A DNA stretch of 58,742 bases from a virus. The DNA lies in IMG/VR virus record IMGVR_UViG_3300036975_000060; one strand, written 5' to 3'. The translations under genes were made by a program, and so were the position numbers. Positions 1 through 58,742 of the stretch are shown here, one piece after another (the stretch's first letter is position 1; every line of letters begins with the position of its first letter). The notes beneath the pieces are model-generated. The model had not been told where the DNA came from, did not search any database, and saw only the letters and a list, made by a program, of their open reading frames with translations.

Positions 1-127
1 GGAATCTTCAATATCCCCGCCTTTTTTGATTAATTAAAGTGTCTCCTGATTAGAAGCCGAACAGACTGTAATCAAGAGGAATTATTTCTGCCCATATTAC
101 AAACTCTGTTACGCCTGTATTATCATC
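1..127. repeat. Terminal direct repeat, copy A (identical to 58616-58742); marks a circularly closed contig
   Basis: Direct comparison: the first 127 nt, ggaatcttcaatatccccgcc...tattatcatc, recur exactly as the last 127 nt of the window. Confidence 0.95.
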
Positions 128-583
128 ATTGAACTCAATATCAATAGAGCCATTGGTTTCAAAGATTACTTCACCCATAAACAGATCGTCAGAAGCTTCA
201 CCAATAGAGCCTGTCATGGTGTAAGTTCCGGCAGCAGCATTAAGATCTCCGCCGTCGATCCAGGTGTCTATGTTCTGGCCTTCATTTGTTTCAGTAGATG
301 ACTGGACTCCGACATCGATAGTACACTGAGCGCCCTCTGCTGTAATAACATATAGCCCGACACCCCTTACAACCGTGCCCTTTGGTACCCAGAATATCTC
401 AAGGATATCACCATCGGCAAACCCGGTAGAGGGCAATGCAACCCCTACGTTCGGAGCCGATGTAAGCGCAAGGCCGGAATTGGAGCCAGCAGCTATTAAA
501 TCGGGAACGCTGATTTTTTCCTGGTAGACATTCCCAAACTGAGGCAGAGCATATCCCGCCCCTTTCTTTTGATATGTAGCCAT
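50..583 (-). CDS. Virion structural protein immediately downstream of the major capsid gene (possible capsid decoration or auxiliary protein)
   Basis: 177-aa ORF with an AAGGAG RBS upstream of the ATG. Position is directly after the MCP. Gly/Thr/Val-rich composition looks beta-rich. No named motif recognised. Confidence 0.5.
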   Translation of the reverse strand: MATYQKKGAGYALPQFGNVYQEKISVPDLIAAGSNSGLALTSAPNVGVALPSTGFADGDILEIFWVPKGTVVRGVGLYVITAEGAQCTIDVGVQSSTETNEGQNIDTWIDGGDLNAAAGTYTMTGSIGEASDDLFMGEVIFETNGSIDIEFNDDNTGVTEFVIWAEIIPLDYSLFGF

Positions 584-632
584 AATATTTACTCCTTTTT
601 AAAATTAAGCCCCGTTGCCAGGGCGTTAGTTA

Positions 633-1562
633 TTAGTCATTAACAAAGTGACAGTACATATCGCCCAGTAATTCCGATTTTACTACCTTGTAACCGAAAT
701 CGTTGAAGCCTGAACATACCTTGCCCCTGATTTCCACATCTTCGCCGATCTTGAGTTCGTCAAGCTGAGAAGCATAACAGGTGCCCTCTTTCTGCCCAAA
801 AAGAACATGAAAGCAGGTATAAGTATCTGAAACACTTGTTAATGTAGTTACCTTGTAAACGCTCATACCGGAAAGAGGCATTACACCCATCCAGCCGTTT
901 TTCGCTACGGGCTCACCATCTTTGTAAACAGCTGAATCCTTGAGATCGCCCTTCTGATACAGGTTAGCCATAGCCGGAGGAACAATTATAAATCTCTGAT
1001 TCTGCGGCGCTTTCTGTTCATCAAGCACAGTATTACAATCGACTGTTTTCTCATAGACGTTTACTTTTGAAATGGCCACGGATGCGGCAGTCGCTCCCAG
1101 GTTATACCCGGCCGTCTTTGCCCCTGCTGTGGCACCTGCGTTTGATGCATGGACATCAGCGTAAATATCAGCAAAAATCGCTGTCTCGATGTTATCATTC
1201 ATCGTTCTGCCGCCGTGCTCGGCAAACTCTCCCTGCAGGTCCAGGTCACTCTGGAACTCGTCAACCCTGTCAATCACGAAAGAGAAATACTTTTCGTGGT
1301 CGATTGATACGTTGATCGGGTCATTATCAAGGTTCTGGATAATAACCCTTCCGTTTTTAGCACGGTCCCGGATGGTGATCGTCGGGAGGGTTCTTACGAT
1401 AATAGCATCTCCGCCCTTTTTTAGCTCCCCGAGATAATTGTTGTTGGTTACTTCTTTCAGACAAGTGGTTTCATACAGCTCAACCAGCATCATCTTACTA
1501 AAATAGGTGGGTACATAATTACCTGAATATTGCGGCGTCCCCGCTGTTGCTCCAATAGACAT
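633..1562 (-). CDS. Major capsid protein (HK97-fold type inferred)
   Basis: 309-aa ORF with a GAGGAG RBS. It directly follows a coiled-coil scaffold-like gene and lies downstream of portal and terminase. Size and composition are typical of podoviral coat proteins. Confidence 0.7.
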   Translation of the reverse strand: MSIGATAGTPQYSGNYVPTYFSKMMLVELYETTCLKEVTNNNYLGELKKGGDAIIVRTLPTITIRDRAKNGRVIIQNLDNDPINVSIDHEKYFSFVIDRVDEFQSDLDLQGEFAEHGGRTMNDNIETAIFADIYADVHASNAGATAGAKTAGYNLGATAASVAISKVNVYEKTVDCNTVLDEQKAPQNQRFIIVPPAMANLYQKGDLKDSAVYKDGEPVAKNGWMGVMPLSGMSVYKVTTLTSVSDTYTCFHVLFGQKEGTCYASQLDELKIGEDVEIRGKVCSGFNDFGYKVVKSELLGDMYCHFVND

Positions 1563-1615
1563 AATTAAATTCTCCTCTCAAAATGGTTATTATAGGCGGG
1601 AACACTCATAAAAAC

Positions 1616-2695
1616 CTATCTTGCTCCCTGCCTTTGTTGTTCTTCATAGGTCCTGACTAATTTTTTGTATTCCTGAGTAGTGATTTTATCGGCCCTCATC
1701 ATTTTTTCTGCAATGTCTAAGTCTTCCATCGTGACTATTTTGGAGCTTTCAGAGCCTCCTCCGCCACTGCCTGAACCCGCTCCACGCCCGGGAGATATTA
1801 TCCTGCCACCATCTCCGCCTTTTCCTCCGCCATTGTTTTCTATAAGTGACTCAAACTCTTTCACTATTGACACAAGTGCTTCAGAATTCAATGATCGTAT
1901 AGCATTCATAGCCTTTGTACGATACTGCATCATCTCTGAGTCAAACCCATCAAGGAAGTTAGTCCACCTGGGATCTCCACCTTTGCCGTTTTCGTCCCCG
2001 TTATACTCATAAAACTTTGGGGCCGCGGCATCAATGGCGCGCCAGAAACTGTCAGAAGATGTTTTCTTGAACTCCTGAGACGTCTGTGTGGCTGTGTCTT
2101 TGACAGACGTAAACTCCTGCTTAAGGCTTTCGTTCTCACTTTTTAGCCTTGTGTTCTCCTGTTTCAGCAGGTCAGCATCTTCAATAACTGAATTCAATGT
2201 ACCTATTATTTTCTGGATTCCTTCGTCGTAATTTTCAAAATCATCCAGATCCAGTTTTGAATACTTAGTGGCCTTATGGACTTCTTTCTCTTCTTCCTTG
2301 GGCTTCTTGCCTGCGCTTAATTCTTTAATGAGCGTGTTCTGGTTTTCGATGGTTGCCTGGAAACCTTTCAATGATTCTCTCATTTCCCTCAACTCTGCAT
2401 GGAGTTTAGGCACTTCTTTGTCATACTTGGCTTGCAGAACATCATATTTTTGCTTGAAACCGTCGTCTTTCTGGGTGCCGTCGTTTTTAACTCGTTCGGC
2501 CTCCGGAATACGGTCTCTTACAAACTGCCCGCCTTCATCACCTGGTTTCAGGTTTTGGTCATCATCTCCAGGGGGAGTATCAGGATTTAGCTGATCCCCT
2601 TCGCCAGGCGGCAATCCGCCATTAGCTCCCTGTTTTTTCAATTCTTCTGCTTCTTTTTTGGTTTTCCTGATTTTTGCCATTAAATCATCTGTCAT
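1616..2695 (-). CDS. Scaffolding protein
   Basis: Highly charged, K/E-rich coiled-coil protein with a Gly-rich C-terminal part, immediately upstream of the MCP. Start moved to the second ATG (2695), which has a GGAGGA 6-7 nt upstream; the ATG at 2707 has no SD. Confidence 0.6.
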   Translation of the reverse strand: MTDDLMAKIRKTKKEAEELKKQGANGGLPPGEGDQLNPDTPPGDDDQNLKPGDEGGQFVRDRIPEAERVKNDGTQKDDGFKQKYDVLQAKYDKEVPKLHAELREMRESLKGFQATIENQNTLIKELSAGKKPKEEEKEVHKATKYSKLDLDDFENYDEGIQKIIGTLNSVIEDADLLKQENTRLKSENESLKQEFTSVKDTATQTSQEFKKTSSDSFWRAIDAAAPKFYEYNGDENGKGGDPRWTNFLDGFDSEMMQYRTKAMNAIRSLNSEALVSIVKEFESLIENNGGGKGGDGGRIISPGRGAGSGSGGGGSESSKIVTMEDLDIAEKMMRADKITTQEYKKLVRTYEEQQRQGAR

Positions 2696-2788
2696 TTTGT
2701 CCTCCATCGAGCCGACTTTACGGTCTTCGATTTTTTTATGCTCATGGGAGCTTATTCCGTCCGGCCAGTCTTCCCATGTCGCGTATAT

Positions 2789-2866
2789 AAAAAAGCCCCT
2801 TCGGATCGTTTAAGATCATGATCACATTTGATCATATTTGATCTTATTAGATCCAAAGAGGCTTAG
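2789..2866 (-). terminator. Long hairpin with T-run on the minus strand (Rho-independent terminator-like) upstream of the scaffold gene
   Basis: Segments 2793-2807 and 2850-2864 pair over 15 bp. The two mismatches become G.U pairs only in minus-strand RNA. Minus-strand sequence after the stem is GGGGCTTTTTT. Inner pairs TAAGATCA/TGATCTTA extend the helix. Confidence 0.55.
2804..2853. repeat. Phased GATC array: 6 GATC sites in 50 bp, four of them exactly 10 bp apart
   Basis: GATC starts at 2804, 2814, 2820, 2830, 2840 and 2850. The units are GATCACATTT / GATCATATTT / GATCTTATTA / GATCCAAAGA. Confidence 0.9.
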
Positions 2867-2928
2867 TTTTAAGCGTGTTTGGCTTCCCTTATCCGAGTCC
2901 GTGGAGTGGGGTTAAGGGGTTATGCTGT

Positions 2929-3099
2929 TTACAATAAATGTTTTGATATGCTTATAACCTTATCAATTTGGGCCTGAATTTCAGCCATTGTTTCTACAAT
3001 GGATTTTCCATATATTGAAGGTGATTCTATTTTTGTTATTTTATCTATTGTTATAGTGTCAACCTTCGTTTTTTCATTCCTTAGATCATATTCAATCAT
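2929..3099 (-). CDS. Small hypothetical protein (56 aa)
   Basis: Below the ORF-track threshold. Its ATG overlaps the upstream stop as ATGA (3096-3099). Translation is MIEYDLRNEKTKVDTITIDK... Confidence 0.4.
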   Translation of the reverse strand: MIEYDLRNEKTKVDTITIDKITKIESPSIYGKSIVETMAEIQAQIDKVISISKHLL

Positions 3100-3647
3100 G
3101 ACACCACCTTAACCAGTTCCATCCAATTACTCTGAATGAACCACTTACCAAACGCCGGCACTATTACATGCGGGGTCTGATAATGACCGCCCTTCCTGCG
3201 GTATGGAGCACTGATAAAATAGGCTATCTCATTATGATGATAGAAATAATGCCCGGTACGCCATGCATTTATTGCATCATTGTACTTCCGGTCCTCAATT
3301 TGGATATCTGCTTCCTTCAGCTTTATATCCAGCATTTTAGCTGCATAGAGCTTCCGGTAATCAACTTGCCCTCTCATCTGGGGAGGACATTCATTGATCA
3401 CCTGCTTTATAGGCAGTGAATCCAAAGGCATTTGCATTGCCCTGTTAATGGTGCCGTTTTTATCGACTCCCATTTTCACACATATAGCCTGCATGGTTTC
3501 GTTTGTCCACATCAGGGCATCTTTGAGGTTTTCAAACATGTATTCCTTACACTTTTTGGTAACCAAGGTAAGGTTATCAATGTCTGTTTTCTTCATCTCC
3601 CCGAAGGTCATCTTGTCTGTTGCGTCTCTGCGCCAGTCTTCAGCCAT
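3096..3647 (-). CDS. Hypothetical protein
   Basis: ORF 3096-3680. Start placed at ATG 3647, which has GGGAGG 7 nt upstream and overlaps the upstream stop (ATGGCTGA). Confidence 0.6.
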   Translation of the reverse strand: MAEDWRRDATDKMTFGEMKKTDIDNLTLVTKKCKEYMFENLKDALMWTNETMQAICVKMGVDKNGTINRAMQMPLDSLPIKQVINECPPQMRGQVDYRKLYAAKMLDIKLKEADIQIEDRKYNDAINAWRTGHYFYHHNEIAYFISAPYRRKGGHYQTPHVIVPAFGKWFIQSNWMELVKVVS

Positions 3648-4326
3648 TGGTGACCTCCCGATTAATCCCCATATTAGCAATTAAATTGGCACTCCTTATG
3701 ATACCATTTCTTTGAGCTGCTTTATCGCAACCATTACCTTTTAATTCTCCGGGCTCTATAAGTTTGCTTATTTCTTTCCAAACCTTCGTCCTTTCATCCA
3801 TGCGAATTATTTCGGCCATCTGCTTGGCTATGGTTTCGTCAGTCGTCTTTTTTACTTCTTCAGCAAGTGCCCGGGTTGCTGACTCAAACCATTCATCTCT
3901 GATATCCTTAGCCCTTCCCTTTTTAGGAACAAATGTCTCCAAATAGTTTAAGAGGTGTTTATCAAGGATGTCCACCAAATGAAGGTCGTCAGTCCAGTCA
4001 AGGTCTCCATATTCTTCGCATTCCGACCGGAGGAACTTAATCACATCCTCACGCTCTTTTTGACACATCTTAAGTTCGCTGTCCTCATGCGCCCTTGCCT
4101 CAGCTTCAGCCTTAGCCTTTTCGGCTTGATACTTTTGATAAGCCGCTGACTGAGTATAGCTCTCAAAAACATCTTTGACATACTCGCCCAGCCTCTTTTC
4201 ACCTATTGGAATAAAGGTTTTAGATATAGCTTCATTTGGCTTATATCGCCTAAATAATATTCCATCAACCTGAATAAATTCTACATCGTTGATGTTTATG
4301 GAATCATCCAACCATATATCTATCAT
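3640..4326 (-). CDS. Hypothetical protein (charged, helical)
   Basis: 228-aa ORF with a GGGAGGTG RBS; its start overlaps the upstream stop. Confidence 0.6.
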   Translation of the reverse strand: MIDIWLDDSININDVEFIQVDGILFRRYKPNEAISKTFIPIGEKRLGEYVKDVFESYTQSAAYQKYQAEKAKAEAEARAHEDSELKMCQKEREDVIKFLRSECEEYGDLDWTDDLHLVDILDKHLLNYLETFVPKKGRAKDIRDEWFESATRALAEEVKKTTDETIAKQMAEIIRMDERTKVWKEISKLIEPGELKGNGCDKAAQRNGIIRSANLIANMGINREVTNG

Positions 4327-4607
4327 AGTTGCACCTCCCGCCCCTGCTCATCAACATAGACCGGGATACCGAGCATCCGGATAAAGGCCCTGTCTCTTTT
4401 GCGGGTGTCTACTACTTCGTAATAGATACCCTCAAGTTTAAACTGAAAGTTTCTTTTCATTGGGTTATATTTAGAAGGTACTTTTTTATAGCCCTTCAGC
4501 GTTAACTTTCTCTCACCTGAGGCGTTTACCTCTTCATTAATCGTCTGACCTTCGTCAGATTCAAGCTCTTTGCTTTCGATTTCCGCTGTCTCTTCCATCG
4601 GATTCAT
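4323..4607 (-). CDS. Hypothetical protein
   Basis: 94-aa ORF with an AAGGAGAG RBS. Confidence 0.55.
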   Translation of the reverse strand: MNPMEETAEIESKELESDEGQTINEEVNASGERKLTLKGYKKVPSKYNPMKRNFQFKLEGIYYEVVDTRKRDRAFIRMLGIPVYVDEQGREVQL

Positions 4608-4694
4608 TAGATTTTCTCTCCTTTTAAAAGTTTTTCCAGGAGCCTGACTGTTAATTTCAGGCCCCTGATAATTGCCGTGACTATATCTCGATTA

Positions 4695-5195
4695 TTAATT
4701 TCTACTTTGTTTTGTTCCATAACCGTACAATAGCCCGTCTTTTGTCCGCATTAAACTTGATAATTTACTGTGATTCGTGACATCACCTCCTATTCCCCTG
4801 GCATACCCTATCCAGAATTCACAGCTTGGTTTTTGATGCCGGTATTCGGTCCCTTCAAGCATGTTTATTCCGTAAAGATGAATATCATTATATTCTTCAA
4901 ATAAGGCCAATGCAATAGCATAATCAACTGTACTGCCAAAGTAATCGGTATTAAACCAGTTAATAACATCAGGTAAAGGGTAATTCTGCAGGTCAATATA
5001 TTCGATTTTAAGGGATTCAGCGATCTTTCTCGCTTTATGCGCTTCTTTTTCTTCGACATCTCCCCATAATCTATAATCGTTCATGTCAATTACTCTATCG
5101 ACTTTGCGTTTACAAATGAGCTGGGTAATGCCCCAGCAATTATCTTCTGGGGCATCTTTCCAACCTGATCCTTTTCCGACGATATTAACTCTCAT
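4695..5195 (-). CDS. Hypothetical protein with a Rossmann-like N-terminus
   Basis: 166-aa ORF starting MRVNIVGKGSGW (beta-strand then Gly-rich loop), with a later hydrophobic stretch followed by HLYGINM. The pattern recalls nucleotide-sugar or transferase-like folds, but I cannot name a family. Confidence 0.5.
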   Translation of the reverse strand: MRVNIVGKGSGWKDAPEDNCWGITQLICKRKVDRVIDMNDYRLWGDVEEKEAHKARKIAESLKIEYIDLQNYPLPDVINWFNTDYFGSTVDYAIALALFEEYNDIHLYGINMLEGTEYRHQKPSCEFWIGYARGIGGDVTNHSKLSSLMRTKDGLLYGYGTKQSRN

Positions 5196-5202
5196 TTAAT
5201 TC

Positions 5203-6141
5203 CTATGTGGTTGTATCAACAACCGGATAAAGAACATTGGCGATATTGTCGGCTGTAAGATAATTCCGGGCCCCAAGCTTTGGGTTAGCGTCAACAGCTT
5301 CTGCGTATCCTGCAGTAACGGCAACATCACTGATGAAATCATTCCCGACATAGTGAAACAGGTCTGAATTATCATCAAAAACCAGTGTGGCGGCTTCAAT
5401 GCTGTTATTCCTTAACCATGCTTCCCATGATGTCGTTGTACTTGCATTAACGATTATACCCGCTGCCGCAGATCCTGACATGACATTGTTTTCAATCCTT
5501 GCTCCGCCAGCTTCACCGGCCCCGAATGAAATGTAAGAAGTCGCGAAAGCTCCCTTGAATTCGCAATCGAACACCCCAAGGAAAGGCATTGCTGTCGCCA
5601 AAATACCGCTGGTTACGGTTCCGAGAGTACCATCAAAGCAACAATCATGAAACTGAACCCCACTTGCACTGTTTGCCCCGGCAAGAGTAAATATTGCCGA
5701 TGCCGTGGCATCCGCCAGAAAGTGCATGTTAAAAAATCTGGTTCCATAACATTCTGCTGCTGAACTGTGATTTCCGGAAAGACCGCACCTGGTATAACCG
5801 TCATATGATCCAACCCCGATTATATCGCACTTTGTAGGTAACTGGGTCAATGTTTCGTCAAGGGCATCACCACAACAGAATATTCTGTTCCGTCGCGCCC
5901 ACCATCGGTTAGCAGAAAGAGCGATACTCGTATTGCTGGCCGCTATTGCTTCGGCTAATGTCTTATAAGGGCTAAAGCCACCTTTTCCCCAGCTTGTTCC
6001 TTCACCAGAAGCTGAGGCATTACCATCGACAAAATAGTCCATTCCTCCGTGTGGATTGGCCCCGGGAGTGATATCTCTACCCATCGGGTCCAGAATTCTT
6101 TTAACTGTTAATTCATAAATTGATCTCGTTATGTCTCTCAT
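5203..6141 (-). CDS. Right-handed beta-helix (pectate-lyase-like) protein without a signal peptide, located in the head module
   Basis: N-terminal segment YFVDGNASASGEGTSWG...PYKTLAEAIAAS matches the usual start of pectate-lyase-fold proteins. Gly/Ala/Asn/Thr-rich periodic repeats follow. Start placed at ATG 6141, preceded by AAAGGAGGA. Confidence 0.6.
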   Translation of the reverse strand: MRDITRSIYELTVKRILDPMGRDITPGANPHGGMDYFVDGNASASGEGTSWGKGGFSPYKTLAEAIAASNTSIALSANRWWARRNRIFCCGDALDETLTQLPTKCDIIGVGSYDGYTRCGLSGNHSSAAECYGTRFFNMHFLADATASAIFTLAGANSASGVQFHDCCFDGTLGTVTSGILATAMPFLGVFDCEFKGAFATSYISFGAGEAGGARIENNVMSGSAAAGIIVNASTTTSWEAWLRNNSIEAATLVFDDNSDLFHYVGNDFISDVAVTAGYAEAVDANPKLGARNYLTADNIANVLYPVVDTTT

Positions 6142-6229
6142 GACAAATCCTCCTTTGTGCATCCCTGCGTTATCGATTCCCCACTACGCCTTTACTACAT
6201 ATCGCCCTATGCGATATAGCGGAGGGTGC

Positions 6230-6451
6230 TTATTTCCTCTGTATAATTTCGCTCAGCTCTTCCAGGAACTGAGCTACACCCTGGGCTCTATACTGCTGTA
6301 TACCCTTCGTGTTTACACATAATTTAATCGCGTTCTTTTCGACGAGTGAAAGCATTTTCAATATTCCTTCGGTTCCCCGGCCTTCTTTCAGGCTTTCAAT
6401 GTGATGCAATTCCACATCGGTCAACTCTGTTGTTGGTATCCAGTTAGGCAT
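6230..6451 (-). CDS. Hypothetical protein
   Basis: 73-aa ORF; its start overlaps the end of the portal gene. Confidence 0.5.
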   Translation of the reverse strand: MPNWIPTTELTDVELHHIESLKEGRGTEGILKMLSLVEKNAIKLCVNTKGIQQYRAQGVAQFLEELSEIIQRK

Positions 6452-8615
6452 TAACCATCATCCTTCCAGGCTCATTGCCTTTCTGCCCTCCGGCGTTATC
6501 CATAAGAGCGCCTTTTTTAACATTCCTTAATCCTGCATTTCCACCGGCTGTCTCTGGCCCTGCGCCTCCGGTCAACTGGTCTATCTGCATCATAAGACGC
6601 TGAATCATGGCGTCTTTATCCTCACGCATAGCCATCTCATCATCACTCGGAACGATATCATTATCATATTTAAGACCTGCTGCATTTTCCCTGAGCATAT
6701 TTGCCCTGCCACGTTTCCCAATGATATCCATGTCATACGGATTTGCTGTAGACTCTTGGAATTCATTCCTTCTGAGCTGTAACTGCTCCTGAGCAATGAT
6801 GTAATCAGAAGCCCTGGCCCGGATAGCCACGTCCCCAATCTTAGGCACATCGTCATCAAACAGCATAACGCTTAGCCAGTGCTCATAAATAACCTTTTTA
6901 ACGATATTGTCATCAATGCCCATAACGACATTACGCATCATGGCATTCATGTTATTGATCTGCATAGCAAAACCGGAGCTTGTTTTGTGCGCGTCATCGG
7001 TTCCACCAGATACATAATCCGGAATTCCGGTTGTTTCGGAGGCCTGCTTTGCAAAGTACTCATATACTTCCAGGAAAACATTTGAAAATGGGTTAAACTC
7101 AGTCAGGTAAACTGCCTGAGCAGGGCTATTAACATCTGACCGCGTTTTAATCAGCATCCATGGCCTGATATTGGTCGGGTTTTCCCCGGGCGCCAGCCTG
7201 TCCCAGATTATTTCCATGATAGGGCCGGAAGCAAACGCCATTCTATTAAACAGTGCTCTTGCACACGCATTACAGGCTTTTTGCTCTGAAGCCATAAGCA
7301 TTGGAGGACTCTCGCCCCATATACTGTCATTATTATACGAAAAGGAAGCTGCGAAATAGGGATTATGGCCAAGAGGATGATTGTTTAGTCTTGCCATTAT
7401 TATCCAGTCACCAATAAGCCAAGCAGTGATATGATAGGCGAATTCAGGTTTATCAATCTTATCCTCAGACATTCCCCAATCAATCAGAGCTTTACCTTGG
7501 ACAGAACCCCAGTATTCTATGGCATCAATCTGTGGGTCGGGGTCGGTCTCTGCAAGGGGCCTTCCCTCGGCATATTCGCGGGAGGTGTCTCCTGATAACC
7601 ATTCCCTTAAACCTCCCTGCCCGTATTCCAGTAAAACGGCCCGGATTGCTTCATCGTCGTACCCATCAACTCCGATCAATGATTGAAGCTTAAACAGTCT
7701 CAATCGATGTTTTTGTATAAAAGGCCCGTCATGTATATTCTTTGCTCCAGGAGCTGGGAAGGCATCATAAGGACTTACTCTGTCATATTGCCGTTGTAAC
7801 TTATTGATTGTAATGTGCTTTTGAATATTGTCGTCAAACTTCATGGCCGGAGCCATTCTGTTAATGGGGCCTTTCAGAAAAGCGGTAGGGAAAATAGAAA
7901 TATCATTTATGACCTTTGCCAGCTCTTCATAGAAATTTCCCTCCAGAAGCTGATCCTCGACATATTTCTCAAGTATTTCAGTCTGGACCTTTGCCTGTTT
8001 ATAATTCTCAGTCATGGTCTTTTTCTGGAGTTCGGCCTGCCTGTTTTTTACCTGGTTCTCATCGATAGCATCGTAATTGTAACCATCTGCTACCATAACT
8101 TCTGTTGATTCTCTTATAATCTGCTCTTGTATTTCAACCCTTGTCGCCTCCGGGAGTTCGGGTACCGGACTGGGATCAAAACCCCATGGCTTTTCAACAC
8201 CTGCAGGAAGGAGAGTATTCTTCAGGATTGCTTCACATGCCCTGCTTTTATCATTTGTCAGCATCATGTAAAGCTCTGATCCGCCTGGCGTGGCTTCTCT
8301 GATCTTTGCCAGATCCTGCGGGTCATACTTACCTTTCCGGGCCCTAAGGCATGAATCAAGCAGATCATCAATTCCAGCTGATGTCTTTGCAGTCTTGGCA
8401 GCTTCAAAAGCTTTTCTGACATGGCCTGCCAGCATAGTCGGGAGTCTTTGGCTCTGATCTTCCCTGACTTTGTTCAGAAGTTCCCGGATGCGTTTCTCGT
8501 AAGCACTTCCTGGGACTTTCTTTTCCGACTCTCTGATCATTTCCCTGGACATTGGAGGGATCGGCTCAGTTGCATTAGTGGCTGCTGTTCGAGTTTTATA
8601 GATATCTGATATCAT
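6444..8615 (-). CDS. Portal protein
   Basis: 723-aa ORF located between terminase and the scaffold/capsid genes. Size is typical of podoviral portals. C-terminal tail is Gly/charged-rich. Confidence 0.7.
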   Translation of the reverse strand: MISDIYKTRTAATNATEPIPPMSREMIRESEKKVPGSAYEKRIRELLNKVREDQSQRLPTMLAGHVRKAFEAAKTAKTSAGIDDLLDSCLRARKGKYDPQDLAKIREATPGGSELYMMLTNDKSRACEAILKNTLLPAGVEKPWGFDPSPVPELPEATRVEIQEQIIRESTEVMVADGYNYDAIDENQVKNRQAELQKKTMTENYKQAKVQTEILEKYVEDQLLEGNFYEELAKVINDISIFPTAFLKGPINRMAPAMKFDDNIQKHITINKLQRQYDRVSPYDAFPAPGAKNIHDGPFIQKHRLRLFKLQSLIGVDGYDDEAIRAVLLEYGQGGLREWLSGDTSREYAEGRPLAETDPDPQIDAIEYWGSVQGKALIDWGMSEDKIDKPEFAYHITAWLIGDWIIMARLNNHPLGHNPYFAASFSYNNDSIWGESPPMLMASEQKACNACARALFNRMAFASGPIMEIIWDRLAPGENPTNIRPWMLIKTRSDVNSPAQAVYLTEFNPFSNVFLEVYEYFAKQASETTGIPDYVSGGTDDAHKTSSGFAMQINNMNAMMRNVVMGIDDNIVKKVIYEHWLSVMLFDDDVPKIGDVAIRARASDYIIAQEQLQLRRNEFQESTANPYDMDIIGKRGRANMLRENAAGLKYDNDIVPSDDEMAMREDKDAMIQRLMMQIDQLTGGAGPETAGGNAGLRNVKKGALMDNAGGQKGNEPGRMMVNA

Positions 8616-8806
8616 TATAATATCCTTAACTTTTTTAAGAGCCAGTTTAATATTTTATATTTGTGTATTTCATATCTAGCTTTTTTATATTGCTGGAAAA
8701 ATGTATCTCTCATTGGATCCCAATAGGCTTTATTTCCTAAATGTTCAACGGCCAATGCTTCATACTTGCCTTTCCTTAATATCCTTATAACTTCTATGAT
8801 TGTCAT
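8615..8806 (-). CDS. Hypothetical protein
   Basis: 63-aa basic ORF, translationally coupled on both sides. Confidence 0.45.
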   Translation of the reverse strand: MTIIEVIRILRKGKYEALAVEHLGNKAYWDPMRDTFFQQYKKARYEIHKYKILNWLLKKLRIL

Positions 8807-9516
8807 ACGAAAAACCCACTTTCACGCGAAGGCGTAGAATCTTTTGAATAAATCGACGGCTTGTAGAATCGATTAGCTTCCAGTTTATAGACATTCCCGG
8901 GCTTGCACACCGGTAAAATATCCCTTTCCATGCCTGCCAGTATAAACCTGAGAGCATGGAAAGCATACAGTTCAGGTCCTTCCAGGGTCTGCTTAATATC
9001 CTGAGTGTTCCGCTGATCCCTGATGCCTAAGTCATTTAACTGCTTAAAAAATATACTGTCATCTGGACAATTGATAGCAGCATCTTTGATATATTGAGTG
9101 ATAAGAGATATGCCATACAACACATCATTTGCTGATGGCGCCGGCAATAATCTCCATGGTGCGTGAGTTTTTATCCCGGATTGATGAACATTTGCGAAAA
9201 ATCCGTCCTTTTTCTCTTTTCTGTCAACATAAACATACTCAACATGGTTGACTAAGGCACTGTCAATAAAGCTGGTTATAAGCTCGGCCTGTGAAGGGCT
9301 TTCCATTTCTTTAATAAATATGAGTTTGAATAGCCCGGATTTGGTCTGCTCGAACTGGATTCCAACAGTTAAATAATATCCTGGGATAAACCCGACAGGA
9401 GCGATCAATGCCGATGCAACGGCCATTGCATACGTTGATGATTCTCCGCCTGCATCGTTGAGATAGTCAACAATGTAACCGCCTCCGCCCCGTTTTATGA
9501 GCTTGAATTCTTTCAA
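8803..9516 (-). CDS. Hypothetical protein between TerL and portal
   Basis: 237-aa ORF with overlapping start and stop codons on both sides. No motif recognised. Confidence 0.55.
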   Translation of the reverse strand: MKEFKLIKRGGGGYIVDYLNDAGGESSTYAMAVASALIAPVGFIPGYYLTVGIQFEQTKSGLFKLIFIKEMESPSQAELITSFIDSALVNHVEYVYVDRKEKKDGFFANVHQSGIKTHAPWRLLPAPSANDVLYGISLITQYIKDAAINCPDDSIFFKQLNDLGIRDQRNTQDIKQTLEGPELYAFHALRFILAGMERDILPVCKPGNVYKLEANRFYKPSIYSKDSTPSRESGFFV

Positions 9517-11171
9517 TTTGATCCTGCCTTTAGGCTTGGAAATAGGTTATAGGTACCATTCCTGGCCATGGTTTCATAACACTGAGCCAATCTGTAATGA
9601 TCAGGCCCGCCCAGTTTTGGAATATAAATATACCGCTGTGATCCGGTTTTTTCGTCTGTTTCCAGCTTTTTAGCAGTGGCATGGCAATGTTTTGCATATG
9701 TTTCAATGATACCGCTCTTTACGGGAAGAACAATATCCTGTTCGCTTATTTCTTTATGGCTGGCGTCCATGGCCTCAGTTCTGTACGATGTAACAGTGTA
9801 ATCTTTCTCATTCCAGTTATAATCGCCCTTCTGATGCTCTGAAAAATAGGATAGAAACACTTTCCCGGGAAATCTCTTTGCAAATAGCCTGGCATCCTCT
9901 TGGTTTGGAAGTCCGTCAATAACACATCGGCCTACATTAAAGCGCTTCATAAGCGCGTCAAGCTCTGACCATCCTTTTTCGATCCCGATAAAAAGTATCT
10001 TACCTTTCTTTGCCGGATGTTTCTCACCTATCACGATATGAAATAAATCCTTTTGTGAACCACCCTGATCAACTCCCATGAATGTTTGACTGATTGAAGA
10101 GCTTGACATGCCGTGATTTCCACAGCAGTCATATACATCCTGAATAGACAGCCGGTTTTCAGCCTCAATATAGGCTCTTCCCAGCCGAAGCCGGATAAAG
10201 TTTGCCTTGTCAGCGTCCGGATGTTCCCATGTATTTAGAAGTGATTTTAAATCAATCCATGGGTAAGAAGGATGTCCAATTGTAAAGCCTATCACGTCTT
10301 TTATTCTAGGTTTCTGAGGCACCCACAGACCAAAACGGGTATCAATTCCTTTGCCGCAATGATGACAGATTCTTATAACTGAGCCATCTTTCTGACGTTT
10401 TAATACCTTCTCGGTGCTTGTCAGGTTCTTTTCGTCCCAATATTCTTCAAGATCCATACAGGTGTAACGTCCACAATGTTCACATTTAGTAAACCAGTAT
10501 TCCTGTGATGAGTCCTGGAATTTCTTATCACTCGCATAATCCGGCAATGTAGGATTCGCAATAAATGACTTTGTTCGTACTGCTGATTTTGCCATACGAC
10601 CATCAACAAACTCAACTATTTTCATGTCCATTTCGTCGTATTCATCCATCACAGCATGATCAACAGGATCTCCCTTGAGTGCAGCACTGGATTTCATGTC
10701 GCCCCGACCTCCTACATCCTGCGACAATCTCCCGGATCTGAAATATAAAAATCCACTTCCAATTCTTTTAATGGTCGATGAGTCTGTGTCTCGAACGAAG
10801 TTTCCTATTGTGTCGGGATTTTCTTTTATGAGAGGGTTAAAACGTGACTTACTGAAATCTGATATTTTATCTTTAGTAGGCATTAAATACATAACGCCAC
10901 GTTGATAATAAGAATACTTTAATCCGTGAATAGTATTTAATATTTCTCCCTCTGAAAAAGTCCCCTGGGTAGCCTTGCGTATGACTTTTTCCGGAGGATG
11001 GATTGACATTGGCCTGACCTGGAACTCATGTCCATTGAGTGAAAAAGGAACATTGCCGATCAACCTGATTCCTGAAGTATACGCCCAAAACCATGGATTA
11101 ACCGATTTTAAAGCCTCATCAGCTCCCGGGCTTAATTGCTTCTCTATGTTGCTGTAATATCTCATTAACAA
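9513..11171 (-). CDS. terL: Terminase large subunit (GpA-like)
   Basis: Walker A-like KATQGTFSEG and Walker B VMDEYDEMD. Zinc-ribbon pair CEHCG...CHHCG as seen in GpA-type terminases. Nuclease-domain acidic motifs GVDQGG and CVIDGLPNQ. Confidence 0.85.
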   Translation of the reverse strand: MLMRYYSNIEKQLSPGADEALKSVNPWFWAYTSGIRLIGNVPFSLNGHEFQVRPMSIHPPEKVIRKATQGTFSEGEILNTIHGLKYSYYQRGVMYLMPTKDKISDFSKSRFNPLIKENPDTIGNFVRDTDSSTIKRIGSGFLYFRSGRLSQDVGGRGDMKSSAALKGDPVDHAVMDEYDEMDMKIVEFVDGRMAKSAVRTKSFIANPTLPDYASDKKFQDSSQEYWFTKCEHCGRYTCMDLEEYWDEKNLTSTEKVLKRQKDGSVIRICHHCGKGIDTRFGLWVPQKPRIKDVIGFTIGHPSYPWIDLKSLLNTWEHPDADKANFIRLRLGRAYIEAENRLSIQDVYDCCGNHGMSSSSISQTFMGVDQGGSQKDLFHIVIGEKHPAKKGKILFIGIEKGWSELDALMKRFNVGRCVIDGLPNQEDARLFAKRFPGKVFLSYFSEHQKGDYNWNEKDYTVTSYRTEAMDASHKEISEQDIVLPVKSGIIETYAKHCHATAKKLETDEKTGSQRYIYIPKLGGPDHYRLAQCYETMARNGTYNLFPSLKAGSN

Positions 11172-11619
11172 CCTGACTTGATATTGATTTTAACATTTCC
11201 CTGTCTTCGTCTGTTAATTGAGGGATCACATTTATTTGTCCTGAGTGCTCATGCTTCTCCGCAGGATAATGACCTTTCAGCTTGTGGACATCCATCCTAG
11301 CTCTCTGGCTTATACCGATGTTGTGAACCTTGTACTGAATAATTGAATCGCCGCTTCCATAAACTTCCTCTTGACCATCATCGCCTTCCTGGTATGAAAG
11401 CGTTCCCGAAGTTGCAATAAGCTTAAATCCAGGCGGTAAATCATTTTGACTAACCGCACCTTTCACTTTTATTATCTTAGGTTCCTTTGATCGAAACTCT
11501 TTTTTCAGCTGCTTAACAAGAAAATCGTCAGTAATACCGCCCTTTTCGAGGAAATCGACAAAGGGGTTCAATAAGTCGTCCGCAATTTCTTTTGCCGTTA
11601 TCTTGCTTTCATCTGACAT
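11119..11619 (-). CDS. Putative terminase small subunit
   Basis: 166-aa ORF immediately upstream of TerL and overlapping it. Call rests on position only. Confidence 0.4.
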   Translation of the reverse strand: MSDESKITAKEIADDLLNPFVDFLEKGGITDDFLVKQLKKEFRSKEPKIIKVKGAVSQNDLPPGFKLIATSGTLSYQEGDDGQEEVYGSGDSIIQYKVHNIGISQRARMDVHKLKGHYPAEKHEHSGQINVIPQLTDEDREMLKSISSQVVNEILQQHREAIKPGS

Positions 11620-11717
11620 GATGTAAGTAGCTTAAATTACTTGTTTTTATTTGTCAATTTTTCACTAGGGGTAGGTTGAGCAGGGAAAGTATGATATAGG
11701 AGGGTTTTATTAAGGAA

Positions 11718-11954
11718 TTATTTTTTCATGTTCTCCTGTTTTATTTTAAAAGATATTAAAAGCGCCTTGTAAGTATAATAAACGGGGATATTTGAAGTGT
11801 ACCTTGTCGTATTAACATACCGCCGCTTAAACACGACGGTATCAATTAACAGTTTTTTGATATGTTTATTGAAATAATACTCTGACATGTACGGGTCCCA
11901 GAATTCCCTGATCTCTTTCCAGCCGTTAAGAACCTCGTCTAAAGTATTGGACAT
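11718..11954 (-). CDS. Hypothetical protein (possible excisionase/MerR-like wHTH)
   Basis: 78-aa ORF with a GGGGAG RBS. The segment GWKEIREFW weakly resembles AlpA/excisionase-type HTH proteins. Confidence 0.4.
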   Translation of the reverse strand: MSNTLDEVLNGWKEIREFWDPYMSEYYFNKHIKKLLIDTVVFKRRYVNTTRYTSNIPVYYTYKALLISFKIKQENMKK

Positions 11955-12065
11955 CTCATATCTCCCCGCTGCATCGTTGCACTCGCAGCTTACCCACCCT
12001 GGCCGCCCACATCATAATATTTTTAATATTGGGCTGTCAAATGGGAAAATTAATCATGCCTTAAA

Positions 12066-12542
12066 TCAATCACTGACAACTTTTGGCTTAGAATTAATAT
12101 ATTCTTCATAATCTATTGCCGCTTTTATGGCCTCGGCTTTAGAATCTTCCCAAAATAGAGAAGTTTCCCATTTATCCCTATATCCTTTTTTCTGCCAAGT
12201 CCATTTTTTACCATCTTCTGATCTAACAATTCTGTAATTGTCAGGGATATCCTCATCAGTATATGTTTTTATTTCCCCATCTTTATAAAAATCACATATA
12301 GAAGCTAAACCTTTTTTTGAAATTGAATATCCATTATCAAGCATAACATAATCACCTTTCATATCTGTTATTTGCCTGATGGCTTTACTTTGAAAAGGGT
12401 CTTCCGGTTGTTCAGATTGGATCCAAAATTGGCCGATTTGCATCATACTTGTTTCTTCTTCATGCGATTGTTTCTCAGTTTCGTGATTATAACACCCCAT
12501 AAAAACCATACAGAAACCAATTATTAATATTATATTTTTCAT
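12066..12542 (-). CDS. Lipoprotein
   Basis: Start at ATG 12542 with an AAGGAGCGAG RBS. N-terminus MKNIILIIGFCMVFMGC carries the lipobox FMGC. Confidence 0.65.
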   Translation of the reverse strand: MKNIILIIGFCMVFMGCYNHETEKQSHEEETSMMQIGQFWIQSEQPEDPFQSKAIRQITDMKGDYVMLDNGYSISKKGLASICDFYKDGEIKTYTDEDIPDNYRIVRSEDGKKWTWQKKGYRDKWETSLFWEDSKAEAIKAAIDYEEYINSKPKVVSD

Positions 12543-12698
12543 ATCTCGCTCCTTTCCTTTAAAAATCAATATCATCCGGGTTAATATAATTTACCTTATC
12601 GCTCTCACGGTGACCCGGAGGCAAATATAGTAAATAAAGAATGCCGGCGGCTGCAAGGCTGAAGAAAGGCAGGATTACGAAAACGGCTATCCAAAATA

Positions 12699-12827
12699 TT
12701 ATGTTTTCGATAATATCTCCCTCACTGAATACCTAGAAACGCATTCACTTTGACCATTATCAATAAATTTAATTCCAATAGAGTTCTTTTTTGCCCGGCA
12801 AAAAATGATACATTTTCGGCCCTTCAT
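12699..12827 (-). CDS. Small Cys-containing ORF (42 aa)
   Basis: Below the track threshold. AAGGAA lies upstream of the ATG. Translation is MKGRKCIIFCRAKKNSIGIKFIDNGQSECVSRYSVREILSKT. Confidence 0.3.
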   Translation of the reverse strand: MKGRKCIIFCRAKKNSIGIKFIDNGQSECVSRYSVREILSKT

Positions 12828-12882
12828 TGTTTTCCTTTTTGAATTATTACCCCATTGGTAGATGTATACTTCCATGGTTTAC

Positions 12883-13344
12883 TCACTTAAAAAGCGGAAA
12901 CAGCTGGGCTTCCGGTTCATATTTTAAGATCTCAATTTCAACCCTCGGATCGTTCTTATCATGCACTATCCGGCTGCCGTCCCAAGATTCAATCTGTTTG
13001 TCGTCTTCGTAAATATAACCTTCGAGACAATCGGCCAGTGATTCCATGGCACCCTGCAGATCTGGGCGCGGCCCCTTGTAGTAAAATATCGCTTTAACGT
13101 GCAAAGGACAGGTTAAGAGCTTGCGCCCGGGAGGTAATATCGCCATTAATTGATCCCGGGCTGCCGCTTCCCATTTTTTATAAGTTTTACCGGGGACGAT
13201 AAGGACCTGAGCATATTTCCAACTTTTACCAAATAAAGCCTTAAACCTGGTTACTGCCTTTGACGGCAGAGGTATAGGTGTATGACTGTTTTTCTTGGAT
13301 CTTATGGTCCCCGAAAGCGTTATTTTTATAGCTGGAAAGCTCAT
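12883..13344 (-). CDS. rusA: RusA-like Holliday junction resolvase
   Basis: C-terminal half aligns by eye with E. coli RusA: PDLQGAMESLADCLEGYIYEDDKQIE versus [27 protein letters not shown]. The second Asp of the DxDN motif is Gln here. Confidence 0.55.
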   Translation of the reverse strand: MSFPAIKITLSGTIRSKKNSHTPIPLPSKAVTRFKALFGKSWKYAQVLIVPGKTYKKWEAAARDQLMAILPPGRKLLTCPLHVKAIFYYKGPRPDLQGAMESLADCLEGYIYEDDKQIESWDGSRIVHDKNDPRVEIEILKYEPEAQLFPLFK

Positions 13345-13679
13345 TACTCTTCGGTGTCCTCTTCTTCCTTTTCATCCTCTCCTCCTTTTTCCGTGAATGC
13401 AATCCGGCCCTGCTTGATATCGACAATCCTTTTTAAGGTCTTGTTCTGTTTCTTTGCAGGAATTGAGGGTTCCAGGATGTAGTTGTAAGGGGTTTTAATC
13501 TCAATAGCTGTATCGCTTTTTGCTGAGAAATTAACCCGCAGGTTAAGAGTTACTCTCTGGTTTTTTTGATCCTCTTGGTCCCCGAAAAGATCATCTATCC
13601 CGTCCTGCTCACTGTCCAATACTTCTGAAATCATTTCTTTTGTTTCTTTGATAATGTCGTCCGTTATAAAATTTGCCAT
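13344..13679 (-). CDS. Acidic hypothetical protein
   Basis: 111-aa ORF with strongly acidic N- and C-termini (ends ...GGEDEKEEEDTEE). Confidence 0.5.
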   Translation of the reverse strand: MANFITDDIIKETKEMISEVLDSEQDGIDDLFGDQEDQKNQRVTLNLRVNFSAKSDTAIEIKTPYNYILEPSIPAKKQNKTLKRIVDIKQGRIAFTEKGGEDEKEEEDTEE

Positions 13680-13707
13680 AATCTTTTTCTCCTTTTTTGG
13701 TTATAGG

Positions 13708-14166
13708 TTAATCAATCAATAAAATATTGTCTTTAAATTCGATCAAATCTTGATCAAAATCATTTTTATTCTGAAAATCATTAAAATATTCTTTAAATCT
13801 TTTTTCCTGCCAGTGTAAATCATCGTAAGAAAGTTTCGATAAATAATCCCAGCCGCCAAGTGCAGAAATAGCTTTTGAAATTGTGGGATTCTCCGATTGC
13901 CTACCATATGTTAAACAATCAATAACTTTTCCCCATGCTTCAGAAGATGAAAGCTTGTTTTTTGACTCTAATAATTCAAGAATCTCAGCTGGCTTAGGGA
14001 AAAACTTGGAATTTTTTATAACGAGTTTAAAGGCTGTTATGCATTCATTGTCTGAATAAGGCTTTAAAATTTCAAAATACGATTCAGCCAAAGTTTTAGA
14101 AATTTCCTTTCCGTGAATTTCTCCGAGTACAGTCATGTATTCAGCAAATATTTTTTTATTGTTCAT
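13708..14166 (-). CDS. Putative helicase loader / replisome organiser accessory protein (G39P-like)
   Basis: The pattern KFFPKPAEILELL after an N-terminal helical region resembles G39P-type loaders. It lies directly downstream of the DUF4373 initiator. Confidence 0.4.
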   Translation of the reverse strand: MNNKKIFAEYMTVLGEIHGKEISKTLAESYFEILKPYSDNECITAFKLVIKNSKFFPKPAEILELLESKNKLSSSEAWGKVIDCLTYGRQSENPTISKAISALGGWDYLSKLSYDDLHWQEKRFKEYFNDFQNKNDFDQDLIEFKDNILLID

Positions 14167-15037
14167 TTTCTTCCATCCATTCAGTTAGATTATTAATAGT
14201 GCGTTCAGTCTTACTGCTCACATTGTTTTTAATATATTGGTGATACCTTCCGTTTGCTATTTTGGTGAAATTTCTCGGCCTGATTAACCACTCAAGGTCA
14301 GCCAAAAAATCAGACTTCTTTCCCATCAGAAACGGACTAATTTTTACGTATTCAAAAAATTTAGCCCACCATTCGATTGACTGCCTTTCGGAATCCTCTT
14401 TCCACCTGGTTCTTAATATTTTTTGAAGATGATCTGGCCATTTTTTTACCATTGGCAGAGAAGGAAGTATTTCATGATATTTATCTATTATTTTTTGATG
14501 AGGGCAAACATCCGTTCCCGAATCTTTCGGGGACGATATATATATATCCTTTCCTTTAGTTTCCTTTCCTTTAGTTTCCTTTCCTTTCCTTTGCGGGTTT
14601 TCAACGCTGTTTATTGTGTTTCTTACGTCAGAAACATCATTTCTTACGCAAGAAACCTCTTTTTTAATGATTTCGGGTATGGTTATTATGCTATTTTTTC
14701 GGTTTCGATAAGCATCTGTTAAACTGTTCAATAAATCTTGTGAAACGATGATGGCTCTTTCCCATAACTCACTGTTTATTTTACCTGTTTTGGCCATTAT
14801 ATTAAGCATATCCATGCCACTTTCTTCATCACAATGGCATTTGGCAAAAAAATAAGCTTTATCCATTTCCTCGGATAAATTACAGTAATGATCGGTTTCC
14901 AGCGTAAGAAACCGCATAACATTCGTAAAAAACCCGGTTCCCTTGCATTGATACTTACTTTCAAGCAGGTATAATGTTCTCCCATCCTTTGCATAGAATG
15001 GAAAATAATCAGCGTTATGTCTTTCAGGACGCGCCAT
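14156..15037 (-). CDS. Replication initiator-like protein (DUF4373 / DnaD-like N-terminal domain)
   Basis: N-terminus ADYFPFYAKDGRTLYLLESKYQCKGTGFFTNVMRFL matches the DUF4373 signature. Contains a KGKETKGKETKGK tandem repeat. Start placed at ATG 15037. Confidence 0.6.
   Translation of the reverse strand: MARPERHNADYFPFYAKDGRTLYLLESKYQCKGTGFFTNVMRFLTLETDHYCNLSEEMDKAYFFAKCHCDEESGMDMLNIMAKTGKINSELWERAIIVSQDLLNSLTDAYRNRKNSIITIPEIIKKEVSCVRNDVSDVRNTINSVENPQRKGKETKGKETKGKDIYISSPKDSGTDVCPHQKIIDKYHEILPSLPMVKKWPDHLQKILRTRWKEDSERQSIEWWAKFFEYVKISPFLMGKKSDFLADLEWLIRPRNFTKIANGRYHQYIKNNVSSKTERTINNLTEWMEENEQ
14547..14592. repeat. 15-nt tandem repeat (about 3 copies) inside the initiator gene
   Basis: The unit tcctttcctttagtt occurs twice with a partial third copy. 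It encodes KGKET repeats on the minus strand. Confidence 0.85.
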
Positions 15038-15039
15038 AC

Positions 15040-15381
15040 TTACCAAACATCCCTTTCCAAATATCGCCGGGCATTTTCATAAGCCAGCTCAAAACCCTGT
15101 CCAACTTTTTTATAGAGAGAAGATTTTTCCAGCTTTGGAAGCTCCATAAAACAATTGTAGCAAAATGCCATACCGCGCTTTTTAGGCTTTCCGCAGGCAC
15201 ACTCCGGCAATAGAAGAAGATGAGCATAATATCTTGCCGGCTTTTCGTCCTGATCACCCTGGATAAATCCTTCCGGGCAGGCTTGTATATTTGATTTTGT
15301 AAGAGGCTTACTACAGTTGTTTACTTCCTGCTCATTAAAAGCTATACACGAATTATTGTAACACTTTATTATTCCAGCCAT
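15040..15381 (-). CDS. Cys-rich hypothetical protein
   Basis: 113-aa ORF with several Cys pairs (CYNNSC, CACG, CYNC). Confidence 0.5.
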   Translation of the reverse strand: MAGIIKCYNNSCIAFNEQEVNNCSKPLTKSNIQACPEGFIQGDQDEKPARYYAHLLLLPECACGKPKKRGMAFCYNCFMELPKLEKSSLYKKVGQGFELAYENARRYLERDVW

Positions 15382-15392
15382 GATTTAACCTC

Positions 15393-15475
15393 AAAAAAAC
15401 AGAAAGCCTCTGGAGTTTTGCAGGTCTGTAACAACCCCCCGGCCATTGCTGACTCGGGACTCCAGAAGCTTTCTG
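15393..15475 (-). terminator. Rho-independent terminator-like hairpin downstream of the C5-MTase gene
   Basis: 17-bp stem between 15400-15416 and 15459-15475. Its single mismatch is a G.U pair only in minus-strand RNA. The 42-nt interior can pair further (GUCAGCAAUGGCC/GGUUGUUACAGAC). A T7 run follows on the minus strand (plus-strand A-run 15393-15399). Confidence 0.6.
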
Positions 15476-15540
15476 AATATTTGAAATTTTTAATCGTTAC
15501 AGTTTGCATGATATATACTTACTCCCGCCCCGGTTAAAAG

Positions 15541-16644
15541 TCAAGGGGTTTTGAATAAGTTTGCATTCTTCAATGCCTGCATAATCGGAACAACCACCTG
15601 CCAGACTATTCCATTTCCGAAAGAACGCAAGAGATCATTTCTATGGGGATACCCATCAACCAGCATGGAAATTCCGGACTCAGCTTTAGGAATTCTCCGG
15701 TGTTTTCCGTCTTGACATAAGATCCAGGCATATTCGTCCCACGCTCTATAAGAGGGGTCAGTTCGCTGTATTGTCTCGGCTGATTCCCTTTTCCTGATTT
15801 GTGATCCCTTGCCGTTGTTGTCGGCCACATCGCAAAGACCTGTCTCGGGAGTTGGTCTATTCTCTGCCTCTTCGATCCGTCCGGGTTTACCCCTGTCTGA
15901 TTCATGCCCTGAGTATCCTTCCAGTCGAGACTGGAAGGGGTTGTCCACAGCGCTACTACCATAGCCCTTAATCGTTGTGTCGTGGTTGGCGGGAGAAGGC
16001 CATTTTGAACATACTCGAGATACTTCTGATCCGTCCAGTTGTCCTGCTTGTGATCTTCCCGGGTCACGGTAGGCCACAATGTACACGCGATATCTTCTGT
16101 GGGGCGCATTTTGGCTGCAAGCTGGAAGTATAATCGGTGGGAGGACTTCATAGCCTTCATTTTCCAGGTCAGAGAGCACTCCGTCGAGAAGTAATCCGCT
16201 GTCAAAATTGATGAGATTATCGACATTTTCAAGGAGGACGCTTTCGGGTTTAACATTTCGTATGACCTTAATTGTTTCCGGCCAGAGCCAGCGGTCGTCT
16301 TTTTCGCCTTTTCCCTTACCTGCGATGCTGACCGGCGGACAGGGGAACCCTGCTGAGAAAAGATTAATTGTTGTTCCATCGTGTTTATAATCCTTTATGT
16401 CTGAATGAATTGGAGTTTCCGGAAAATTAGCCTTTAACCATTTCTGGCAGAAAGAGTCTATTTCTATAAAGCAATGACAGTGATAGTTTTCCCGCCATAC
16501 ATATTCCGCCGCAAGCCTGAACATCCCTGTTCCTGTAAATCCGTCAAGATGATTCATTTCCCCTTTTTCCTTCTCCGTCCAACGGCAGCCAGGAACCCGC
16601 TTTTTGATATTAACAGCCGCCTGTGATAATATATCATCACTCAT
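15541..16644 (-). CDS. DNA (cytosine-5)-methyltransferase
   Basis: Motif I LDGFTGTG, motif IV GFPCPPVS, motif VI LLENV and motif VIII QNAPHRRYRVYIV. C-terminal segment WILCQDGKHRRIP...LVDGYPHRNDLLRSFGNGIVWQVV matches motifs IX/X. Start ATG 16644 overlaps the upstream stop as ATGA. Confidence 0.85.
   Translation of the reverse strand: MSDDILSQAAVNIKKRVPGCRWTEKEKGEMNHLDGFTGTGMFRLAAEYVWRENYHCHCFIEIDSFCQKWLKANFPETPIHSDIKDYKHDGTTINLFSAGFPCPPVSIAGKGKGEKDDRWLWPETIKVIRNVKPESVLLENVDNLINFDSGLLLDGVLSDLENEGYEVLPPIILPACSQNAPHRRYRVYIVAYRDPGRSQAGQLDGSEVSRVCSKWPSPANHDTTIKGYGSSAVDNPFQSRLEGYSGHESDRGKPGRIEEAENRPTPETGLCDVADNNGKGSQIRKRESAETIQRTDPSYRAWDEYAWILCQDGKHRRIPKAESGISMLVDGYPHRNDLLRSFGNGIVWQVVVPIMQALKNANLFKTP
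15606..16379 (-). other. 257-codon alternative (+1) frame ORF nested in the C5-MTase gene, encoding methyltransferase TRD-like peptides
   Basis: It is the longest same-strand overlapping ORF in the window; all others are under 90 aa. Its translation contains WPTVTREDHK, WTTPSSLDWKDTQGMNQTGVNPDGSKRQRIDQLPRQ, WPTTTARDHKSGKG and LSPEFPCWLMGIP. Confidence 0.4.
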
Positions 16645-17320
16645 CAACCCAAGGAGAAAGCTGCTTATGAATCTCAGCATGAACCTTGTCATACATGCCA
16701 AATATCCCCAGAGTAATCCCGAGCGCCTGACATTCTTCCAGCCGGGATCTTAGCATCTGCATCAAATCCATTTTAGTAAGGGAATCAGCTTTTTCAGGCG
16801 GAGGACCAGTCATTATTTCACTTTCTTTGGTTTTGTTTTTAACCATAGTTTTACTCTCCTTGGATTGATTTATTTTCAGATGATTCGGATCGGCAGGCTT
16901 CCAGACTCCCAGCTTTGGGTGTTCTATCCTCCCCTGGCGCCATAAATACCAGCAAGAAGAACAAAGTTCCCTTGCGTGTTGGGGCTTCTCTTTGCAGTAA
17001 ATACACTTCGGTTTTTCAAGGCCCATGTTATAATCCTTTTTTTCCTCAGTCATCGGCTTTTCTCCTTCCGGATATTTATCTCCTAAAATCTCTTTAGCTT
17101 CGCTATCATTCTTAAATTTAATAGCAGCCATATCACTTTCCTCCTGTGGTTCTGGATTTTTAAGTATTTCTTCGCTGATTTGTTCGCGCTCTACAGGCGC
17201 ACTTATGGCGTGATCGTATGGGACTCTTTCTACATATGGCGGCAAATGTCTACAGTCTCCGCACTGCTCCTGTATCATGCCATGCTTACATCGGCCTGTC
17301 GGCTTGAGGATATTGTGCAT
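16637..17320 (-). CDS. Zinc-finger hypothetical protein
   Basis: 227-aa ORF with Cys clusters CKHG..CGDC and CIYC...CSSCWYLWRQG, which look like treble-clef motifs. Confidence 0.55.
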   Translation of the reverse strand: MHNILKPTGRCKHGMIQEQCGDCRHLPPYVERVPYDHAISAPVEREQISEEILKNPEPQEESDMAAIKFKNDSEAKEILGDKYPEGEKPMTEEKKDYNMGLEKPKCIYCKEKPQHARELCSSCWYLWRQGRIEHPKLGVWKPADPNHLKINQSKESKTMVKNKTKESEIMTGPPPEKADSLTKMDLMQMLRSRLEECQALGITLGIFGMYDKVHAEIHKQLSPWVDE

Positions 17321-17336
17321 GTTAGAGGCCTTTTAT

Positions 17337-17522
17337 TTATTTCCAAAGATCTGTAAGCTTTACCATATCCCCGGACCATTCGACTATTTTCAATGATGCC
17401 GCTTTTCCAGGTACTTTGGAGCCTTTAAGGATATCAGTCAAATACTGCCTTGATATTCCTATGCCTTTTGCCGCCTTCGTGATGCTGATTCCACGCTCAT
17501 TTATATATTTTTTTAGTTCCAT
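17337..17522 (-). CDS. Cro/CI-type HTH transcriptional regulator
   Basis: 61 aa. ISITKAAKGIGISRQYLTDILKG is a classic XRE-type helix-turn-helix. It is the first gene of the leftward arm. Confidence 0.75.
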   Translation of the reverse strand: MELKKYINERGISITKAAKGIGISRQYLTDILKGSKVPGKAASLKIVEWSGDMVKLTDLWK

Positions 17523-17530
17523 GGTTGTGA

Positions 17531-17559
17531 ATGATATTTTATATTTTATTCAATGTCAA
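17531..17559 (-). promoter_or_regulatory. Leftward sigma70-like promoter; transcript predicted to be leaderless or nearly so
   Basis: On the minus strand: TTGACA (17554-17559), a 17-nt spacer, then TATCAT (17531-17536). Only 8 nt separate the -10 element from the ATG at 17522. Confidence 0.5.
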
Positions 17560-17587
17560 CTTTTATTGATAGGAGTGACAATTTTTG

Positions 17588-17618
17588 TTGACAACCGATA
17601 TCAACCTATGTTTATAAT
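17588..17618 (+). promoter_or_regulatory. Rightward sigma70-like promoter
   Basis: TTGACA at 17588-17593. The -10 could be TATAAT at 17613-17618 (19-nt spacer) or TTTATA at 17611-17616 (17-nt spacer). Confidence 0.5.
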
Positions 17619-17725
17619 CTTCTCACGTTCAGATAATTTCTATTTTATTATTTATTAAATTCCTATGGAGGTTATCATGCAACCAGCCGGGGTAACGCCC
17701 CGGCAACTCACTAAGGAGAGGGGAT

Positions 17726-17884
17726 ATGAAAAAAAAATCATCATTTGAATGCGTAGAAAAAGGGCCTTTTCATTGTAGGCGATATCTTGGAGATGTTGAA
17801 GCTTTTACATTGGAAGAGGCCATATCATTGGCAACAAAAAAATATCCTGGATTGTTTGATAGACTTTTTGTTTATTCAAGATAA
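17726..17884 (+). CDS. Small hypothetical protein (52 aa), first rightward gene
   Basis: Below the track threshold. AAGGAGAGGGG RBS upstream. Translation is MKKKSSFECVEKGPFHCRRYLGDVEAF... Confidence 0.4.
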   Translation: MKKKSSFECVEKGPFHCRRYLGDVEAFTLEEAISLATKKYPGLFDRLFVYSR

Positions 17885-17974
17885 ATGACCAGAGCCAGCA
17901 ATATCAGACTCAACCGTTTCTGACGCGCCTTGTCTCACCTGTCGCACACAAAAAACCTACACAGGCAGCGGCTT

Positions 17975-18000
17975 GGGAGGGAAGCTTGAGGGCGGGAGGG
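17975..18000 (+). other. G-quadruplex-type motif (five GGG tracts)
   Basis: Sequence is GGGAGGGAAGCTTGAGGGCGGGAGGG, 30 nt upstream of the tRNA and inside a locally G+C-rich island. Confidence 0.5.
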
Positions 18001-18030
18001 TTGTTGAAGCAAGTGAAGGGAGTTAGATAT

Positions 18031-18104
18031 GGAGTCAGTGGCGAAGTGGTAAACGCGAACGGCTGTGGCCCGTTTATTCGGGGGTTCAAATCCCCTCTGA
18101 CTCC
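18031..18104 (+). tRNA. tRNA-His (anticodon GTG) with genome-encoded G-1
   Basis: Hand-folded cloverleaf. Acceptor stem GAGTCAG/CTGACTC, U8, D-stem GCG/CGC, anticodon stem AACGG/CCGTT, anticodon loop CTGTGGC, T-arm GGGGG-TTCAAAT-CCCCT. G at 18031 pairs with discriminator C73, the bacterial tRNA-His hallmark. No encoded CCA. Confidence 0.9.
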
Positions 18105-18224
18105 CTCCACTTTAAAGTTATGGGGGGGCGTGGCATGCCGGGAGCGAGGGCGAGGAAGATTTTAGGAGTGGCTCCACACCAGGAGGTAGTTCCCGGCATG
18201 TCATTAAAAACAACGGAGGTCGTT

Positions 18225-18380
18225 ATGCAAAAATATTCAACAGTCTACAGCTTCAGACACACAGGCGGGAAGAACATCACCAATAATCTGAAGGTATTAA
18301 AGATAGGATCAAAGAAGTTGTCCGGTCAGGCCATAAGATCCTGTCAATCAAGGCACAGAAGATGGTGCCGAGGCATTTGA
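18225..18380 (+). CDS. Small basic hypothetical protein (51 aa)
   Basis: Internal ATG of ORF 18120-18380 with GGAGG 6 nt upstream. The longer N-terminal extension lies in the GC-rich island and has no RBS. Confidence 0.3.
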   Translation: MQKYSTVYSFRHTGGKNITNNLKVLKIGSKKLSGQAIRSCQSRHRRWCRGI

Positions 18381-18389
18381 GAGGGTGAA

Positions 18390-18587
18390 ATGTGCAATAT
18401 GGTAAAAGCTCGTAAAGATTATAAATGCGATCAGTGTGAAGGCGACATTAAAAAGGATGATTATTATGAGTTTGGTAAAGGCCGTGGACCTGCATACGAT
18501 AAGGATTGTAATGAGCAAATAGGAATACACTATTGGCAATATCGTTTATGTTCAAAGTGTGTTCATTGTCAATGTCATATTATTTAA
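18390..18587 (+). CDS. Small zinc-ribbon protein
   Basis: 65 aa with CDQC ... CSKCVHCQC. GAGGGTG RBS. Confidence 0.5.
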   Translation: MCNMVKARKDYKCDQCEGDIKKDDYYEFGKGRGPAYDKDCNEQIGIHYWQYRLCSKCVHCQCHII

Positions 18588-18646
18588 CCCCTTTGCCGGC
18601 CCCTTCCTTTCCCCAAGGTTAGCCGGTGGCCTGTGGGGGCGCACCT

Positions 18647-18665
18647 ACCCGCCCCTGCGGGTTTT
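18647..18665 (+). terminator. Short hairpin with T-run
   Basis: Stem ACCCGC/GCGGGT with loop CCCT, followed by TTTT. Confidence 0.4.
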
Positions 18666-18682
18666 AATGAAAGGAAATAGCA

Positions 18683-18874
18683 ATGAAGGAAATAATTTTA
18701 CATCATGACAGGAATAGAGAAGCATTTTTAAAAGTATTTCCTAATGCTGAATTTCTAGGATTTGGATTTGGATACTGGGAGCCAACATATAAATTAAGTG
18801 ATCGAGAATGGCAAAGAAATAAAAATCGTTTACCAAAATCATGCACAATTGATGAAGTTAAAACTACCAAATAA
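18683..18874 (+). CDS. Hypothetical protein
   Basis: 63-aa ORF. Confidence 0.45.
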   Translation: MKEIILHHDRNREAFLKVFPNAEFLGFGFGYWEPTYKLSDREWQRNKNRLPKSCTIDEVKTTK

Positions 18875-18968
18875 GGAGGAAAACCAATGTACAGAAAATC
18901 AATAAACATGGCAACGTGTATACTCGGATTTACAATCATGGCAGCCGTCCTGCTTTCCGTGATGTAAC

Positions 18969-19178
18969 ATGGCCGAAGTCAAAACAGAAATAATACTTGC
19001 AGCTCTGATAAGCGATCAGATAAAGATGTCTTTATTCGTAAAACCGTCGCTGGATACGTCAGGGTACGCCTTCCATAGTTTCACGGGAAACACAGTAACC
19101 CTATTCAACGACAAGGGCTCCAAGGTTGTTATCGAGGCCCAGTTCGTTATTAAGGAGGTAAAAAAGAATGAAATATAA
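18969..19178 (+). CDS. Hypothetical protein
   Basis: 69-aa ORF that overlaps the next gene. Confidence 0.45.
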   Translation: MAEVKTEIILAALISDQIKMSLFVKPSLDTSGYAFHSFTGNTVTLFNDKGSKVVIEAQFVIKEVKKNEI

Positions 19179-19374
19179 ATTTACAGGAGCAACGGACGCA
19201 CAGGTTAATTGGGGCGGGAATGATGATCCAAGAGAAGTAATGAAAGTCGGTGACATTGTAACTCTCAACGGAGATCCTGAAGTTCATTTATGGCATACAA
19301 AGATGTCATTTAAAGAGCATCCCGGTAAAAAATTTAACTCCGTTTCTTTTGAAAAAGTGGAATATAACAAATAA
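19168..19374 (+). CDS. Hypothetical protein
   Basis: 68-aa ORF with an AAGGAGG RBS upstream. Confidence 0.5.
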   Translation: MKYKFTGATDAQVNWGGNDDPREVMKVGDIVTLNGDPEVHLWHTKMSFKEHPGKKFNSVSFEKVEYNK

Positions 19375-19551
19375 CGCTCTCAATTGAATAACTGAATAGC
19401 ATTTGATTAACCTTTTACCGTCCAGCTGGACAAACATGAAAGGAGGAACCCCTGTAAGAATGGAAAATTCATATCACTTAATATTATGTCCTGAGAGCGT
19501 TATCGTGGGGGGAGGGTTGCCCTCCCCTTATATAATTTAAAGGGGAAATTC

Positions 19552-19773
19552 ATGAAAGCAAAGAAAATAGACTGGATAATCGCAATTATCTTTTTGACCA
19601 TCGCTTACATTCTGGCATTTTACTACATGGACAAGACACCTGATCCGGTTGAACCAGCAGTTGAGGCAGTTATGACACCCCATGAAAGGGCTGAAAGAGC
19701 CTGTGAGGGGAGCAAGTTTTATGAGTCATGCGTAGAGCAGGCTTTAAAAAATATAAAGGAGAATCAGCAATGA
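19552..19773 (+). CDS. Small membrane protein
   Basis: 73 aa with an N-terminal TM helix (WIIAIIFLTIAYILAFYY). AAAGGGG RBS. Confidence 0.5.
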   Translation: MKAKKIDWIIAIIFLTIAYILAFYYMDKTPDPVEPAVEAVMTPHERAERACEGSKFYESCVEQALKNIKENQQ

Positions 19774-21716
19774 AAGAAATAACCTTGAATTATCTAATAT
19801 TGGACCATTTCAAAGGCATTATAAAATCAATCTTTGATCCAAAAGGCAGAAACGCCACACTGCAGGGCGATAACGGGACCGGTAAAACGTCCCATAAAGA
19901 CGCCTTTCTCTGGCTGTTTTTCGGAAAAGATTCAAACGATAGAACCGACTTCGCAATCAAAACGATTGATAAAAAAACCGGCGAGGAAATGCACCATCTT
20001 GATCATACCGTGAAATGCGGGATATCAATCAATGACAGCAAGACCGACCTTGAAAGAATCTACAAGGAAAAATGGACAAAGAAGCGGGGAGAGGCTAAAC
20101 CATCATTTACCAACCATGTAACCGATTATATTATTGATGATGTCCCTCTTCAAAAAAACGAATGGGATAAAAAGCTGTCAGAGCTTATTGATTATGATAC
20201 CTTTCGGCTGATATCCGATCCCATGTATTTTAATAGCCTTCATTGGGAAAAGCGCAGGGAGATCCTGACCGGTCTTAATGGCGGGGATATCTCAGACGAT
20301 GCCGTTATTCAGCAGAATGAAGAATTGAAAGGCATCCGGGAAATATTGGGGGATCATTCTTTCGAGGAACGGAAGAAGATAGCAAAGGCATCTCTCACAA
20401 AGCTTAATGCTAAAATAAAGGAGTTTGGACCCCGTATCGATGAGCTTAAAAAATCTATTGCTGGCTCCGATGCGCTGGACAGGGAAGCGATAGAGCAGAA
20501 GATCGAGGATTTGGAAGCACAACTTGAAACCCTGAAAGACGATAGTTCTTTGGCTGGATACCGCAAGGAAAAAGCGGACCTGTTGGCGACACTGGCAGAG
20601 CTCAGAAACGATTACAATAATGCCGACAAGGAGCGTGTCAAAGAATATGAGGCAAATCTGTCAAAACTTGCGAAAGCGGCCAGTGAGATTAAGGACAAAT
20701 TGACACCCGTTGAAACAAAAATGAATGACTTGGATCGGAGTATTAAGAATAAGAAAACGGAGAAAGATGATTTACTGAAAAGATGGCAATCAGTTCAGGA
20801 GTCTATATTCTCCGGTCTATCTGATATTCCAGATGATTTTCTCTGTCCCGAATGCGGATACAATCTGAACAGTAAACTGATTAAGGAACATGAAGAGAAA
20901 AACAAAAAGGCCAAAGAAAAATTCAATACAGATAAATCAAACACACTTGAGGAAATAGAGAAAAAAGGCTATGCCCTTAAAGATGAAATCGAAAAAGAAC
21001 AGCAGGATTGGAACCGGAATAAAGAGATCCGGGAAGGCTTATTAAAAGAACTGAAAGACAATGGAGAACAGCAAGCCCAGGTTAAAAAGGATATTGATAA
21101 GACTATAACGACCACTTCTCCTGAAATGGATAAAATCGGCAAGGACATTGACAAAACGCAGGCCTCAATTGATAAGGTATTAGACCTCATTGATAAAGCC
21201 AAAACCGAGGCCCCGGATACAAAGCCGATCGAAGAAGAACTCAAGGAAGAGCGAAAAAAGATAGCCGAGATCGATGCAGCAGAGAAAAACAGGAAGCGGA
21301 TTAAAGAACTTGAGGAAGATGAAAAGAAGTGTTCTGCAGAATATGAAAAGCTGGAAGGAGATCTGTATATTCTGGACCTGTTTGAAAAGTCGAAAGCCCA
21401 ATTGCAAGAAAAGGAAATCAATGCAATGTTTGAATTAGTTGAGTTCAAAATGTTCGACATCCAGATCAACGGTGCCATTAACCCGACCTGCATAACCACT
21501 GTTGACAAGGTGCCATGGGGTTCAGGGTTGAATACCGGCAGCGAGATTAATGCGGGATTGGATATAATCAGGACTCTTTCAAATCATTATGGAGTCAAAG
21601 CTCCTATATTTATCGACCACGCAGAATCAGTGACCGACATTCTGGACATCGGAACACAGACATTTAAGCTGGTTGTCGATGGCGATAAGCCGGAGCTGGA
21701 AATTATATATCATTAA
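19770..21716 (+). CDS. Rad50/SbcC-like SMC-family ATPase with zinc hook
   Basis: Walker A GDNGTGKTS, a long K/E-rich coiled coil interrupted by CPECG (a CxxC hook), and a C-terminal Walker B/D-loop PIFIDHAES. Start ATG 19770 overlaps the upstream stop as ATGA. Confidence 0.75.
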   Translation: MKEITLNYLILDHFKGIIKSIFDPKGRNATLQGDNGTGKTSHKDAFLWLFFGKDSNDRTDFAIKTIDKKTGEEMHHLDHTVKCGISINDSKTDLERIYKEKWTKKRGEAKPSFTNHVTDYIIDDVPLQKNEWDKKLSELIDYDTFRLISDPMYFNSLHWEKRREILTGLNGGDISDDAVIQQNEELKGIREILGDHSFEERKKIAKASLTKLNAKIKEFGPRIDELKKSIAGSDALDREAIEQKIEDLEAQLETLKDDSSLAGYRKEKADLLATLAELRNDYNNADKERVKEYEANLSKLAKAASEIKDKLTPVETKMNDLDRSIKNKKTEKDDLLKRWQSVQESIFSGLSDIPDDFLCPECGYNLNSKLIKEHEEKNKKAKEKFNTDKSNTLEEIEKKGYALKDEIEKEQQDWNRNKEIREGLLKELKDNGEQQAQVKKDIDKTITTTSPEMDKIGKDIDKTQASIDKVLDLIDKAKTEAPDTKPIEEELKEERKKIAEIDAAEKNRKRIKELEEDEKKCSAEYEKLEGDLYILDLFEKSKAQLQEKEINAMFELVEFKMFDIQINGAINPTCITTVDKVPWGSGLNTGSEINAGLDIIRTLSNHYGVKAPIFIDHAESVTDILDIGTQTFKLVVDGDKPELEIIYH

Positions 21717-21935
21717 CTTTTAAGGAGGGATCTAAGTTGATCCGCATAAACTCATTGCTAACTCTTGCAAGTTGCGCAAAAGATAAAAAATCAATAATAG
21801 TTCCAGGTACAAGGCCATGGGAAAAGCCCAGACCTGCAGCATGGATGATAAATTTACCGGGTATCACACTGAATAGATTGTTTGAAATAGGAATGTATAT
21901 TTATGATAAACCAAGAACGGAGGATAAATAAAATT

Positions 21936-23057
21936 ATGGTGAAAAAACAGGAAGGAACAACAACGGCAGTATCAATTAAAGACCAAACACTAACCGCAGT
22001 ATCCGACAGGATAAGAGCACTGCAGAATGAAGGAGGGCTTCACTTTCCGCCTGATTACAGCCCTCAGAACGCCCTTAACTCTGCATGGCTACAACTTCAG
22101 GAGATCAAAACAAGGGAGAAAAAGCCCGTTCTGCAGGCCTGCACCAAAGCCAGCATATGCAATGCCCTGCTTGATATGGTAATAACAGGCATGAACCCTG
22201 CAAAGAACCAGGGATATTTTATACCTTATGGCGATCAATTAACCTTTCAGCGTTCATATCTGGGAACAATGGCTCTTGCGAAAAGGGTCGATAACTCTAT
22301 CCTGGATGTTCCCGCAGAGGTTGTTTATAAAGACGATATTCTTGAATACGAAATATCCAAAGGACAGAAGATCGTTTCCACGCACAAGCAGAAACTTGAA
22401 AATATCAATCCCGAAAACATCATCGCCGCTTATGCCATGACCGTTGACAAAAACGGAGAAGTTAAGAAGTGCGCCATAATGACTATGGACGAAATCAAGA
22501 AGTCATGGAAAATGAGCAAGATGAATCCTATCACTGACAAAGGAAATATCAAGGCAGGCTCAACCCACGCAGAGTTCACCGCTGAGATGTGTAAAAGAAC
22601 AGTAATCAACAGGCTTTGCAAACCGATTATCGGGTCCAGCGATGATAAAAATCTCAGAATGGCGGCATTGCGATCAGATATTGAAAGATCGCTCCATGAA
22701 TCAGAAGAGGAAATCAACGAAAACGCCAACCAGATACCGCTGGACATTGACGATGACGGGCCCGGGGGGCAGGTAGTGGATGCTGAGTATACGGAGACCG
22801 AAGAAGATCAGCCTGAGCAGGACAAAGGGCAGGAAGTGGGAGAAATAGAACCAGACACTTCCTTCATCAAGCAGGTTGATCAGTATGTCGAAATCATGGG
22901 CAAGGATAAAGTAGAGAAAGTCCTGAAAACATTCAAGATCAAAAATCCTTATGATCTGCCGGAAGAAGAGCAGGACGCTTTTATTAAGAAGCTCAAGGAA
23001 GTGCTGGAAGGTGGAGATTCCGGTAAGGGTGGAGCAAGACCCGGATTCGCTGATTAA
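21936..23057 (+). CDS. recT: RecT-family single-strand annealing protein
   Basis: NALNSAWLQLQE...CTKASICNALLDMVITGMNPAKNQGYFIPYGDQLTFQRSYLGTMALAKR fits the RecT core. Acidic C-terminal tail. Start at ATG 21936 with a GGAGGA upstream. Confidence 0.8.
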   Translation: MVKKQEGTTTAVSIKDQTLTAVSDRIRALQNEGGLHFPPDYSPQNALNSAWLQLQEIKTREKKPVLQACTKASICNALLDMVITGMNPAKNQGYFIPYGDQLTFQRSYLGTMALAKRVDNSILDVPAEVVYKDDILEYEISKGQKIVSTHKQKLENINPENIIAAYAMTVDKNGEVKKCAIMTMDEIKKSWKMSKMNPITDKGNIKAGSTHAEFTAEMCKRTVINRLCKPIIGSSDDKNLRMAALRSDIERSLHESEEEINENANQIPLDIDDDGPGGQVVDAEYTETEEDQPEQDKGQEVGEIEPDTSFIKQVDQYVEIMGKDKVEKVLKTFKIKNPYDLPEEEQDAFIKKLKEVLEGGDSGKGGARPGFAD

Positions 23058-23161
23058 GATTCCGCACGCCCAGTATAAGAGGTATATTTATCCATAGCAT
23101 TGAGGGGCAGGAATAGGCCGGCTCCTCTCAAACCATGTAGGAAAAGGAGAAAAAACACATT

Positions 23162-24022
23162 ATGAGCGAACACATACAAATAAGCGCAAAGGTCCTCGGA
23201 GCAATGGTATTAAAGGATTTCTGTCCCCGTTGCTTTCACATTAAACTTCATATCAAGAAACTTCCCTGGCAAATATTCCCGGGGATATTTTCAAGTCTCG
23301 ACAGCTACCAGAAAAAGGTATTGCATCACATGATAGATAAGGGCTGGCACATGAAAAGCATCGAACCCAGTGATTGTTTTCTGACCGAATACGGCAAAAT
23401 AAAGGCATATCACAAGGCGCCTCATTGGAGTAAATTTAGGCTTCTTTACGAAGACCTGAATATCACCCTGTCCGGGGAGATGGATGTCATTCTTGAAATG
23501 GCTGACGGCAGTTTTGTTATAATAGACAATAAGACAGCAAAATATTCGAAGAACCAGGATGAACTTTTGCCTATGTATAAGGTGCAGCTCAACGGTTACA
23601 AAGCCATATGCGAAGGCACAAAGCAGTTTTTCCCTATATCCGGCCTGTTTCTGACATATTTTGAGCCCCAGACGGATGAAACGCATGCGGCCAGGCATTC
23701 TTTCAGGGACAGCTTTGATATCAAGTTCAACCCTAAGATTATCCGAATTGAAGAAGATAACAAGATAATCAGGGAGCTGCTGGAAGATGCCCGGAAAATA
23801 TACGACAGCCCTCATCCTCCTGATGGCTTGGTTGGCTGTAAGGACTGCCAGGCTTTGGATTCAATATTTTACTTCACCAGACCTTTTCCGGCATACGAAG
23901 AGGCAATGAAAAAAATCACCGATAGCAGAGTTGTTGGCCACGCTAAAATGCCGGATAATGAGGTCAATTTTACAAGAGCTGGAACCCGTATAATGTATGA
24001 TCAGATAAGGTCGATGTTTTAA
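23162..24022 (+). CDS. PD-(D/E)XK exonuclease, Cas4/RecB-like with four Cys
   Basis: Motifs GEMDV and IIDNKT (D...DxK), plus QLNGYKAI (QxxxY). Cys pairs CPRC at the N-terminus and CKDC at the C-terminus. Adjacent to RecT. Confidence 0.75.
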   Translation: MSEHIQISAKVLGAMVLKDFCPRCFHIKLHIKKLPWQIFPGIFSSLDSYQKKVLHHMIDKGWHMKSIEPSDCFLTEYGKIKAYHKAPHWSKFRLLYEDLNITLSGEMDVILEMADGSFVIIDNKTAKYSKNQDELLPMYKVQLNGYKAICEGTKQFFPISGLFLTYFEPQTDETHAARHSFRDSFDIKFNPKIIRIEEDNKIIRELLEDARKIYDSPHPPDGLVGCKDCQALDSIFYFTRPFPAYEEAMKKITDSRVVGHAKMPDNEVNFTRAGTRIMYDQIRSMF

Positions 24023-24058
24023 TTGACATCACCGAAAGAATAAACTATTATCAGCATA

Positions 24059-24164
24059 GCCACGGTAGAGAGAGACAGTTTTAACAACGAAATATCAGTA
24101 GCCCCGCTTTGAATGCTCTCTACCGTGGCAGGTAAAAACGAGTTTCATTGCGGGGTTTTTATTT
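24059..24164 (+). other. Structured intergenic element: 14-bp perfect hairpin nested with a second helix that ends in a T-run
   Basis: S1 pairs 24059-24072 with 24116-24129. S2 pairs 24100-24107 with 24150-24157 and is followed by TTTTTATTT. The 5' strand of S2 lies inside the S1 loop. Confidence 0.45.
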
Positions 24165-24174
24165 GGAGGATAAC

Positions 24175-24387
24175 ATGAAAAGAGGCTTTGCAGGTCAATA
24201 TAATACTCCTTGCGTAATCATTGAAGAGGGAGATGATTTTCAAACTGTCATCGATGAATGTGAAAACATAGGAGCATATTTTCAGGAAGGACCGGACGAT
24301 TATGAGGATCAGGTTTTCGTTGTTCAATTTCCAGGAAGGCCCAAAGAAGTTTATAGCAGGAATGCATTAAAAAGGAGTTTGCCATGA
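24175..24387 (+). CDS. Hypothetical protein
   Basis: 70 aa, starting at an ATG preceded by GGAGGA. Confidence 0.45.
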   Translation: MKRGFAGQYNTPCVIIEEGDDFQTVIDECENIGAYFQEGPDDYEDQVFVVQFPGRPKEVYSRNALKRSLP

Positions 24388-24656
24388 ACATTAACGAATT
24401 CATAAAAGACAATCCGGATTTTAAAGTATTCAGAATAGACCCCGGCAACCGCGTTGTATGTGATGACTGTAATGAAGATTACACAGATAGCCAGGAAACA
24501 GGAGGCATCCTTTTTCAATCAAAGGCCATTTGTCCGAAATGCGCTCCGAAATGGGAATCAACCGCTAAGGGATACGGGGAAGAGAGATTTATCAAGGCGC
24601 GGTGTCCAGAGGGTAAAGCTTTTGCTGATTGGGTGAGGGAGGATTTAAGATCATGA
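24384..24656 (+). CDS. Hypothetical Cys-containing protein
   Basis: 90 aa with CDDC...CPKC. AAAGGAG RBS. Confidence 0.5.
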   Translation: MNINEFIKDNPDFKVFRIDPGNRVVCDDCNEDYTDSQETGGILFQSKAICPKCAPKWESTAKGYGEERFIKARCPEGKAFADWVREDLRS

Positions 24657-24988
24657 GCAAATACAAATCAATCAACGTTGATCACATTAAAAAACATGTT
24701 CCCCCTGAGGTAGAAGACTTTCAAGGCTTTATGACAGATAAAGGCATCCAGATATTCAGAAGCATAGACCATGGAAGATATCATATGTCCATATCGAGGC
24801 AGGATCGGTATCCGACGTGGGATGAAATAAAAGACGCCAGAGAGAATCTTTTACCACTCGGTAAACATTTTGTCATGGCCCTGCCTCCGCCTCAGCACTA
24901 TATCAATACTTACAGCAATTGTTTTCATTTATGGGAATGTTTGCCAGACAGGGAAAAGGACCTTATTTGGACATTTGAGCAAGGCTAA
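24653..24988 (+). CDS. Hypothetical protein (conserved phage family, function unknown)
   Basis: 111 aa. YHMSISRQDRYPTWDEIKDAR...HLWE resembles a recurrent phage family with an HLSIS...P.W.E motif. ATGA overlap with the upstream gene. Confidence 0.5.
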   Translation: MSKYKSINVDHIKKHVPPEVEDFQGFMTDKGIQIFRSIDHGRYHMSISRQDRYPTWDEIKDARENLLPLGKHFVMALPPPQHYINTYSNCFHLWECLPDREKDLIWTFEQG

Positions 24989-25011
24989 GATTTATAAACG
25001 GAGGGTGTAGA

Positions 25012-25542
25012 GTGAGAGAATTAAAATTCAGAGCATGGGACAAAAAAGCAAAAATGATGTTTAGACCATTTAATTTAGAGTGGTTTAAACAGGGGGCTGA
25101 TATTCCTGAAAATTGGAAACCTTACAGCACCGAAGAGCTTGGATATTGGGATAAAGACGCTGTTTTTATGCAATACACCGGACTAAAGGATAAAAATGGT
25201 AAGGAGATATATGAGGGGGATATTGTCAGCGTAAAACTTAATTACGCATCATGGCAATTTTATAAATCATTACCCAGATATCCCACGGGACATGATGGAT
25301 ATTCAAGCATTAAAGGAACTGCGGAAATCATATATAATGATATAGACGCTTGCTATTGCATGAAAGCATTGAGCTTAAATAAAGAGTCATCGGCTCATTA
25401 TGATGAATACAATCTTTCTAAGTATTTTAAGGGCTATGGTTTAATACCAATAAGTGGCAGGTATGGTTTACAAAAAGATGAAATACTCGAAGTAATCGGC
25501 AATATCTACGAAAATCCAGAGCTATTGGAAGAAAAACCATGA
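25012..25542 (+). CDS. YopX-family protein
   Basis: MRELKFRAWDKK...YTGLKDKNGKEIYEGDIV...VIGNIYENPELLE is the YopX signature. GTG start with a GGAGGGTG RBS. Confidence 0.8.
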   Translation: MRELKFRAWDKKAKMMFRPFNLEWFKQGADIPENWKPYSTEELGYWDKDAVFMQYTGLKDKNGKEIYEGDIVSVKLNYASWQFYKSLPRYPTGHDGYSSIKGTAEIIYNDIDACYCMKALSLNKESSAHYDEYNLSKYFKGYGLIPISGRYGLQKDEILEVIGNIYENPELLEEKP

Positions 25543-25862
25543 ACCCAGCAGCCGAAGACATCATGCCAAAGAGAATCCAGCGTAAAAGAACAAAGGGATG
25601 GAGAATGCCGTCAAATACAGTCTATGTCGGTCGTGGTAGCAAATGGGGCAATCCTCATAAAGTATCTGATTATAAGTTTGAATCAATTGATCAATGCCGG
25701 AATGCAGCAAGGAGAGATTGGTTGAATGATCTCGAATGTGGTCGATTATCTTACAGCAAAGACGATATAAGACAGGAATTGTTGGGTAAAGATATTGCTT
25801 GTTGGTGTCCTCTGGATTCATACTGCCATGGGGACGACATACTGTTAATCGCTAATAAATAG
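25539..25862 (+). CDS. DUF4326-family protein
   Basis: VYVGRGSKWGNPHKV ... CWCPLDSYCHGDDILLIAN matches the DUF4326 pattern. Confidence 0.6.
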   Translation: MNPAAEDIMPKRIQRKRTKGWRMPSNTVYVGRGSKWGNPHKVSDYKFESIDQCRNAARRDWLNDLECGRLSYSKDDIRQELLGKDIACWCPLDSYCHGDDILLIANK

Positions 25863-25871
25863 AGGGAAATC

Positions 25872-26084
25872 ATGAGCCCAGCCAAAGACATCCAAAACCA
25901 GATAGACACCTTGTGCAATCTGGTATCAGCAAAGGTCTACGACGGCAGGATGAAGCAGATCCGGGCAGGACTGCTTGAACTGCAGAGGAGCTATGCGGAG
26001 TTTGTTGAGAGGCCGAGAAGAAGGTTATGGAGGAAGGTTAAGGGATGGATATCAATTGGCCCAAAGGCCCGAAATATTGGATAG
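25872..26084 (+). CDS. Hypothetical protein
   Basis: 70-aa ORF that overlaps the next gene. Confidence 0.4.
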   Translation: MSPAKDIQNQIDTLCNLVSAKVYDGRMKQIRAGLLELQRSYAEFVERPRRRLWRKVKGWISIGPKARNIG

Positions 26085-26878
26085 TTGACAGAACGCTGTA
26101 TTGTTCGATACCTTTTACATGGAATCTCCCAGAGGTGCGCAAAAAGATGGAATTGGAGTCTTTTATTTACGATGAAAGAGTGGTCGGTGGCCCAGCAATC
26201 TGCCTGATGCCTCACTATTTTGATGATATGCCACAGGTTCAAACCGGCCCAGTGTATAACGGCGTTCTCCAATTAGTGAACCCGCAGGCAACCCGTACAA
26301 CTGTAGGATGTATAAGAAATTGTGAATTTTGCGGAGTTGACAAAATCGAAATATCTTTCAATGAGCTTACCGATTGGCCGGACCTTCCCATCATTTGTGA
26401 TAATAACCTGCTTGCTGCATCCAGAAAACATTTTGACAGGGTTATTGATCGATTAAAAAAGCATGAATGGAGTGATTTCAATCAGGGTATTGATGCGAGA
26501 TTATTAAAAGATTATCATGCCTCAAGATTTGCCGAGTTAAAAAATCCTGTTATCAGGCTTGCTCTTGACTCTATGGAATATGTTGATCAATGGGAAAAGG
26601 CTTTTGATACCCTCAGAAAAGCAGGATTACCGAAAAAATCAATACGTTCTTATGCTTTGATAGGTTTTGATTCAGGTCCTGCAGAAGCATGGGAAAGATG
26701 CGAATACATTACAGGTAAAGGCATAAAAGTATTACCTCAATGGTATCACGCTCTTGATCAATTAGAACACAATATTGTGACGGAAAATCAAGAAAACCTT
26801 GGCTGGACCGATAGAAATAGAACAAATATAATGGGATGGTATTATAAACATAGAGGTGAAAAGGGGCCGTTAAGATAA
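26045..26878 (+). CDS. Radical SAM domain protein (compact, about 277 aa)
   Basis: Canonical CxxxCxxC cluster motif in TTVGCIRNCEFCGV. The upstream segment GGPAICLMPHYF and downstream CDNNLL...GIDARL resemble class-B-like radical SAM cores. Confidence 0.6.
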   Translation: MDINWPKGPKYWIVDRTLYCSIPFTWNLPEVRKKMELESFIYDERVVGGPAICLMPHYFDDMPQVQTGPVYNGVLQLVNPQATRTTVGCIRNCEFCGVDKIEISFNELTDWPDLPIICDNNLLAASRKHFDRVIDRLKKHEWSDFNQGIDARLLKDYHASRFAELKNPVIRLALDSMEYVDQWEKAFDTLRKAGLPKKSIRSYALIGFDSGPAEAWERCEYITGKGIKVLPQWYHALDQLEHNIVTENQENLGWTDRNRTNIMGWYYKHRGEKGPLR

Positions 26879-27558
26879 TGGATATCAAGATAATAGCCAG
26901 CTCAAGCGCGGGAAACTGCTACCAGGTGGACAATATCCTGATAGAGGCTGGTATGCCTATAAGAGCCATAAAGAAAGCCCTTAACTTTCGACTTTCGAGT
27001 ATATCTGGATGCTTGATCAGTCACAACCACGGAGACCATGCGAAATCAGCCAAAGATATCTTAAAGGCAGGAGTTGACCTGTACTGCTCAAAAGAGACCG
27101 CAGAGGAAAGAGGGTTGTCAGGACATCGGCTGCATATCATCGAACCCCTGAAACAGTTTGAAGTCGGAGGCTGGAAGATTAAAGGATTTCCATTAAAACA
27201 TGATGTCATGAATCTTGGCTTTCTTCTCTCCCGGGATGAATACAAGATCATGTTCTCGGTTGACAGTAACTATATTCCATACAAATTCACAGGCCTTACT
27301 CATGTGATGATATCTGTCAACTACGATTTCAAAATATTAAAAAAGAATGTCCTGGACGGTCGGATAGATATTGGCCTGGCTAACAGAATTTTGAAAAATC
27401 ATATGTCGCTATCCACTGCCATTGACTTCTTTAAAAAGCTGGACAAGTCGAAGCTGAGACAGGTTTATCTTCTTCACCTGTCAGACGCCAACAGCGACGA
27501 AAAAGCCTTTAAGCTGGCAGTGCAGAAAATAACCGGGACCGTTGTTAATTTGGGGTAG
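26878..27558 (+). CDS. MBL-fold metallo-hydrolase
   Basis: HxHxDH motif in SHNHGDHAKSA. The ATG overlaps the radical SAM stop (TAATG). Confidence 0.8.
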   Translation: MDIKIIASSSAGNCYQVDNILIEAGMPIRAIKKALNFRLSSISGCLISHNHGDHAKSAKDILKAGVDLYCSKETAEERGLSGHRLHIIEPLKQFEVGGWKIKGFPLKHDVMNLGFLLSRDEYKIMFSVDSNYIPYKFTGLTHVMISVNYDFKILKKNVLDGRIDIGLANRILKNHMSLSTAIDFFKKLDKSKLRQVYLLHLSDANSDEKAFKLAVQKITGTVVNLG

Positions 27559-27566
27559 GAGGAGAA

Positions 27567-27767
27567 ATGGCAATACAACATCAAGTAATAAGAAACTATC
27601 CGAGAAAAATCTTATATAAATTCGACTTGGATGTACCTTGGATTCCTAATGAGAGCAATAAAATTGTTTTTCCTGAAGATTGGAAAGACGGTGAATGGTT
27701 TACCGTTACAAGCGTGCAACACTACCCTGTCGAAAGATTAATCGTCATAAATGTTAATCCCGATTAA
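27567..27767 (+). CDS. Hypothetical protein
   Basis: 66-aa ORF with a GGAGGAG RBS. Confidence 0.45.
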   Translation: MAIQHQVIRNYPRKILYKFDLDVPWIPNESNKIVFPEDWKDGEWFTVTSVQHYPVERLIVINVNPD

Positions 27768-27783
27768 AAGAAAGGGAATCATA

Positions 27784-28269
27784 ATGAAGAAAATAGCAAT
27801 ATCAAGTTCGATGCTTCATTATATGGAAAGAATGGCTGACTTTATAAGAATGGAAATAGAGGCCGGTCATATTCGGTATGGCAGCCCCATCGACCAAATC
27901 TATAGAGCCTATACAAGAGAACTTGACATTGCACCGCCAACTCAATTGACATTAAAAGCTGTTTTTCCGCAACCCGAGGACTCCATATCTTTAGATGAAA
28001 TCATGGATGCAGTATGCAATTACTTTGATTTAAAAAAGAAAACCCTTGTTTCTGATTCGAGAAATCATTCTGTTGTTGAGGCAAGGAAAATATATGTGTT
28101 TTTGTGCAGAAAGCTTACTACCAAAACCCTTGAAGCTATTGGAAAAATAATAAACAGGAATCATTCAACACTATTATACTTGCTTGACATAGTTGAAAGT
28201 AGAGTAAAATATGATACGAATTTTTTATATAATATTAAGATAATAGAGGATAACATTAAGGAGAAATAG
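27784..28269 (+). CDS. DnaA domain IV-like DNA-binding protein (no AAA+ domain)
   Basis: C-terminal half LDEIMDAVCNYFDLKKKTLVSDSRNHSVVEARKIYVFLCRKLTTKTLEAIGKIINRNHSTLLYLL matches the DnaA C-terminal HTH signature (R...v.aR.i..yL.r.lT..sl..IG....r.HsT). Confidence 0.7.
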   Translation: MKKIAISSSMLHYMERMADFIRMEIEAGHIRYGSPIDQIYRAYTRELDIAPPTQLTLKAVFPQPEDSISLDEIMDAVCNYFDLKKKTLVSDSRNHSVVEARKIYVFLCRKLTTKTLEAIGKIINRNHSTLLYLLDIVESRVKYDTNFLYNIKIIEDNIKEK

Positions 28270-28276
28270 AAAAACA

Positions 28277-28807
28277 ATGGAAAACAAAGATAACGATTTA
28301 CCAAAAGGAAAACTGGTTCTGTCATTAGATTTTGACGGAGTGATCCATTCATATTCTTCCGGCTGGCAGGGCGCGAGAGTGATTCCTGATCCGCCGGTTC
28401 CAGGAGCTCTTGAATTCATAGTAAAAGCAACCGAACATTTTGACGTCCAGATATTCTCCAGTAGATCGCATCAATTCGGTGGCCGAAGAGCTATGAAAAG
28501 GTGGCTGAAACAGCAGTACTTTAAAATATCCGGAATAAAGGAAGATGATATCTGGTATATCCCGGAAGTCAGAAAAGAAATTCCGGAGTTCTGGTTCCAG
28601 TTTATCGCCCAGACAGCCTTTGCCGATCCATGGTCTATTGAGGTCAATTATGCTGTTAAAAGGCTTATGAGAATGATTTCATTCCCAAGACATAAACCCC
28701 CTGTATTTCTCAGTATAGACGACCGGGGATATCAGTTCAATGGTGTGTGGCCGAATCCTGAACAGTTACTCGGATTCAGGCCGTGGAATAAGAGAAAGGG
28801 TTGTTGA
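28277..28807 (+). CDS. HAD-superfamily phosphatase-like protein
   Basis: Motif I DxDxV in LSLDFDGVIHSY near the N-terminus. Confidence 0.5.
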   Translation: MENKDNDLPKGKLVLSLDFDGVIHSYSSGWQGARVIPDPPVPGALEFIVKATEHFDVQIFSSRSHQFGGRRAMKRWLKQQYFKISGIKEDDIWYIPEVRKEIPEFWFQFIAQTAFADPWSIEVNYAVKRLMRMISFPRHKPPVFLSIDDRGYQFNGVWPNPEQLLGFRPWNKRKGC

Positions 28808-28808
28808 T

Positions 28809-29270
28809 ATGAAAAGCACAGAATGGGAAACACCACAGGATTTCTTCAGTGCCATTGATAAGGAATTTAATTTTACTCTTGACGTGGCAGCTCTTCCCGG
28901 CACCGCAAAATGCAAAAAGTATTATACGCCTGCAGATAATGCTCTTGAACAAAGCTGGTATGGAGAAACTTTCTGGATGAATCCCCCTTATGGGAGAGGT
29001 CAAAATGTCTACGCTTGGGTTAAAAAGGCATATTTAACAGCATTAGGGAACGGTACCGGTGTCTGTTTATTGCCAGCATCCACTGACATTAAATGGTTTC
29101 ATGATTTCGCCATGAATAGCTCAGAGATCCGATTTATAAAAGATCGCTTATGGTTTTCTCTTAATGGTAAATCTCAAAGAGCAAATCATGCTTCTATTTT
29201 AGTAATATTTGATGTTTTACCTTCGGTACCAAAAATAAGACATATTGATAAACTTGGAAAATTTTTATAG
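28809..29270 (+). CDS. dam: DNA N6-adenine methyltransferase (phage Dam family)
   Basis: TEWETPQDFF...FTLDVAA...WYGETFWMNPPYGRG...WVKKAY...LLPASTDIKWFH carries the NPPY catalytic motif and the typical phage Dam layout. Confidence 0.85.
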   Translation: MKSTEWETPQDFFSAIDKEFNFTLDVAALPGTAKCKKYYTPADNALEQSWYGETFWMNPPYGRGQNVYAWVKKAYLTALGNGTGVCLLPASTDIKWFHDFAMNSSEIRFIKDRLWFSLNGKSQRANHASILVIFDVLPSVPKIRHIDKLGKFL

Positions 29271-29305
29271 GAATTGTTGTTCCACATGGAACAAAGGAGA
29301 TAATT

Positions 29306-29686
29306 TTGAAAGCTATCAGCATCAAGCAGCCATGGGCTTATTGTATCTTCCATCTCGGGAAAGATATTGAAAACCGGGATATGGTCTTTAAGCATAGAGG
29401 ACCCCTTTGCATCCAGTCGTCAAAAACATGGGACCGCATGGGATATCTTCATATCAAAAGAAATATGGGTATAGATGTCCCGGACATGGAGCATCACACC
29501 TTCGGCAGGCTTGAGGGAATTGTCCAGGTCGTTGACTGTGTTGATTCCAGTGAATCAAAATGGTTCATGGGAAAATATGGCCTTGTTCTTTCAGATCCCA
29601 GGGAGTTTAAGAATAAGCCGTTTTACCGGGGCATGCCGGGGTTGTTTGATGTACCGGATGAATTGTTTGAATACTTGGAGGGGTGA
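29306..29686 (+). CDS. ASCH-domain protein
   Basis: The N-terminus ISIKQPWAYCIFHLGKDIENR is the ASCH signature. TTG start with an AAGGAGA RBS. Confidence 0.65.
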   Translation: MKAISIKQPWAYCIFHLGKDIENRDMVFKHRGPLCIQSSKTWDRMGYLHIKRNMGIDVPDMEHHTFGRLEGIVQVVDCVDSSESKWFMGKYGLVLSDPREFKNKPFYRGMPGLFDVPDELFEYLEG

Positions 29687-29687
29687 G

Positions 29688-29867
29688 ATGGCTTGTCCTA
29701 ATTGTGGATGTAAAGTAACTTATCAATATGACGATAGCTGGGATGGTTTTGGCAGTACGGAAGGATTGGAAAGATGTGCTGCTTGCGGTCATATTTTTGA
29801 TATAGAAGATAGCGAACCCGAAGATGATGATTACTATGAACCCATCCCGCACAAGGAAAAGGAATAG
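29688..29867 (+). CDS. Small zinc-ribbon protein with acidic tail
   Basis: 59 aa: MACPNCGCKV...CAACGH followed by EDSEPEDDDYYE. GGAGGGGTGAG lies upstream. Confidence 0.5.
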   Translation: MACPNCGCKVTYQYDDSWDGFGSTEGLERCAACGHIFDIEDSEPEDDDYYEPIPHKEKE

Positions 29868-29913
29868 ATCATGGGCACAATATCCGGAAACAATATCGTA
29901 AACCTATAAAGAA

Positions 29914-30906
29914 ATGAAAGGATCGAAGATCATGATTATTAGAAACAAAAACTGGAAAACAACCTGGAGAACAACAATAGCAGCCCTGCTCGTTCTACTG
30001 TTTTGGACGGTACTTTTCAGCATATGGATCAATGCCGCGCAGGCCTGCCAGCCGAACGATCCAACCTGCACTTGTGAATCTGATTCATCAGCCGAGGCCA
30101 ATTCTAGCGCAGTAGCCGGAGCAATAGGTATTGGGTATTCAACAGCTGAAATTATCGAGGGAGATACGATTTTAAGCTCAGGAGACAACGTTTTTAACGC
30201 CGGTGACACGCAACTGAGTCAGGGCGATATGAACAACGCATCGGAATCAAAGTCCAGTGTGGGCGAAATTTCGGCTCTTGGCGGAACATCTCATACGGGT
30301 GATAATAACATCTCTATGGAATCTATTTACGATCCCGGAATAATGATGCCTGAGATAGCTCCATCCGAAATTCAGATTGGGAGCACACGGAAACCTGTTG
30401 CGGCCATTGGTCCGTTTGTAGGCGTAAGTAATTCAAACTATCGACATAGAACGTCATGGATAGCTGGGATAAGCGCTCATATTCCGCTTTACGATAAGAA
30501 GGTCCCTGATATTGCACTGCAAAGAGAGAGTGACAAGATTGATATGGAAAAGACATATCTTGAGACTCAGAATACCTACTTAACGGATAAAAATGCCCGT
30601 TTACAGGCCAAACATGATGAAGAAATGAAGATCATGGAAAGAGAACATCAGGCAAGGTTTGTTAAGCTATGCACTTCTACCCATTTAACCCATGAAAAGA
30701 GAGAAGGTTCCAACCTATTTGATGAGCTTTGGAATTTCTGCTATGGAATAGAGCATATAAATAACAGGACTACAAACGATATAGTAGGCCGGCATAATCA
30801 GGAGATTGACGGCAAGCCAAACCCAAATCAATTTATGCCACACAGCAAGGCATATCATGATGATGTCCCGGTTATGATTGATGCCGAGATGAAAACCAAA
30901 GATTAA
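29914..30906 (+). CDS. Secreted or membrane-anchored hypothetical protein
   Basis: N-terminal hydrophobic segment TIAALLVLLFWTVLFSIWINAAQA. A Ser/Gly/Asp-rich region follows, then a charged helical region. Confidence 0.55.
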   Translation: MKGSKIMIIRNKNWKTTWRTTIAALLVLLFWTVLFSIWINAAQACQPNDPTCTCESDSSAEANSSAVAGAIGIGYSTAEIIEGDTILSSGDNVFNAGDTQLSQGDMNNASESKSSVGEISALGGTSHTGDNNISMESIYDPGIMMPEIAPSEIQIGSTRKPVAAIGPFVGVSNSNYRHRTSWIAGISAHIPLYDKKVPDIALQRESDKIDMEKTYLETQNTYLTDKNARLQAKHDEEMKIMEREHQARFVKLCTSTHLTHEKREGSNLFDELWNFCYGIEHINNRTTNDIVGRHNQEIDGKPNPNQFMPHSKAYHDDVPVMIDAEMKTKD

Positions 30907-30967
30907 GGCAATGTTTTTATCGGGCATATTTGCCTACTAATAACTGGTTAGCAATAGTGAGGAAGAT

Positions 30968-31183
30968 ATGAATGCAAAACAGCTAATAAATAAATTAAAA
31001 AGAATGCCTCAATATACAGAGGTCCATGTTGCTTCTCATGACAATTCAGAGTGGGAAACTCAAGGCATTGCAGAAAGTGTCATATTACATTCTAAAAATG
31101 ATTTTGATATTGAGGAAATCCCCCCAAATGATCGCGGTCCATTTGATGATATGCCGGATGAATGGATAACAATATATTGCTAA
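30968..31183 (+). CDS. Hypothetical protein
   Basis: 71-aa ORF with a GAGGAAG RBS. Confidence 0.5.
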   Translation: MNAKQLINKLKRMPQYTEVHVASHDNSEWETQGIAESVILHSKNDFDIEEIPPNDRGPFDDMPDEWITIYC

Positions 31184-31253
31184 CCCTCGCATCAACCAGA
31201 CCATTGAACTACATGTCTGGTTATGCGTAATGTTATACATTTTGAGGTAAAAA

Positions 31254-31583
31254 ATGGATTATAATCAAATGCGCAATTGTGTGAAAGGAAATCCAGAAAT
31301 TGTCAATCGATGGATTGATATTTGTGATAAAGCGGAAAATTCTGAGAAATTATGGATAGAACATCTTCGAGAAAAAGGATTCAAGGCTTCTCACCCTAAT
31401 GATGGTTGGGTTGATAGAGAAAATCACGAGGTTTATTTTGCATATCCTCAGTTTAATGATGGCGCTGATGTTGGCGACCTCGTAATGTTAGGATGGTCTG
31501 ATGATAAAAAAAGTGAAAGACCAATACGTTTAATCGGTAAAAGAGAACTATTATTAACTTATTATAAGTTTGAAGATGCATAA
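31254..31583 (+). CDS. Hypothetical protein
   Basis: 109-aa ORF with a GAGGTAA RBS. Confidence 0.5.
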   Translation: MDYNQMRNCVKGNPEIVNRWIDICDKAENSEKLWIEHLREKGFKASHPNDGWVDRENHEVYFAYPQFNDGADVGDLVMLGWSDDKKSERPIRLIGKRELLLTYYKFEDA

Positions 31584-31711
31584 CACACGCATCAACAGGA
31601 GCAGGTAGGTAAATGCAAGTGGTGTGTTGCGGATTTCAAAAAAGATTGCTATCCACATTATTGTCCTGAACAATTTAAACCTTAAACCGCCCGCTTGGGC
31701 TTGGAGGGAGT

Positions 31712-31957
31712 ATGGATAAATATTTAATGTTTAGGAATATTGTATTAGATAACCCAAATGCCAATTTTATCAACTCTATAGTATTGTCATTAGTGAATGA
31801 AATAATAAGATTAAAAGTTGAATACGAAGGACTGATTATTCCAGAAGACGCAAAAGAACCCGCAGAGCAGGAGAAGCATTGTACTAATGAAATAGGAGAA
31901 TGTATATTGAAAAACTTCGGTGAATGTAAGGATTGTCCGTATTATACGACCGCTTGA
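31712..31957 (+). CDS. Hypothetical protein
   Basis: 81-aa ORF with a GGAGGGAG RBS. Confidence 0.5.
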   Translation: MDKYLMFRNIVLDNPNANFINSIVLSLVNEIIRLKVEYEGLIIPEDAKEPAEQEKHCTNEIGECILKNFGECKDCPYYTTA

Positions 31958-31970
31958 GATAGGAGGGAGT

Positions 31971-32258
31971 ATGGCAAAATGTTATGATTGTGGTATGCCA
32001 TATGGTGAAAATAATTGGATAGAAGCAATTATACCAGATTTGGTGTGGAATGATATATCTCCAAATGGAGATCAGAGTGGTATTCTATGTATAAGTTGTA
32101 TGTGTAGAAGATTGGTATTAAATGGGTATAAAGATATACCAGTATGGTTAGTTGGCACTGAACCGATAAGGCCAGTAGTTGGTGAGCCAAGTGATAATAC
32201 CTTCAGTATGGATATTTTGCGTAATTGGACCCAAACCAAACGACCTGAAGGGAGGTGA
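31971..32258 (+). CDS. Hypothetical Cys-containing protein
   Basis: 95 aa from an ATG preceded by GGAGGGAG. Contains CYDCG ... CISCMC. Confidence 0.5.
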   Translation: MAKCYDCGMPYGENNWIEAIIPDLVWNDISPNGDQSGILCISCMCRRLVLNGYKDIPVWLVGTEPIRPVVGEPSDNTFSMDILRNWTQTKRPEGR

Positions 32259-32267
32259 TAAGAAATA

Positions 32268-32561
32268 ATGCCATTATCAATAGACGGTATGAGAATAAAG
32301 TCAGCGGCTATTCGATATGGAGGAAGAATATTCCCCGGAAAAAATCATGCTGAAATAGGGCTAAAGATGATAAATCTCGGTATTTGTAAACCACCTTATC
32401 CAAGTGGTGACGATCAAGGTTTTGTAACCGAATGTGGTAAATATGTCCGTAGAGAACCCGCTTTAATGATTGCTATTAATGCAGGACAGGTAAAGGGAGG
32501 TGAAACACTGCATAGGAATAAATTATTTAGTGAAGACCTTAAGGGAGGTGATAACCTGTGA
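32268..32561 (+). CDS. Hypothetical protein, last gene of the rightward arm
   Basis: 97-aa ORF. Confidence 0.5.
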   Translation: MPLSIDGMRIKSAAIRYGGRIFPGKNHAEIGLKMINLGICKPPYPSGDDQGFVTECGKYVRREPALMIAINAGQVKGGETLHRNKLFSEDLKGGDNL

Positions 32562-32615
32562 AGCTATTGATCCTGGTATGGGTGTTGATAGTACTACACT
32601 CTGGCAATAACTGGG

Positions 32616-32646
32616 GGACGCGCATCCAGTATAAAATAACGCGTCC
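32616..32646. terminator. Hairpin at the convergence point of the two arms
   Basis: Stem GGACGCG/CGCGTCC (7 bp) with a 17-nt loop; T-rich sequence lies downstream on the plus strand. Confidence 0.3.
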
Positions 32647-32653
32647 GGTTGTA

Positions 32654-32818
32654 TTATTTTTCAGCACTTTTCGAGAACATTTTGGGTATCTGAGCAAAAA
32701 CTTCTTTCAGGCCGTCAATAAGAATGTCATCCCATTTCCACTTTGTAAGCTTTACTATCTTCTCTGCTATCATAAAACCAAGTAGGAAATATTCCCAATG
32801 AGCTATTATGTATTCCAT
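32654..32818 (-). CDS. Small membrane protein (holin-like candidate)
   Basis: 54 aa from an ATG preceded by GGAGGA. One TM helix (WEYFLLGFMIAEKIV) is followed by KLTKWKWDDIL, which resembles the TP(T)KxDD motif of small phage membrane proteins. Confidence 0.4.
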   Translation of the reverse strand: MEYIIAHWEYFLLGFMIAEKIVKLTKWKWDDILIDGLKEVFAQIPKMFSKSAEK

Positions 32819-32822
32819 GATT

Positions 32823-33227
32823 CTATCCTCCAAAAGCCTTTTTAACATTAGTCATAAACTGACGTGCCCGTCTCAACGCTCCGTCGTCAAAATCGATAAG
32901 CCCGGTATCAACATCTATCCGGTAAGACATCAGAACACCTTTGACAACACCCCTGATAACCGGGTCTTTTATCATATCTGGTAACAGCTGGAGACCGTTA
33001 TTGAAATACGCCTCAAACATATCGTCATCAGCTTTCAGGGCTATATCACAGTATCTTACAATAGACTGCGCCTTTTCCGGGTATTTGGCTTTAATAACCT
33101 CTACAGCGGTTGTTATGGCGACCTTATCGATCGATGCCAGTTCATTATCACCTACTACCTGGAACTTAATTCCGAAACACCCGCTAAGTAAAAATAATGT
33201 TAATACGATTAATGCTAATTTTTTCAT
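32823..33227 (-). CDS. Lipoprotein
   Basis: MKKLALIVLTLFLLSGCFG carries the lipobox LSGC. Confidence 0.65.
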   Translation of the reverse strand: MKKLALIVLTLFLLSGCFGIKFQVVGDNELASIDKVAITTAVEVIKAKYPEKAQSIVRYCDIALKADDDMFEAYFNNGLQLLPDMIKDPVIRGVVKGVLMSYRIDVDTGLIDFDDGALRRARQFMTNVKKAFGG

Positions 33228-33346
33228 GATATTTTCCTTTCATTCTTTAAAAAGATATATGATTTTACTAAACCGACCCTGATTTCGTGTATTGCGTTTT
33301 GCAAGTGATTATTCATATAATAATAAATAACTTTTGATTTTTTCAT
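33224..33346 (-). CDS. Small ORF (40 aa)
   Basis: AAGGAGAAAGCC lies upstream of the ATG. The stop overlaps the lipoprotein start as ATGA. Confidence 0.3.
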   Translation of the reverse strand: MKKSKVIYYYMNNHLQNAIHEIRVGLVKSYIFLKNERKIS

Positions 33347-33358
33347 GGCTTTCTCCTT

Positions 33359-33496
33359 TTAAGGTTTAGCAATTCTTAATATAGACCCTTTGTAATATCC
33401 CACTAAATAATATTCCCATGACCCATGGTTCCAATGCCCTTCAAAAATCCAAGGAATATACCCTTTCCCCCGTAATACTTTAAGATATTTATGCAC
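33359..33496 (-). CDS. Small ORF (45 aa, GTG start)
   Basis: AAGGAGAAACAAA-GTG. Trp/Tyr/Gly-rich peptide. Confidence 0.25.
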   Translation of the reverse strand: MHKYLKVLRGKGYIPWIFEGHWNHGSWEYYLVGYYKGSILRIAKP

Positions 33497-33518
33497 TTTG
33501 TTTCTCCTTTAATATTGG

Positions 33519-33683
33519 TTAAGGGGCCTCATCTCCTTCCGGGCTTACAGTTGCCGGATGAGTATCCTGTGTTAATTTTTCTAAGCATTCTTGACAGATA
33601 TAGTCACCCATAAAGTCAAAAGCTCCTATCTGCCCGCAAGTGTCACATACTGCATGTTCATCAAAAGGGATTGTTTTATCCAT
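33519..33683 (-). CDS. Small zinc-ribbon protein (54 aa)
   Basis: MDKTIPFDEHAVCDTCGQ...YICQEC. Its start abuts the upstream stop (TAAATG). Confidence 0.4.
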   Translation of the reverse strand: MDKTIPFDEHAVCDTCGQIGAFDFMGDYICQECLEKLTQDTHPATVSPEGDEAP

Positions 33684-33860
33684 TTAATCACCGATTATTA
33701 TTTTCCTTTTTATATCCCTTAATTTTTCCCTATTATCCATTTCTATTTCAAGGGCAAGCACCCTTAATAATCTGTCAAACCTCTCTCTTTTACGCCTTGT
33801 TTTTCCTACAGGATTGTAATTCCTTATGACATCCCGGTAATCATTGAGTGTTTTTGACAT
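33684..33860 (-). CDS. Small basic protein (58 aa)
   Basis: MSKTLNDYRDVIRNYNPVGKTRRKRERF... Overlaps the end of the upstream ORF. Confidence 0.35.
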   Translation of the reverse strand: MSKTLNDYRDVIRNYNPVGKTRRKRERFDRLLRVLALEIEMDNREKLRDIKRKIIIGD

Positions 33861-34029
33861 CTTTATTACACTCTGTAAATATTTTATCTATTTTTTTAAT
33901 CCAGATCATTGCTAATTCACCATTCTGGTCTGATATTTGTTTTGATTTTCGCAATTGTCGGATAAGATCTTTAAGACATAATACGGCATTTCTACCTTCA
34001 TGCTGTTCTTCGTTGGTTAATGTAGACAT
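33841..34029 (-). CDS. Hypothetical protein
   Basis: 62-aa ORF with a GGAGG RBS. Confidence 0.45.
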   Translation of the reverse strand: MSTLTNEEQHEGRNAVLCLKDLIRQLRKSKQISDQNGELAMIWIKKIDKIFTECNKDVKNTQ

Positions 34030-34143
34030 GATAACCTCCGTTAAAGAGGTGGGGAGGTAGTTTGACCTACCTCCCAGTTTGAAAGGATAATCAATCTACT
34101 CACATACAATCATACTATAATTTATTCAGGTTATAATTGCAAG

Positions 34144-34512
34144 TTATTTGTCTTCCTCTTGCTCTTTGTCCTTTTTCTTTTTATCAGTATCCAGTTTAGT
34201 TAATACCTGCTCTAAAAGATGAATTGTTTTGTTTTGAGCTGTTAATATATTCTTTGTTCTCTCGTCAAGAACACCAATATCTTTAACATTTTGATTAACT
34301 TGTTCTTTAACTTTTGGGAAATCTTTGGCTTGAACTCGAATATCAGAAAACCAAATAATTGTCCCAATAATTGATAAGAGTACCAGGCCTGCGATAGTCG
34401 CTAATGCCGTCCATGACACTTTACTCTTAATCCCGTACTTACCCCAAACAGCTTCTTTAATTTCTTTCATGTCTGCACATTCCTCTCCGTTGTCTATGGT
34501 ACATCTTGCCAT
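34144..34512 (-). CDS. Type II membrane protein with coiled-coil ectodomain (i-spanin or holin-like candidate)
   Basis: TM helix WTALATIAGLVLLSIIGTIIWF, followed by a helical region and a Lys/Glu/Asp tail. Confidence 0.5.
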   Translation of the reverse strand: MARCTIDNGEECADMKEIKEAVWGKYGIKSKVSWTALATIAGLVLLSIIGTIIWFSDIRVQAKDFPKVKEQVNQNVKDIGVLDERTKNILTAQNKTIHLLEQVLTKLDTDKKKKDKEQEEDK

Positions 34513-34532
34513 ATCCTATCCTGAATTAAAAA

Positions 34533-36266
34533 TTATTGAGTTGTCCAGCTTCCTGCCTGATTTGCTGTTGTACTGCCCGATTGGTTAAAAGTTGTTGACC
34601 CTGTTCCGGTTGTTACACCTGAGTTATTAGTTATTTCTTGATCTGCAAAAGTTTCTAAAGCATTGGGTGTCTCTGCCATATCAGTTACGTCGCCTGTCTC
34701 AGAATCGTAGTCCAGAGTTATTGCCCCTTCTGTACCGGAATTATAAACAGTTCTGTTTGTAGAAAATCTTATGGTACTTGTTTCATCTCCTGAGCTATAA
34801 GTAAGAGTGATTGCAGGGTCTTCATCTTCAACGCTAAATCCTGCAAAACTGTTGCTTGATGTTACTGCTTCTGAAAAAACAATATCCAAATAACTTCCTG
34901 TTGCATCTACTGTTGCACTTGATACTGTTGGGGCGGTTGTGTCTATAGCATCGACCCCAACCTGGGAAACATCGGCTCCAGCCAACGCCCCGCTTCGACC
35001 TGACGTATTACTCACTTCAAAATCAGCAATTGTATTTAAATTTCCTGACCCATTTGCAAAACTTGGATCAGCCACTACAGACCCCTCACCGGGATTGCCA
35101 CTACCGATTAATTCACCCGATGATTGCCATGCCGACAAATTGGCATACTGTGCATCAGTACCATAAACCCTCAAAGAAAAATCTGGATTATTTTGCCAGA
35201 TATTATGATCAACAGTTCCCAATGTAGTATTATCATACACCGTCTGGAAGCTAGGGCTGTTGCCTGTAACAATAATATTATTATATATATCGGCTGATTG
35301 GACACTTCTTAAATTTATAATCGTAGCGTTTAACATATAAAAAGTATTTGAATATATTTGCAAGTTATCAGCGTAGTCTCCACCACCATCAGAATAATAC
35401 CACACACCATCTGTTGCTGTGGATGAAACAACCAGATTATTATAAAAAGAATTACCATCACAATCAAAACCATCTAAGTAACCCTCAAAATACGGAGCAC
35501 CCCCTCCGCTAAAAAAATTATTGTATATGCTTGTGTTATTATTGTATGATTTAGATGATATGGGGTGTTCTTCACAATTTTCAAAATTATTTCCGCTTAT
35601 ATCAGCAGCCTCTATATGATACAATTTCAAACAGGCATAATTATCATGCCCTCCTGTTCCCCCTGGGAAGGGACCAACTGTATTACTTTGAAATTTGCAA
35701 TAATCACAATCCTCCATACGATTAAGATCATAGTTATCATCATACGGTATTGTAGTGCTTCCACCTTCAATAGTACAATTTTTAACAATTATACCTGTCG
35801 CATGTGCAAGATCACTATCTGACCCCAACCAGAAACCCGCATTTTCATCGGCCTCAGTAGTTGTAATTGTTATACCGTCAAATGTAATATAATCCTGGCT
35901 TCCACTTCCTAATATCCATCCTGTCCAAGCATCATTACCCCAATTAACCTGAAATGTAGGTGTTTCACCCGAATAATTTTGAAATATTATTGGATGACCA
36001 TCAGTGCCTGAATTAGTCGGTTCATAAACAGCGTGGTAAGGTTCTGCTGGATTACCTGTATAGCTATAAGTCCCACCCCTGAGATATACGATATCGTCAG
36101 CTTCAGCGTTCGCCATAGCTGTAGATATAGAACATGGGGTGCTAATATTTGTACTATTGGCCCATGTATCGGTTCCATCTGAGGCAACATAGTGAGTTGC
36201 TCCATAGACCACTTGGGCAAAGATAAGTATTATGGAAAATACTATTATTTTTATTATGGTATGCAT
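34533..36266 (-). CDS. Beta-helix (pectate-lyase fold) tailspike/depolymerase-like protein with a signal-peptide-like N-terminus
   Basis: MHTIIKIIVFSIILIFAQVVYG|ATHYVASDGTDTW... has the typical start of the pectate-lyase fold. Many N-x-x Asn/Gly-rich coils follow. C-terminal region is Thr/Ser-rich. Confidence 0.65.
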   Translation of the reverse strand: MHTIIKIIVFSIILIFAQVVYGATHYVASDGTDTWANSTNISTPCSISTAMANAEADDIVYLRGGTYSYTGNPAEPYHAVYEPTNSGTDGHPIIFQNYSGETPTFQVNWGNDAWTGWILGSGSQDYITFDGITITTTEADENAGFWLGSDSDLAHATGIIVKNCTIEGGSTTIPYDDNYDLNRMEDCDYCKFQSNTVGPFPGGTGGHDNYACLKLYHIEAADISGNNFENCEEHPISSKSYNNNTSIYNNFFSGGGAPYFEGYLDGFDCDGNSFYNNLVVSSTATDGVWYYSDGGGDYADNLQIYSNTFYMLNATIINLRSVQSADIYNNIIVTGNSPSFQTVYDNTTLGTVDHNIWQNNPDFSLRVYGTDAQYANLSAWQSSGELIGSGNPGEGSVVADPSFANGSGNLNTIADFEVSNTSGRSGALAGADVSQVGVDAIDTTAPTVSSATVDATGSYLDIVFSEAVTSSNSFAGFSVEDEDPAITLTYSSGDETSTIRFSTNRTVYNSGTEGAITLDYDSETGDVTDMAETPNALETFADQEITNNSGVTTGTGSTTFNQSGSTTANQAGSWTTQ

Positions 36267-37009
36267 AGATCATCTACCCATATTGTACCTGCACTACCCG
36301 TACCTGCGTTAAATTCAAGATAAACCCTGTCAGGAGATAAGCCAGAAGATTGCATAGTTAAATTGCTCGCTGCGGGACTGTCATTTATTTCTATATCGAA
36401 TGTATCAGCAGTTAAATCACTTATAATAGTTATTTTAGTCCATGTATCCGCTGATATATCAATAGTCGTATCAGTCCATGAAGAACCATTATGATAGAAT
36501 AAACTTCCATCCACAGTGCTTACATATATTGTTGCTGTAATAGTGCTGTTCCAACTAAAATCCCCATCTGTTAAAGCTATGAACTCAATATAAGAATCGC
36601 TATTATCATTCCATCTAAAATAAAATGATAGATCATAAGTGCCATTTTGTTCTGCATAAGTCCTGTAAACTCTTAATTCCTGTGTCGCTGGTGATATTAG
36701 TAATCTTGCTGAGGCTGATCCGCCATTAGCTTGGGCAGTATCAACAACAAAATAGTTAGTTGAAACAGGAGCTTCGGTCCATGCAGCGGTTATAGCACTT
36801 AATTCAGTTTCGTCTATCTCTCCTTCAAAGTCAGCGGAAAATGTTCCACAACCCCCTCCCCCACTCACCGTCTGACCATCAACAGTATCAATGCCTGTCT
36901 GTCCGTCCCAAGTATCTATTCCTGTCTGGCCATCGAATGTATCTACATCAGCATAGAGTATAAATGGAAACAGTAATATTACCAGTAAAGCAAATAGTTT
37001 CTTTTTCAT
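36254..37009 (-). CDS. Lectin/LamG-like jelly-roll protein with a signal-peptide-like N-terminus
   Basis: Start at ATG 37009 (GGTGGAG RBS). MKKKLFALLVILLFPFILYA, then DGQTGIDT repeats, a GGGG linker and a beta-rich domain ending IWVDDLCIP. Confidence 0.5.
   Translation of the reverse strand: MKKKLFALLVILLFPFILYADVDTFDGQTGIDTWDGQTGIDTVDGQTVSGGGGCGTFSADFEGEIDETELSAITAAWTEAPVSTNYFVVDTAQANGGSASARLLISPATQELRVYRTYAEQNGTYDLSFYFRWNDNSDSYIEFIALTDGDFSWNSTITATIYVSTVDGSLFYHNGSSWTDTTIDISADTWTKITIISDLTADTFDIEINDSPAASNLTMQSSGLSPDRVYLEFNAGTGSAGTIWVDDLCIP
36872..36949. repeat. 27-nt tandem repeat (about 3 copies) encoding (T)GIDTxDGQ
   Basis: The units are ctgaccatcaacagtatcaatgcctgt / ctgtccgtcccaagtatctattcctgt / ctggccatcgaatgtatctacatc. 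Confidence 0.8.
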
Positions 37010-37013
37010 ATTA

Positions 37014-38993
37014 TTACTCCACCAGTAAGTAATGGTTGTCAAAATCGAAGTAAATCTCTGAATCAGATATAGCCCTGCCTATAACCTGAACACAATCATT
37101 AGATGTAGAGGGGGCAGTTTGAGTTATAGTTCCTGCTGTTTCTCCAAGATATACAGGGCCACCAACCGTAAGACCTGTCCAATCCTCATCTCTTACAACA
37201 CCTTTAACCAAAATAATAGCAGCGTCAGTGTCATCCCCTGCATTAACTGCAAGCCCAAAAGCCGGATACAAACCTGTACCCTGAGTGGCATTGGCATCGT
37301 CTACCTTCCCATCAGATTGTAAAAATACCGTACTGATTGCCGTAACGGTAGCCCCAAAATTTATACCGGTTATTACTTCTCCATTGTATTCACCATCATC
37401 CATGCTATCAGGAGCAGCATCAAAGCGAATAGAGTTGTTATCACTTAATGTCATATATCCTGAGTCGTTAAATGATAAAGTATCAATAGTAGGTAAACTT
37501 AAGTTTGCAGTTATTATAACATCAGGCAAAGCTGACCCTGTGTTATTTTGTATTACCAAAGCATTTGTAAGTCCACCTGAACCATATGCCTGAAAGATGT
37601 AGTTATGGTCGTCTGTTCCTAATGCTGGCCTAAATACAAATCCATTGGTTAAAAGCATAGAAGTAGTAAAAGTTGGAGAAGTTCCAAATACAGATACACC
37701 TGATCCTGTTTCATCCGACAGTGCGCCTGCCAGACCTGCTGAATTGGTTAATGTCGTCTGGAATGCTGAAGCTTCATTTCCATCCAACAAATCAGCATTA
37801 AGGTTACTTACAAGAGTTGTGGAAGATACGCCGAATGGGGCTGTCCCAGTAGCAATATCAGATATAAACCTTGTACCTTGTATATAATACGCTCCAACGT
37901 CCCAATTAGCAGTCAAGGGCACGGTTCCATCTGCAAGCAGATCTCCTCCGCCACCGGCTCCTCCATCGTCATCAACTTCTTTCCATGAATTTTCAGCTAT
38001 ACAAATATAAAGACTTCCGTTTGTGTCGGCATCAGTGTCAACATACATTTCACCCACTGTACAGGTCCCCGGTAAAGATGTACTTGAGTTTGTTTGAAGG
38101 GTGTCCCCTGCCGTATAATATCCCAACGCGGATTTAGCCGCTGCGGCATTGGCCCATGACCACATAGTTGACATATACGCACCCTCATCAGTAACCAAAG
38201 AAAACAAATTCGCACTGGAGGGGGTAGTTAAAAATGTCTGGACTCCTGAGGCTTCACCTGTTAATGCAGAAAAGAAGTTTGCAATTGTTGGTGTACCAAT
38301 CCACGTTCCTACATTTGCTCCGGGTGTAATTCCTGCCCATGTACCTAAAACAGCGCTATAAGCCTGATAGTCTGTCCCGGCTTCCATATTGTAAGCAGTC
38401 TTAAACTCTGCTTCATTATATCCTGCTGCACCGTTGGCTGTAAGATAAAGTATGTCTCCATTTGCTGCATCGGCATCATCAATTTCTAATAGGTTATCGT
38501 TAGCAATACCAACTGTCTGTAAAGGAAGATAAAGCAAATCAGCAGCGGTTTGATCAAGGTAAGCCGCCGCCGTGTTCTCTGCTTCTGTCCAAAGGTCAGT
38601 AGAGGTAGGCCAATATGATAAACTTATATCAGGTATATCCGCAGCAACCAAAGCCCTGAAAGCAGGCACAGCATCACCGCCGGCGTCGGGTCCGGCTAGA
38701 ATTGTATTTGCAGATTGAGTGTCAAATCCCAATTCCTGTGTTGACAAGGAAAGCAATTCGTCAGCATTGGCATCAAGAGTAACAGCATCATGTCCACCTG
38801 CAAGAGTCTCTATTTTATCCCTTACAGCGTTTTGTGATGGAGCTTTATCTGTTACGCCATCCCATGTTGTTGCATTATAGGCTGTATCATCGACCGATCC
38901 AGTTCCGCCACCTCCCCCTGACCATGTATTGTCCTGAGCTATAGCAAAAGGAGTTATTAAAAATACAATTAAATAAAAGATTAATTTTTTCAT
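37014..38993 (-). CDS. Tail fibre-like protein with a signal-peptide-like N-terminus
   Basis: MKKLIFYLIVFLITPFAIA|QD, with poly-Gly linkers. Thr/Ala/Gly-rich composition. Internal motif CTVGEMYVD...SLYICIAENSWKEV is followed by a GGAGGGG linker. Confidence 0.6.
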   Translation of the reverse strand: MKKLIFYLIVFLITPFAIAQDNTWSGGGGGTGSVDDTAYNATTWDGVTDKAPSQNAVRDKIETLAGGHDAVTLDANADELLSLSTQELGFDTQSANTILAGPDAGGDAVPAFRALVAADIPDISLSYWPTSTDLWTEAENTAAAYLDQTAADLLYLPLQTVGIANDNLLEIDDADAANGDILYLTANGAAGYNEAEFKTAYNMEAGTDYQAYSAVLGTWAGITPGANVGTWIGTPTIANFFSALTGEASGVQTFLTTPSSANLFSLVTDEGAYMSTMWSWANAAAAKSALGYYTAGDTLQTNSSTSLPGTCTVGEMYVDTDADTNGSLYICIAENSWKEVDDDGGAGGGGDLLADGTVPLTANWDVGAYYIQGTRFISDIATGTAPFGVSSTTLVSNLNADLLDGNEASAFQTTLTNSAGLAGALSDETGSGVSVFGTSPTFTTSMLLTNGFVFRPALGTDDHNYIFQAYGSGGLTNALVIQNNTGSALPDVIITANLSLPTIDTLSFNDSGYMTLSDNNSIRFDAAPDSMDDGEYNGEVITGINFGATVTAISTVFLQSDGKVDDANATQGTGLYPAFGLAVNAGDDTDAAIILVKGVVRDEDWTGLTVGGPVYLGETAGTITQTAPSTSNDCVQVIGRAISDSEIYFDFDNHYLLVE

Positions 38994-39004
38994 TTTCGAT
39001 CTCC

Positions 39005-39589
39005 CTATAAAATTACTTCAAAAAGCAATTCCAATCCCCATGTTCTGCCGTTTGTATTGGTGTAATTATAAATTATGCCATCTGTGGGGCCTAGAATATC
39101 AGAATACAATGTTCTATCTATGCCGCCGCTCGTTACTCCATTTAAGTTTACAGTACCCAATCCTGTATCATATTTGGAATCAGTGGCATGATCGATAGCC
39201 TGGGTCAAGTTTTCATCTGCACCAGTGTCGCTTAATTTAAGCCGTGTTTGAAGGGGCCTATATCCCCTTACAACTGTTTTAAGATTATTTGGAAAATCAA
39301 AATAAAGAGCATATGTTTCGGTTCCGGCAGGCGTTTCAGCTACATAAGTGGCGGTTATATTTACGGTGTTGGCATCAGCCACGCTTTCTATTTTATGCAC
39401 TCCGTTATAGTTTGTTGTCCCAGCTATTATGATATAAGATCCGGCAGTGAGCCCATGGCCCGTTATTACTATACCTACGGTTCCATCACCATTATCAACA
39501 ACAGCAGAGTTGGCTAAAACCCCGTTTAATGCCCCTGTTCCGTTGTATCGTACGGTTTCAACTACTTGATTGTTGGCTAATACCTTCAT
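39005..39589 (-). CDS. Structural (fibre-associated) protein
   Basis: 194-aa beta-rich ORF within the fibre cluster, with a GGAGG RBS. Confidence 0.45.
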   Translation of the reverse strand: MKVLANNQVVETVRYNGTGALNGVLANSAVVDNGDGTVGIVITGHGLTAGSYIIIAGTTNYNGVHKIESVADANTVNITATYVAETPAGTETYALYFDFPNNLKTVVRGYRPLQTRLKLSDTGADENLTQAIDHATDSKYDTGLGTVNLNGVTSGGIDRTLYSDILGPTDGIIYNYTNTNGRTWGLELLFEVIL

Positions 39590-39623
39590 TTTAAAATCCT
39601 CCTTAAAATATTATATGTAATTA

Positions 39624-40844
39624 TTACGGCCATGTTGATATCGCCGCCCTTTTCCATGTATCTGTAGCTATGCAAATATAAATATAACTAGAATCCCATT
39701 CGATATCACCTGTGATACACGTATCTGACGCAGACGAAGGTGTCCCGGTAGGAATATTAAGGCCGGTATTTGACGTTATTTTGCCACCGAAATAGTTAGG
39801 AGAACTACCCGCTTGATAAAAACCATAATCAAGGTAACTTCCATTTTCAGTAAGGTGAATGCCATAAGCTGTCCCCCCAGGATCGGCATCCATATTAGTC
39901 ACTACTGCTGCACCAAAGACATTCCCATCTACAGTAGCGCCTGATTCTAGTATTGCTGAGGAAATTGAACCAAATACATGACCAAAACCGTAAGTATCCT
40001 CGACATTCCCATCTGCGCGTATCGCTGCTCCAGATCTGCCACCAACTACATAATATAATACTGTTCCATCTACAAGATCTGCGGATGAATACAACCCATA
40101 AAGAACCCCTAATTCACCGGCAGACTGATTAAGACTAGCGGTAAAATGTCCTGCTCTAAGAAGATCATCGCTATCAGTAGCACCAGCGGTTTTTGTTATA
40201 CTAACGTCAATGCCCCTAAATGAATCAGCGGTATCAAGCGTTGTATCTGAAAGAGTTAATGAGTGGTGGGTTACATCATCAGAATCCCCAAGCCCAAGTG
40301 AAGTTCGTAGGGTCGCCCCGCTCTCTTCCTGATATGTTCCTACGCCGGTTCCTACAAGAACACCTCCATCAACGGTAAAGTCTGAGCTGTCTACGTCTCC
40401 GCCGCCACCTCCGCAGGCAGTAAAAATAAATTCACCGGGGTCATCGTCCCACATTAAACATTCATCTGCATCTGGATCAGCGGGAAACCCAGATATATCA
40501 AAAAGATCATCAGTGTCTTTGTCAAAATAATTTTGAGAAGAATGATCTCCCCATCCATAGGCTGTATTCCAGTTTGCAGGGTTTACAGCCTCACTATTTA
40601 TAGTTGAAAGGTTTGGCAATGCATCTATCGCTGATTCAATGGTGCTTTCGGTAATGGCGTCAATATTATCAACTCCATTGAGATTGCTATCGCCCTGCAT
40701 ATCTATTGTAATTACATCGACTGCTGTAGCGGTTCTTCCCTCTTCAACATAGTCACCATCGACAGCTTTTGCATAGAGAGGTATTAAAAGAGTGGAAAGG
40801 GCAAACCCCATAAAAAACCAGTATATTAATTTTAATCTTTTCAT
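39624..40844 (-). CDS. Tail fibre-like protein with a signal-peptide-like N-terminus
   Basis: MKRLKLIYWFFMGFALSTLLIPLYAKA|VDG. Its C-terminus CITGDIEWDSSYIYICIATDTWKRA shares a motif with the 659-aa fibre. Confidence 0.55.
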   Translation of the reverse strand: MKRLKLIYWFFMGFALSTLLIPLYAKAVDGDYVEEGRTATAVDVITIDMQGDSNLNGVDNIDAITESTIESAIDALPNLSTINSEAVNPANWNTAYGWGDHSSQNYFDKDTDDLFDISGFPADPDADECLMWDDDPGEFIFTACGGGGGDVDSSDFTVDGGVLVGTGVGTYQEESGATLRTSLGLGDSDDVTHHSLTLSDTTLDTADSFRGIDVSITKTAGATDSDDLLRAGHFTASLNQSAGELGVLYGLYSSADLVDGTVLYYVVGGRSGAAIRADGNVEDTYGFGHVFGSISSAILESGATVDGNVFGAAVVTNMDADPGGTAYGIHLTENGSYLDYGFYQAGSSPNYFGGKITSNTGLNIPTGTPSSASDTCITGDIEWDSSYIYICIATDTWKRAAISTWP

Positions 40845-40845
40845 G

Positions 40846-41376
40846 TTAACTGCCCGCGTTATATTTGGTTAATGGATACCAGACATTTTGAGAAACACAG
40901 AGGAAAAGTATTGAATCCCCTATATTATCCATTGAAAAATCGTTCCCCATAACAAGGCTTGCTCCATTTTTACAAACAACAGTCCTTGATCCACTTTCCG
41001 CATGTATCAAAAGAAGTTCTCCGGCGCTTCCCCCGTTGATCGTATCAAGATCGTCGCTGGCCGCGTCTCCCTCAGTATCAACAGTATGATGTCTGAAATA
41101 ATTCTGGCCTGTAACGGTTATTACTCCCCCTGATATGGTCTTTTCAGTTGCGGTGCCAAAGCCGACAGCAGAGGTTATGCCAGTTGATACAGCGGTAATA
41201 ATATCTACGTTTTCAGCAAGTAAAGTCAAAAGCTCCCGATATAAAATGGCCCTGTCCATGTATTCACTATTGGAATTCTTAATGCCTCTTATCCCTAGTA
41301 ATATTTCGAGTGTCTCTTTTACTGCCTCTTCAAAAGGAGTGCCAGGAGGAGGTATCGGCGGAAATATTGTTGCCAT
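40846..41376 (-). CDS. Structural protein
   Basis: 176-aa ORF whose start overlaps the giant gene's stop. Confidence 0.45.
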   Translation of the reverse strand: MATIFPPIPPPGTPFEEAVKETLEILLGIRGIKNSNSEYMDRAILYRELLTLLAENVDIITAVSTGITSAVGFGTATEKTISGGVITVTGQNYFRHHTVDTEGDAASDDLDTINGGSAGELLLIHAESGSRTVVCKNGASLVMGNDFSMDNIGDSILFLCVSQNVWYPLTKYNAGS

Positions 41377-44300
41377 TATTTGTTTTTCCTTAATTCTCTA
41401 TATTTTTTACGCATAACAGCATTGCTATCATAAGTTGCTGTATTTATTCCAACTATATCAAGGAAATCTCCGACTATTTCTTCAACTGGAACTTTTTCGA
41501 TATCTCCCTTTGATCTCTGATATGTTTCCACGAAATTTTGTACACCTATTGGTGTAGCCAAATTATAAGATGTGTTTCCGATAGTTGGCTTTTCATAATT
41601 AAAGTTTCTGCCTCTTGTTATATCTATCGCGGTCTTAGTAACAGGAGCGGATTTATTAACCATGAAATCGACAATTACATCAAACAGCGTTTTCGATCCA
41701 TATCGCCCTGAATTCAAGTCCGTAACTTTTTGTGTTTTTGTACTTTTTGTTTTAAAGGTAGCGGCCCTTGCCAAGAGGGTTATTATAGATCCCTTTCCAC
41801 CTGTCATGTCAAATCTTGTATTGCCTATCTTTACTTTCATAAAGTCTGAGCTTCTTGGGTCCCATTCAACAGTATCTTTGTTTCCAAATAATTCGCCTAA
41901 ACCATCAATAATGGCCGCTACAAGAGCTGTCAGACCAACTATTTTGACAAGATTTCTTCTTGCCTGCTGCCTGGCGAAAGGAGTCTTAAGCCCTGCTCCC
42001 CCGAAATGAGCGGTTAAAACGTTTATATTCCCCCAAAGCATTTTAGGCGCCCAGAATATAAGCCGCAATGGTCCTCCCGATCCCATTTTCCCCAAGTCGC
42101 CTCTTGCGGTAACAGAGTTAATAAGCTTTCCGGTTTCCTGTACCCACTCCTTTGAAGATGTATCCACGCCCTGCATATCTGCTATTTTCTTAAGCATATC
42201 ATAGGTGTTTATTCTCATCCTGACACCGGAATTTAGAAAAGCATTTTCAGACGCCTTAAATGCCCTTCCAAGATAAGGTATCCTTTCAGGTATAGAGGTG
42301 GGAAATTGTTCTTCGCTTTTCGGGATAAGTTTTGCTGTATCATAATCACCATTTATAAAATTGGGACGTGAATAAGCATCTGCCATAACCGCATCCCTGA
42401 CTATATTTCCGCCATGCTTACTTGCCAATGTTTTATAGATATCAACAAACGACTTCTTTGCAGCCGGACCCCATACAGTCGGATGCGTAAGAAGAGTATT
42501 TAGTCCCTGCCTGCCAAGAAAGCTATTATCTAATGAGGCCATCATTGAAATAGAAAGGTCAGATATGGTGCGTATAATATCCATTGTGGATTTTGTAAAG
42601 GCTTGAGCTTTGTTATCTTTCCATACTGTTTTCACTTCCTGCCATTCATCCTTGAGCATAGTTTTTATGGTTCTGTCAACGCCTTTCAAGTGATCTATAT
42701 ATCTCAAAAATGCTACTTTTGCTGCTCCGTATTTAAACCTGTCTCCCCCGGATTCCATTTCCTGCCTTGACCTTGCCATTTCCTGGGAAAGCTCAATCAG
42801 CCTATCAGCTTCTTCTCGGGTTACAACTCCGGCATTTTCAACGGCAGCATTGAAAGCTTGCTTTATGGTGTCTCGTTCGGCCTTCAGTTTTCTCCCTTCA
42901 GCATCAAGCATGGTTTCTTTGCGCGTATCTTTCTGCAGGTCCAAATTTTCCAGCTTGTCACCGAACTTCTTAATTTCATTATTTAGCCTGGTTTTAAGCC
43001 TCTGTAAAGCAACCTCTTCCGGTCTCTTTTTTGGCTTTGCAAGATCTCTTAATTCTTTGACCTTGGCTTTCAGTTCATCTCTCTGAGCCCTTAATCGGGT
43101 CAATTCTTCAGACTGAGTAGGTGTTCTTTTTGGCTTCGGAGTTAGATCATTCTCGTTTATCCTGCGGGTATACTCTTCAATGGATTTATTGACTGCATTA
43201 ACAGCAACCTTTATTCTCTGCTCTTCAGTCATTTCAGTTTTGCCGAACAGTTCATCGAATTGCTTTTTAAGATCATCCCTACGCTTCCTGAGCTTTTCGG
43301 CTTCGACATCGTATTTCAGACCGGTTTTCTTTTTAAGGATCTTCTGACCTGTTTCAATCTGATATTCAAGATCTTTTATCTGATTTTGGAGTCGGGTCTT
43401 TACGGAATCAAGAGCAGACTTGAGTTGCTTTTCAGGATCAACGGTTTCGATACCAAGTTCCTTTTTCATCTCTTCTACTTTTTTAATCAAACGGCGTTCT
43501 TCGTCCGTTGGAGTCCTGCGCTCTATACCGGTTTTTAAAGGAGCCATGCCTCTTTGCATGTCCTCAAGTTTTGCTACCTGTTGCATCTGACCTTTCAGGC
43601 CCCTCAGCTTTACAAGCACTTCGTCCTTACTTAACGGCTTGAACTTTCCATACCCTGATATGGCGTCCATGGTTTCCCGAAGCGTTATACCCTGAACAAT
43701 GTCTTTAATTACGTTGTGAACTTCTCTCACAAGAGCGTTTCTTTCGGTTACGCCCTGGGTAATGAAATACTTTGCAAGTTCTTGGATATCGGTTGATACA
43801 TCTGAATATTCTTTTCCTTGATCAATAGATGTCTGGATTTTCTCTTTCAGAACTTTGGAATTGGTCTTTTTATAAAGCCTCTTTGGTGACTTTTTTATTA
43901 ATTTATCAACCGATGTTCCTGCGTTCTCATTATCGGTTTTAGTTTCATACTCCTTAAGCTTTTTTTCAGCATCAGACAGCTTCTTTTTGAGCTCTCTTAC
44001 TTTCTCAATAGAGACTACCTTTTTGCCACGTTTTTTATTTTTCTCCTTGCGGTCCTTCTCTACGTCCTGCATGGCATTTACAGGATCTTCCATGATAGAA
44101 GAATCAGCAGCTTTTATCTCCTGACCATATTCGCTCAGTTGTGTAGGCACCCTTGATTCTGTGCCAAGATCATATAATAAATCGGAATCACCTTCGTTTA
44201 ATGCCCTGAGTTTTACGGCCTCATATACGGGGGCGACTCTTAAATTACCGGAAGGAGACTCTTCACCCATGGCAATACGTTTGGCCTTTTCGTAATCGGA

Positions 44301-47300
44301 ATTTATAAGGGCTTCGGCCTTTTCAGCCTGATCTTTCATAAATCCTTCTTTGGTCTTATACTCAGCCAGATCCCCGAAGTCTTCTGAAAGTTTTGCCTCT
44401 ATGGTATCGGCTTCAGTTCTTTTGGCAAGCTTGCTTTCCTTGGTAAATTCTCCGTGTGGGTTTTTGGAGAGATCGTCCAGCGCCTTTTCCTTTGAGAAAG
44501 ATATCCTTGGATCTGTTTTGTCGAAGGTTCCACGGTTTTCCACTGACTTAATCTGAGCAAACTCCGCACTCCTTCTCAATACATTCCGGATCTCAGCATC
44601 GGTAAGCCTCAATTTTATCCCGGCAGAGCGTAAGGCTTGTTTGATAAAAGAAATTATCCGGTCAAGCAAAGTGGCTTTCGGTTCATTGACTGCCATGTGA
44701 GCGATAACTTCCCTGGCAAAGGTTGTCTGGTCTTCAGCGCTTTTTAAATCAGGATCAAGCTTATAAGTCCATATTATATTTTTTCCAATTTCGCTATCCC
44801 GGTAATCCTTGGCAACCATATCAAAGAGTTTACGCCTATTCTCTTTGGTCAGAACTGCATCAACTCCCCTGTGGCCTATTCCTTCATGGATCAAAGTGTC
44901 CACTATGGAGGCCTCACCCTTCATGTTTTCGGCTACAATAGTGATCGAATCGGTCTGGGAATCATAGTAGGCAAATATCTTATCGTTCGTGCGCTCCTGG
45001 CCGGCGCTTTCAAATATGGAATCAGGTATCTCAGCCTGAGACTGGATGACGTTTATATTGCCGATATTCGGGAAGGCTTTCTTTACCCGGTTTACTATAT
45101 TATTCACTCCATTGGTTGAGAGAATTGACTTTCCTTTGGGGGCTTGGATGGAGGAACTATCAGACCTAAGAAAAGACGCATCTTTTTCAGGATAATATAC
45201 AACCTCATCCCCAGCTAATATTCCATCATATCCTTTTTCTCTTACAAAAATACCGGGATCGGGATACTCTTTATTGAATTCACGAATATTTTTATACTCG
45301 CTATTTTTTAAAATCCAATCTATTAAAGCTTGGGGCGCTCCTCCATAGGCCTGTAATACAAGGGGATTTCTTGGATATACATCTTCAGGATTTAATTCTT
45401 CAACTTCTCCATACATTTTTGCAAAATTTTTATCAGGAGTAGAATAAATACCCTGTCCCATTGAATAAATACCAGTTCCCTTCCCTTCTTTTGTTCCTCT
45501 ATAAAGCCTTTTAGGTGGTTTTACTTTAAACTTACTCCCTTCTTTCATAAAGGCCGGTTTGTTCACCTCCGGCATAGACCGGATCTGATCTTTATTGACA
45601 ACCTTCTTTTTTCCATCAGGAAAGGTCACTTCTACTTTTCCGGTAACAGAGGTCTTATTCTTGCCAGACTTGAATTCCCGCATAGAGACAAACGGCTTTA
45701 CCCCGCCCTTGTCGAGTCTGACCATTCCGGGGGCGTTGGGCTTGGTTTCTTCCTGCGTTGATTGTGGGGCAGGTTTGGGGGTTTCTGCCTCTGTTTCTTC
45801 AGGTTTAAGGTATTCGAGTAGTTTATTATATCTTTTAAGTTCTCTTTCGGTAAATTCGACCTGTTCAACTTGTCTTTTTATAGTGTTGTAGGCTTTATCT
45901 TTTCCACCATAAAGGATTATTGCTTTTTCAGCGTCCTGTTCAATTGTTGGAGATCCAGAATCATCAGTTATTCTGTTTTTATATGTGGTTGATAATTGCT
46001 TAGCGTTCTTTTTAAACTCAAGGAGAGCTTTTTTATTATTAACTATAGTGAAAACACCGTCTCCGGGAATGTCAATTTTAACCCATGTTGGAGCGCCTGT
46101 ATTATCCTCACCATCATTAAGTAATCTCTGTGCATCAATACCCATTTCATCGGCATATGCTTGGATGCTATTCATATTTTTACTTGTTAGTGGGCCATTT
46201 GGGGCTATTTCTACAGCCTTGTTTATCTCTGCAATAAGATATGTTTTTTGATCTTTAAGTGATAGTTTCTTATCTTGATTTTTCGTTAAATCAGCTTTTA
46301 TAATCTGTTGATCATTTTTTTCAGATGTTACTATTTTCTCTGCCTTTACTTCCTGATTGGGCTGAGAAGGTTCTTTCTTAACCTCTTCCTTTGTGGGAGT
46401 GGCTGCTTTTGCATCTTTGTAAACTTTATCAATAGCCCTGATTTCAGAGTCAATAATCCTATCAACAAGAGGAGGGAATATCCCATCTTCCAAGTTATTA
46501 GGAAAAGCCTTTTTATGTTTAGCTTCAACAAGTTTCTTTTTATTATAATTAGGATTAGCAGATGGACCTTTTTCAGTTTGTTCCCATTCCTCCATAGAAA
46601 CATTAAATTGACCTACTTTTTTGCGACCACTTCTATTTTCAACGCGGATAACGCCACTATGATAAGATGCTCTTTGGGAATTATCCCTTACAGATTTATC
46701 AGTATGAGCTATTTTATTAAGGTTTACCTCACCGGCATTTGTTCCTGTATCAACAACAGGCTTTTCCACTTCCTTAACCGGCTCGGTTTTTCCTCTATCT
46801 GAAACAACTATAGCAGGAAAAGATTTTTTACCTAATTTATGTAAGGCTACTAATCTATGAAGCCCCTCTAATATATATGGCTCCTGACCTTCCTCAGTAA
46901 CAATAATTAATGGGTTTATTTCGCCTGATTTTTTAATCTCATTTGCAAGTTTTTCGCTTCTTTCTATATCTTTTTTATCATAAAAAGTGTCTTCAGGATA
47001 CCATTCATCAATAGGTATTTCTCTAACACCTTCCATTATTTCATAATTATCTAATGTAGATGCAATTGATTCTATATTTGGGACTTCTTTCCTTACCTTC
47101 AATCCTTCAATTGTATTATTTTTGATCGGCTTAAATTCTTCCTTAACCGGTTCTGGCGTCACTTCTGGCGTTGATTTTCCTTTCAATCTCTCAAGGTCTT
47201 TAATTAACTGATCACTTGCCCCTGCTTCAGCCTTTTTCGCTACGGAAGGCATGAGAGTTTCATCGATAGAATATTTATCGGGAGACTGTTTCAATGTTCC

Positions 47301-49460
47301 ACGTGTAACAGAACTGCCTTTATTTGGCCCTTCAATAACCTCATACTGAGTCATATCCCCTGCTTCTTCGGATGATCTCTGGACTTTCATAGGGGTTATT
47401 TCTTTCCTCTGCCTACCGGGTTGTTCGGATGATCTTTGTTCCAAATCCTGGCCGCTTTCTTCTGAGCTGATTTCTTGGACATTCCTTCCTTCATAAATTT
47501 GTCCCTCATTTTCTCGTATCCTTTTGGCATTTTCTTGTATTCCCTCCTTAATAAAATCAATCATATCAGATTTTTTAAGTATACTTTTCGGCATCTTAAG
47601 CCCGTTGTCTTTGGCTATTTGCCTGAGTTCATTACCTGTATAGTCTTTGGGATTATCGCCTTTTGACAATACTCCCATTTCGATAGCAGGACCGGTACCG
47701 CTTGACACCGGACCCCTTCTGGTAGGTGCGAACTGCCCCTCTCCTTCCGGGCCAATATCTGACGGAGGAGGCGCTATTATTCCAGGTTCAGGAGCGGGTA
47801 GCTTCTTTTGTTCTTCTGGCAATAGTCCTGCAATTGGAGTTCTCCCTCTCCCGGTATCAGACTGCTGCGGTATAACAAGCCCTCTTCCTTCTCTGACAGG
47901 AACGGGTTTCAACTCGCCCTGTCTTGGAGCGTTCAATACATCTTCGCCGACGATATACGATAATGATCGTAAATCCTGAGGATCAATGCCTCTTAAATCA
48001 AGGTTTTCTCCGGTTATTATTCTGAAAGCCAAATCTTGCAAATATGGATCTTGATTAGCTAAATCCTGCCTGAGCAGTTCCTGACCTCTGGGAGTTTGTC
48101 TGTATTGCTGTTCTACACTCTCAATGTAAGGAAGGCCTTCTTCCAGTGTCCGGGCCGATTCCTCTGCAGAAATGCCGGCAATAGGCGATTGTCCCGGTAC
48201 AGTTCCCCTTACTTCCATATCTGATCTTATTTGCTGTTCTCTGGTAAGAGTAACTGTCACATCCTTTAAGATGTCAATAGGCTGTTGAACTTGTATATCC
48301 GTTTCTTTGGTAAGGTTTGCATTGAAAGTATCAGCGGGTTTTTCGTCTTTCAGGATATCAATCGGAAGGCCTTTATTTCGATTCGATCTAACATCCTTGA
48401 CAATCTGATTTACTTCTTCTTTAGTAAGTGTTCCTACCTTTCCCTGTCGCGTTTTTTCTTCTTCTTTTTCCCTTATTCTCGCTTTGATTTCGAGTATATC
48501 CTCACCCTGCACTCTGTCTGATGCATACCTTACACCTCCCCCAACTGCCGGAATAATGGCTCCTCCTAGTGCTCCAATTCCTCCGGCCTGTAATGCCTCT
48601 TTATGGGTTTCCCATTTAAGATACTCAGACCCTATCTTATTGGCTAAGTCAAGAGGTTCAGCATCAGGATTATTCGCATAAGTATCAGCTATTACATCAA
48701 GTTCCTGTTGTGTAAGTTCCTCAATTCCTTCAGCGGCCGCATTTTTAAAAATGGCAGAAATATACTGCTGAAATGGTTTGCTTAATTTTGTTTTAGTTGC
48801 GAAAGGCTGCAGTAACTTCCCAAGCGTTTTTAACTGAATTAAATTTCCAGCCATTTCAACAGGGGTCGTAAGGGATGCGCTCAAAACAGAAGCATTATAA
48901 GCCGTTTCAGGGTCTTTCCCCTCTTCAATATATTGGTCATATTTGCTTCCAGCTATAGATTCAAACGTTGCCATGGTGCCAACCCCAGGAGCTACAGCAG
49001 TTAAAGCCATGGCCGGAGCAAACTCCATAAACCCGTTTATTGCATCACTGAATATGCCGAGAGGCCTGCCCTTTTCAATATCTGGATAAACTTCGGAAGC
49101 TTGATAAAGGACATCTGAAAGTGGATTTTTGCCAATTCTTTCACCCTTTTTTACCGCTTCATATTGTTCGGGGCTACTTTTTTTCCAATCTTCATACATT
49201 CTTGGAGTCATATACGGAGGGGGCATTTTGGGTTGATTTTCAATTTGAGATGCAATCCCTATTTCTATATTTCCGGCCCCTTTTCCTATCGCCTGATATG
49301 CCTGCCTCCCTGCTTTAGCAACCCTTCCTATTACGCCCAATCCAGCATCGGGGTTTTCTATATCTTCTGAAAAAAGAAATCCCTCAGCGGAATTATCCTG
49401 GCCTGAAAGAAAAGAATCAGCGTTGTTCTCATCACTATTTAAGTAATCTAATGCGTCCAT
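41376..49460 (-). CDS. Giant (2694 aa) multidomain internal virion / ejection protein of the polyvalent type
   Basis: Single uninterrupted ORF in the gp16-like position. ParB-like segment INPLIIVTEEGQEPYILEGLHRLVALHKLGKKSFPAIVV. ART-like triad RLYRG / YSTPD / GDEVVYY. An HEGIGH motif. About 400 aa of coiled coil and a hydrophobic C-terminal region. Confidence 0.75.
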   Translation of the reverse strand: MDALDYLNSDENNADSFLSGQDNSAEGFLFSEDIENPDAGLGVIGRVAKAGRQAYQAIGKGAGNIEIGIASQIENQPKMPPPYMTPRMYEDWKKSSPEQYEAVKKGERIGKNPLSDVLYQASEVYPDIEKGRPLGIFSDAINGFMEFAPAMALTAVAPGVGTMATFESIAGSKYDQYIEEGKDPETAYNASVLSASLTTPVEMAGNLIQLKTLGKLLQPFATKTKLSKPFQQYISAIFKNAAAEGIEELTQQELDVIADTYANNPDAEPLDLANKIGSEYLKWETHKEALQAGGIGALGGAIIPAVGGGVRYASDRVQGEDILEIKARIREKEEEKTRQGKVGTLTKEEVNQIVKDVRSNRNKGLPIDILKDEKPADTFNANLTKETDIQVQQPIDILKDVTVTLTREQQIRSDMEVRGTVPGQSPIAGISAEESARTLEEGLPYIESVEQQYRQTPRGQELLRQDLANQDPYLQDLAFRIITGENLDLRGIDPQDLRSLSYIVGEDVLNAPRQGELKPVPVREGRGLVIPQQSDTGRGRTPIAGLLPEEQKKLPAPEPGIIAPPPSDIGPEGEGQFAPTRRGPVSSGTGPAIEMGVLSKGDNPKDYTGNELRQIAKDNGLKMPKSILKKSDMIDFIKEGIQENAKRIRENEGQIYEGRNVQEISSEESGQDLEQRSSEQPGRQRKEITPMKVQRSSEEAGDMTQYEVIEGPNKGSSVTRGTLKQSPDKYSIDETLMPSVAKKAEAGASDQLIKDLERLKGKSTPEVTPEPVKEEFKPIKNNTIEGLKVRKEVPNIESIASTLDNYEIMEGVREIPIDEWYPEDTFYDKKDIERSEKLANEIKKSGEINPLIIVTEEGQEPYILEGLHRLVALHKLGKKSFPAIVVSDRGKTEPVKEVEKPVVDTGTNAGEVNLNKIAHTDKSVRDNSQRASYHSGVIRVENRSGRKKVGQFNVSMEEWEQTEKGPSANPNYNKKKLVEAKHKKAFPNNLEDGIFPPLVDRIIDSEIRAIDKVYKDAKAATPTKEEVKKEPSQPNQEVKAEKIVTSEKNDQQIIKADLTKNQDKKLSLKDQKTYLIAEINKAVEIAPNGPLTSKNMNSIQAYADEMGIDAQRLLNDGEDNTGAPTWVKIDIPGDGVFTIVNNKKALLEFKKNAKQLSTTYKNRITDDSGSPTIEQDAEKAIILYGGKDKAYNTIKRQVEQVEFTERELKRYNKLLEYLKPEETEAETPKPAPQSTQEETKPNAPGMVRLDKGGVKPFVSMREFKSGKNKTSVTGKVEVTFPDGKKKVVNKDQIRSMPEVNKPAFMKEGSKFKVKPPKRLYRGTKEGKGTGIYSMGQGIYSTPDKNFAKMYGEVEELNPEDVYPRNPLVLQAYGGAPQALIDWILKNSEYKNIREFNKEYPDPGIFVREKGYDGILAGDEVVYYPEKDASFLRSDSSSIQAPKGKSILSTNGVNNIVNRVKKAFPNIGNINVIQSQAEIPDSIFESAGQERTNDKIFAYYDSQTDSITIVAENMKGEASIVDTLIHEGIGHRGVDAVLTKENRRKLFDMVAKDYRDSEIGKNIIWTYKLDPDLKSAEDQTTFAREVIAHMAVNEPKATLLDRIISFIKQALRSAGIKLRLTDAEIRNVLRRSAEFAQIKSVENRGTFDKTDPRISFSKEKALDDLSKNPHGEFTKESKLAKRTEADTIEAKLSEDFGDLAEYKTKEGFMKDQAEKAEALINSDYEKAKRIAMGEESPSGNLRVAPVYEAVKLRALNEGDSDLLYDLGTESRVPTQLSEYGQEIKAADSSIMEDPVNAMQDVEKDRKEKNKKRGKKVVSIEKVRELKKKLSDAEKKLKEYETKTDNENAGTSVDKLIKKSPKRLYKKTNSKVLKEKIQTSIDQGKEYSDVSTDIQELAKYFITQGVTERNALVREVHNVIKDIVQGITLRETMDAISGYGKFKPLSKDEVLVKLRGLKGQMQQVAKLEDMQRGMAPLKTGIERRTPTDEERRLIKKVEEMKKELGIETVDPEKQLKSALDSVKTRLQNQIKDLEYQIETGQKILKKKTGLKYDVEAEKLRKRRDDLKKQFDELFGKTEMTEEQRIKVAVNAVNKSIEEYTRRINENDLTPKPKRTPTQSEELTRLRAQRDELKAKVKELRDLAKPKKRPEEVALQRLKTRLNNEIKKFGDKLENLDLQKDTRKETMLDAEGRKLKAERDTIKQAFNAAVENAGVVTREEADRLIELSQEMARSRQEMESGGDRFKYGAAKVAFLRYIDHLKGVDRTIKTMLKDEWQEVKTVWKDNKAQAFTKSTMDIIRTISDLSISMMASLDNSFLGRQGLNTLLTHPTVWGPAAKKSFVDIYKTLASKHGGNIVRDAVMADAYSRPNFINGDYDTAKLIPKSEEQFPTSIPERIPYLGRAFKASENAFLNSGVRMRINTYDMLKKIADMQGVDTSSKEWVQETGKLINSVTARGDLGKMGSGGPLRLIFWAPKMLWGNINVLTAHFGGAGLKTPFARQQARRNLVKIVGLTALVAAIIDGLGELFGNKDTVEWDPRSSDFMKVKIGNTRFDMTGGKGSIITLLARAATFKTKSTKTQKVTDLNSGRYGSKTLFDVIVDFMVNKSAPVTKTAIDITRGRNFNYEKPTIGNTSYNLATPIGVQNFVETYQRSKGDIEKVPVEEIVGDFLDIVGINTATYDSNAVMRKKYRELRKNK

Positions 49461-49461
49461 A

Positions 49462-50493
49462 TTAATTCATACCAAATTTATCTCTTAAGATTTTTAAAGC
49501 TTCATCCTGTGATATGTCACCATTCTTAAAAGCTTTTCTTACATCTTCTTTGGTTTGATATTCGGCTGTACCTGCTGTATTTAGCCCTGTACCCTGGGCG
49601 CCTTTCATATATTGCTGGACATACTCATCCTGAGTGTAGTCGTCTTTGGTAATAACTCCCTTCTCAATAGCGTCATTGTAAGCTCTCACAGCTTTATCAT
49701 ACATATCGGCTCTCTGCTTTTCAGTTAATTCTCCTGATCTCTGTCTCGAAAGATCGTCAATACTTCTCTCGTATGCCCCTGCGCGTCTTTCTTCAATGAC
49801 AAGGCCTCTATCTTCCTGTTTAGCTTTTTTCTGTTGTGCCTCAGTCATTTTTCCGGCTATGCCCTGTTCAATCAATTGAGCGGGAACAAGTAGTTTTTCG
49901 ATAGCTTCTCTGGGGCTGTTAAATTTGACTTCTTTCCCGTCTCCAAAATCAACGATTATTTGACCATTTGAAGCGATTATAACGTCCTGAATAGATACGC
50001 CCTGGCTTCCAAAAGTATCAAAATATTCTTTAATTGCCTGTGTATCTCCGGTATAAAAACCCCTCATTGCATTTTTCAGTAAATCATTTTTTCTTTTGTC
50101 CTCTTCAGCTGTTACAACCCCTCTGGCTTTTTCGGCTCTCTGTTCAGCATCAGTTATGCCCTGCCGTGATTGATCGAATTCCCTTCGTGACCTCATATCT
50201 TCTGTTCGCTCAGTAACAAGACCTCTGTTCGCTGCGTTATTGAGGGCCATTTCTTTAATGGCAAGTTCTCTTTCTTTATTTTCCAGCTCTAAAGCCTTGG
50301 TTTTTAATACCATTTGTTTGCTTTCTTCAAGCATTTCCTTGGCGGTTTTTTCACGCTTCAAATCAATAACGCCAGACATGGGCTTGCGATTTCCATATAT
50401 TTTATCGTAGACATTGGAAGATTCCTGATCCATGGCTCTGTCCTGCTGTCCCAACCCATAGCCTCTTGAATAACTTAGTCCCATATCAGCCAT
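49462..50493 (-). CDS. Internal virion protein candidate (coiled coil)
   Basis: 343-aa charged helical protein upstream of the giant gene, in a gp14/gp15-like position. Confidence 0.4.
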   Translation of the reverse strand: MADMGLSYSRGYGLGQQDRAMDQESSNVYDKIYGNRKPMSGVIDLKREKTAKEMLEESKQMVLKTKALELENKERELAIKEMALNNAANRGLVTERTEDMRSRREFDQSRQGITDAEQRAEKARGVVTAEEDKRKNDLLKNAMRGFYTGDTQAIKEYFDTFGSQGVSIQDVIIASNGQIIVDFGDGKEVKFNSPREAIEKLLVPAQLIEQGIAGKMTEAQQKKAKQEDRGLVIEERRAGAYERSIDDLSRQRSGELTEKQRADMYDKAVRAYNDAIEKGVITKDDYTQDEYVQQYMKGAQGTGLNTAGTAEYQTKEDVRKAFKNGDISQDEALKILRDKFGMN

Positions 50494-50507
50494 AATAATA
50501 ATCCTCC

Positions 50508-51539
50508 CTATGATCTCGTAGCCAATTGTTCATCTAGCTTTTTTCCTCTATCCCCATAGATGGAAGTATATATACCCTCAGATGTTCCGGCGCCTTCTCC
50601 CGAACGCCCTTCATTTATGCCAAGTAATGTCAATCCAGCACTTCCATATTGTGATCCTATATTTCCGACAGCATTGGCAACAGCGATAGCCGTGTCAGCT
50701 TTTGCTTTTTCAGCGGATGTCATTGCCCCTGCTGCATTGGTTTGTAATCCAAGCAAATTAGTTTTCTGCCCCATTAAATCAGAGGCTATTTTTGCCGTAA
50801 TGGTCGGATCTACTGCATGCAGTGCCTCTAAATTTAGTCCTGTTACTCTATTTTTTTCCGCGGTTCGTGCTTCATTCATGGCCCTTACTTTGTCCCGGGC
50901 TTCGTTTAAAGTTGATTTCTTTGTAAGTGCCCCGAATTTTCCGGATGTTGGGTCAACTCCGTAACTCATTGCATTAATTGCGGCTTCTTCCCGCGAAAGT
51001 TCGCTTTGTGCGGCCACATCAGCAGCGGCCCTTCCTGAGACACCGGCATAATCAGGCTGCGCTAAATTGGTTATATTTTTAACAAGGCCTCTCCGGGTGT
51101 CAATATCTTCCATGGTAGAATCTAATGCCCTCTGAGTATAACCGCCGTACTGTTCATCAAATGAAGATATCTGATTTTGGATATTACTCATAAGATCGCT
51201 GTAGATACCGGTAAGGGGTGATTCCCCGGAAAAGGTTCCTTCCAGTGTTTTCGTTAATAAACTGAGTGTTTCCTGATTTATTTCGCCCCACTTTGACAAA
51301 AACTCATTAGTCATATTCGATGATGCAGCGGAAGAAGATCCCGATTTTGTGGACAGGCCTTTTGATGCATTGTATACGTCTCTTGCTTTATTTCCCGATG
51401 AGCCCATTTGCATATCATAAGCCCTATCTGCTGCTTGAGCGGCTTCCCAGGTGTCATATCTTCGACCATCTTTGCCATAAAATATGGTTATTGGATTAGC
51501 ACCGCCTTGTGATAGCCATTCTTGTTTTTTGGTTGCCAT
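50508..51539 (-). CDS. Internal virion protein candidate
   Basis: 343-aa Ala/Ser/Gly-rich protein. Call rests on position. Confidence 0.4.
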   Translation of the reverse strand: MATKKQEWLSQGGANPITIFYGKDGRRYDTWEAAQAADRAYDMQMGSSGNKARDVYNASKGLSTKSGSSSAASSNMTNEFLSKWGEINQETLSLLTKTLEGTFSGESPLTGIYSDLMSNIQNQISSFDEQYGGYTQRALDSTMEDIDTRRGLVKNITNLAQPDYAGVSGRAAADVAAQSELSREEAAINAMSYGVDPTSGKFGALTKKSTLNEARDKVRAMNEARTAEKNRVTGLNLEALHAVDPTITAKIASDLMGQKTNLLGLQTNAAGAMTSAEKAKADTAIAVANAVGNIGSQYGSAGLTLLGINEGRSGEGAGTSEGIYTSIYGDRGKKLDEQLATRS

Positions 51540-51542
51540 GCT

Positions 51543-52055
51543 TTATGCCTCCTGATCTTCTTGCATTAATTCTTCCATCGAATCGGCCATATCAAACCGT
51601 CTTACCGTAACATTTCCTTCAATGATTATTTCCCATGCTCGGGCGCGTATACCACCTTTAATTAGAAATGGTTTATTGTTGGCATATATGTTTTTTTGAT
51701 GAAGAAGAGTATCATCACCATAAATACTTACTGTTAAATTATAATCCCCTGAATAATCCCCTACCGTGGGGACTGTTTCAAGGTCATCTCCGTTAATTTC
51801 AATATCGTACCCTATAACCGGATTCCATATAATTCCAGCCGATATCCGTTCATTATTGCGTTTTATTGCTCTTTTCCTGGCTTCTACCTGCTCAAAATAT
51901 GTCTGACGGTCTCCTGTATCAGCTATTACCCTGGCACAATAAAATGTCTTTCTTTTGGGTAACAATACACGGCCTGACCAAAAAGTTAAATCATTCGGGT
52001 AAGGCTGTGATGTGTCGCCTTCCCATTCGTATATTTTATTTCGGTAGAGAGTCAT
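51543..52055 (-). CDS. Tail structural protein
   Basis: 170-aa ORF adjacent to the large tail protein. Call rests on position only. Confidence 0.35.
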   Translation of the reverse strand: MTLYRNKIYEWEGDTSQPYPNDLTFWSGRVLLPKRKTFYCARVIADTGDRQTYFEQVEARKRAIKRNNERISAGIIWNPVIGYDIEINGDDLETVPTVGDYSGDYNLTVSIYGDDTLLHQKNIYANNKPFLIKGGIRARAWEIIIEGNVTVRRFDMADSMEELMQEDQEA

Positions 52056-52059
52056 TTAA

Positions 52060-54096
52060 TTAATCCGTTGTATACCAAACCTGGTAATCATTGGAAGCAT
52101 CAGGATCGGTCTCAAACTGCACTGTGTTGTAAGTTGTACTGATTGTTAAATCGTCAACATCGGCGTCATCATTATTCTCGTTTATCTTAATAATGTCACT
52201 TTCCGCTGAAATATCGTTCAGTAATCCGAATTTTTTACCCCATCCAAGATCAAGGACATCTCCTGCCGCTGCCCCTGTAACTGAATTTATGGTAACTGAA
52301 TCCACTTCTGCAAACGCTACATTGCCTGTAGCGGTTTTTGCCGTGAAATCATCAAAATCAAAGGACTCGCTTTCAGATTCACCTTCTGAATTAGTGCCTG
52401 CAATAGTAATGCTGATTGCAGTAACAGAATCATTGGCATCAGTTAATGTCAATATCATGTTCCTGGCATAATCGGGCTGCGAAATACTCGCCATCACTCC
52501 GGCCCCGCCCGTAAGATCGTATTGTGTTGCTTTTCCAGACGCGCTGGCGGCATCAGGATTTGTCCATATTTCACTAAATCCACTCATGGCAGTGCTCCTT
52601 AAAAAATAAAGTGTGTCGGTTTCAGGATCTACATAAGTCGCAAAAGTATAAAAATCCAGGGTAGTTAAATGCCCGGTAATTAAATCTAAAACTATTCCCC
52701 CTTCATTGCTGCCGGATTTATAAAATCCGAAATACTTATTATCATGAATACAGGCATGCATTGTCGATGGATAAACATTGGCCCATGTCTCAACATCATA
52801 ATGTTTTACGGTTAGAAGGGTATTTGTTCCGTCACTGGCAATATTCCTTAAGCCGTCCGTGGCCGGATAAATAACTCCGGTAGAATAAGCTACCGCGCCT
52901 TTTTTTGACAAGCAGGGCTTTTTATCCGGCAATTCTTTTCCAAGTAGAAGAGACCCGGAAGAAGTTCCTTTCAATAAATGAACACCTTTGGATGTAAATA
53001 CAACCGATATCCCGTCAACTATCGGCTTTATCAAAAGAATATCATTCGGAGATGACAAGCTGAATGCTATCGGGTACGCCCATGGCTTATAAGGAATACT
53101 AGGGTATATATCTTTACCTGTAGAGCCTATTACTATTCCATACCCAAAATCAATTAATCCTTGAAGATTTTGTGAAGGGGTATCCCAGTCCGCGTCTGCT
53201 TGGCCTCCGTCTTCAAAATTTAATGAAGGGCATGAACCGCCCAGGTCGTCATCTTCGACAGTGTCTACATATCCTGTTTCAGTTGATGCAATAGTCGTCA
53301 CTCTTTTATATTTTGCAGAAGTTTCGCCATCCGCTAACCGGTATATCCTTTTGTATATAAATATATTTTTGTAACATCTCCATATTACAGTATTATCAAT
53401 GGTATTTCCGTCAACGGTCTCATTCCAAGTCGGCTCACTTCCTCCAGACGTCCCGGCTTGGACACATACATAGATATAAGTTCCACCTTCGTCCGTGGTA
53501 TCAAATACCATTTCATTCAGGCTGTAAGATGTTCCGGCTTCCCAGATCATTGAAATATCAGACAGTGTGACTTCCTCACCATTTTTAACTTCCAAAGCAG
53601 TGGAAGCGGGTCCGGGAAACCCTTCTTCTCCCCAGGACGTAACTATTGTCCACCTGTACGTAACATATCGGTCATCACCTGAACCGGCTGGCGGAGAGGT
53701 TGAAACTGAGGATAATGCATTTTTGGGAGTAGGTACCGCCAAAGGATAAAAGTTGATAGGCATTGCCCCGGTTCCTGTTGTCGCTTCATCAAGGTTCGTC
53801 TTTTTGGGGATTCCAGAACCGGTATAATATAATTTTGATTCAGTGTCACCTGCCACGGGTGCAGGTACAATATCAACGTCAGCCTCAAACGCGAACCAAT
53901 ATTCAGACTCATATAAATATAAAGCTGTTACAATACCTTTATTTACTGCAAGTTCTGTAAAAAGATAGTTATACCACGGCCTTAGCTGTCCATCGGTCAA
54001 TTTGCAGTTTTCAGCCAGCTGAGCAGATTGAAACCCTATCAGGTCTTTTGATATTTTGGGGTACATGCCCTGTGGAACTGTTATTGATAAACGCAT
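52060..54096 (-). CDS. Large tail structural protein (tubular/nozzle-like by position)
   Basis: 678-aa beta-rich ORF lying between the fibre-like and internal proteins. Confidence 0.4.
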   Translation of the reverse strand: MRLSITVPQGMYPKISKDLIGFQSAQLAENCKLTDGQLRPWYNYLFTELAVNKGIVTALYLYESEYWFAFEADVDIVPAPVAGDTESKLYYTGSGIPKKTNLDEATTGTGAMPINFYPLAVPTPKNALSSVSTSPPAGSGDDRYVTYRWTIVTSWGEEGFPGPASTALEVKNGEEVTLSDISMIWEAGTSYSLNEMVFDTTDEGGTYIYVCVQAGTSGGSEPTWNETVDGNTIDNTVIWRCYKNIFIYKRIYRLADGETSAKYKRVTTIASTETGYVDTVEDDDLGGSCPSLNFEDGGQADADWDTPSQNLQGLIDFGYGIVIGSTGKDIYPSIPYKPWAYPIAFSLSSPNDILLIKPIVDGISVVFTSKGVHLLKGTSSGSLLLGKELPDKKPCLSKKGAVAYSTGVIYPATDGLRNIASDGTNTLLTVKHYDVETWANVYPSTMHACIHDNKYFGFYKSGSNEGGIVLDLITGHLTTLDFYTFATYVDPETDTLYFLRSTAMSGFSEIWTNPDAASASGKATQYDLTGGAGVMASISQPDYARNMILTLTDANDSVTAISITIAGTNSEGESESESFDFDDFTAKTATGNVAFAEVDSVTINSVTGAAAGDVLDLGWGKKFGLLNDISAESDIIKINENNDDADVDDLTISTTYNTVQFETDPDASNDYQVWYTTD

Positions 54097-54120
54097 TTAT
54101 CTCCGCCTGTATTGGCATTT

Positions 54121-55530
54121 TTAATTAACTACACCAACTATCACCGATTGACTGGCCGCATCAAATAGTATTATTGAACTATAAGATTCGTTATAAAATC
54201 GGCTTGATAAATTTTTCCCGAAATCTGCAACCGTTTCATCTTCTGTCCACGTTGATCCATCTTCAGAATAAAATAAACTCATCCCCTGAGTCACTATCCA
54301 TTTATTTCCACACCAGGTTAAGCCGCCTGCTAAATTTGTGCCTGAGATAGTTTGAGCTGCATTCCAGTTTATTCCATCTGTTGAATATTGAAACCAGTTG
54401 TTACCTGATTTAATATTACCTGTTGCTATTATAGTGCCGTCATAAGATGCTACACTGTTAAAATACTCGTATGTGTCATCATAGCCATCAGAATCAGGCG
54501 TTCTCTGTGTCCACGTGATCCCGTCAGGAGAAGTTGCGATTCCTATTCTGTAACCTGCGACAATCCATAAAGTTAAATCTGATGAATAGTGAACTGTATT
54601 GAGACCCCATGTTGTAGGATTGGCGTATCCTGTCCAGCTTGTGCCATTAGTGGTTCGCCATATGTCCAGATATCCAGCCGCTCCATCACCCACTGCTATA
54701 ATTACGCCTGAAACAGGATCGTATGCCATATCGTAACATGAAAATCCGGTTGTTGCGGTTCTTTTGGTCCACGTAACTGCATCGGGAGAAGAATAGAAAC
54801 CAGGGCCATCCACAAAAGCATAATTATGATGTGCAAGATAGAGCCCTAAAGCCGGAACGTATATTGATTTCCTAAATCCATATGCAAAAGATCCATTTTT
54901 TAAACTCCAGCTTGTACCGCCGCCATCCGTAGACTCTATTTGATCATTGAATTCATTCCCATAATTATTCAATACATATTTATCATTATCAGAATCGTAG
55001 CACCCATTTAAAAGACCTGAAATAGATAGAGCTGAGATATCATATTCCGTCCAGGCAAACGGTAAAACTTCCTCCGTAAGTGCCTGCCAGACCGTCCCTG
55101 ATACATTTTTAAACCATTGTCCGCTTGTCCTGTATACTTTTTCCCCACGATAAGCAGGGGAAAGAATTCCATTTGGATCATACGCAACCTGTCTGGGAGC
55201 CTCTTTTTGGATCATTGCGGTTAACAAGGCTGCATTTATTCTGTGGTTGATTACGGCTCCATCGTACCATTCCCGGGCATTTGTGCTGTCCTGCCCTCTG
55301 GATACCGTTAATTTATTGGTTTTTGCTGTTAAACCGGTTACCTTTACTACCTCAATGTTATTCTGGCTATCTGTGATTGTCTGATAAAAGTTTTTCCCAG
55401 AAGACCACTGAGGAAGAAAAAGCTGTATATCGCCCGGATAAAGTTCTATTGATGTGGCAACAGAGGTTATCCCTCCTTTTATTCTGCCATAGGCCAGGTC
55501 ATTCCATATGAGTTCTGCGTTTGCGGTCAT
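54121..55530 (-). CDS. Tail fibre/spike protein: conserved N-terminal module plus a six-bladed BNR/Asp-box beta-propeller
   Basis: Six Asp-box-like motifs: STDGGTSW, SPDAVTW, TTNGTSW, SPDGITW, STDGINW, SEDGSTW. The N-terminal ~150 aa are paralogous to ORF 56294-56737. Confidence 0.65.
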   Translation of the reverse strand: MTANAELIWNDLAYGRIKGGITSVATSIELYPGDIQLFLPQWSSGKNFYQTITDSQNNIEVVKVTGLTAKTNKLTVSRGQDSTNAREWYDGAVINHRINAALLTAMIQKEAPRQVAYDPNGILSPAYRGEKVYRTSGQWFKNVSGTVWQALTEEVLPFAWTEYDISALSISGLLNGCYDSDNDKYVLNNYGNEFNDQIESTDGGGTSWSLKNGSFAYGFRKSIYVPALGLYLAHHNYAFVDGPGFYSSPDAVTWTKRTATTGFSCYDMAYDPVSGVIIAVGDGAAGYLDIWRTTNGTSWTGYANPTTWGLNTVHYSSDLTLWIVAGYRIGIATSPDGITWTQRTPDSDGYDDTYEYFNSVASYDGTIIATGNIKSGNNWFQYSTDGINWNAAQTISGTNLAGGLTWCGNKWIVTQGMSLFYSEDGSTWTEDETVADFGKNLSSRFYNESYSSIILFDAASQSVIVGVVN

Positions 55531-55796
55531 TCTCTATCCCACATATGATCTTTTATTTTTGTGTTCATATACTCAAGAAGTCCTAAGCAAGTAAGGCAAG
55601 ATTCTCTAGCCATCCAATTAAATTTAACTTTATGGCCATCTCCATTGATATTCTCAGAGCTTTTAAGCCTTGATATAACTACGAATTCAGAAACCTTATC
55701 ATCTTCCAAATCTTGTAATAGTTCCTTAAAAGTAGCTATCATCCCTAATGGCTTAGTCGCCTCTTTCATGTCTATAACTTTTTTGTTATTTTCCAA
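55527..55796 (-). CDS. Hypothetical protein (insertion in the tail module)
   Basis: 89-aa ORF in a locally A+T-rich stretch. Confidence 0.45.
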   Translation of the reverse strand: MENNKKVIDMKEATKPLGMIATFKELLQDLEDDKVSEFVVISRLKSSENINGDGHKVKFNWMARESCLTCLGLLEYMNTKIKDHMWDRE

Positions 55797-56011
55797 TTTC
55801 GTACACCTTTATGAAGATTTCCATACTCTTTTCTTCTTAATTGTGCTGTAGCCCTTGGTATTTGAGTGGCCATGAAATACATGTACTTTTTTGTTTCCGC
55901 AAATCTGAATTCATGAACCATCCCGCAATCACAACATGCAAATCGAAGAGTAGTTCGCTTATCAAACCTGTATGCTTCACCATCATTCATTTTTTCGTAT
56001 TTACTTGACAT
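55772..56011 (-). CDS. Hypothetical Cys-containing protein (insertion in the tail module)
   Basis: 79 aa containing the CCDCG motif. Confidence 0.45.
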   Translation of the reverse strand: MSSKYEKMNDGEAYRFDKRTTLRFACCDCGMVHEFRFAETKKYMYFMATQIPRATAQLRRKEYGNLHKGVRNWKITKKL

Positions 56012-56085
56012 TATCCGATCTCTATTATATCTTACATTTATTACTCGGTGGCCAACATCAAAGGAAGAAAAACCTCGATATTTTA

Positions 56086-56304
56086 TTATATTGGGGTTTT
56101 TCTTTTTAATACCTCATCCCATTCAAATAACCATTGCATACCTTCTGGAACTGGAAATCTATCTTTTATAACCTTAAAGCATTCCCTAACTTCATTTTCT
56201 GTTCTAAAATATTTTTCTATTATTAGTTGCCTCACCTTCACTCCAAATGAAGCTTCTTTAATGGCCTGCCAATAAAATCTACATATCATTCTATTACGAT
56301 CCAC
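56086..56304 (-). CDS. Hypothetical protein (insertion in the tail module)
   Basis: 72-aa ORF. Confidence 0.45.
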   Translation of the reverse strand: MDRNRMICRFYWQAIKEASFGVKVRQLIIEKYFRTENEVRECFKVIKDRFPVPEGMQWLFEWDEVLKRKTPI

Positions 56305-56737
56305 CTGTCATCACCTTCCATGTCCCGTCACAATCCTTGTGCCAGGTCTCGTCAACCGTGTTAAATACCTCTTCACCAAAATGAGCGGCTGTAGTTCCAA
56401 GAACTTCCGGATCTCCGGCCACTTCTCGCTCAGTGCCTTTCTGCAGGAAGGTTGTCAGTATAGCAGCGTTCAGCACACATTTTACAGTGGCATCCGTCGT
56501 AAAACTGTAAGAATCAGTGCGAGTTACGGTCAGCGTATCACTGCTTCTCACCGTACAGGTCATATAAGCTTTCTGACTTCCTTCGACTACCTGAACGACG
56601 AAACATTCAGTCCCTTCTGTTGGATCAGGGAATAATGATCCATCTCCGGAGGTAACAGGTAGCGACGTATCACTCCCGCCCATGGCTGAGGCCAGTTTCG
56701 ATTCTGCGTTATTCGTGAAGATGTATTTTAGGGCCAT
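56294..56737 (-). CDS. Stand-alone copy of the tail-fibre N-terminal module
   Basis: LTVTRTDS...VLNAAILTTFLQKGTEREVAGDP...FGEEVFNTVDETWHKDCDGTWKVM aligns with LTVSRGQD...RINAALLTAMIQKEAPRQVAYDP...YRGEKVYRTSGQWFKNVSGTVWQAL of the 469-aa protein. Confidence 0.55.
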   Translation of the reverse strand: MALKYIFTNNAESKLASAMGGSDTSLPVTSGDGSLFPDPTEGTECFVVQVVEGSQKAYMTCTVRSSDTLTVTRTDSYSFTTDATVKCVLNAAILTTFLQKGTEREVAGDPEVLGTTAAHFGEEVFNTVDETWHKDCDGTWKVMTGGS

Positions 56738-57417
56738 TATGCAAAAAACCTCATTTTAATATTCATAGGCTTATTTGTTTTCCCGGTAAACCGCTTGATT
56801 TTGGCATCGTTACAGCCGTTTCTGAACATAACTTTTTGTCTGCCTGCTTCAACAGGGTCATACCACGACTCTGACTTCTGGTTAAAAAGACGTGTAAAAA
56901 TCCCTGCGTCCATGACTTCCTCATAATCGTCATAAAGAAAATCAGGCACTACTGTAGAAGTTCTGGAAGGTTTCAAAATTACCGATACTTCGAGTCCTTC
57001 GGTACTGTCATCTTCCGGTGTATAAACTAGATTTACGTTTTTATTTACATTGTCAACGTAGAACATTGAAGGGGCTGGATGCGTCTTATAGCGCCAATTC
57101 GGGTAAGCCGCATCAAGCTCGCTCTCTGAAGTACAGATAAGATTTGCAAACTGATCTTCATCCTCTCCATCTTGTTTGTATCTTACTCCATCATCCGGTA
57201 TTGCTTCCAGATCGGCGTATAACGCTGCTGGTATAGTTAAGCTGTATGCGGATGTGTCGGCAACAACATCAATCAGATCCAGCGTGTTTTTCCAAAGCCA
57301 TGTCTGTTTGCAGAATTCCCGGGAAGCCTTTCTTCCAGCCTCAATAAGAGCAGGATACGGCAGGCCTGGAATAGATTTTATTATATTTGAATACCAGTCG
57401 GATATATTAGTTGCCAT
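56737..57417 (-). CDS. Head-tail adaptor/connector candidate
   Basis: 226-aa ORF positioned between the capsid and tail genes and translationally coupled. Confidence 0.4.
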   Translation of the reverse strand: MATNISDWYSNIIKSIPGLPYPALIEAGRKASREFCKQTWLWKNTLDLIDVVADTSAYSLTIPAALYADLEAIPDDGVRYKQDGEDEDQFANLICTSESELDAAYPNWRYKTHPAPSMFYVDNVNKNVNLVYTPEDDSTEGLEVSVILKPSRTSTVVPDFLYDDYEEVMDAGIFTRLFNQKSESWYDPVEAGRQKVMFRNGCNDAKIKRFTGKTNKPMNIKMRFFA

Positions 57418-58048
57418 CCTGTACAGCCTCCTGTTGGTTATCGTTTTCCCTTAAGATGTTTCCCGGAATATCCGTGTCCCGCTTGTAAGCTCTGGCAATT
57501 ATTCTTCTTTCAAGCTTCTGTACATATTTTTCCAGAATAGGAACAACCGCAGTTTCCCAGTCTCCATCTTCATCCCATACAACTGTGTCAGGTACAACTG
57601 AAAACTCTTCGGAAATATAGCCGGTTCCATCTGAGGGAGGATAATTCCAGAAATGCCGAGGATCGGCAGGATCAGGCATGAAATTATAGATTTCTTCCTG
57701 CTCTGTAGCAGTATTCCATGACCGGTCAGCTCTCTGCATAGAGGCAAGTTCGCATTTTTCTACCGGCGTCCCGGGAGTTGGATCATCCCCGTCTGTACCC
57801 ATATTCATAGTTACTGTAAGAAGTGCTATGCCATCATTAGGGATATACTGCTCGACACCCTGAGCCAGTTTTACAGAGCGAGTAACCGCGTAGGCATCAG
57901 GGTATTTGGAAACGATATCCCTGACCTCTAAATTATAATATTCTACAAGATCAGATTCGGGATAACTTCTATCATCCTCATCGGTTTCAGTACTTTGAAG
58001 AATATCCGATACACTGTCGATTACCCGCTTAACAGTTATGGTAGCCAT
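57407..58048 (-). CDS. Head-tail adaptor/connector candidate
   Basis: 213-aa acidic ORF. Call rests on position. Confidence 0.4.
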   Translation of the reverse strand: MATITVKRVIDSVSDILQSTETDEDDRSYPESDLVEYYNLEVRDIVSKYPDAYAVTRSVKLAQGVEQYIPNDGIALLTVTMNMGTDGDDPTPGTPVEKCELASMQRADRSWNTATEQEEIYNFMPDPADPRHFWNYPPSDGTGYISEEFSVVPDTVVWDEDGDWETAVVPILEKYVQKLERRIIARAYKRDTDIPGNILRENDNQQEAVQDGN

Positions 58049-58059
58049 GAACTACCCCC

Positions 58060-58590
58060 TTATTTGCTATTAAACTGCTCTCTCAGTGTTTCGGTACGGA
58101 GATTAATAGCCTGTTCTTTCAATTTGTCGGCGTCTTCGTCTGTGTATTTCTGTGCAATGCCATAATTAGCCTCAAGATAATCGGCTATCGATTTGGCTTT
58201 TCTCATGGCCCTGAGAGACTTTACGTCCTTGTCCTCGTTTACCAGGTCATTAAAAACCTTCTCGTTCTCCTCTTCATTGTCTTCAGGGTCCCTTTCGTCT
58301 ACAGGAGTCTGGTCTTTTTCAAGGGCTTTAATCTGCTCGTCAGTTGCGGCTATCTGTGCATTAAGTTCTTTTAATGCGATAGCTCCTTTCTCAATATCCT
58401 CTGGTAATCCCTGTTGCATAGCTGCCAGATAAGCCTTCCTTTCAGCCAAAATTCTTTCTTGAGCTGCAATGCGGACTTTTATGGTCTCGCTATCCACAAG
58501 AATCATATCATCCCTTTTAAGCAATTCAGGTGTGGCTACCAAAAATCTGGTTGTTCCCCTTTTCATAACATATTGTGGTATTTTTCCCAT
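58060..58590 (-). CDS. Coiled-coil hypothetical protein, first gene after the capsid-block terminator
   Basis: 176-aa ORF with an AAGGAGAG RBS. Confidence 0.5.
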   Translation of the reverse strand: MGKIPQYVMKRGTTRFLVATPELLKRDDMILVDSETIKVRIAAQERILAERKAYLAAMQQGLPEDIEKGAIALKELNAQIAATDEQIKALEKDQTPVDERDPEDNEEENEKVFNDLVNEDKDVKSLRAMRKAKSIADYLEANYGIAQKYTDEDADKLKEQAINLRTETLREQFNSK

Positions 58591-58610
58591 GTTTTACTCT
58601 CCTTGGAAAA

Positions 58611-58642
58611 GGCGGGGAATCTTCAATATCCCCGCCTTTTTT
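58611..58642. terminator. Bidirectional Rho-independent terminator between the capsid block and the tail block
   Basis: Stem GGCGGGGA/TCCCCGCC (8 bp) with a 10-nt loop. T6 follows on the plus strand and TTTT on the minus strand. The contig break (window position 1) falls inside this hairpin. Confidence 0.6.
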
Positions 58643-58742
58643 GATTAATTAAAGTGTCTCCTGATTAGAAGCCGAACAGACTGTAATCAAGAGGAATTAT
58701 TTCTGCCCATATTACAAACTCTGTTACGCCTGTATTATCATC
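58616..58742. repeat. Terminal direct repeat, copy B (identical to 1-127)
   Basis: Exact 127-nt identity with the start of the window. Confidence 0.95.

Follow-up and report, generated by a model that had tools for sequence, protein, structure and literature searches.

A phage C5-methyltransferase gene carries a second conserved reading frame nested within it, a layout shared by related phage and prophage genes

The window analyzed here, a 58,742-nucleotide stretch of viral DNA (IMG/VR record IMGVR_UViG_3300036975_000060), carries on its minus strand a methyltransferase gene that is open in two same-strand frames (Table 1). Frame 0 encodes a protein, here called alpha, which is the same as P0021, the JGI gene call for this contig; a second possible start, TTG at 16701, lies upstream of its ATG. 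In the +1 frame, 262 codons separate one stop from the next, and this open stretch contains a beta-like ORF, here called beta. The original prediction had reported an uninterrupted +1 frame of 257 codons within the methyltransferase gene. Our analysis bore this out and reproduced all of the coordinates and peptides given for both frames. Across the 30 window ORFs that reach 200 codons, the next-longest nested open stretch in an alternative frame measured 94 codons. The +2 frame of the methyltransferase gene itself contained 30 stops, and its longest open stretch was 38 codons.

Table 1 Features of the two-frame methyltransferase gene, with positions counted along the whole window.
Feature	Coordinates	Strand	Remark
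Alpha ORF, frame 0	16644..15541	(-)	ATG 16644 to stop 15541; 367 aa; predicted C5-cytosine DNA methyltransferase; motifs I-VIII and X
Alpha motif I, LDGFTGTG	16525..16548	(-)	AdoMet-binding loop; upstream of the overlap
AAGGA, possible Shine-Dalgarno	16391..16395	(-)	11 nt upstream of beta ATG 16379; weak, spacing beyond optimal
Beta-like ORF, +1 frame	16379..15606	(-)	257 aa; nested entirely within the alpha ORF
Alpha motif IV, GFPCPPVS	16327..16350	(-)	Catalytic Cys; beta overlaps it with its N-terminal part, which is weakly constrained
Alpha motif VI, ENV	16222..16230	(-)	Same bases in +1 give the family-typical 'LKM'
Beta hairpin motif, YFSTECSLTWKMKAMKSSHRLYFQL	16119..16193	(-)	Dual-coding with alpha ...LLLDGVLSDLENEGYEVLPPIILPA
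Alpha motif VIII, QNAPHRRYRVYIV	16075..16113	(-)	Downstream of the conserved beta hairpin motif
Beta middle	15786..16076	(-)	Three W-[PT]-T-x-[ST] units and the DWKDT..NPDGS.RQRIDQLPRQ block
Beta unit 1, WPTVTREDHK	16047-16076	(-)	+1 frame
Alpha variable middle, frame-0 residues 193-301	15742..16068	(-)	Amino acids unconserved, frame open
Beta unit 2, WTTPSSLDWKD	15915-15947	(-)	+1 frame
Conserved DWKDT..NPDGS.RQRIDQLPRQ block of beta, GVNPDGSKRQRIDQLPRQ	15840-15893	(-)	+1 frame
Beta unit 3, WPTTTARDHKSGKG	15786-15827	(-)	+1 frame
Beta motif-IX-like element, LSPEFPCWLMGIP	15645..15683	(-)	Overlaps alpha ..SGISMLVDGYP
Alpha motif X, LLRSFGNGIVWQVV	15592..15633	(-)	Mostly past the beta stop at 15606-15608; conserved in frame 0, synonymous sites free

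Alpha matched the C5-cytosine DNA methyltransferase family over the whole domain and above the profile cut-offs. PF00145 aligned to residues 31-287 (E = 5e-36; 125.2 bits, cut-off 22), phrog_363 to residues 23-362 (E = 6e-58), and the dcm model TIGR00675 to residues 35-357 (105.5 bits, cut-off 100.65; model positions 4-328 of 329). Alpha also matched M.HhaI (E = 4e-18), to whose motif IX a DGKxRR..DGYP stretch of alpha aligned weakly. Motifs I, IV, VI, VIII and X (LDGFTGTG, GFPCPPVS, ENV, APHRRYRVYIV and FGNGIVWQVV) all lie in frame 0 and are conserved across 73 loci. By profile, alpha is a complete C5-methyltransferase, predicted to transfer a methyl group to the C5 of cytosine. Given the full-length dcm match and its own weak motif-IX-like stretch, alpha might be self-sufficient. 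The prophage methyltransferase structure 3G7U showed only a distant, core-level relation to gp58 of phage N15 and is therefore uninformative for the variable region.

Beta matched phrog_1008 (E = 7e-28; residues 3-251, profile positions 36-281 of 329). This family is annotated as 'DNA methyltransferase', a name that probably reflects the overlapping methyltransferase gene and not a tested function. Searches with the beta protein or profile returned no sequence match in Pfam, NCBIfam or the PDB, and beta alone gave no PF00145 hit. In total, 20,372 representative proteins match the beta family at E <= 1e-10. The beta-family HMM also matched the in-frame segment between the target-recognition domain (TRD) and motif X of single-chain actinophage methyltransferases (E = 3.5e-9). 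The DWKDT..NPDGS.RQRIDQLPRQ block is common to the distant homologues P0003, P0004, P0011 and P0018, and the spacing of LSPEFPCWLMGIP is that of KLHPRECARVMGYP in M.HhaI. For an HNH-like insert in P0003, Pfam gave a sub-threshold Stc1/zinc-ribbon match only. AlphaFold2 modeling of beta yielded a mean pLDDT of 60.2 and a pTM of 0.28 with a 95-sequence alignment, and a mean pLDDT of 54.5 with a 19-sequence alignment. The model was confident only for the hairpin, a mini-hairpin and the C-terminal helices, and the hairpin (strands 68-76 and 83-91; pLDDT 93) was its sole long confident element. This low-confidence model fits a subunit that would fold on its partner, and equally a largely disordered overprinted product.

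The nested alpha/beta layout was found in every related phage or prophage gene examined, where it is unannotated. A homologue of the +1 ORF was present in 80 of 80 IMG/VR viral loci picked through the frame-0 protein, and in 79 of 80 bacterial loci picked through the +1 protein the ORF overlapped a methyltransferase ORF in its +1 frame; as these loci are phylogenetically related, both counts are higher than the number of independent events. The same arrangement, a +1 homologue within a complete C5-methyltransferase ORF, was seen in loci L001-L005, phage N15 gene 58, Rhodobacter phage RcMcDreamy gene 22, MW202483 and E. coli prophages. Among the loci examined in both searches, no free-standing copy of the +1 ORF was seen away from a methyltransferase ORF. 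Nor was a natural single-frame close relative found: a protein search with an in-silico 0/+1/0 chimera returned only alpha-type proteins and P0001. The latter was rejected as a single-frame relative, being a fusion in which a 1-nt indel (L005/P0001) joins the alpha core to the beta middle. A close, near-identical relative of the window gene, L092, retains the core and C-terminus of alpha and the two ends of beta, and differs in the middle WPTP cassette. Between these two genes, frame 0 shows 10 synonymous changes per 102 codons in the overlap and 12 per 58 outside it, roughly half the density within the overlap.

Both frames are open well beyond expectation. Across loci, the median open stretch was 270 codons in the +1 frame versus 41 in the +2 frame. 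Over alpha residues 95-192, the +1 frame contained no stop in 73 of 73 loci, versus 3.9 expected, and when the frame-0 codons of these residues were synonymously resampled in the window gene, it remained open in 0.3% of trials. The variable middle of frame 0 likewise contained no stop in 72 of 72 loci, versus a mean of 4.5 expected, and it remained open in 2% of trials (1% for the window) when synonymous codons of the +1 frame were shuffled. The unconserved middle of frame 0 is kept stop-free by selection. The two-frame layout is neither chance nor assembly error.

The frame under selection changes along the gene. Synonymous diversity of frame 0 relative to expectation (Hsyn/Hexp) was near 1 over motifs I-III (0.91), and was 0.93 over motif X, 0.78 over residues 98-150 around motif IV and 0.49 over the +1 hairpin motif. 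The strongest synonymous constraint (0.26) fell on the +1 motif-IX-like element. Within the hairpin segment, S and W of the +1 frame do not vary in 73 loci and are set by third codon positions of frame 0. At motif VIII, selection is dominated by frame 0, the 4-fold sites of A180 and P181 being free. In the alpha variable middle, the most variable site is codon position 1 of frame 0; from the first WPTP/LPTP unit to WTELPF, it is position 3 of the +1 frame, which dominates selection there, and the alpha middle appears to be its passenger. Constraint acts on frame 0 over motifs I-VIII plus motif X and on the +1 frame from the hairpin upstream of motif VIII, via the WPTP repeats, to the motif-IX-like LxPxFxxWLMGxP element. 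This succession agrees with the original prediction that family-typical sequence runs from frame 0 into +1 near 16075 and back to frame 0 near 15650. Since motif VIII, conserved in frame 0, is preceded by the conserved hairpin of the +1 frame, one polypeptide cannot hold both, and two translation paths are required. The alpha and beta-like ORFs are both real: in very distant phages and prophages alike, each is conserved, maintained as an open frame and subject to purifying selection.

Translation of beta probably begins at a start of its own inside the alpha gene. A +1-frame ATG lies upstream of the conserved part of beta in every locus, at a position that varies between subfamilies and is not strictly conserved. 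Within the proteobacterial subfamily, GGAG or AGGAG stands exactly 8 nt before a +1-frame ATG in 33 of 62 loci. This motif is created by rare AGG-AGY codons in alpha: Arg AGG occupies the site in 40% of loci versus 9% elsewhere in the same genes. A clear Shine-Dalgarno signal before the beta ATG was seen in this subfamily only. In addition, gene callers place the start of thousands of beta-family proteins at the same profile position.

Taken together, the evidence favors a genuine overlapping gene, one of three options that the original prediction had listed without choosing among them. We consider it likely that the gene specifies a two-polypeptide C5-methyltransferase from overlapping frames, similar to M.EcoHK31I, in which beta is needed for activity. 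Alpha would supply the large catalytic domain with motifs I-VIII and, at its far end, motif X, the two parts being linked by a middle segment whose sequence the other frame dictates. Beta, made from an internal start, would contribute an N-terminal beta-hairpin, the WPTP-type repeats and the motif-IX-like LxPxFxxWLMGxP element, and the two chains would assemble into the active enzyme, by analogy with M.EcoHK31I. We infer that beta is initiated independently, that it assembles with alpha, and that both chains are needed for methylation.

M.EcoHK31I from E. coli HK31 is a heterodimeric C5-methyltransferase, described originally by Lee, Kam & Shaw 1995 (as cited in PMC2836561 and PMC3404938). Its alpha chain carries motifs I-VIII plus motif X, and its beta chain, which carries motif IX, is encoded wholly within the alpha gene in a different frame and uses internal start codons (PMC2836561, PMC3404938). 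Both chains are required: when the beta starts were removed by changes silent in alpha, methylation was lost, and beta supplied in trans restored it (PMC2836561). The enzyme is part of a restriction-modification system, and its TRD has been assigned to alpha (PMC2836561, PMC3404938). Compared with this published description, frame 0 of the window gene likewise carries motif X besides motifs I-VIII, and its nested +1 ORF contains a motif-IX-like element. Unlike M.EcoHK31I, the genes described here belong to phages and prophages, and the neighborhoods examined contained no restriction gene; the window beta additionally has WPTP repeats and a conserved hairpin, and the variable region of alpha shows no conservation of its own. 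Searches of E. coli genomes and plasmids for M.EcoHK31I returned only prophage and phage-plasmid copies. In the literature searched on overlapping genes or frameshifting in phage methyltransferases, this layout was described for M.EcoHK31I only. Another two-subunit C5-methyltransferase, M.AquI from Agmenellum quadruplicatum, has motifs I-VIII on its large subunit, whose end follows motif VIII and part of the TRD, and motifs IX and X on its small one (PMC3404938). As in M.AquI, the conserved motifs of the window gene would be divided over two polypeptides, but here motif X is on the large chain together with motifs I-VIII, and the second ORF is fully nested instead of following the first.

Beta could also be a real overlapping product without being a methyltransferase subunit, for instance a regulator, a DNA-binding protein or an anti-defence protein that arose by overprinting and travels with the gene. 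We regard this as improbable. The lack of any Pfam, NCBIfam or PDB sequence match, a mostly low-confidence AlphaFold2 model of the kind common for overprinted proteins, and an alpha that by itself matches the complete dcm model would all suit such a product. However, the C-terminal module of beta has a homologue in single-chain actinophage C5-methyltransferases, namely their in-frame TRD/motif-IX region, beta was never found apart from a methyltransferase ORF, and the sole characterized case of this architecture requires beta for methylation (PMC2836561). The original prediction had named, as findings that would speak against it, an end-to-end alignment of the frame-0 protein with C5-methyltransferases combined with a +1 translation lacking significant hits and stops in the +1 frame of homologues. 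An end-to-end alignment of frame 0 was indeed obtained, with TIGR00675, but the +1 frame matches strongly and stays open in homologues, and so the overlapping-frame finding stands.

Less probable still is a single chain produced by two programmed frameshifts, from frame 0 to +1 after motif VIII and from +1 back to 0 after the motif-IX-like element, either alone or beside unshifted products. The dominant frame under selection does run 0, +1, 0, and the single-chain actinophage enzymes show exactly this order of core, LPTP, WMMGxP and GNGVVP. The 0/+1/0 chimera, a check proposed with the original prediction, aligned to PF00145 positions 2-322 of 324, yet it scored no better than frame 0 alone (122.1 versus 125.2 bits) and gained nothing against M.HhaI either. 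No conserved slippery site was detected: an XXXYYYZ heptamer occurs in 8 of 73 loci, at the second junction, and is absent from the window, homopolymers of at least six are found at the junctions in at most 1 of 73 loci, and third positions near both junctions vary freely. Frameshifting, another of the three listed options, is further opposed by about 100 codons of open, conserved +1 frame upstream of the presumed first shift, including the motif preceding motif VIII, by a frame 0 held open by selection for about 125 codons past that junction, and by the Shine-Dalgarno sequence and ATG of the +1 ORF in relatives.

Very unlikely is an untranslated +1 frame whose openness and conservation would be by-products of frame-0 constraint, base composition or a signal at the RNA or DNA level. 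Over motifs IV-VI, frame-0 conservation does induce much of the similarity in +1, the 4-fold sites being nearly free, and the GFPCQ/GSPAS and ENV/KM correspondences are a direct result of the frame offset. Against this, the middle and C-terminal parts carry a +1 protein-coding codon-position signature where frame 0 shows no amino-acid conservation, synonymous positions of frame 0 determine invariant +1 residues, and the +1 frame has no stops in any intact locus over a range of 40-66% GC. Finally, breaks do occur in a few loci (the L005/P0001 indel, an in-frame alpha stop in L001 and L073, and a frame break in L169), but compensating indels, the remaining listed option, whether from assembly or sequencing or in a decaying pseudogene, have a negligible probability, since more than 160 independently assembled loci share the layout, including the finished N15 genome and complete E. 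coli chromosomes, and neither frame is broken in the window or in L092.

If the two-chain methyltransferase reading is correct, the nested alpha/beta design, so far treated as an oddity of M.EcoHK31I, may be normal in a major clade of phage methyltransferases. Tens of thousands of beta-family 'hypothetical proteins' without a Pfam family appear to represent the other frame of C5-methyltransferase genes in phages and prophages. Records that annotate the methyltransferase alone, in turn, lack a conserved product, as for N15 gp58, E. coli prophages, and Rhodobacter, Klebsiella and Salmonella phages. This matters in practice for methylome and phage-engineering work, as recoded or 'optimised' expression of the annotated ORF alone would destroy beta and could give an inactive enzyme. 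The overlap covers about 250-350 codons, with both frames selected across phyla; few same-strand overlaps of prokaryotic viruses match it in length and spread, and it is a good natural system for studying dual-coding constraints. In phage lambda, Rz1 (about 60 codons) is embedded in the +1 frame of Rz, and the two products act together in lysis; the overlap in the window gene differs in extending over about 257 codons and in involving the conserved catalytic motifs of an enzyme.

A more tentative proposal, which we judge possible but not probable, is that beta is the target-recognition subunit, with the WPTP/LPTP cassette as a swappable specificity module and the alpha middle as a passenger tether, and that the clade derives from single-chain enzymes of the actinophage type whose small domain (TRD and motif IX) moved to another frame. 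A hint at such swapping is that the window gene and L092 differ by a replaced cassette. If beta were such a relocated TRD and motif IX, its homologues would make up a very large, ancient family of long overlapping genes on the same strand, numbering more than 20,000 distinct representatives. The single-chain actinophage enzymes, such as Mycobacterium phage RitaG gp71 and Propionibacterium phage B22 gp50, have the same building blocks as the window gene, namely a C5 core, one or more LLPTPxAxD units, ..F.EWMMGxPxGW and GNGVVPQQA, and the beta HMM matches their TRD/motif-IX segment. Unlike in the window gene, their last LPTP unit, motif IX and motif X all lie in the core frame, forming one polypeptide. 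As a separate observation, a hairpin-plus-LPTP segment of B22 is still found in the +1 frame (E = 4.5e-6).

The methyltransferase gene of the window can be read in two frames of the minus strand. The frame-0 protein, alpha, matches PF00145 (E = 5e-36), phrog_363 nearly end to end (E = 6e-58) and, over residues 35–357, the dcm model TIGR00675 with a score over the cut-off; against M.HhaI it gives E = 4e-18. The ORF nested within it, beta, has no match in Pfam, NCBIfam or PDB sequences, and phrog_1008 covers almost its whole length (E = 7e-28). In the +1 frame, 262 codons run without a stop. No other nested open stretch exceeds 94 codons among the window's 30 ORFs of 200 codons or more, and the +2 frame of the methyltransferase gene holds 30 stops. 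All peptides quoted from both frames in the original prediction were found where it had placed them. The 58.7-kb contig (overall GC 41%) carries phage genes for a large terminase, a portal protein, RecT, an SbcC-like protein and a replication initiator. The ORF preceding alpha contains CxxC pairs, has no PHROG match and ends 8 nt into alpha, an overlap suggestive of translational coupling with the methyltransferase gene.

Coordinates of the two-frame gene, its surroundings and individual comparison loci
Feature	Position	Strand/frame	Remarks
Alpha ORF	window, ATG 16644 to stop 15541	minus	367 aa; JGI-called gene P0021
Beta ORF, ATG-initiated	window 16379..15606	minus, +1 frame	257 aa
AAGGA	11 nt upstream of beta ATG 16379	minus	possible Shine-Dalgarno sequence; spacing longer than optimal
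Upstream ORF	window 16637-17320	minus	227 aa
ATGA	window 16644-16641		includes alpha ATG
TGA	window 16639-16637		follows ATGA; stop of upstream ORF
Single large ORF	window 41376-49460	minus	2694 aa; structural-gene region
L092 locus, middle cassette replaced	L092 901-1821, compared with window 15742-16068	+1 frame	
L091 insert	~900-1500	+1 frame	JGI contig Ga0485183_002009, P0003
L089	81-2180		Propionibacterium phage B22 gene 50
L005	366-1387		JGI contig
L001	3856-4752		phage MN693294.1
L001 beta	4001-4669		intact
L001 alpha in-frame stop	4153-4155		between motifs IV and VI

A protein search with beta returned "stand-alone" proteins of 220–360 aa, which over their first ~100 residues match the beta segment overlapping alpha motifs IV–VIII; in one of them, P0007, KSHRLYFQLAAKTHPTDEIASGLLPTP aligns with KSSHRLYFQLAAKMRPTEDIACTLWPT of the window's beta. 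At the DNA level (L001–L004), each proved to lie within a complete C5-methyltransferase ORF, in its +1 frame. The same nested layout occurs in the cultured phages Escherichia phage N15 (gene 58), Rhodobacter phage RcMcDreamy (gene 22) and MW202483, while matches in Klebsiella, Salmonella, Edwardsiella, Vibrio and Paenibacillus phages lie beneath annotated methyltransferase genes, by position and with the frame not checked singly. All 80 IMG/VR loci picked via the frame-0 protein alone (30–49% identity) contain a +1 open segment matching the HMM of the beta homologues, or +1 family (E 1e-20 to 1e-43). A second survey started from the +1 family only and took in 80 bacterial loci (Planctomycetota, Desulfovibrio, Alpha-, Beta- and Gammaproteobacteria, Verrucomicrobia, Chlorobium, Spirochaetes, Flavobacteriaceae and others). 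Seventy-nine of them have the family ORF in +1 relative to a methyltransferase ORF, and the remaining locus has a frame break. No free-standing copy was seen among the 80 viral and 80 bacterial loci.

The two-frame arrangement is real, not an artefact, and both frames are under selection. Across 89 loci, the longest +1 open stretch has a median length of 270 codons (79% of the methyltransferase ORF), compared with a median of 41 open codons and 27 stops in the +2 frame, and in 74 of the 89 it exceeds all 200 synonymous-codon shuffles. Over alpha residues 95–192, none of 73 loci has a +1 stop, where 3.9 were expected and 3% of trials stayed open. In all 72 intact loci, frame 0 likewise has no stop over alpha's unconserved middle, residues 193–318, where shuffles of +1 synonymous codons introduced a mean of 4.5 frame-0 stops and left 2% of trials open. 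We also compared observed with expected synonymous diversity of frame 0 (Hsyn/Hexp) by segment in 73 non-identical loci. The ratio was 0.91 over motifs I–III, ahead of the overlap, 0.78 over motifs IV–VI, 0.49 at the +1 motif WYSxxCxLTWKMKxTKxxRLLFQL, 0.63 over motif VIII, 0.26 at the +1 motif LNPxFVxEMMGFP and 0.93 over motif X, past the +1 stop. Fixed frame-0 third positions account for the invariance of the +1 residues S and W in the WYS..RLLFQL motif. Between the first WPTP/LPTP unit and WTELPF, variability peaks at +1 codon position 3, the signature of coding in +1, and the amino acids of frame 0 show no conservation. Together with the synonymous-diversity pattern, it follows that the dominant frame runs 0 → +1 → 0, as the original prediction had it, but not as one polypeptide: the conserved +1 hairpin lies upstream of the frame-0-conserved motif VIII, and the two therefore cannot both belong to a single chain. 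Between the window and its closest relative, L092, the 58 codons outside the overlap carry 12 frame-0 synonymous changes and the 102 within it carry 10, just one of them in the hairpin segment, which fits selection on both frames.

A 48-residue test peptide, modelled on actinophage enzymes and spanning the WMMGLP element to motif X, matched 581 phage records. Mycobacterium phage RitaG gp71 and Propionibacterium phage B22 gp50 were the two loci read from end to end, and in both the C5 core, an LLPTPxAxD unit, ..F.EWMMGxPxGWVT and ..LRALGNGVVPQQA share one frame. Since the +1-family HMM matches this in-frame segment (E = 3.5e-9), WPTP-plus-WLMGxP appears to be a genuine C5-methyltransferase small-domain/motif-IX module, placed in the core's frame in the actinophage enzymes but in the +1 frame in the window's clade. 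The +1 frame of B22 gene 50 itself contains a hairpin-plus-LPTP segment (TWPTSGMTRDGVAFEHPMSVPRTDASGSSLLHTPRAS..LLPTPMAQQ; E = 4.5e-6 against the beta-family HMM), and actinophage genes may retain part of the dual-frame arrangement. That gene also carries an intein-like insert of ~350 aa exactly at the motif IV catalytic Cys (GGSPC/FVAGTSVL...VVHNC/QDLS).

The C-terminal LSPEFPCWLMGIP of beta has exactly the spacing of M.HhaI motif IX, KLHPRECARVMGYP, and the placement of motif IX on beta is supported but not proven. L092 and the window are near-identical in alpha core, alpha C-terminus and both beta ends; the middle cassette is replaced in L092 by a different, shorter WPTP cassette, again in +1 (alpha is 306 aa vs 367 aa), which is the behaviour expected of a recognition module. 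An AlphaFold2 model of beta from a 95-sequence alignment has a mean pLDDT of 60 and three confident elements only: a beta-hairpin at residues 68–91 (pLDDT 93), a mini-hairpin at 160–172 and C-terminal helices around WLMGIP. As modelled, beta looks like a chain in need of a partner. L091 has an insertion of ~150 codons that separates alpha motif VI (FGEQV) from the motif VIII region; read in the beta frame, it specifies a CxxC..CxxC zinc-ribbon and then an HNH-like segment (..PSLDQIDAGKGYTMDN..). Frame 0 is open throughout, and Pfam gave a sub-threshold Stc1 match only.

M.EcoHK31I is the sole experimentally characterised enzyme in the literature with a nested alpha/beta layout: alpha carries motifs I–VIII, X and the TRD, beta carries motif IX, and both are needed for activity (PMC2836561; PMC3404938). 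Silencing the beta start codons with alpha unchanged abolished methylation, and beta in trans restored it (PMC2836561). The second two-subunit enzyme, M.AquI, is split differently, with motifs I–VIII on alpha and IX–X on beta (PMC3404938). The window gene shares the architectural features of M.EcoHK31I, a likeness of layout, and by this analogy it is probably an alpha/beta C5-methyltransferase of that kind. That beta is real but serves another role is unlikely. Less likely still is a single-chain methyltransferase produced by double frameshift, an option listed in the original prediction as programmed frameshifting: the hairpin order is joined by the lack of a conserved slippery heptamer (8 of 73 loci have a heptamer, the window none), the near absence of homopolymers at both junctions (in no more than 1 of 73 loci) and freely varying third positions around them.

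For the favoured two-chain enzyme, an independent start of beta is likewise supported but not proven. A +1 ATG precedes the conserved part in every locus, 71 codons ahead of the invariant W in the window. In the proteobacterial subfamily (L093–L174), the alpha peptide VD[ET]RSIEDV uses unusual codons: Arg is the rare AGG in 25 of 62 loci vs 9% elsewhere in the same genes, and Ser is AGY in 42 of 56 vs 42% elsewhere. These successive codons thereby place GGAG or AGGAG exactly 8 nt upstream of a +1-frame ATG (33 of 62 loci), a plausible candidate internal ribosome-binding site within alpha coding sequence.

The nested alpha/beta kind is known but obscure, and here it seems to be standard in a very large clade of phage and prophage methyltransferases; our literature searches found it nowhere described as general for phage methyltransferases. 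The +1-family profile matched 33,627 representative proteins at E ≤ 0.001, 20,372 of them at E ≤ 1e-10; among the matches listed, none had a Pfam domain, and the few source names were all "hypothetical protein". An N15-like copy resides in prophages of 63 of 5426 complete E. coli genomes, annotated as the methyltransferase only; two of these loci were examined and have +1 open stretches of 297 and 311 codons. The second product of nested methyltransferase genes is systematically absent from, or mislabelled in, annotation.

A few individual loci are broken. P0001, from L005, is the one apparent in-frame core–WPTP fusion, and a 1-nt indel produced it: just past motif VIII, the indel shifts both proteins together, joining the alpha core to the WPTP/IX part of beta and displacing motif X into a third frame. 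In databases the product passes for an ordinary methyltransferase of 322 aa. In L001, only beta was called (P0007) and alpha is uncalled; the single alpha stop could reflect a decaying alpha, sequencing error or recoding.

Follow-up and report, generated by a model that had tools for sequence, protein, structure and literature searches.

Four closely spaced late genes of an uncultured wetland phage, coding for proteins of 577, 252, 659 and 406 amino acids, raise the question why fibre-like, beta-helix and lectin-like proteins should each begin with a signal-peptide-like N-terminus. We addressed this in the window, the whole 58,742-nucleotide stretch of DNA that was analysed. All four open reading frames (ORFs) were found on the minus strand, with the coordinates and N-termini given in an earlier sequence-only reading. 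They are packed in the late operon, and no promoter or terminator signal of the cassette's own was found; an integrase was absent from the window ORFs examined. The features are as follows.

32823-33227, minus: lipoprotein with lipobox LLSGC; from its sequence a possible o-spanin or other envelope protein
34144-34512, minus: candidate Rz-like i-spanin, a type II membrane protein, directly downstream of the cassette
34533-36266, minus: g577, 577 aa; signal peptide at residues 1-22 (36201-36266), right-handed beta-helix at about residues 24-440, low-confidence C-terminal region at 442-577
36254-37012, minus: g252, 252 aa from its ATG; signal peptide at residues 1-20 (36953-37012), three 9-residue repeats DT[FWV]DGQT.. 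(36854-36952) followed by a Gly linker, concanavalin/LamG-like jelly roll at residues 55-252 with a Cys55-Cys250 pair
37014-38993, minus: g659, 659 aa, fibre-like and modular; signal peptide at residues 1-19 (38937-38993), Cys/Asp-rich module of 43 aa at residues 303-345 (37959-38087), C-terminal domain resembling a phage neck fibre
39005-39589, minus: g194, signal-less, between g406 and g659
39624-40844, minus: g406, 406 aa; signal peptide at residues 1-27 (40764-40844), podophage tail-fibre-like body (by homology) containing Cys pairs 129/144 and 376/391, and at residues 374-399 (39648-39725) a variant Cys module matched by the module HMM
40846-41376, minus: g176, signal-less, between a giant internal protein and g406
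54121-55530, minus: 469-aa signal-less protein with a tail-fibre N-terminal domain
56294-56737, minus: 147-aa signal-less protein with the same tail-fibre N-terminal domain

The ORF list gives g252 with a TTG extension to 37042 (262 aa). Pfam and PHROG searches with g194 returned nothing, and the likeness of g176 to the Cys module was marginal with the module HMM. The product of 34144-34512 matched phrog_739, an Rz-like spanin (E 1.5e-4), and its transmembrane segment is internal. The sequence of the lipoprotein suggests a two-membrane (diderm) host.

Signal peptides and start codons

Signals were called with a rule-based scan made here and by comparison of homologues. All four proteins show the Sec-type pattern of a basic n-region and a hydrophobic core ahead of an AxA-like cleavage site, in agreement with the sequence-only reading, which had also correctly described the neighbours g194 and g176 as lacking a hydrophobic N-terminus. 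The n-region charge ranges from +1 to +3 and the uncharged core from 11 to 20 residues; residues -3/-1 are V/G, L/A, A/A and A/A, a Pro stands at -5 or -6 in three of the four, and the predicted mature starts are acidic. The core of g406 is the weakest, its mean hydropathy of 1.74 over 20 residues being slightly under the scan threshold. A strict signal test was passed by 5 of 71 main-strand ORFs, four of which (three cassette genes and the lipoprotein gene) lie within six consecutive genes (permutation p = 0.003). No usable alternative start was found downstream of the hydrophobic segment in any of the four genes. The first 70 codons of g659 contain no other start, the ATG codons of g659 and g252 are both preceded by GGAG, and the starts of g577 and g406 abut the stop codon of the previous gene. 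The claim that two of the N-termini are clearly paralogous could not be established. Their alignment score of 50 falls within the highest 0.35% for pairs of unrelated signals, yet scores of 46 and 52 were also obtained when one or other of them was aligned with further signal peptides of the set, the 52 with that of a homologue of g659.

Folds, homologues and recurrence of the cassette

The AF2 model of g577 (pLDDT 74) found the pectate lyase Pel9A (1ru4, E 3e-6) as its best Foldseek match, followed by PL6 alginate lyases and with Vibrio cholerae RbmB also among the matches, so that its description as a beta-helix protein holds for a right-handed Pel9A/PL6-like fold. Homologues of g577 carry PF22842 (Pel9A-like beta-helix); g577 itself is under Pfam's threshold. 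About 19 of 25 homologues have a signal peptide. Its sequence varies freely, whereas the mature N-terminus behind the cleavage site is conserved as A|T[HY]YVS.SGS..WANSTNISTPCS, and three signal-less homologues (P0137, P0142 and P0143) begin exactly there. A bacterial homologue, P0131, is encoded in an exopolysaccharide locus among genes for exosortase EpsH/EpsI, Wzy, a flippase and glycosyltransferases. A genome scan confirmed 337 relatives; the 80 loci kept are spread over numerous bacterial phyla, together with a small number of archaeal genomes, and of five loci inspected four were clearly cellular in context.

The LamG-like label of the 252-aa protein was likewise upheld: its AF2 model (pLDDT 86) is a concanavalin/LamG-like jelly roll that matched lectin and CBM folds (Foldseek, E 6e-8). 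A signal is carried by 60 of 81 relatives, and the Cys55-Cys250 pair covaries in the family (both present in 12, neither in 11, a single Cys in 1). The DNA repeat of g252 has a period of 27 and 2.8 copies. Among relatives this N-terminal repeat is conserved and the C-terminal domains are variable, the usual layout of a docking part, which counts against an exported accessory role.

Signal peptides are present on 43 of the 120 homologues of g659; the 43-aa two-Cys module was present in 11 of these 43 compared to none of the 77 signal-less ones. At 35 metagenome loci, carriers of the module with a readable N-terminus were nearly all signal-bearing. Residues 542-648 match the neck fibre gp82N of phage A-1(L) (PDB 8keg, E 2e-5). 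In the case of g406, homology to the annotated tail fibre P0147 (phrog_9729, E 1e-247) extends from residue 41 of g406 and residue 97 of P0147 through both C-termini, indicating that the g406 signal occupies the place of the N-terminal region of P0147. P0147 also has no counterpart of the first Cys in the C-terminal Cys pair. P0231 differs from g406 in its signal peptide and is identical to it at the mature N-terminus. One pair of close orthologues with 61% identity consists of one protein with and one without a signal, suggesting that the protein may work either way, which likewise counts against an exported accessory role. Taken over all homologues, the hydrophobic N-terminus, whose conservation the sequence-only reading had raised as a point of comparison, is conserved as a property but not as a sequence.

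The main point absent from that reading is that the cassette recurs across many uncultured phages. The order signal-bearing fibre, signal-bearing small protein and signal-bearing beta-helix was found on about 15 uncultured phage contigs, with lysis genes following on L001, L007, L009, L093, L094, L095, L101, L116 and L126, and with three to six signal-bearing genes in a row on L005, L006, L090, L091 and L092. Most carrier contigs look lytic, and the cassette there adjoins lysis genes. Two cassette proteins had zero matches in 50,697 GenBank phage records. Tail-fibre N-terminal domains also occur in the window on proteins without a signal. Residues 17-110 of the 469-aa protein match phrog_8469 and phrog_30299 (tail fibre protein; E 5.6e-12), making it likely the true virion fibre; the 147-aa protein matches phrog_8469 (E 1.4e-10) and the 469-aa protein (BLASTP, E 2.6e-9). 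Related contigs also encode a large spike or fibre without a signal.

Proposed role and alternative explanations

The balance of probability tips slightly towards an accessory module that is exported by Sec and targets glycans, as opposed to virion fibres anchored by their N-termini. Of the two functions offered by the sequence-only reading, exported glycan-binding or depolymerase factors fit well, favoured by cleavable-type signals with signal-less homologues starting at the predicted mature N-terminus, by the membership of the beta-helix in a secreted bacterial family with one member in an exopolysaccharide locus, by Cys pairs that covary or are confined to signal-bearing relatives, and by the presence in the phage of other proteins that lack a signal and carry a tail-fibre N-terminal domain. 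We propose that the host Sec system would export the four proteins late in infection, that signal peptidase I would then cleave them, and that they would fold in the periplasm with disulfide bonds and be absent from the virion. The cassette may be a conserved accessory set made from receptor-binding parts: two fibre-like proteins with a signal where their tail-fibre kin have an N-terminal domain (seen directly for g406), a small lectin-fold protein, and a Pel9A/PL6-like beta-helix akin to secreted bacterial enzymes. In the periplasm, and outside after lysis, they could bind and probably also cut an envelope polysaccharide of the host, with exopolysaccharide, capsule or O-antigen as candidate targets. 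In a two-membrane host Sec reaches the periplasm only, so that the proteins could act at the cell surface only upon lysis or by way of an additional secretion step. The likely benefit would be that the infected cell and its debris no longer trap progeny or admit competing phages, and that progeny escape more easily from the matrix. Against this proposal stand the many modules common to real virion fibres, including the neck-fibre-like C-terminus and the PHROG tail-protein matches, and the location of the cassette: it lies inside the late operon, showed neither a promoter nor a terminator signal of its own, and stands between internal-protein and lysis genes, where T7-like phages have their tail fibre gene.

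The same modules and T7-like location would suit virion parts that are exported, fold in the oxidising periplasm with disulfides and perhaps calcium, and join otherwise finished particles as extra fibres and spikes when lysis destroys the envelope, as would the docking-like layout of the g252 family, the fixed three-gene order, which suggests a complex, and the Cys pairs that go with signal presence. We nevertheless rate this as rather unlikely, since Pfam and PHROG searches detected no virion-docking domain in the mature proteins, g577 has no particle-binding domain before its helix, whose closest counterparts are secreted, monomeric lyases of bacteria, tail-fibre N-terminal domains are already present on other proteins of the phage, and we know of no tailed phage that adds periplasm-matured fibres at lysis. 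It is improbable that the proteins are adhesins or matrix remodellers that alter the surface or biofilm of the infected or lysogenic cell to the host's benefit, like tail-adjacent morons of temperate phages. The lectin and lyase folds would be appropriate for remodelling a matrix, the structural matches include RbmB, and on the temperate contig L092 a six-gene signal run ends near an integrase gene with two small ORFs between; however, no integrase was seen in the window ORFs examined, the genes sit in the late operon as described above, and most carrier contigs appear lytic with the cassette beside lysis genes.

The other function offered earlier, a retained N-terminal helix for membrane staging or tail attachment of fibres assembled on the cytoplasmic side, is distinctly improbable. 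A docking element should keep its sequence within a lineage, whereas these N-termini vary and the residues right after the AxA site, where signal-less homologues begin, are conserved; moreover, the -3/-1 residues and the Pro at -5 or -6 suit signal peptidase I, and covarying Cys pairs imply folding outside the cytoplasm. In its favour are the single basic residue before the core of g577, the long and less hydrophobic core of g406, and the start at Met12 that other gene callers give g406 (P0146). That database entry also speaks for an artefact, with real starts downstream of the hydrophobic segments or N-termini hydrophobic by chance, which is extremely improbable given that g659 has no alternative start, that conserved mature residues would be lost from g577 and g252 if they started further downstream, that the signals are clustered, and that the same feature occurs in dozens of homologues and on about 15 independent contigs.

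Comparison with known systems

Secreted or periplasmic polysaccharide-degrading proteins of bacteria (Pel9A/PL9, PL6, RbmB) resemble g577 in signal peptide, beta-helix fold and sequence family, and AlgL, PslG and BcsZ are secreted or periplasmic polysaccharide lyases or hydrolases encoded in exopolysaccharide operons. In contrast to the bacterial lyases, the putative lyase g577 is encoded in a tailed-phage late operon, as part of a fixed gene set that also encodes fibre-like and lectin-fold proteins. The P22 and HK620 tailspikes, the podophage fibres of phrog_9729 and gp82 of A-1(L) have beta-helix or fibre modules and C-terminal tips in common with the cassette, and known tailspikes and tail fibres are likewise encoded next to lysis genes. 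They have a signal-less N-terminal domain, which is taken to anchor them to the particle, whereas the cassette proteins have a cleavable-type signal in that position and extra Cys pairs. Use of host Sec by late phage proteins via an N-terminal signal is shared with the Sec-dependent or signal-anchor-release endolysins Lys44 of Oenococcus phage fOg44 and Lyz of P1. These are peptidoglycan hydrolases, and signal-anchor-release domains are weak and Gly/Ala-rich, unlike the strongly hydrophobic cores and AxA sites of the cassette.

T1 Cor and lambda Lom and Bor are exported envelope proteins encoded beside tail genes. T5 Llp is of the same type, a signal-bearing phage protein beside receptor-binding genes that acts on the envelope of the infected cell (PMC9586334), and receptor blocking to protect progeny has been put forward as a concept (bioRxiv 10.1101/2024.03.05.583538). 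The cassette shares the signals and the position beside receptor-binding genes with this group, which protects progeny or excludes rivals. Each member of the group is a single small protein, either a lipoprotein or an outer-membrane protein, and blocks a protein receptor, whereas the cassette encodes four large soluble-type fibre, lectin and lyase proteins. To our knowledge, the off-particle tail-fibre-type proteins of the review cited next are without a signal peptide. Such proteins also act away from the particle while attached to the surface of bacteria, and their release into the medium needs the phage holin and lysin, a signal peptide being unmentioned (PMC7600539). Among 64,678 prophage carbohydrate-active enzymes, 5% had SignalP signals, indicating that exported glycan enzymes of phages are an established class; that survey deliberately left out tail-fibre-type and infection-related proteins and concerned single genes, in contrast to the multi-gene cassette described here (PMC13507307).

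Predicted signal peptides of the four late proteins

A cassette of four minus-strand late genes (g577, g252, g659 and g406) had been described in the sequence-only reading as encoding four signal-peptide-like N-termini, and the ORF list and N-terminal sequences agreed exactly with that description.

Genes of the cassette and its surroundings
32823-33227, lipoprotein of 134 aa, a gene of its own, separate from the cassette four
34533-36266, minus strand, g577
36254-37012, minus strand, g252
37014-38993, minus strand, g659
39005-39589, g194, neighbouring gene without signal
39624-40844, minus strand, g406
40846-41376, g176, neighbouring gene without signal

The genes are tightly packed: the start of g406 follows one base after the preceding stop codon, and g577 overlaps the end of g252. 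GGAG precedes the ATG codons of g252 and g659, and no second start codon was found within the first 70 codons of g659. The n-regions carry net charges of +1 (g577), +3 (g252), +2 (g659) and +3 (g406) and are accompanied by uncharged cores of 11, 16, 16 and 20 residues with mean hydropathies of 3.37, 2.82, 2.62 and 1.74, respectively, that of g406 being the weakest. Small residues at -3 and -1 form cleavage-type sites in all four (VYG|A, LYA|D, AIA|Q and AKA|V, in the same order, with predicted cleavage after residues 22, 20, 19 and 27), three of the four signals have a proline at -5 or -6, the mature starts are acidic, and no lipobox was found in the four N-termini. A strict signal test was passed by five of 71 main-strand ORFs, and four of these five (three cassette genes and the 32823-33227 lipoprotein) lie within six consecutive genes (permutation p = 0.003). 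No such hydrophobic N-terminus is present in g194 and g176, which lie among the cassette genes. The suggested paralogy of the g252 and g659 signals could not be established, as their score is high but other signal peptides of the set come close to it when paired with either of the two. The g406 gene is also found on a second public contig (16 kb; protein P0146), for which the gene caller began at Met12 and removed the basic n-region, an example of signals lost through annotation.

The strongest evidence for real, separable signals came from the comparison of homologues, in which signals in related loci were called with a simple rule set on our own ORF calls. About 19 of 25 relatives of g577 have a hydrophobic N-terminus; these are unrelated in sequence and variable in length, and an AxA-type site stands immediately ahead of a conserved mature start, A|T[HY]YVS.SGS..WANSTNISTPCS. 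The signal-less relatives P0137, P0142 and P0143 start at this conserved mature N-terminus. On sequence comparison, this pattern marks a cleaved export signal and not a structural docking helix. A signal was called in 60 of 81 relatives of g252, with the AxA-type site kept, and in 43 of 120 relatives of g659, some of the family, such as P0035, aligning right after the signal. Relatives of g406 are mostly tail fibres lacking a signal; in P0231 the signal differs and the mature N-terminus is shared (59% identity across residues 19-74). In two contigs with P22-like portal and coat genes, 61% identical orthologues were found (L005, 6901-7317; L006, 6881-7234), of which one bears a signal and the other, as called, has its start close to the mature N-terminus, indicating that a signal was gained or lost between close relatives. 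The four N-termini are very probably genuine Sec signals of the cleavable type.

Folds, families and cysteine patterns

The AF2 model of g577 is a right-handed parallel beta-helix, confident over most of residues 24-440. Its best Foldseek match was the pectate lyase Pel9A (1ru4, E 3e-6); next came PL6 alginate and chondroitin lyases, rhamnogalacturonan lyase, mannuronan epimerases and RbmB, a matrix lyase of Vibrio, with phage tailspikes only lower in the list. Pfam gave only PF13229 at E 0.025, which falls short of the cut-off; homologues with 45-57% identity carry a precomputed PF22842, and the family profile reached 1e-15 with a parallel beta-helix protein from the PDB and 1e-9 with a PL6 lyase. 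In a genome scan, 337 beta-helix relatives were confirmed, and the 80 loci kept cover numerous bacterial phyla together with a handful of archaeal genomes. Of five loci inspected, four are in clearly cellular contexts. The bacterial relative P0131 is encoded in an exopolysaccharide locus, its neighbours there being exosortase EpsH/EpsI, Wzy, a flippase and glycosyltransferases.

The g252 protein is a concanavalin/LamG-like two-sheet jelly roll (AF2 model, pLDDT 86). Foldseek matched it to BT_1020 sialidase, Cip1, clostridial neurotoxin binding domains and calreticulin (E 6e-8 to 1e-5, probability 1.0), and it also matches viral LamG-like proteins; a Pfam sequence search gave nothing significant. 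Residues 21-53 (36854-36952), between signal and jelly roll, consist of three 9-residue repeats, DT[FWV]DGQT.. (DVDTFDGQTGIDTWDGQTGIDTVDGQTV), which have a period of 27 and 2.8 copies in the DNA and form a disordered stretch in the AF2 model. The succession of signal, repeat and 'GQTVASGG..C' is common to dozens of unrelated small proteins with very different C-terminal domains (63-307 aa), and by its sequence the repeat looks like a conserved, unannotated docking or linker element. No hit was obtained when viral contigs were scanned with a degenerate DNA pattern of this repeat.

The g659 protein is modular, with motifs frequent in tail fibres, a neck-fibre-like C-terminal domain and a 43-aa Cys/Asp-rich module. 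Its C-terminus matched neck fibre gp82N of cyanophage A-1(L) at 2e-5 (for neck fibre gp82 of this phage, see PMC10966104), and its short motifs match annotated distal tail fibres. Residues 326-405 of g406 matched the tail protein family phrog_17312 at 2e-9. The annotated tail fibre P0147 (phrog_9729) is likewise a homologue of g406, beginning at P0147 residue 97 and extending to the C-terminus, so that the g406 signal occupies the place of the first 96 residues of P0147. A tail-fibre N-terminal (docking) profile matched none of the four cassette proteins, whereas it did match two other proteins of the window, of 147 and 469 aa.

The g252 protein has exactly two cysteines, on the first and last jelly-roll strands, and among 24 family members the pair is complete in 12, absent in 11 and represented by one cysteine in 1. 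A further pair belongs to the Cys/Asp module.

Copies of the Cys/Asp module
37959-38087, minus strand, 43-aa module (g659 residues 303-345)
39648-39725, minus strand, variant (g406 residues 374-399)

The module (SxTSLPGTCTVGExYxDTDADTNGSLYxCVATDTWKEVDDDG) is highly conserved, with two invariant cysteines and a calcium-loop-like DTDADTNG, occurs sometimes in tandem, and has no Pfam or PHROG match. Among g659 homologues it is present in 11 of the 43 with a signal and in none of the 77 without, and in the 35 metagenome loci found by means of it nearly all carriers with a readable N-terminus have a signal. The C-terminal tip of g406 contains the Cys pair 376/391; the tip of the signal-less P0147 is the same with one of the two cysteines. 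Across the late proteins of the window, the only internal repeats were the two fibre N-terminal domains and a weak Cys-module match between g406 and g659. Since bacterial disulfide bonds arise mainly in the periplasm, these sequence patterns fit export and would be in line with folding outside the cytoplasm, though they do not prove it.

Related cassettes, genome setting and host

The order signal-bearing fibre, signal-bearing small protein, signal-bearing large protein recurs in related contigs (L001, L007, L009, L093, L094, L095, L101, L113/L116 and L126). The small proteins are about 170-380 aa long and lectin-like where tested; the large ones are about 450-1000 aa long and several are beta-helix or pectate-lyase-like where tested. 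The large protein of L126 has PKD domains instead of a beta-helix, and a Pfam search with four others gave no match. Holin-like, endolysin (M15 or GH108) and lipoprotein genes often lie 3' of the cassette. Runs of 3-6 consecutive signal-bearing genes were found in L005 and L006, in L091 (SU10-like portal), in the IMG/VR contig L090 and in the temperate L092, where the run finishes near the integrase gene with two small ORFs between. Several of the contigs with such a cassette or run have, in addition, a gene for a large spike or fibre that lacks a signal (a 2114-aa LamG protein in L005, an 847-aa beta-helix in L007 and a 381-aa depolymerase-like protein in L092). Features of L092 at 4789-6227 and 15739-16899 comprise a radical-SAM enzyme and an acetyltransferase-like gene within its structural module and the integrase gene beyond the run, and the L090 ORF at 7167-8432, between the head genes and the signal-bearing run, resembles by eye a family-2 glycosyltransferase.

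The window is the near-complete genome (58.7 kb) of a podovirus-like, uncultured phage found in a wetland metagenome.

Other features of the genome
633-1562, capsid-like protein
6444-8615, portal or adaptor
9513-11171, large terminase
12066-12575, lipoprotein of 169 aa with lipobox FMGC, a separate gene 5' of the terminase genes
41376-49460, giant protein of 2694 aa, between the internal-virion genes and the cassette
50508-54096, internal-virion and structural proteins
54121-55530, signal-less 469-aa protein with tail-fibre N-terminal domain (profile match)
56294-56737, signal-less 147-aa protein with tail-fibre N-terminal domain (profile match)

The terminase is at most 26% identical to any of the 50,697 GenBank phage records searched, the nearest cultured phages being at about 26%. 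A protein search of the same records gave no match for g577, g252 and the 469-aa fibre and short motif matches only for g659; an exact look-up of g659 in the assembly index returned no record, and g176 as query against viral contigs found nothing. Virion proteomics therefore cannot be borrowed from a cultured relative. The signal-bearing relatives belong to no PHROG family, which together with the GenBank result for g577 and g252 indicates that the cassette is known from uncultured phages only.

The giant protein is probably an ejected internal protein; a Pfam search gave nothing significant, and it has zero cysteines and an HExxH motif (HEGIGH) seen by eye. The tail-fibre N-terminal domain shared by the 147-aa and 469-aa proteins is 29% identical over about 150 residues, with three small ORFs between the genes, and the 147-aa protein may be a truncated paralogue or adaptor. 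A 330-aa plus-strand protein (29914-30906) has a signal-anchor-like segment at its N-terminus and is a second envelope-directed protein beside the 12066-12575 lipoprotein. As annotated, the lysis region (32654-34512) is incomplete. An Rz-like type II membrane protein (34144-34512) lies about 900 bases from the 134-aa lipoprotein, the two being separated by a 62-aa ORF, and the window ORFs scanned included none recognisable as an endolysin. The one tRNA-His of the window (18031-18105, anticodon GTG) has an extra G at -1 encoded opposite C73 and sits where the direction of transcription switches. An independent transcription unit (moron) was considered and rejected, the promoter and terminator scan giving no excess over shuffled sequence.

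The nearest bacterial beta-helix relatives come from many different phyla (Thioalkalispiraceae, Anaerolinea, Nitrospirota, Elusimicrobia, Patescibacteria and others), and the encoded G-1 of the tRNA-His does not discriminate the host. The strong GGAGG sites would argue against Bacteroidota only. A two-membrane host is presumed from the spanin-like protein and the lipoproteins of the window and from the lipoproteins beside M15 endolysins in related contigs; in such a host, the site of action before lysis would be the periplasm.

A proposed exported accessory module and its alternatives

The cytoplasm is assumed to be where phages fold and assemble their receptor-binding proteins. The known exported phage proteins are mainly small lipoproteins, endolysins and isolated enzymes. 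In the present case, fibre-, lectin- and lyase-type proteins with export signals and signal-linked Cys pairs make up an entire cassette, which recurs on unrelated podophage backbones in environmental samples. A search of the open-access literature for signal-bearing tail fibres and secreted phage depolymerases did not find this arrangement, which is weak evidence of novelty.

With moderate confidence, we consider it most likely that the cassette serves as an exported accessory module for binding, and probably cutting, envelope polysaccharide of the host. Its proteins would act in the periplasm before lysis and outside the cell thereafter. Lyases of exopolysaccharide operons such as AlgL act on nascent polymer in the periplasm. 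Plausible benefits would be a stripped or masked receptor, so that progeny are not trapped by debris and rivals are excluded, and an easier escape of progeny from the matrix. Llp provides a precedent (PMC9586334), and progeny protection has been put forward as a concept (bioRxiv 10.1101/2024.03.05.583538).

Alternatively, the proteins could mature in the periplasm and attach to particles at lysis, which would be new for tailed phages. The position of the cassette, which is that of T7-like fibres and co-packed in the late operon, speaks for this, as do the likeness of the conserved g252-family repeat with its variable C-terminal domains to a docking element and the close orthologue pair with and without signal; the cassette proteins themselves gave no match to the docking profile. 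We regard this alternative as possible and not very probable. A more elaborate and still more tentative proposal is that fibre, lectin adaptor and lyase spike all take the Sec route, acquire disulfides and form a periplasmic complex that at lysis joins particles or acts free, in environmental diderm hosts; if true, the host-recognition machinery of phages would have a second assembly line, outside the cytoplasm. That the hydrophobic segments remain as an uncleaved anchor, akin to the membrane-staging or tail-attachment helix of the sequence-only reading, is unlikely beside the freely varying signals of the g577 family, and an annotation artefact, beside N-termini that recur ahead of conserved mature starts, is very unlikely.

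If the proteins are exported accessory factors, as we favour, phages would possess a widespread means of remodelling the host sugar coat from inside, with a bearing on superinfection exclusion, loss of progeny to debris and escape from biofilms. Homology would label such genes tail fibres or depolymerases, which would mislead host-range prediction and enzyme searches in environmental phage genomes. Two sequence families that lack annotation, the signal-linked Cys/Asp module and the post-signal repeat, can from here on serve as search queries.

Compared with known systems, g577 resembles Pel9A-like and PL6-PL9 lyases in its modelled beta-helix fold, its lyase activity being putative, and g252 resembles ConA-like and LamG lectins in its modelled jelly-roll fold, with carbohydrate binding likewise putative. 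The g406 and g659 proteins share shaft and tip modules with virion tail fibres, whereas the cassette four are without the tail-fibre N-terminal domain. Receptor-blocking lipoproteins (T5 Llp, T1 Cor) are small and have a lipobox, in contrast to the cassette four, which have none and are 252-659 aa long.
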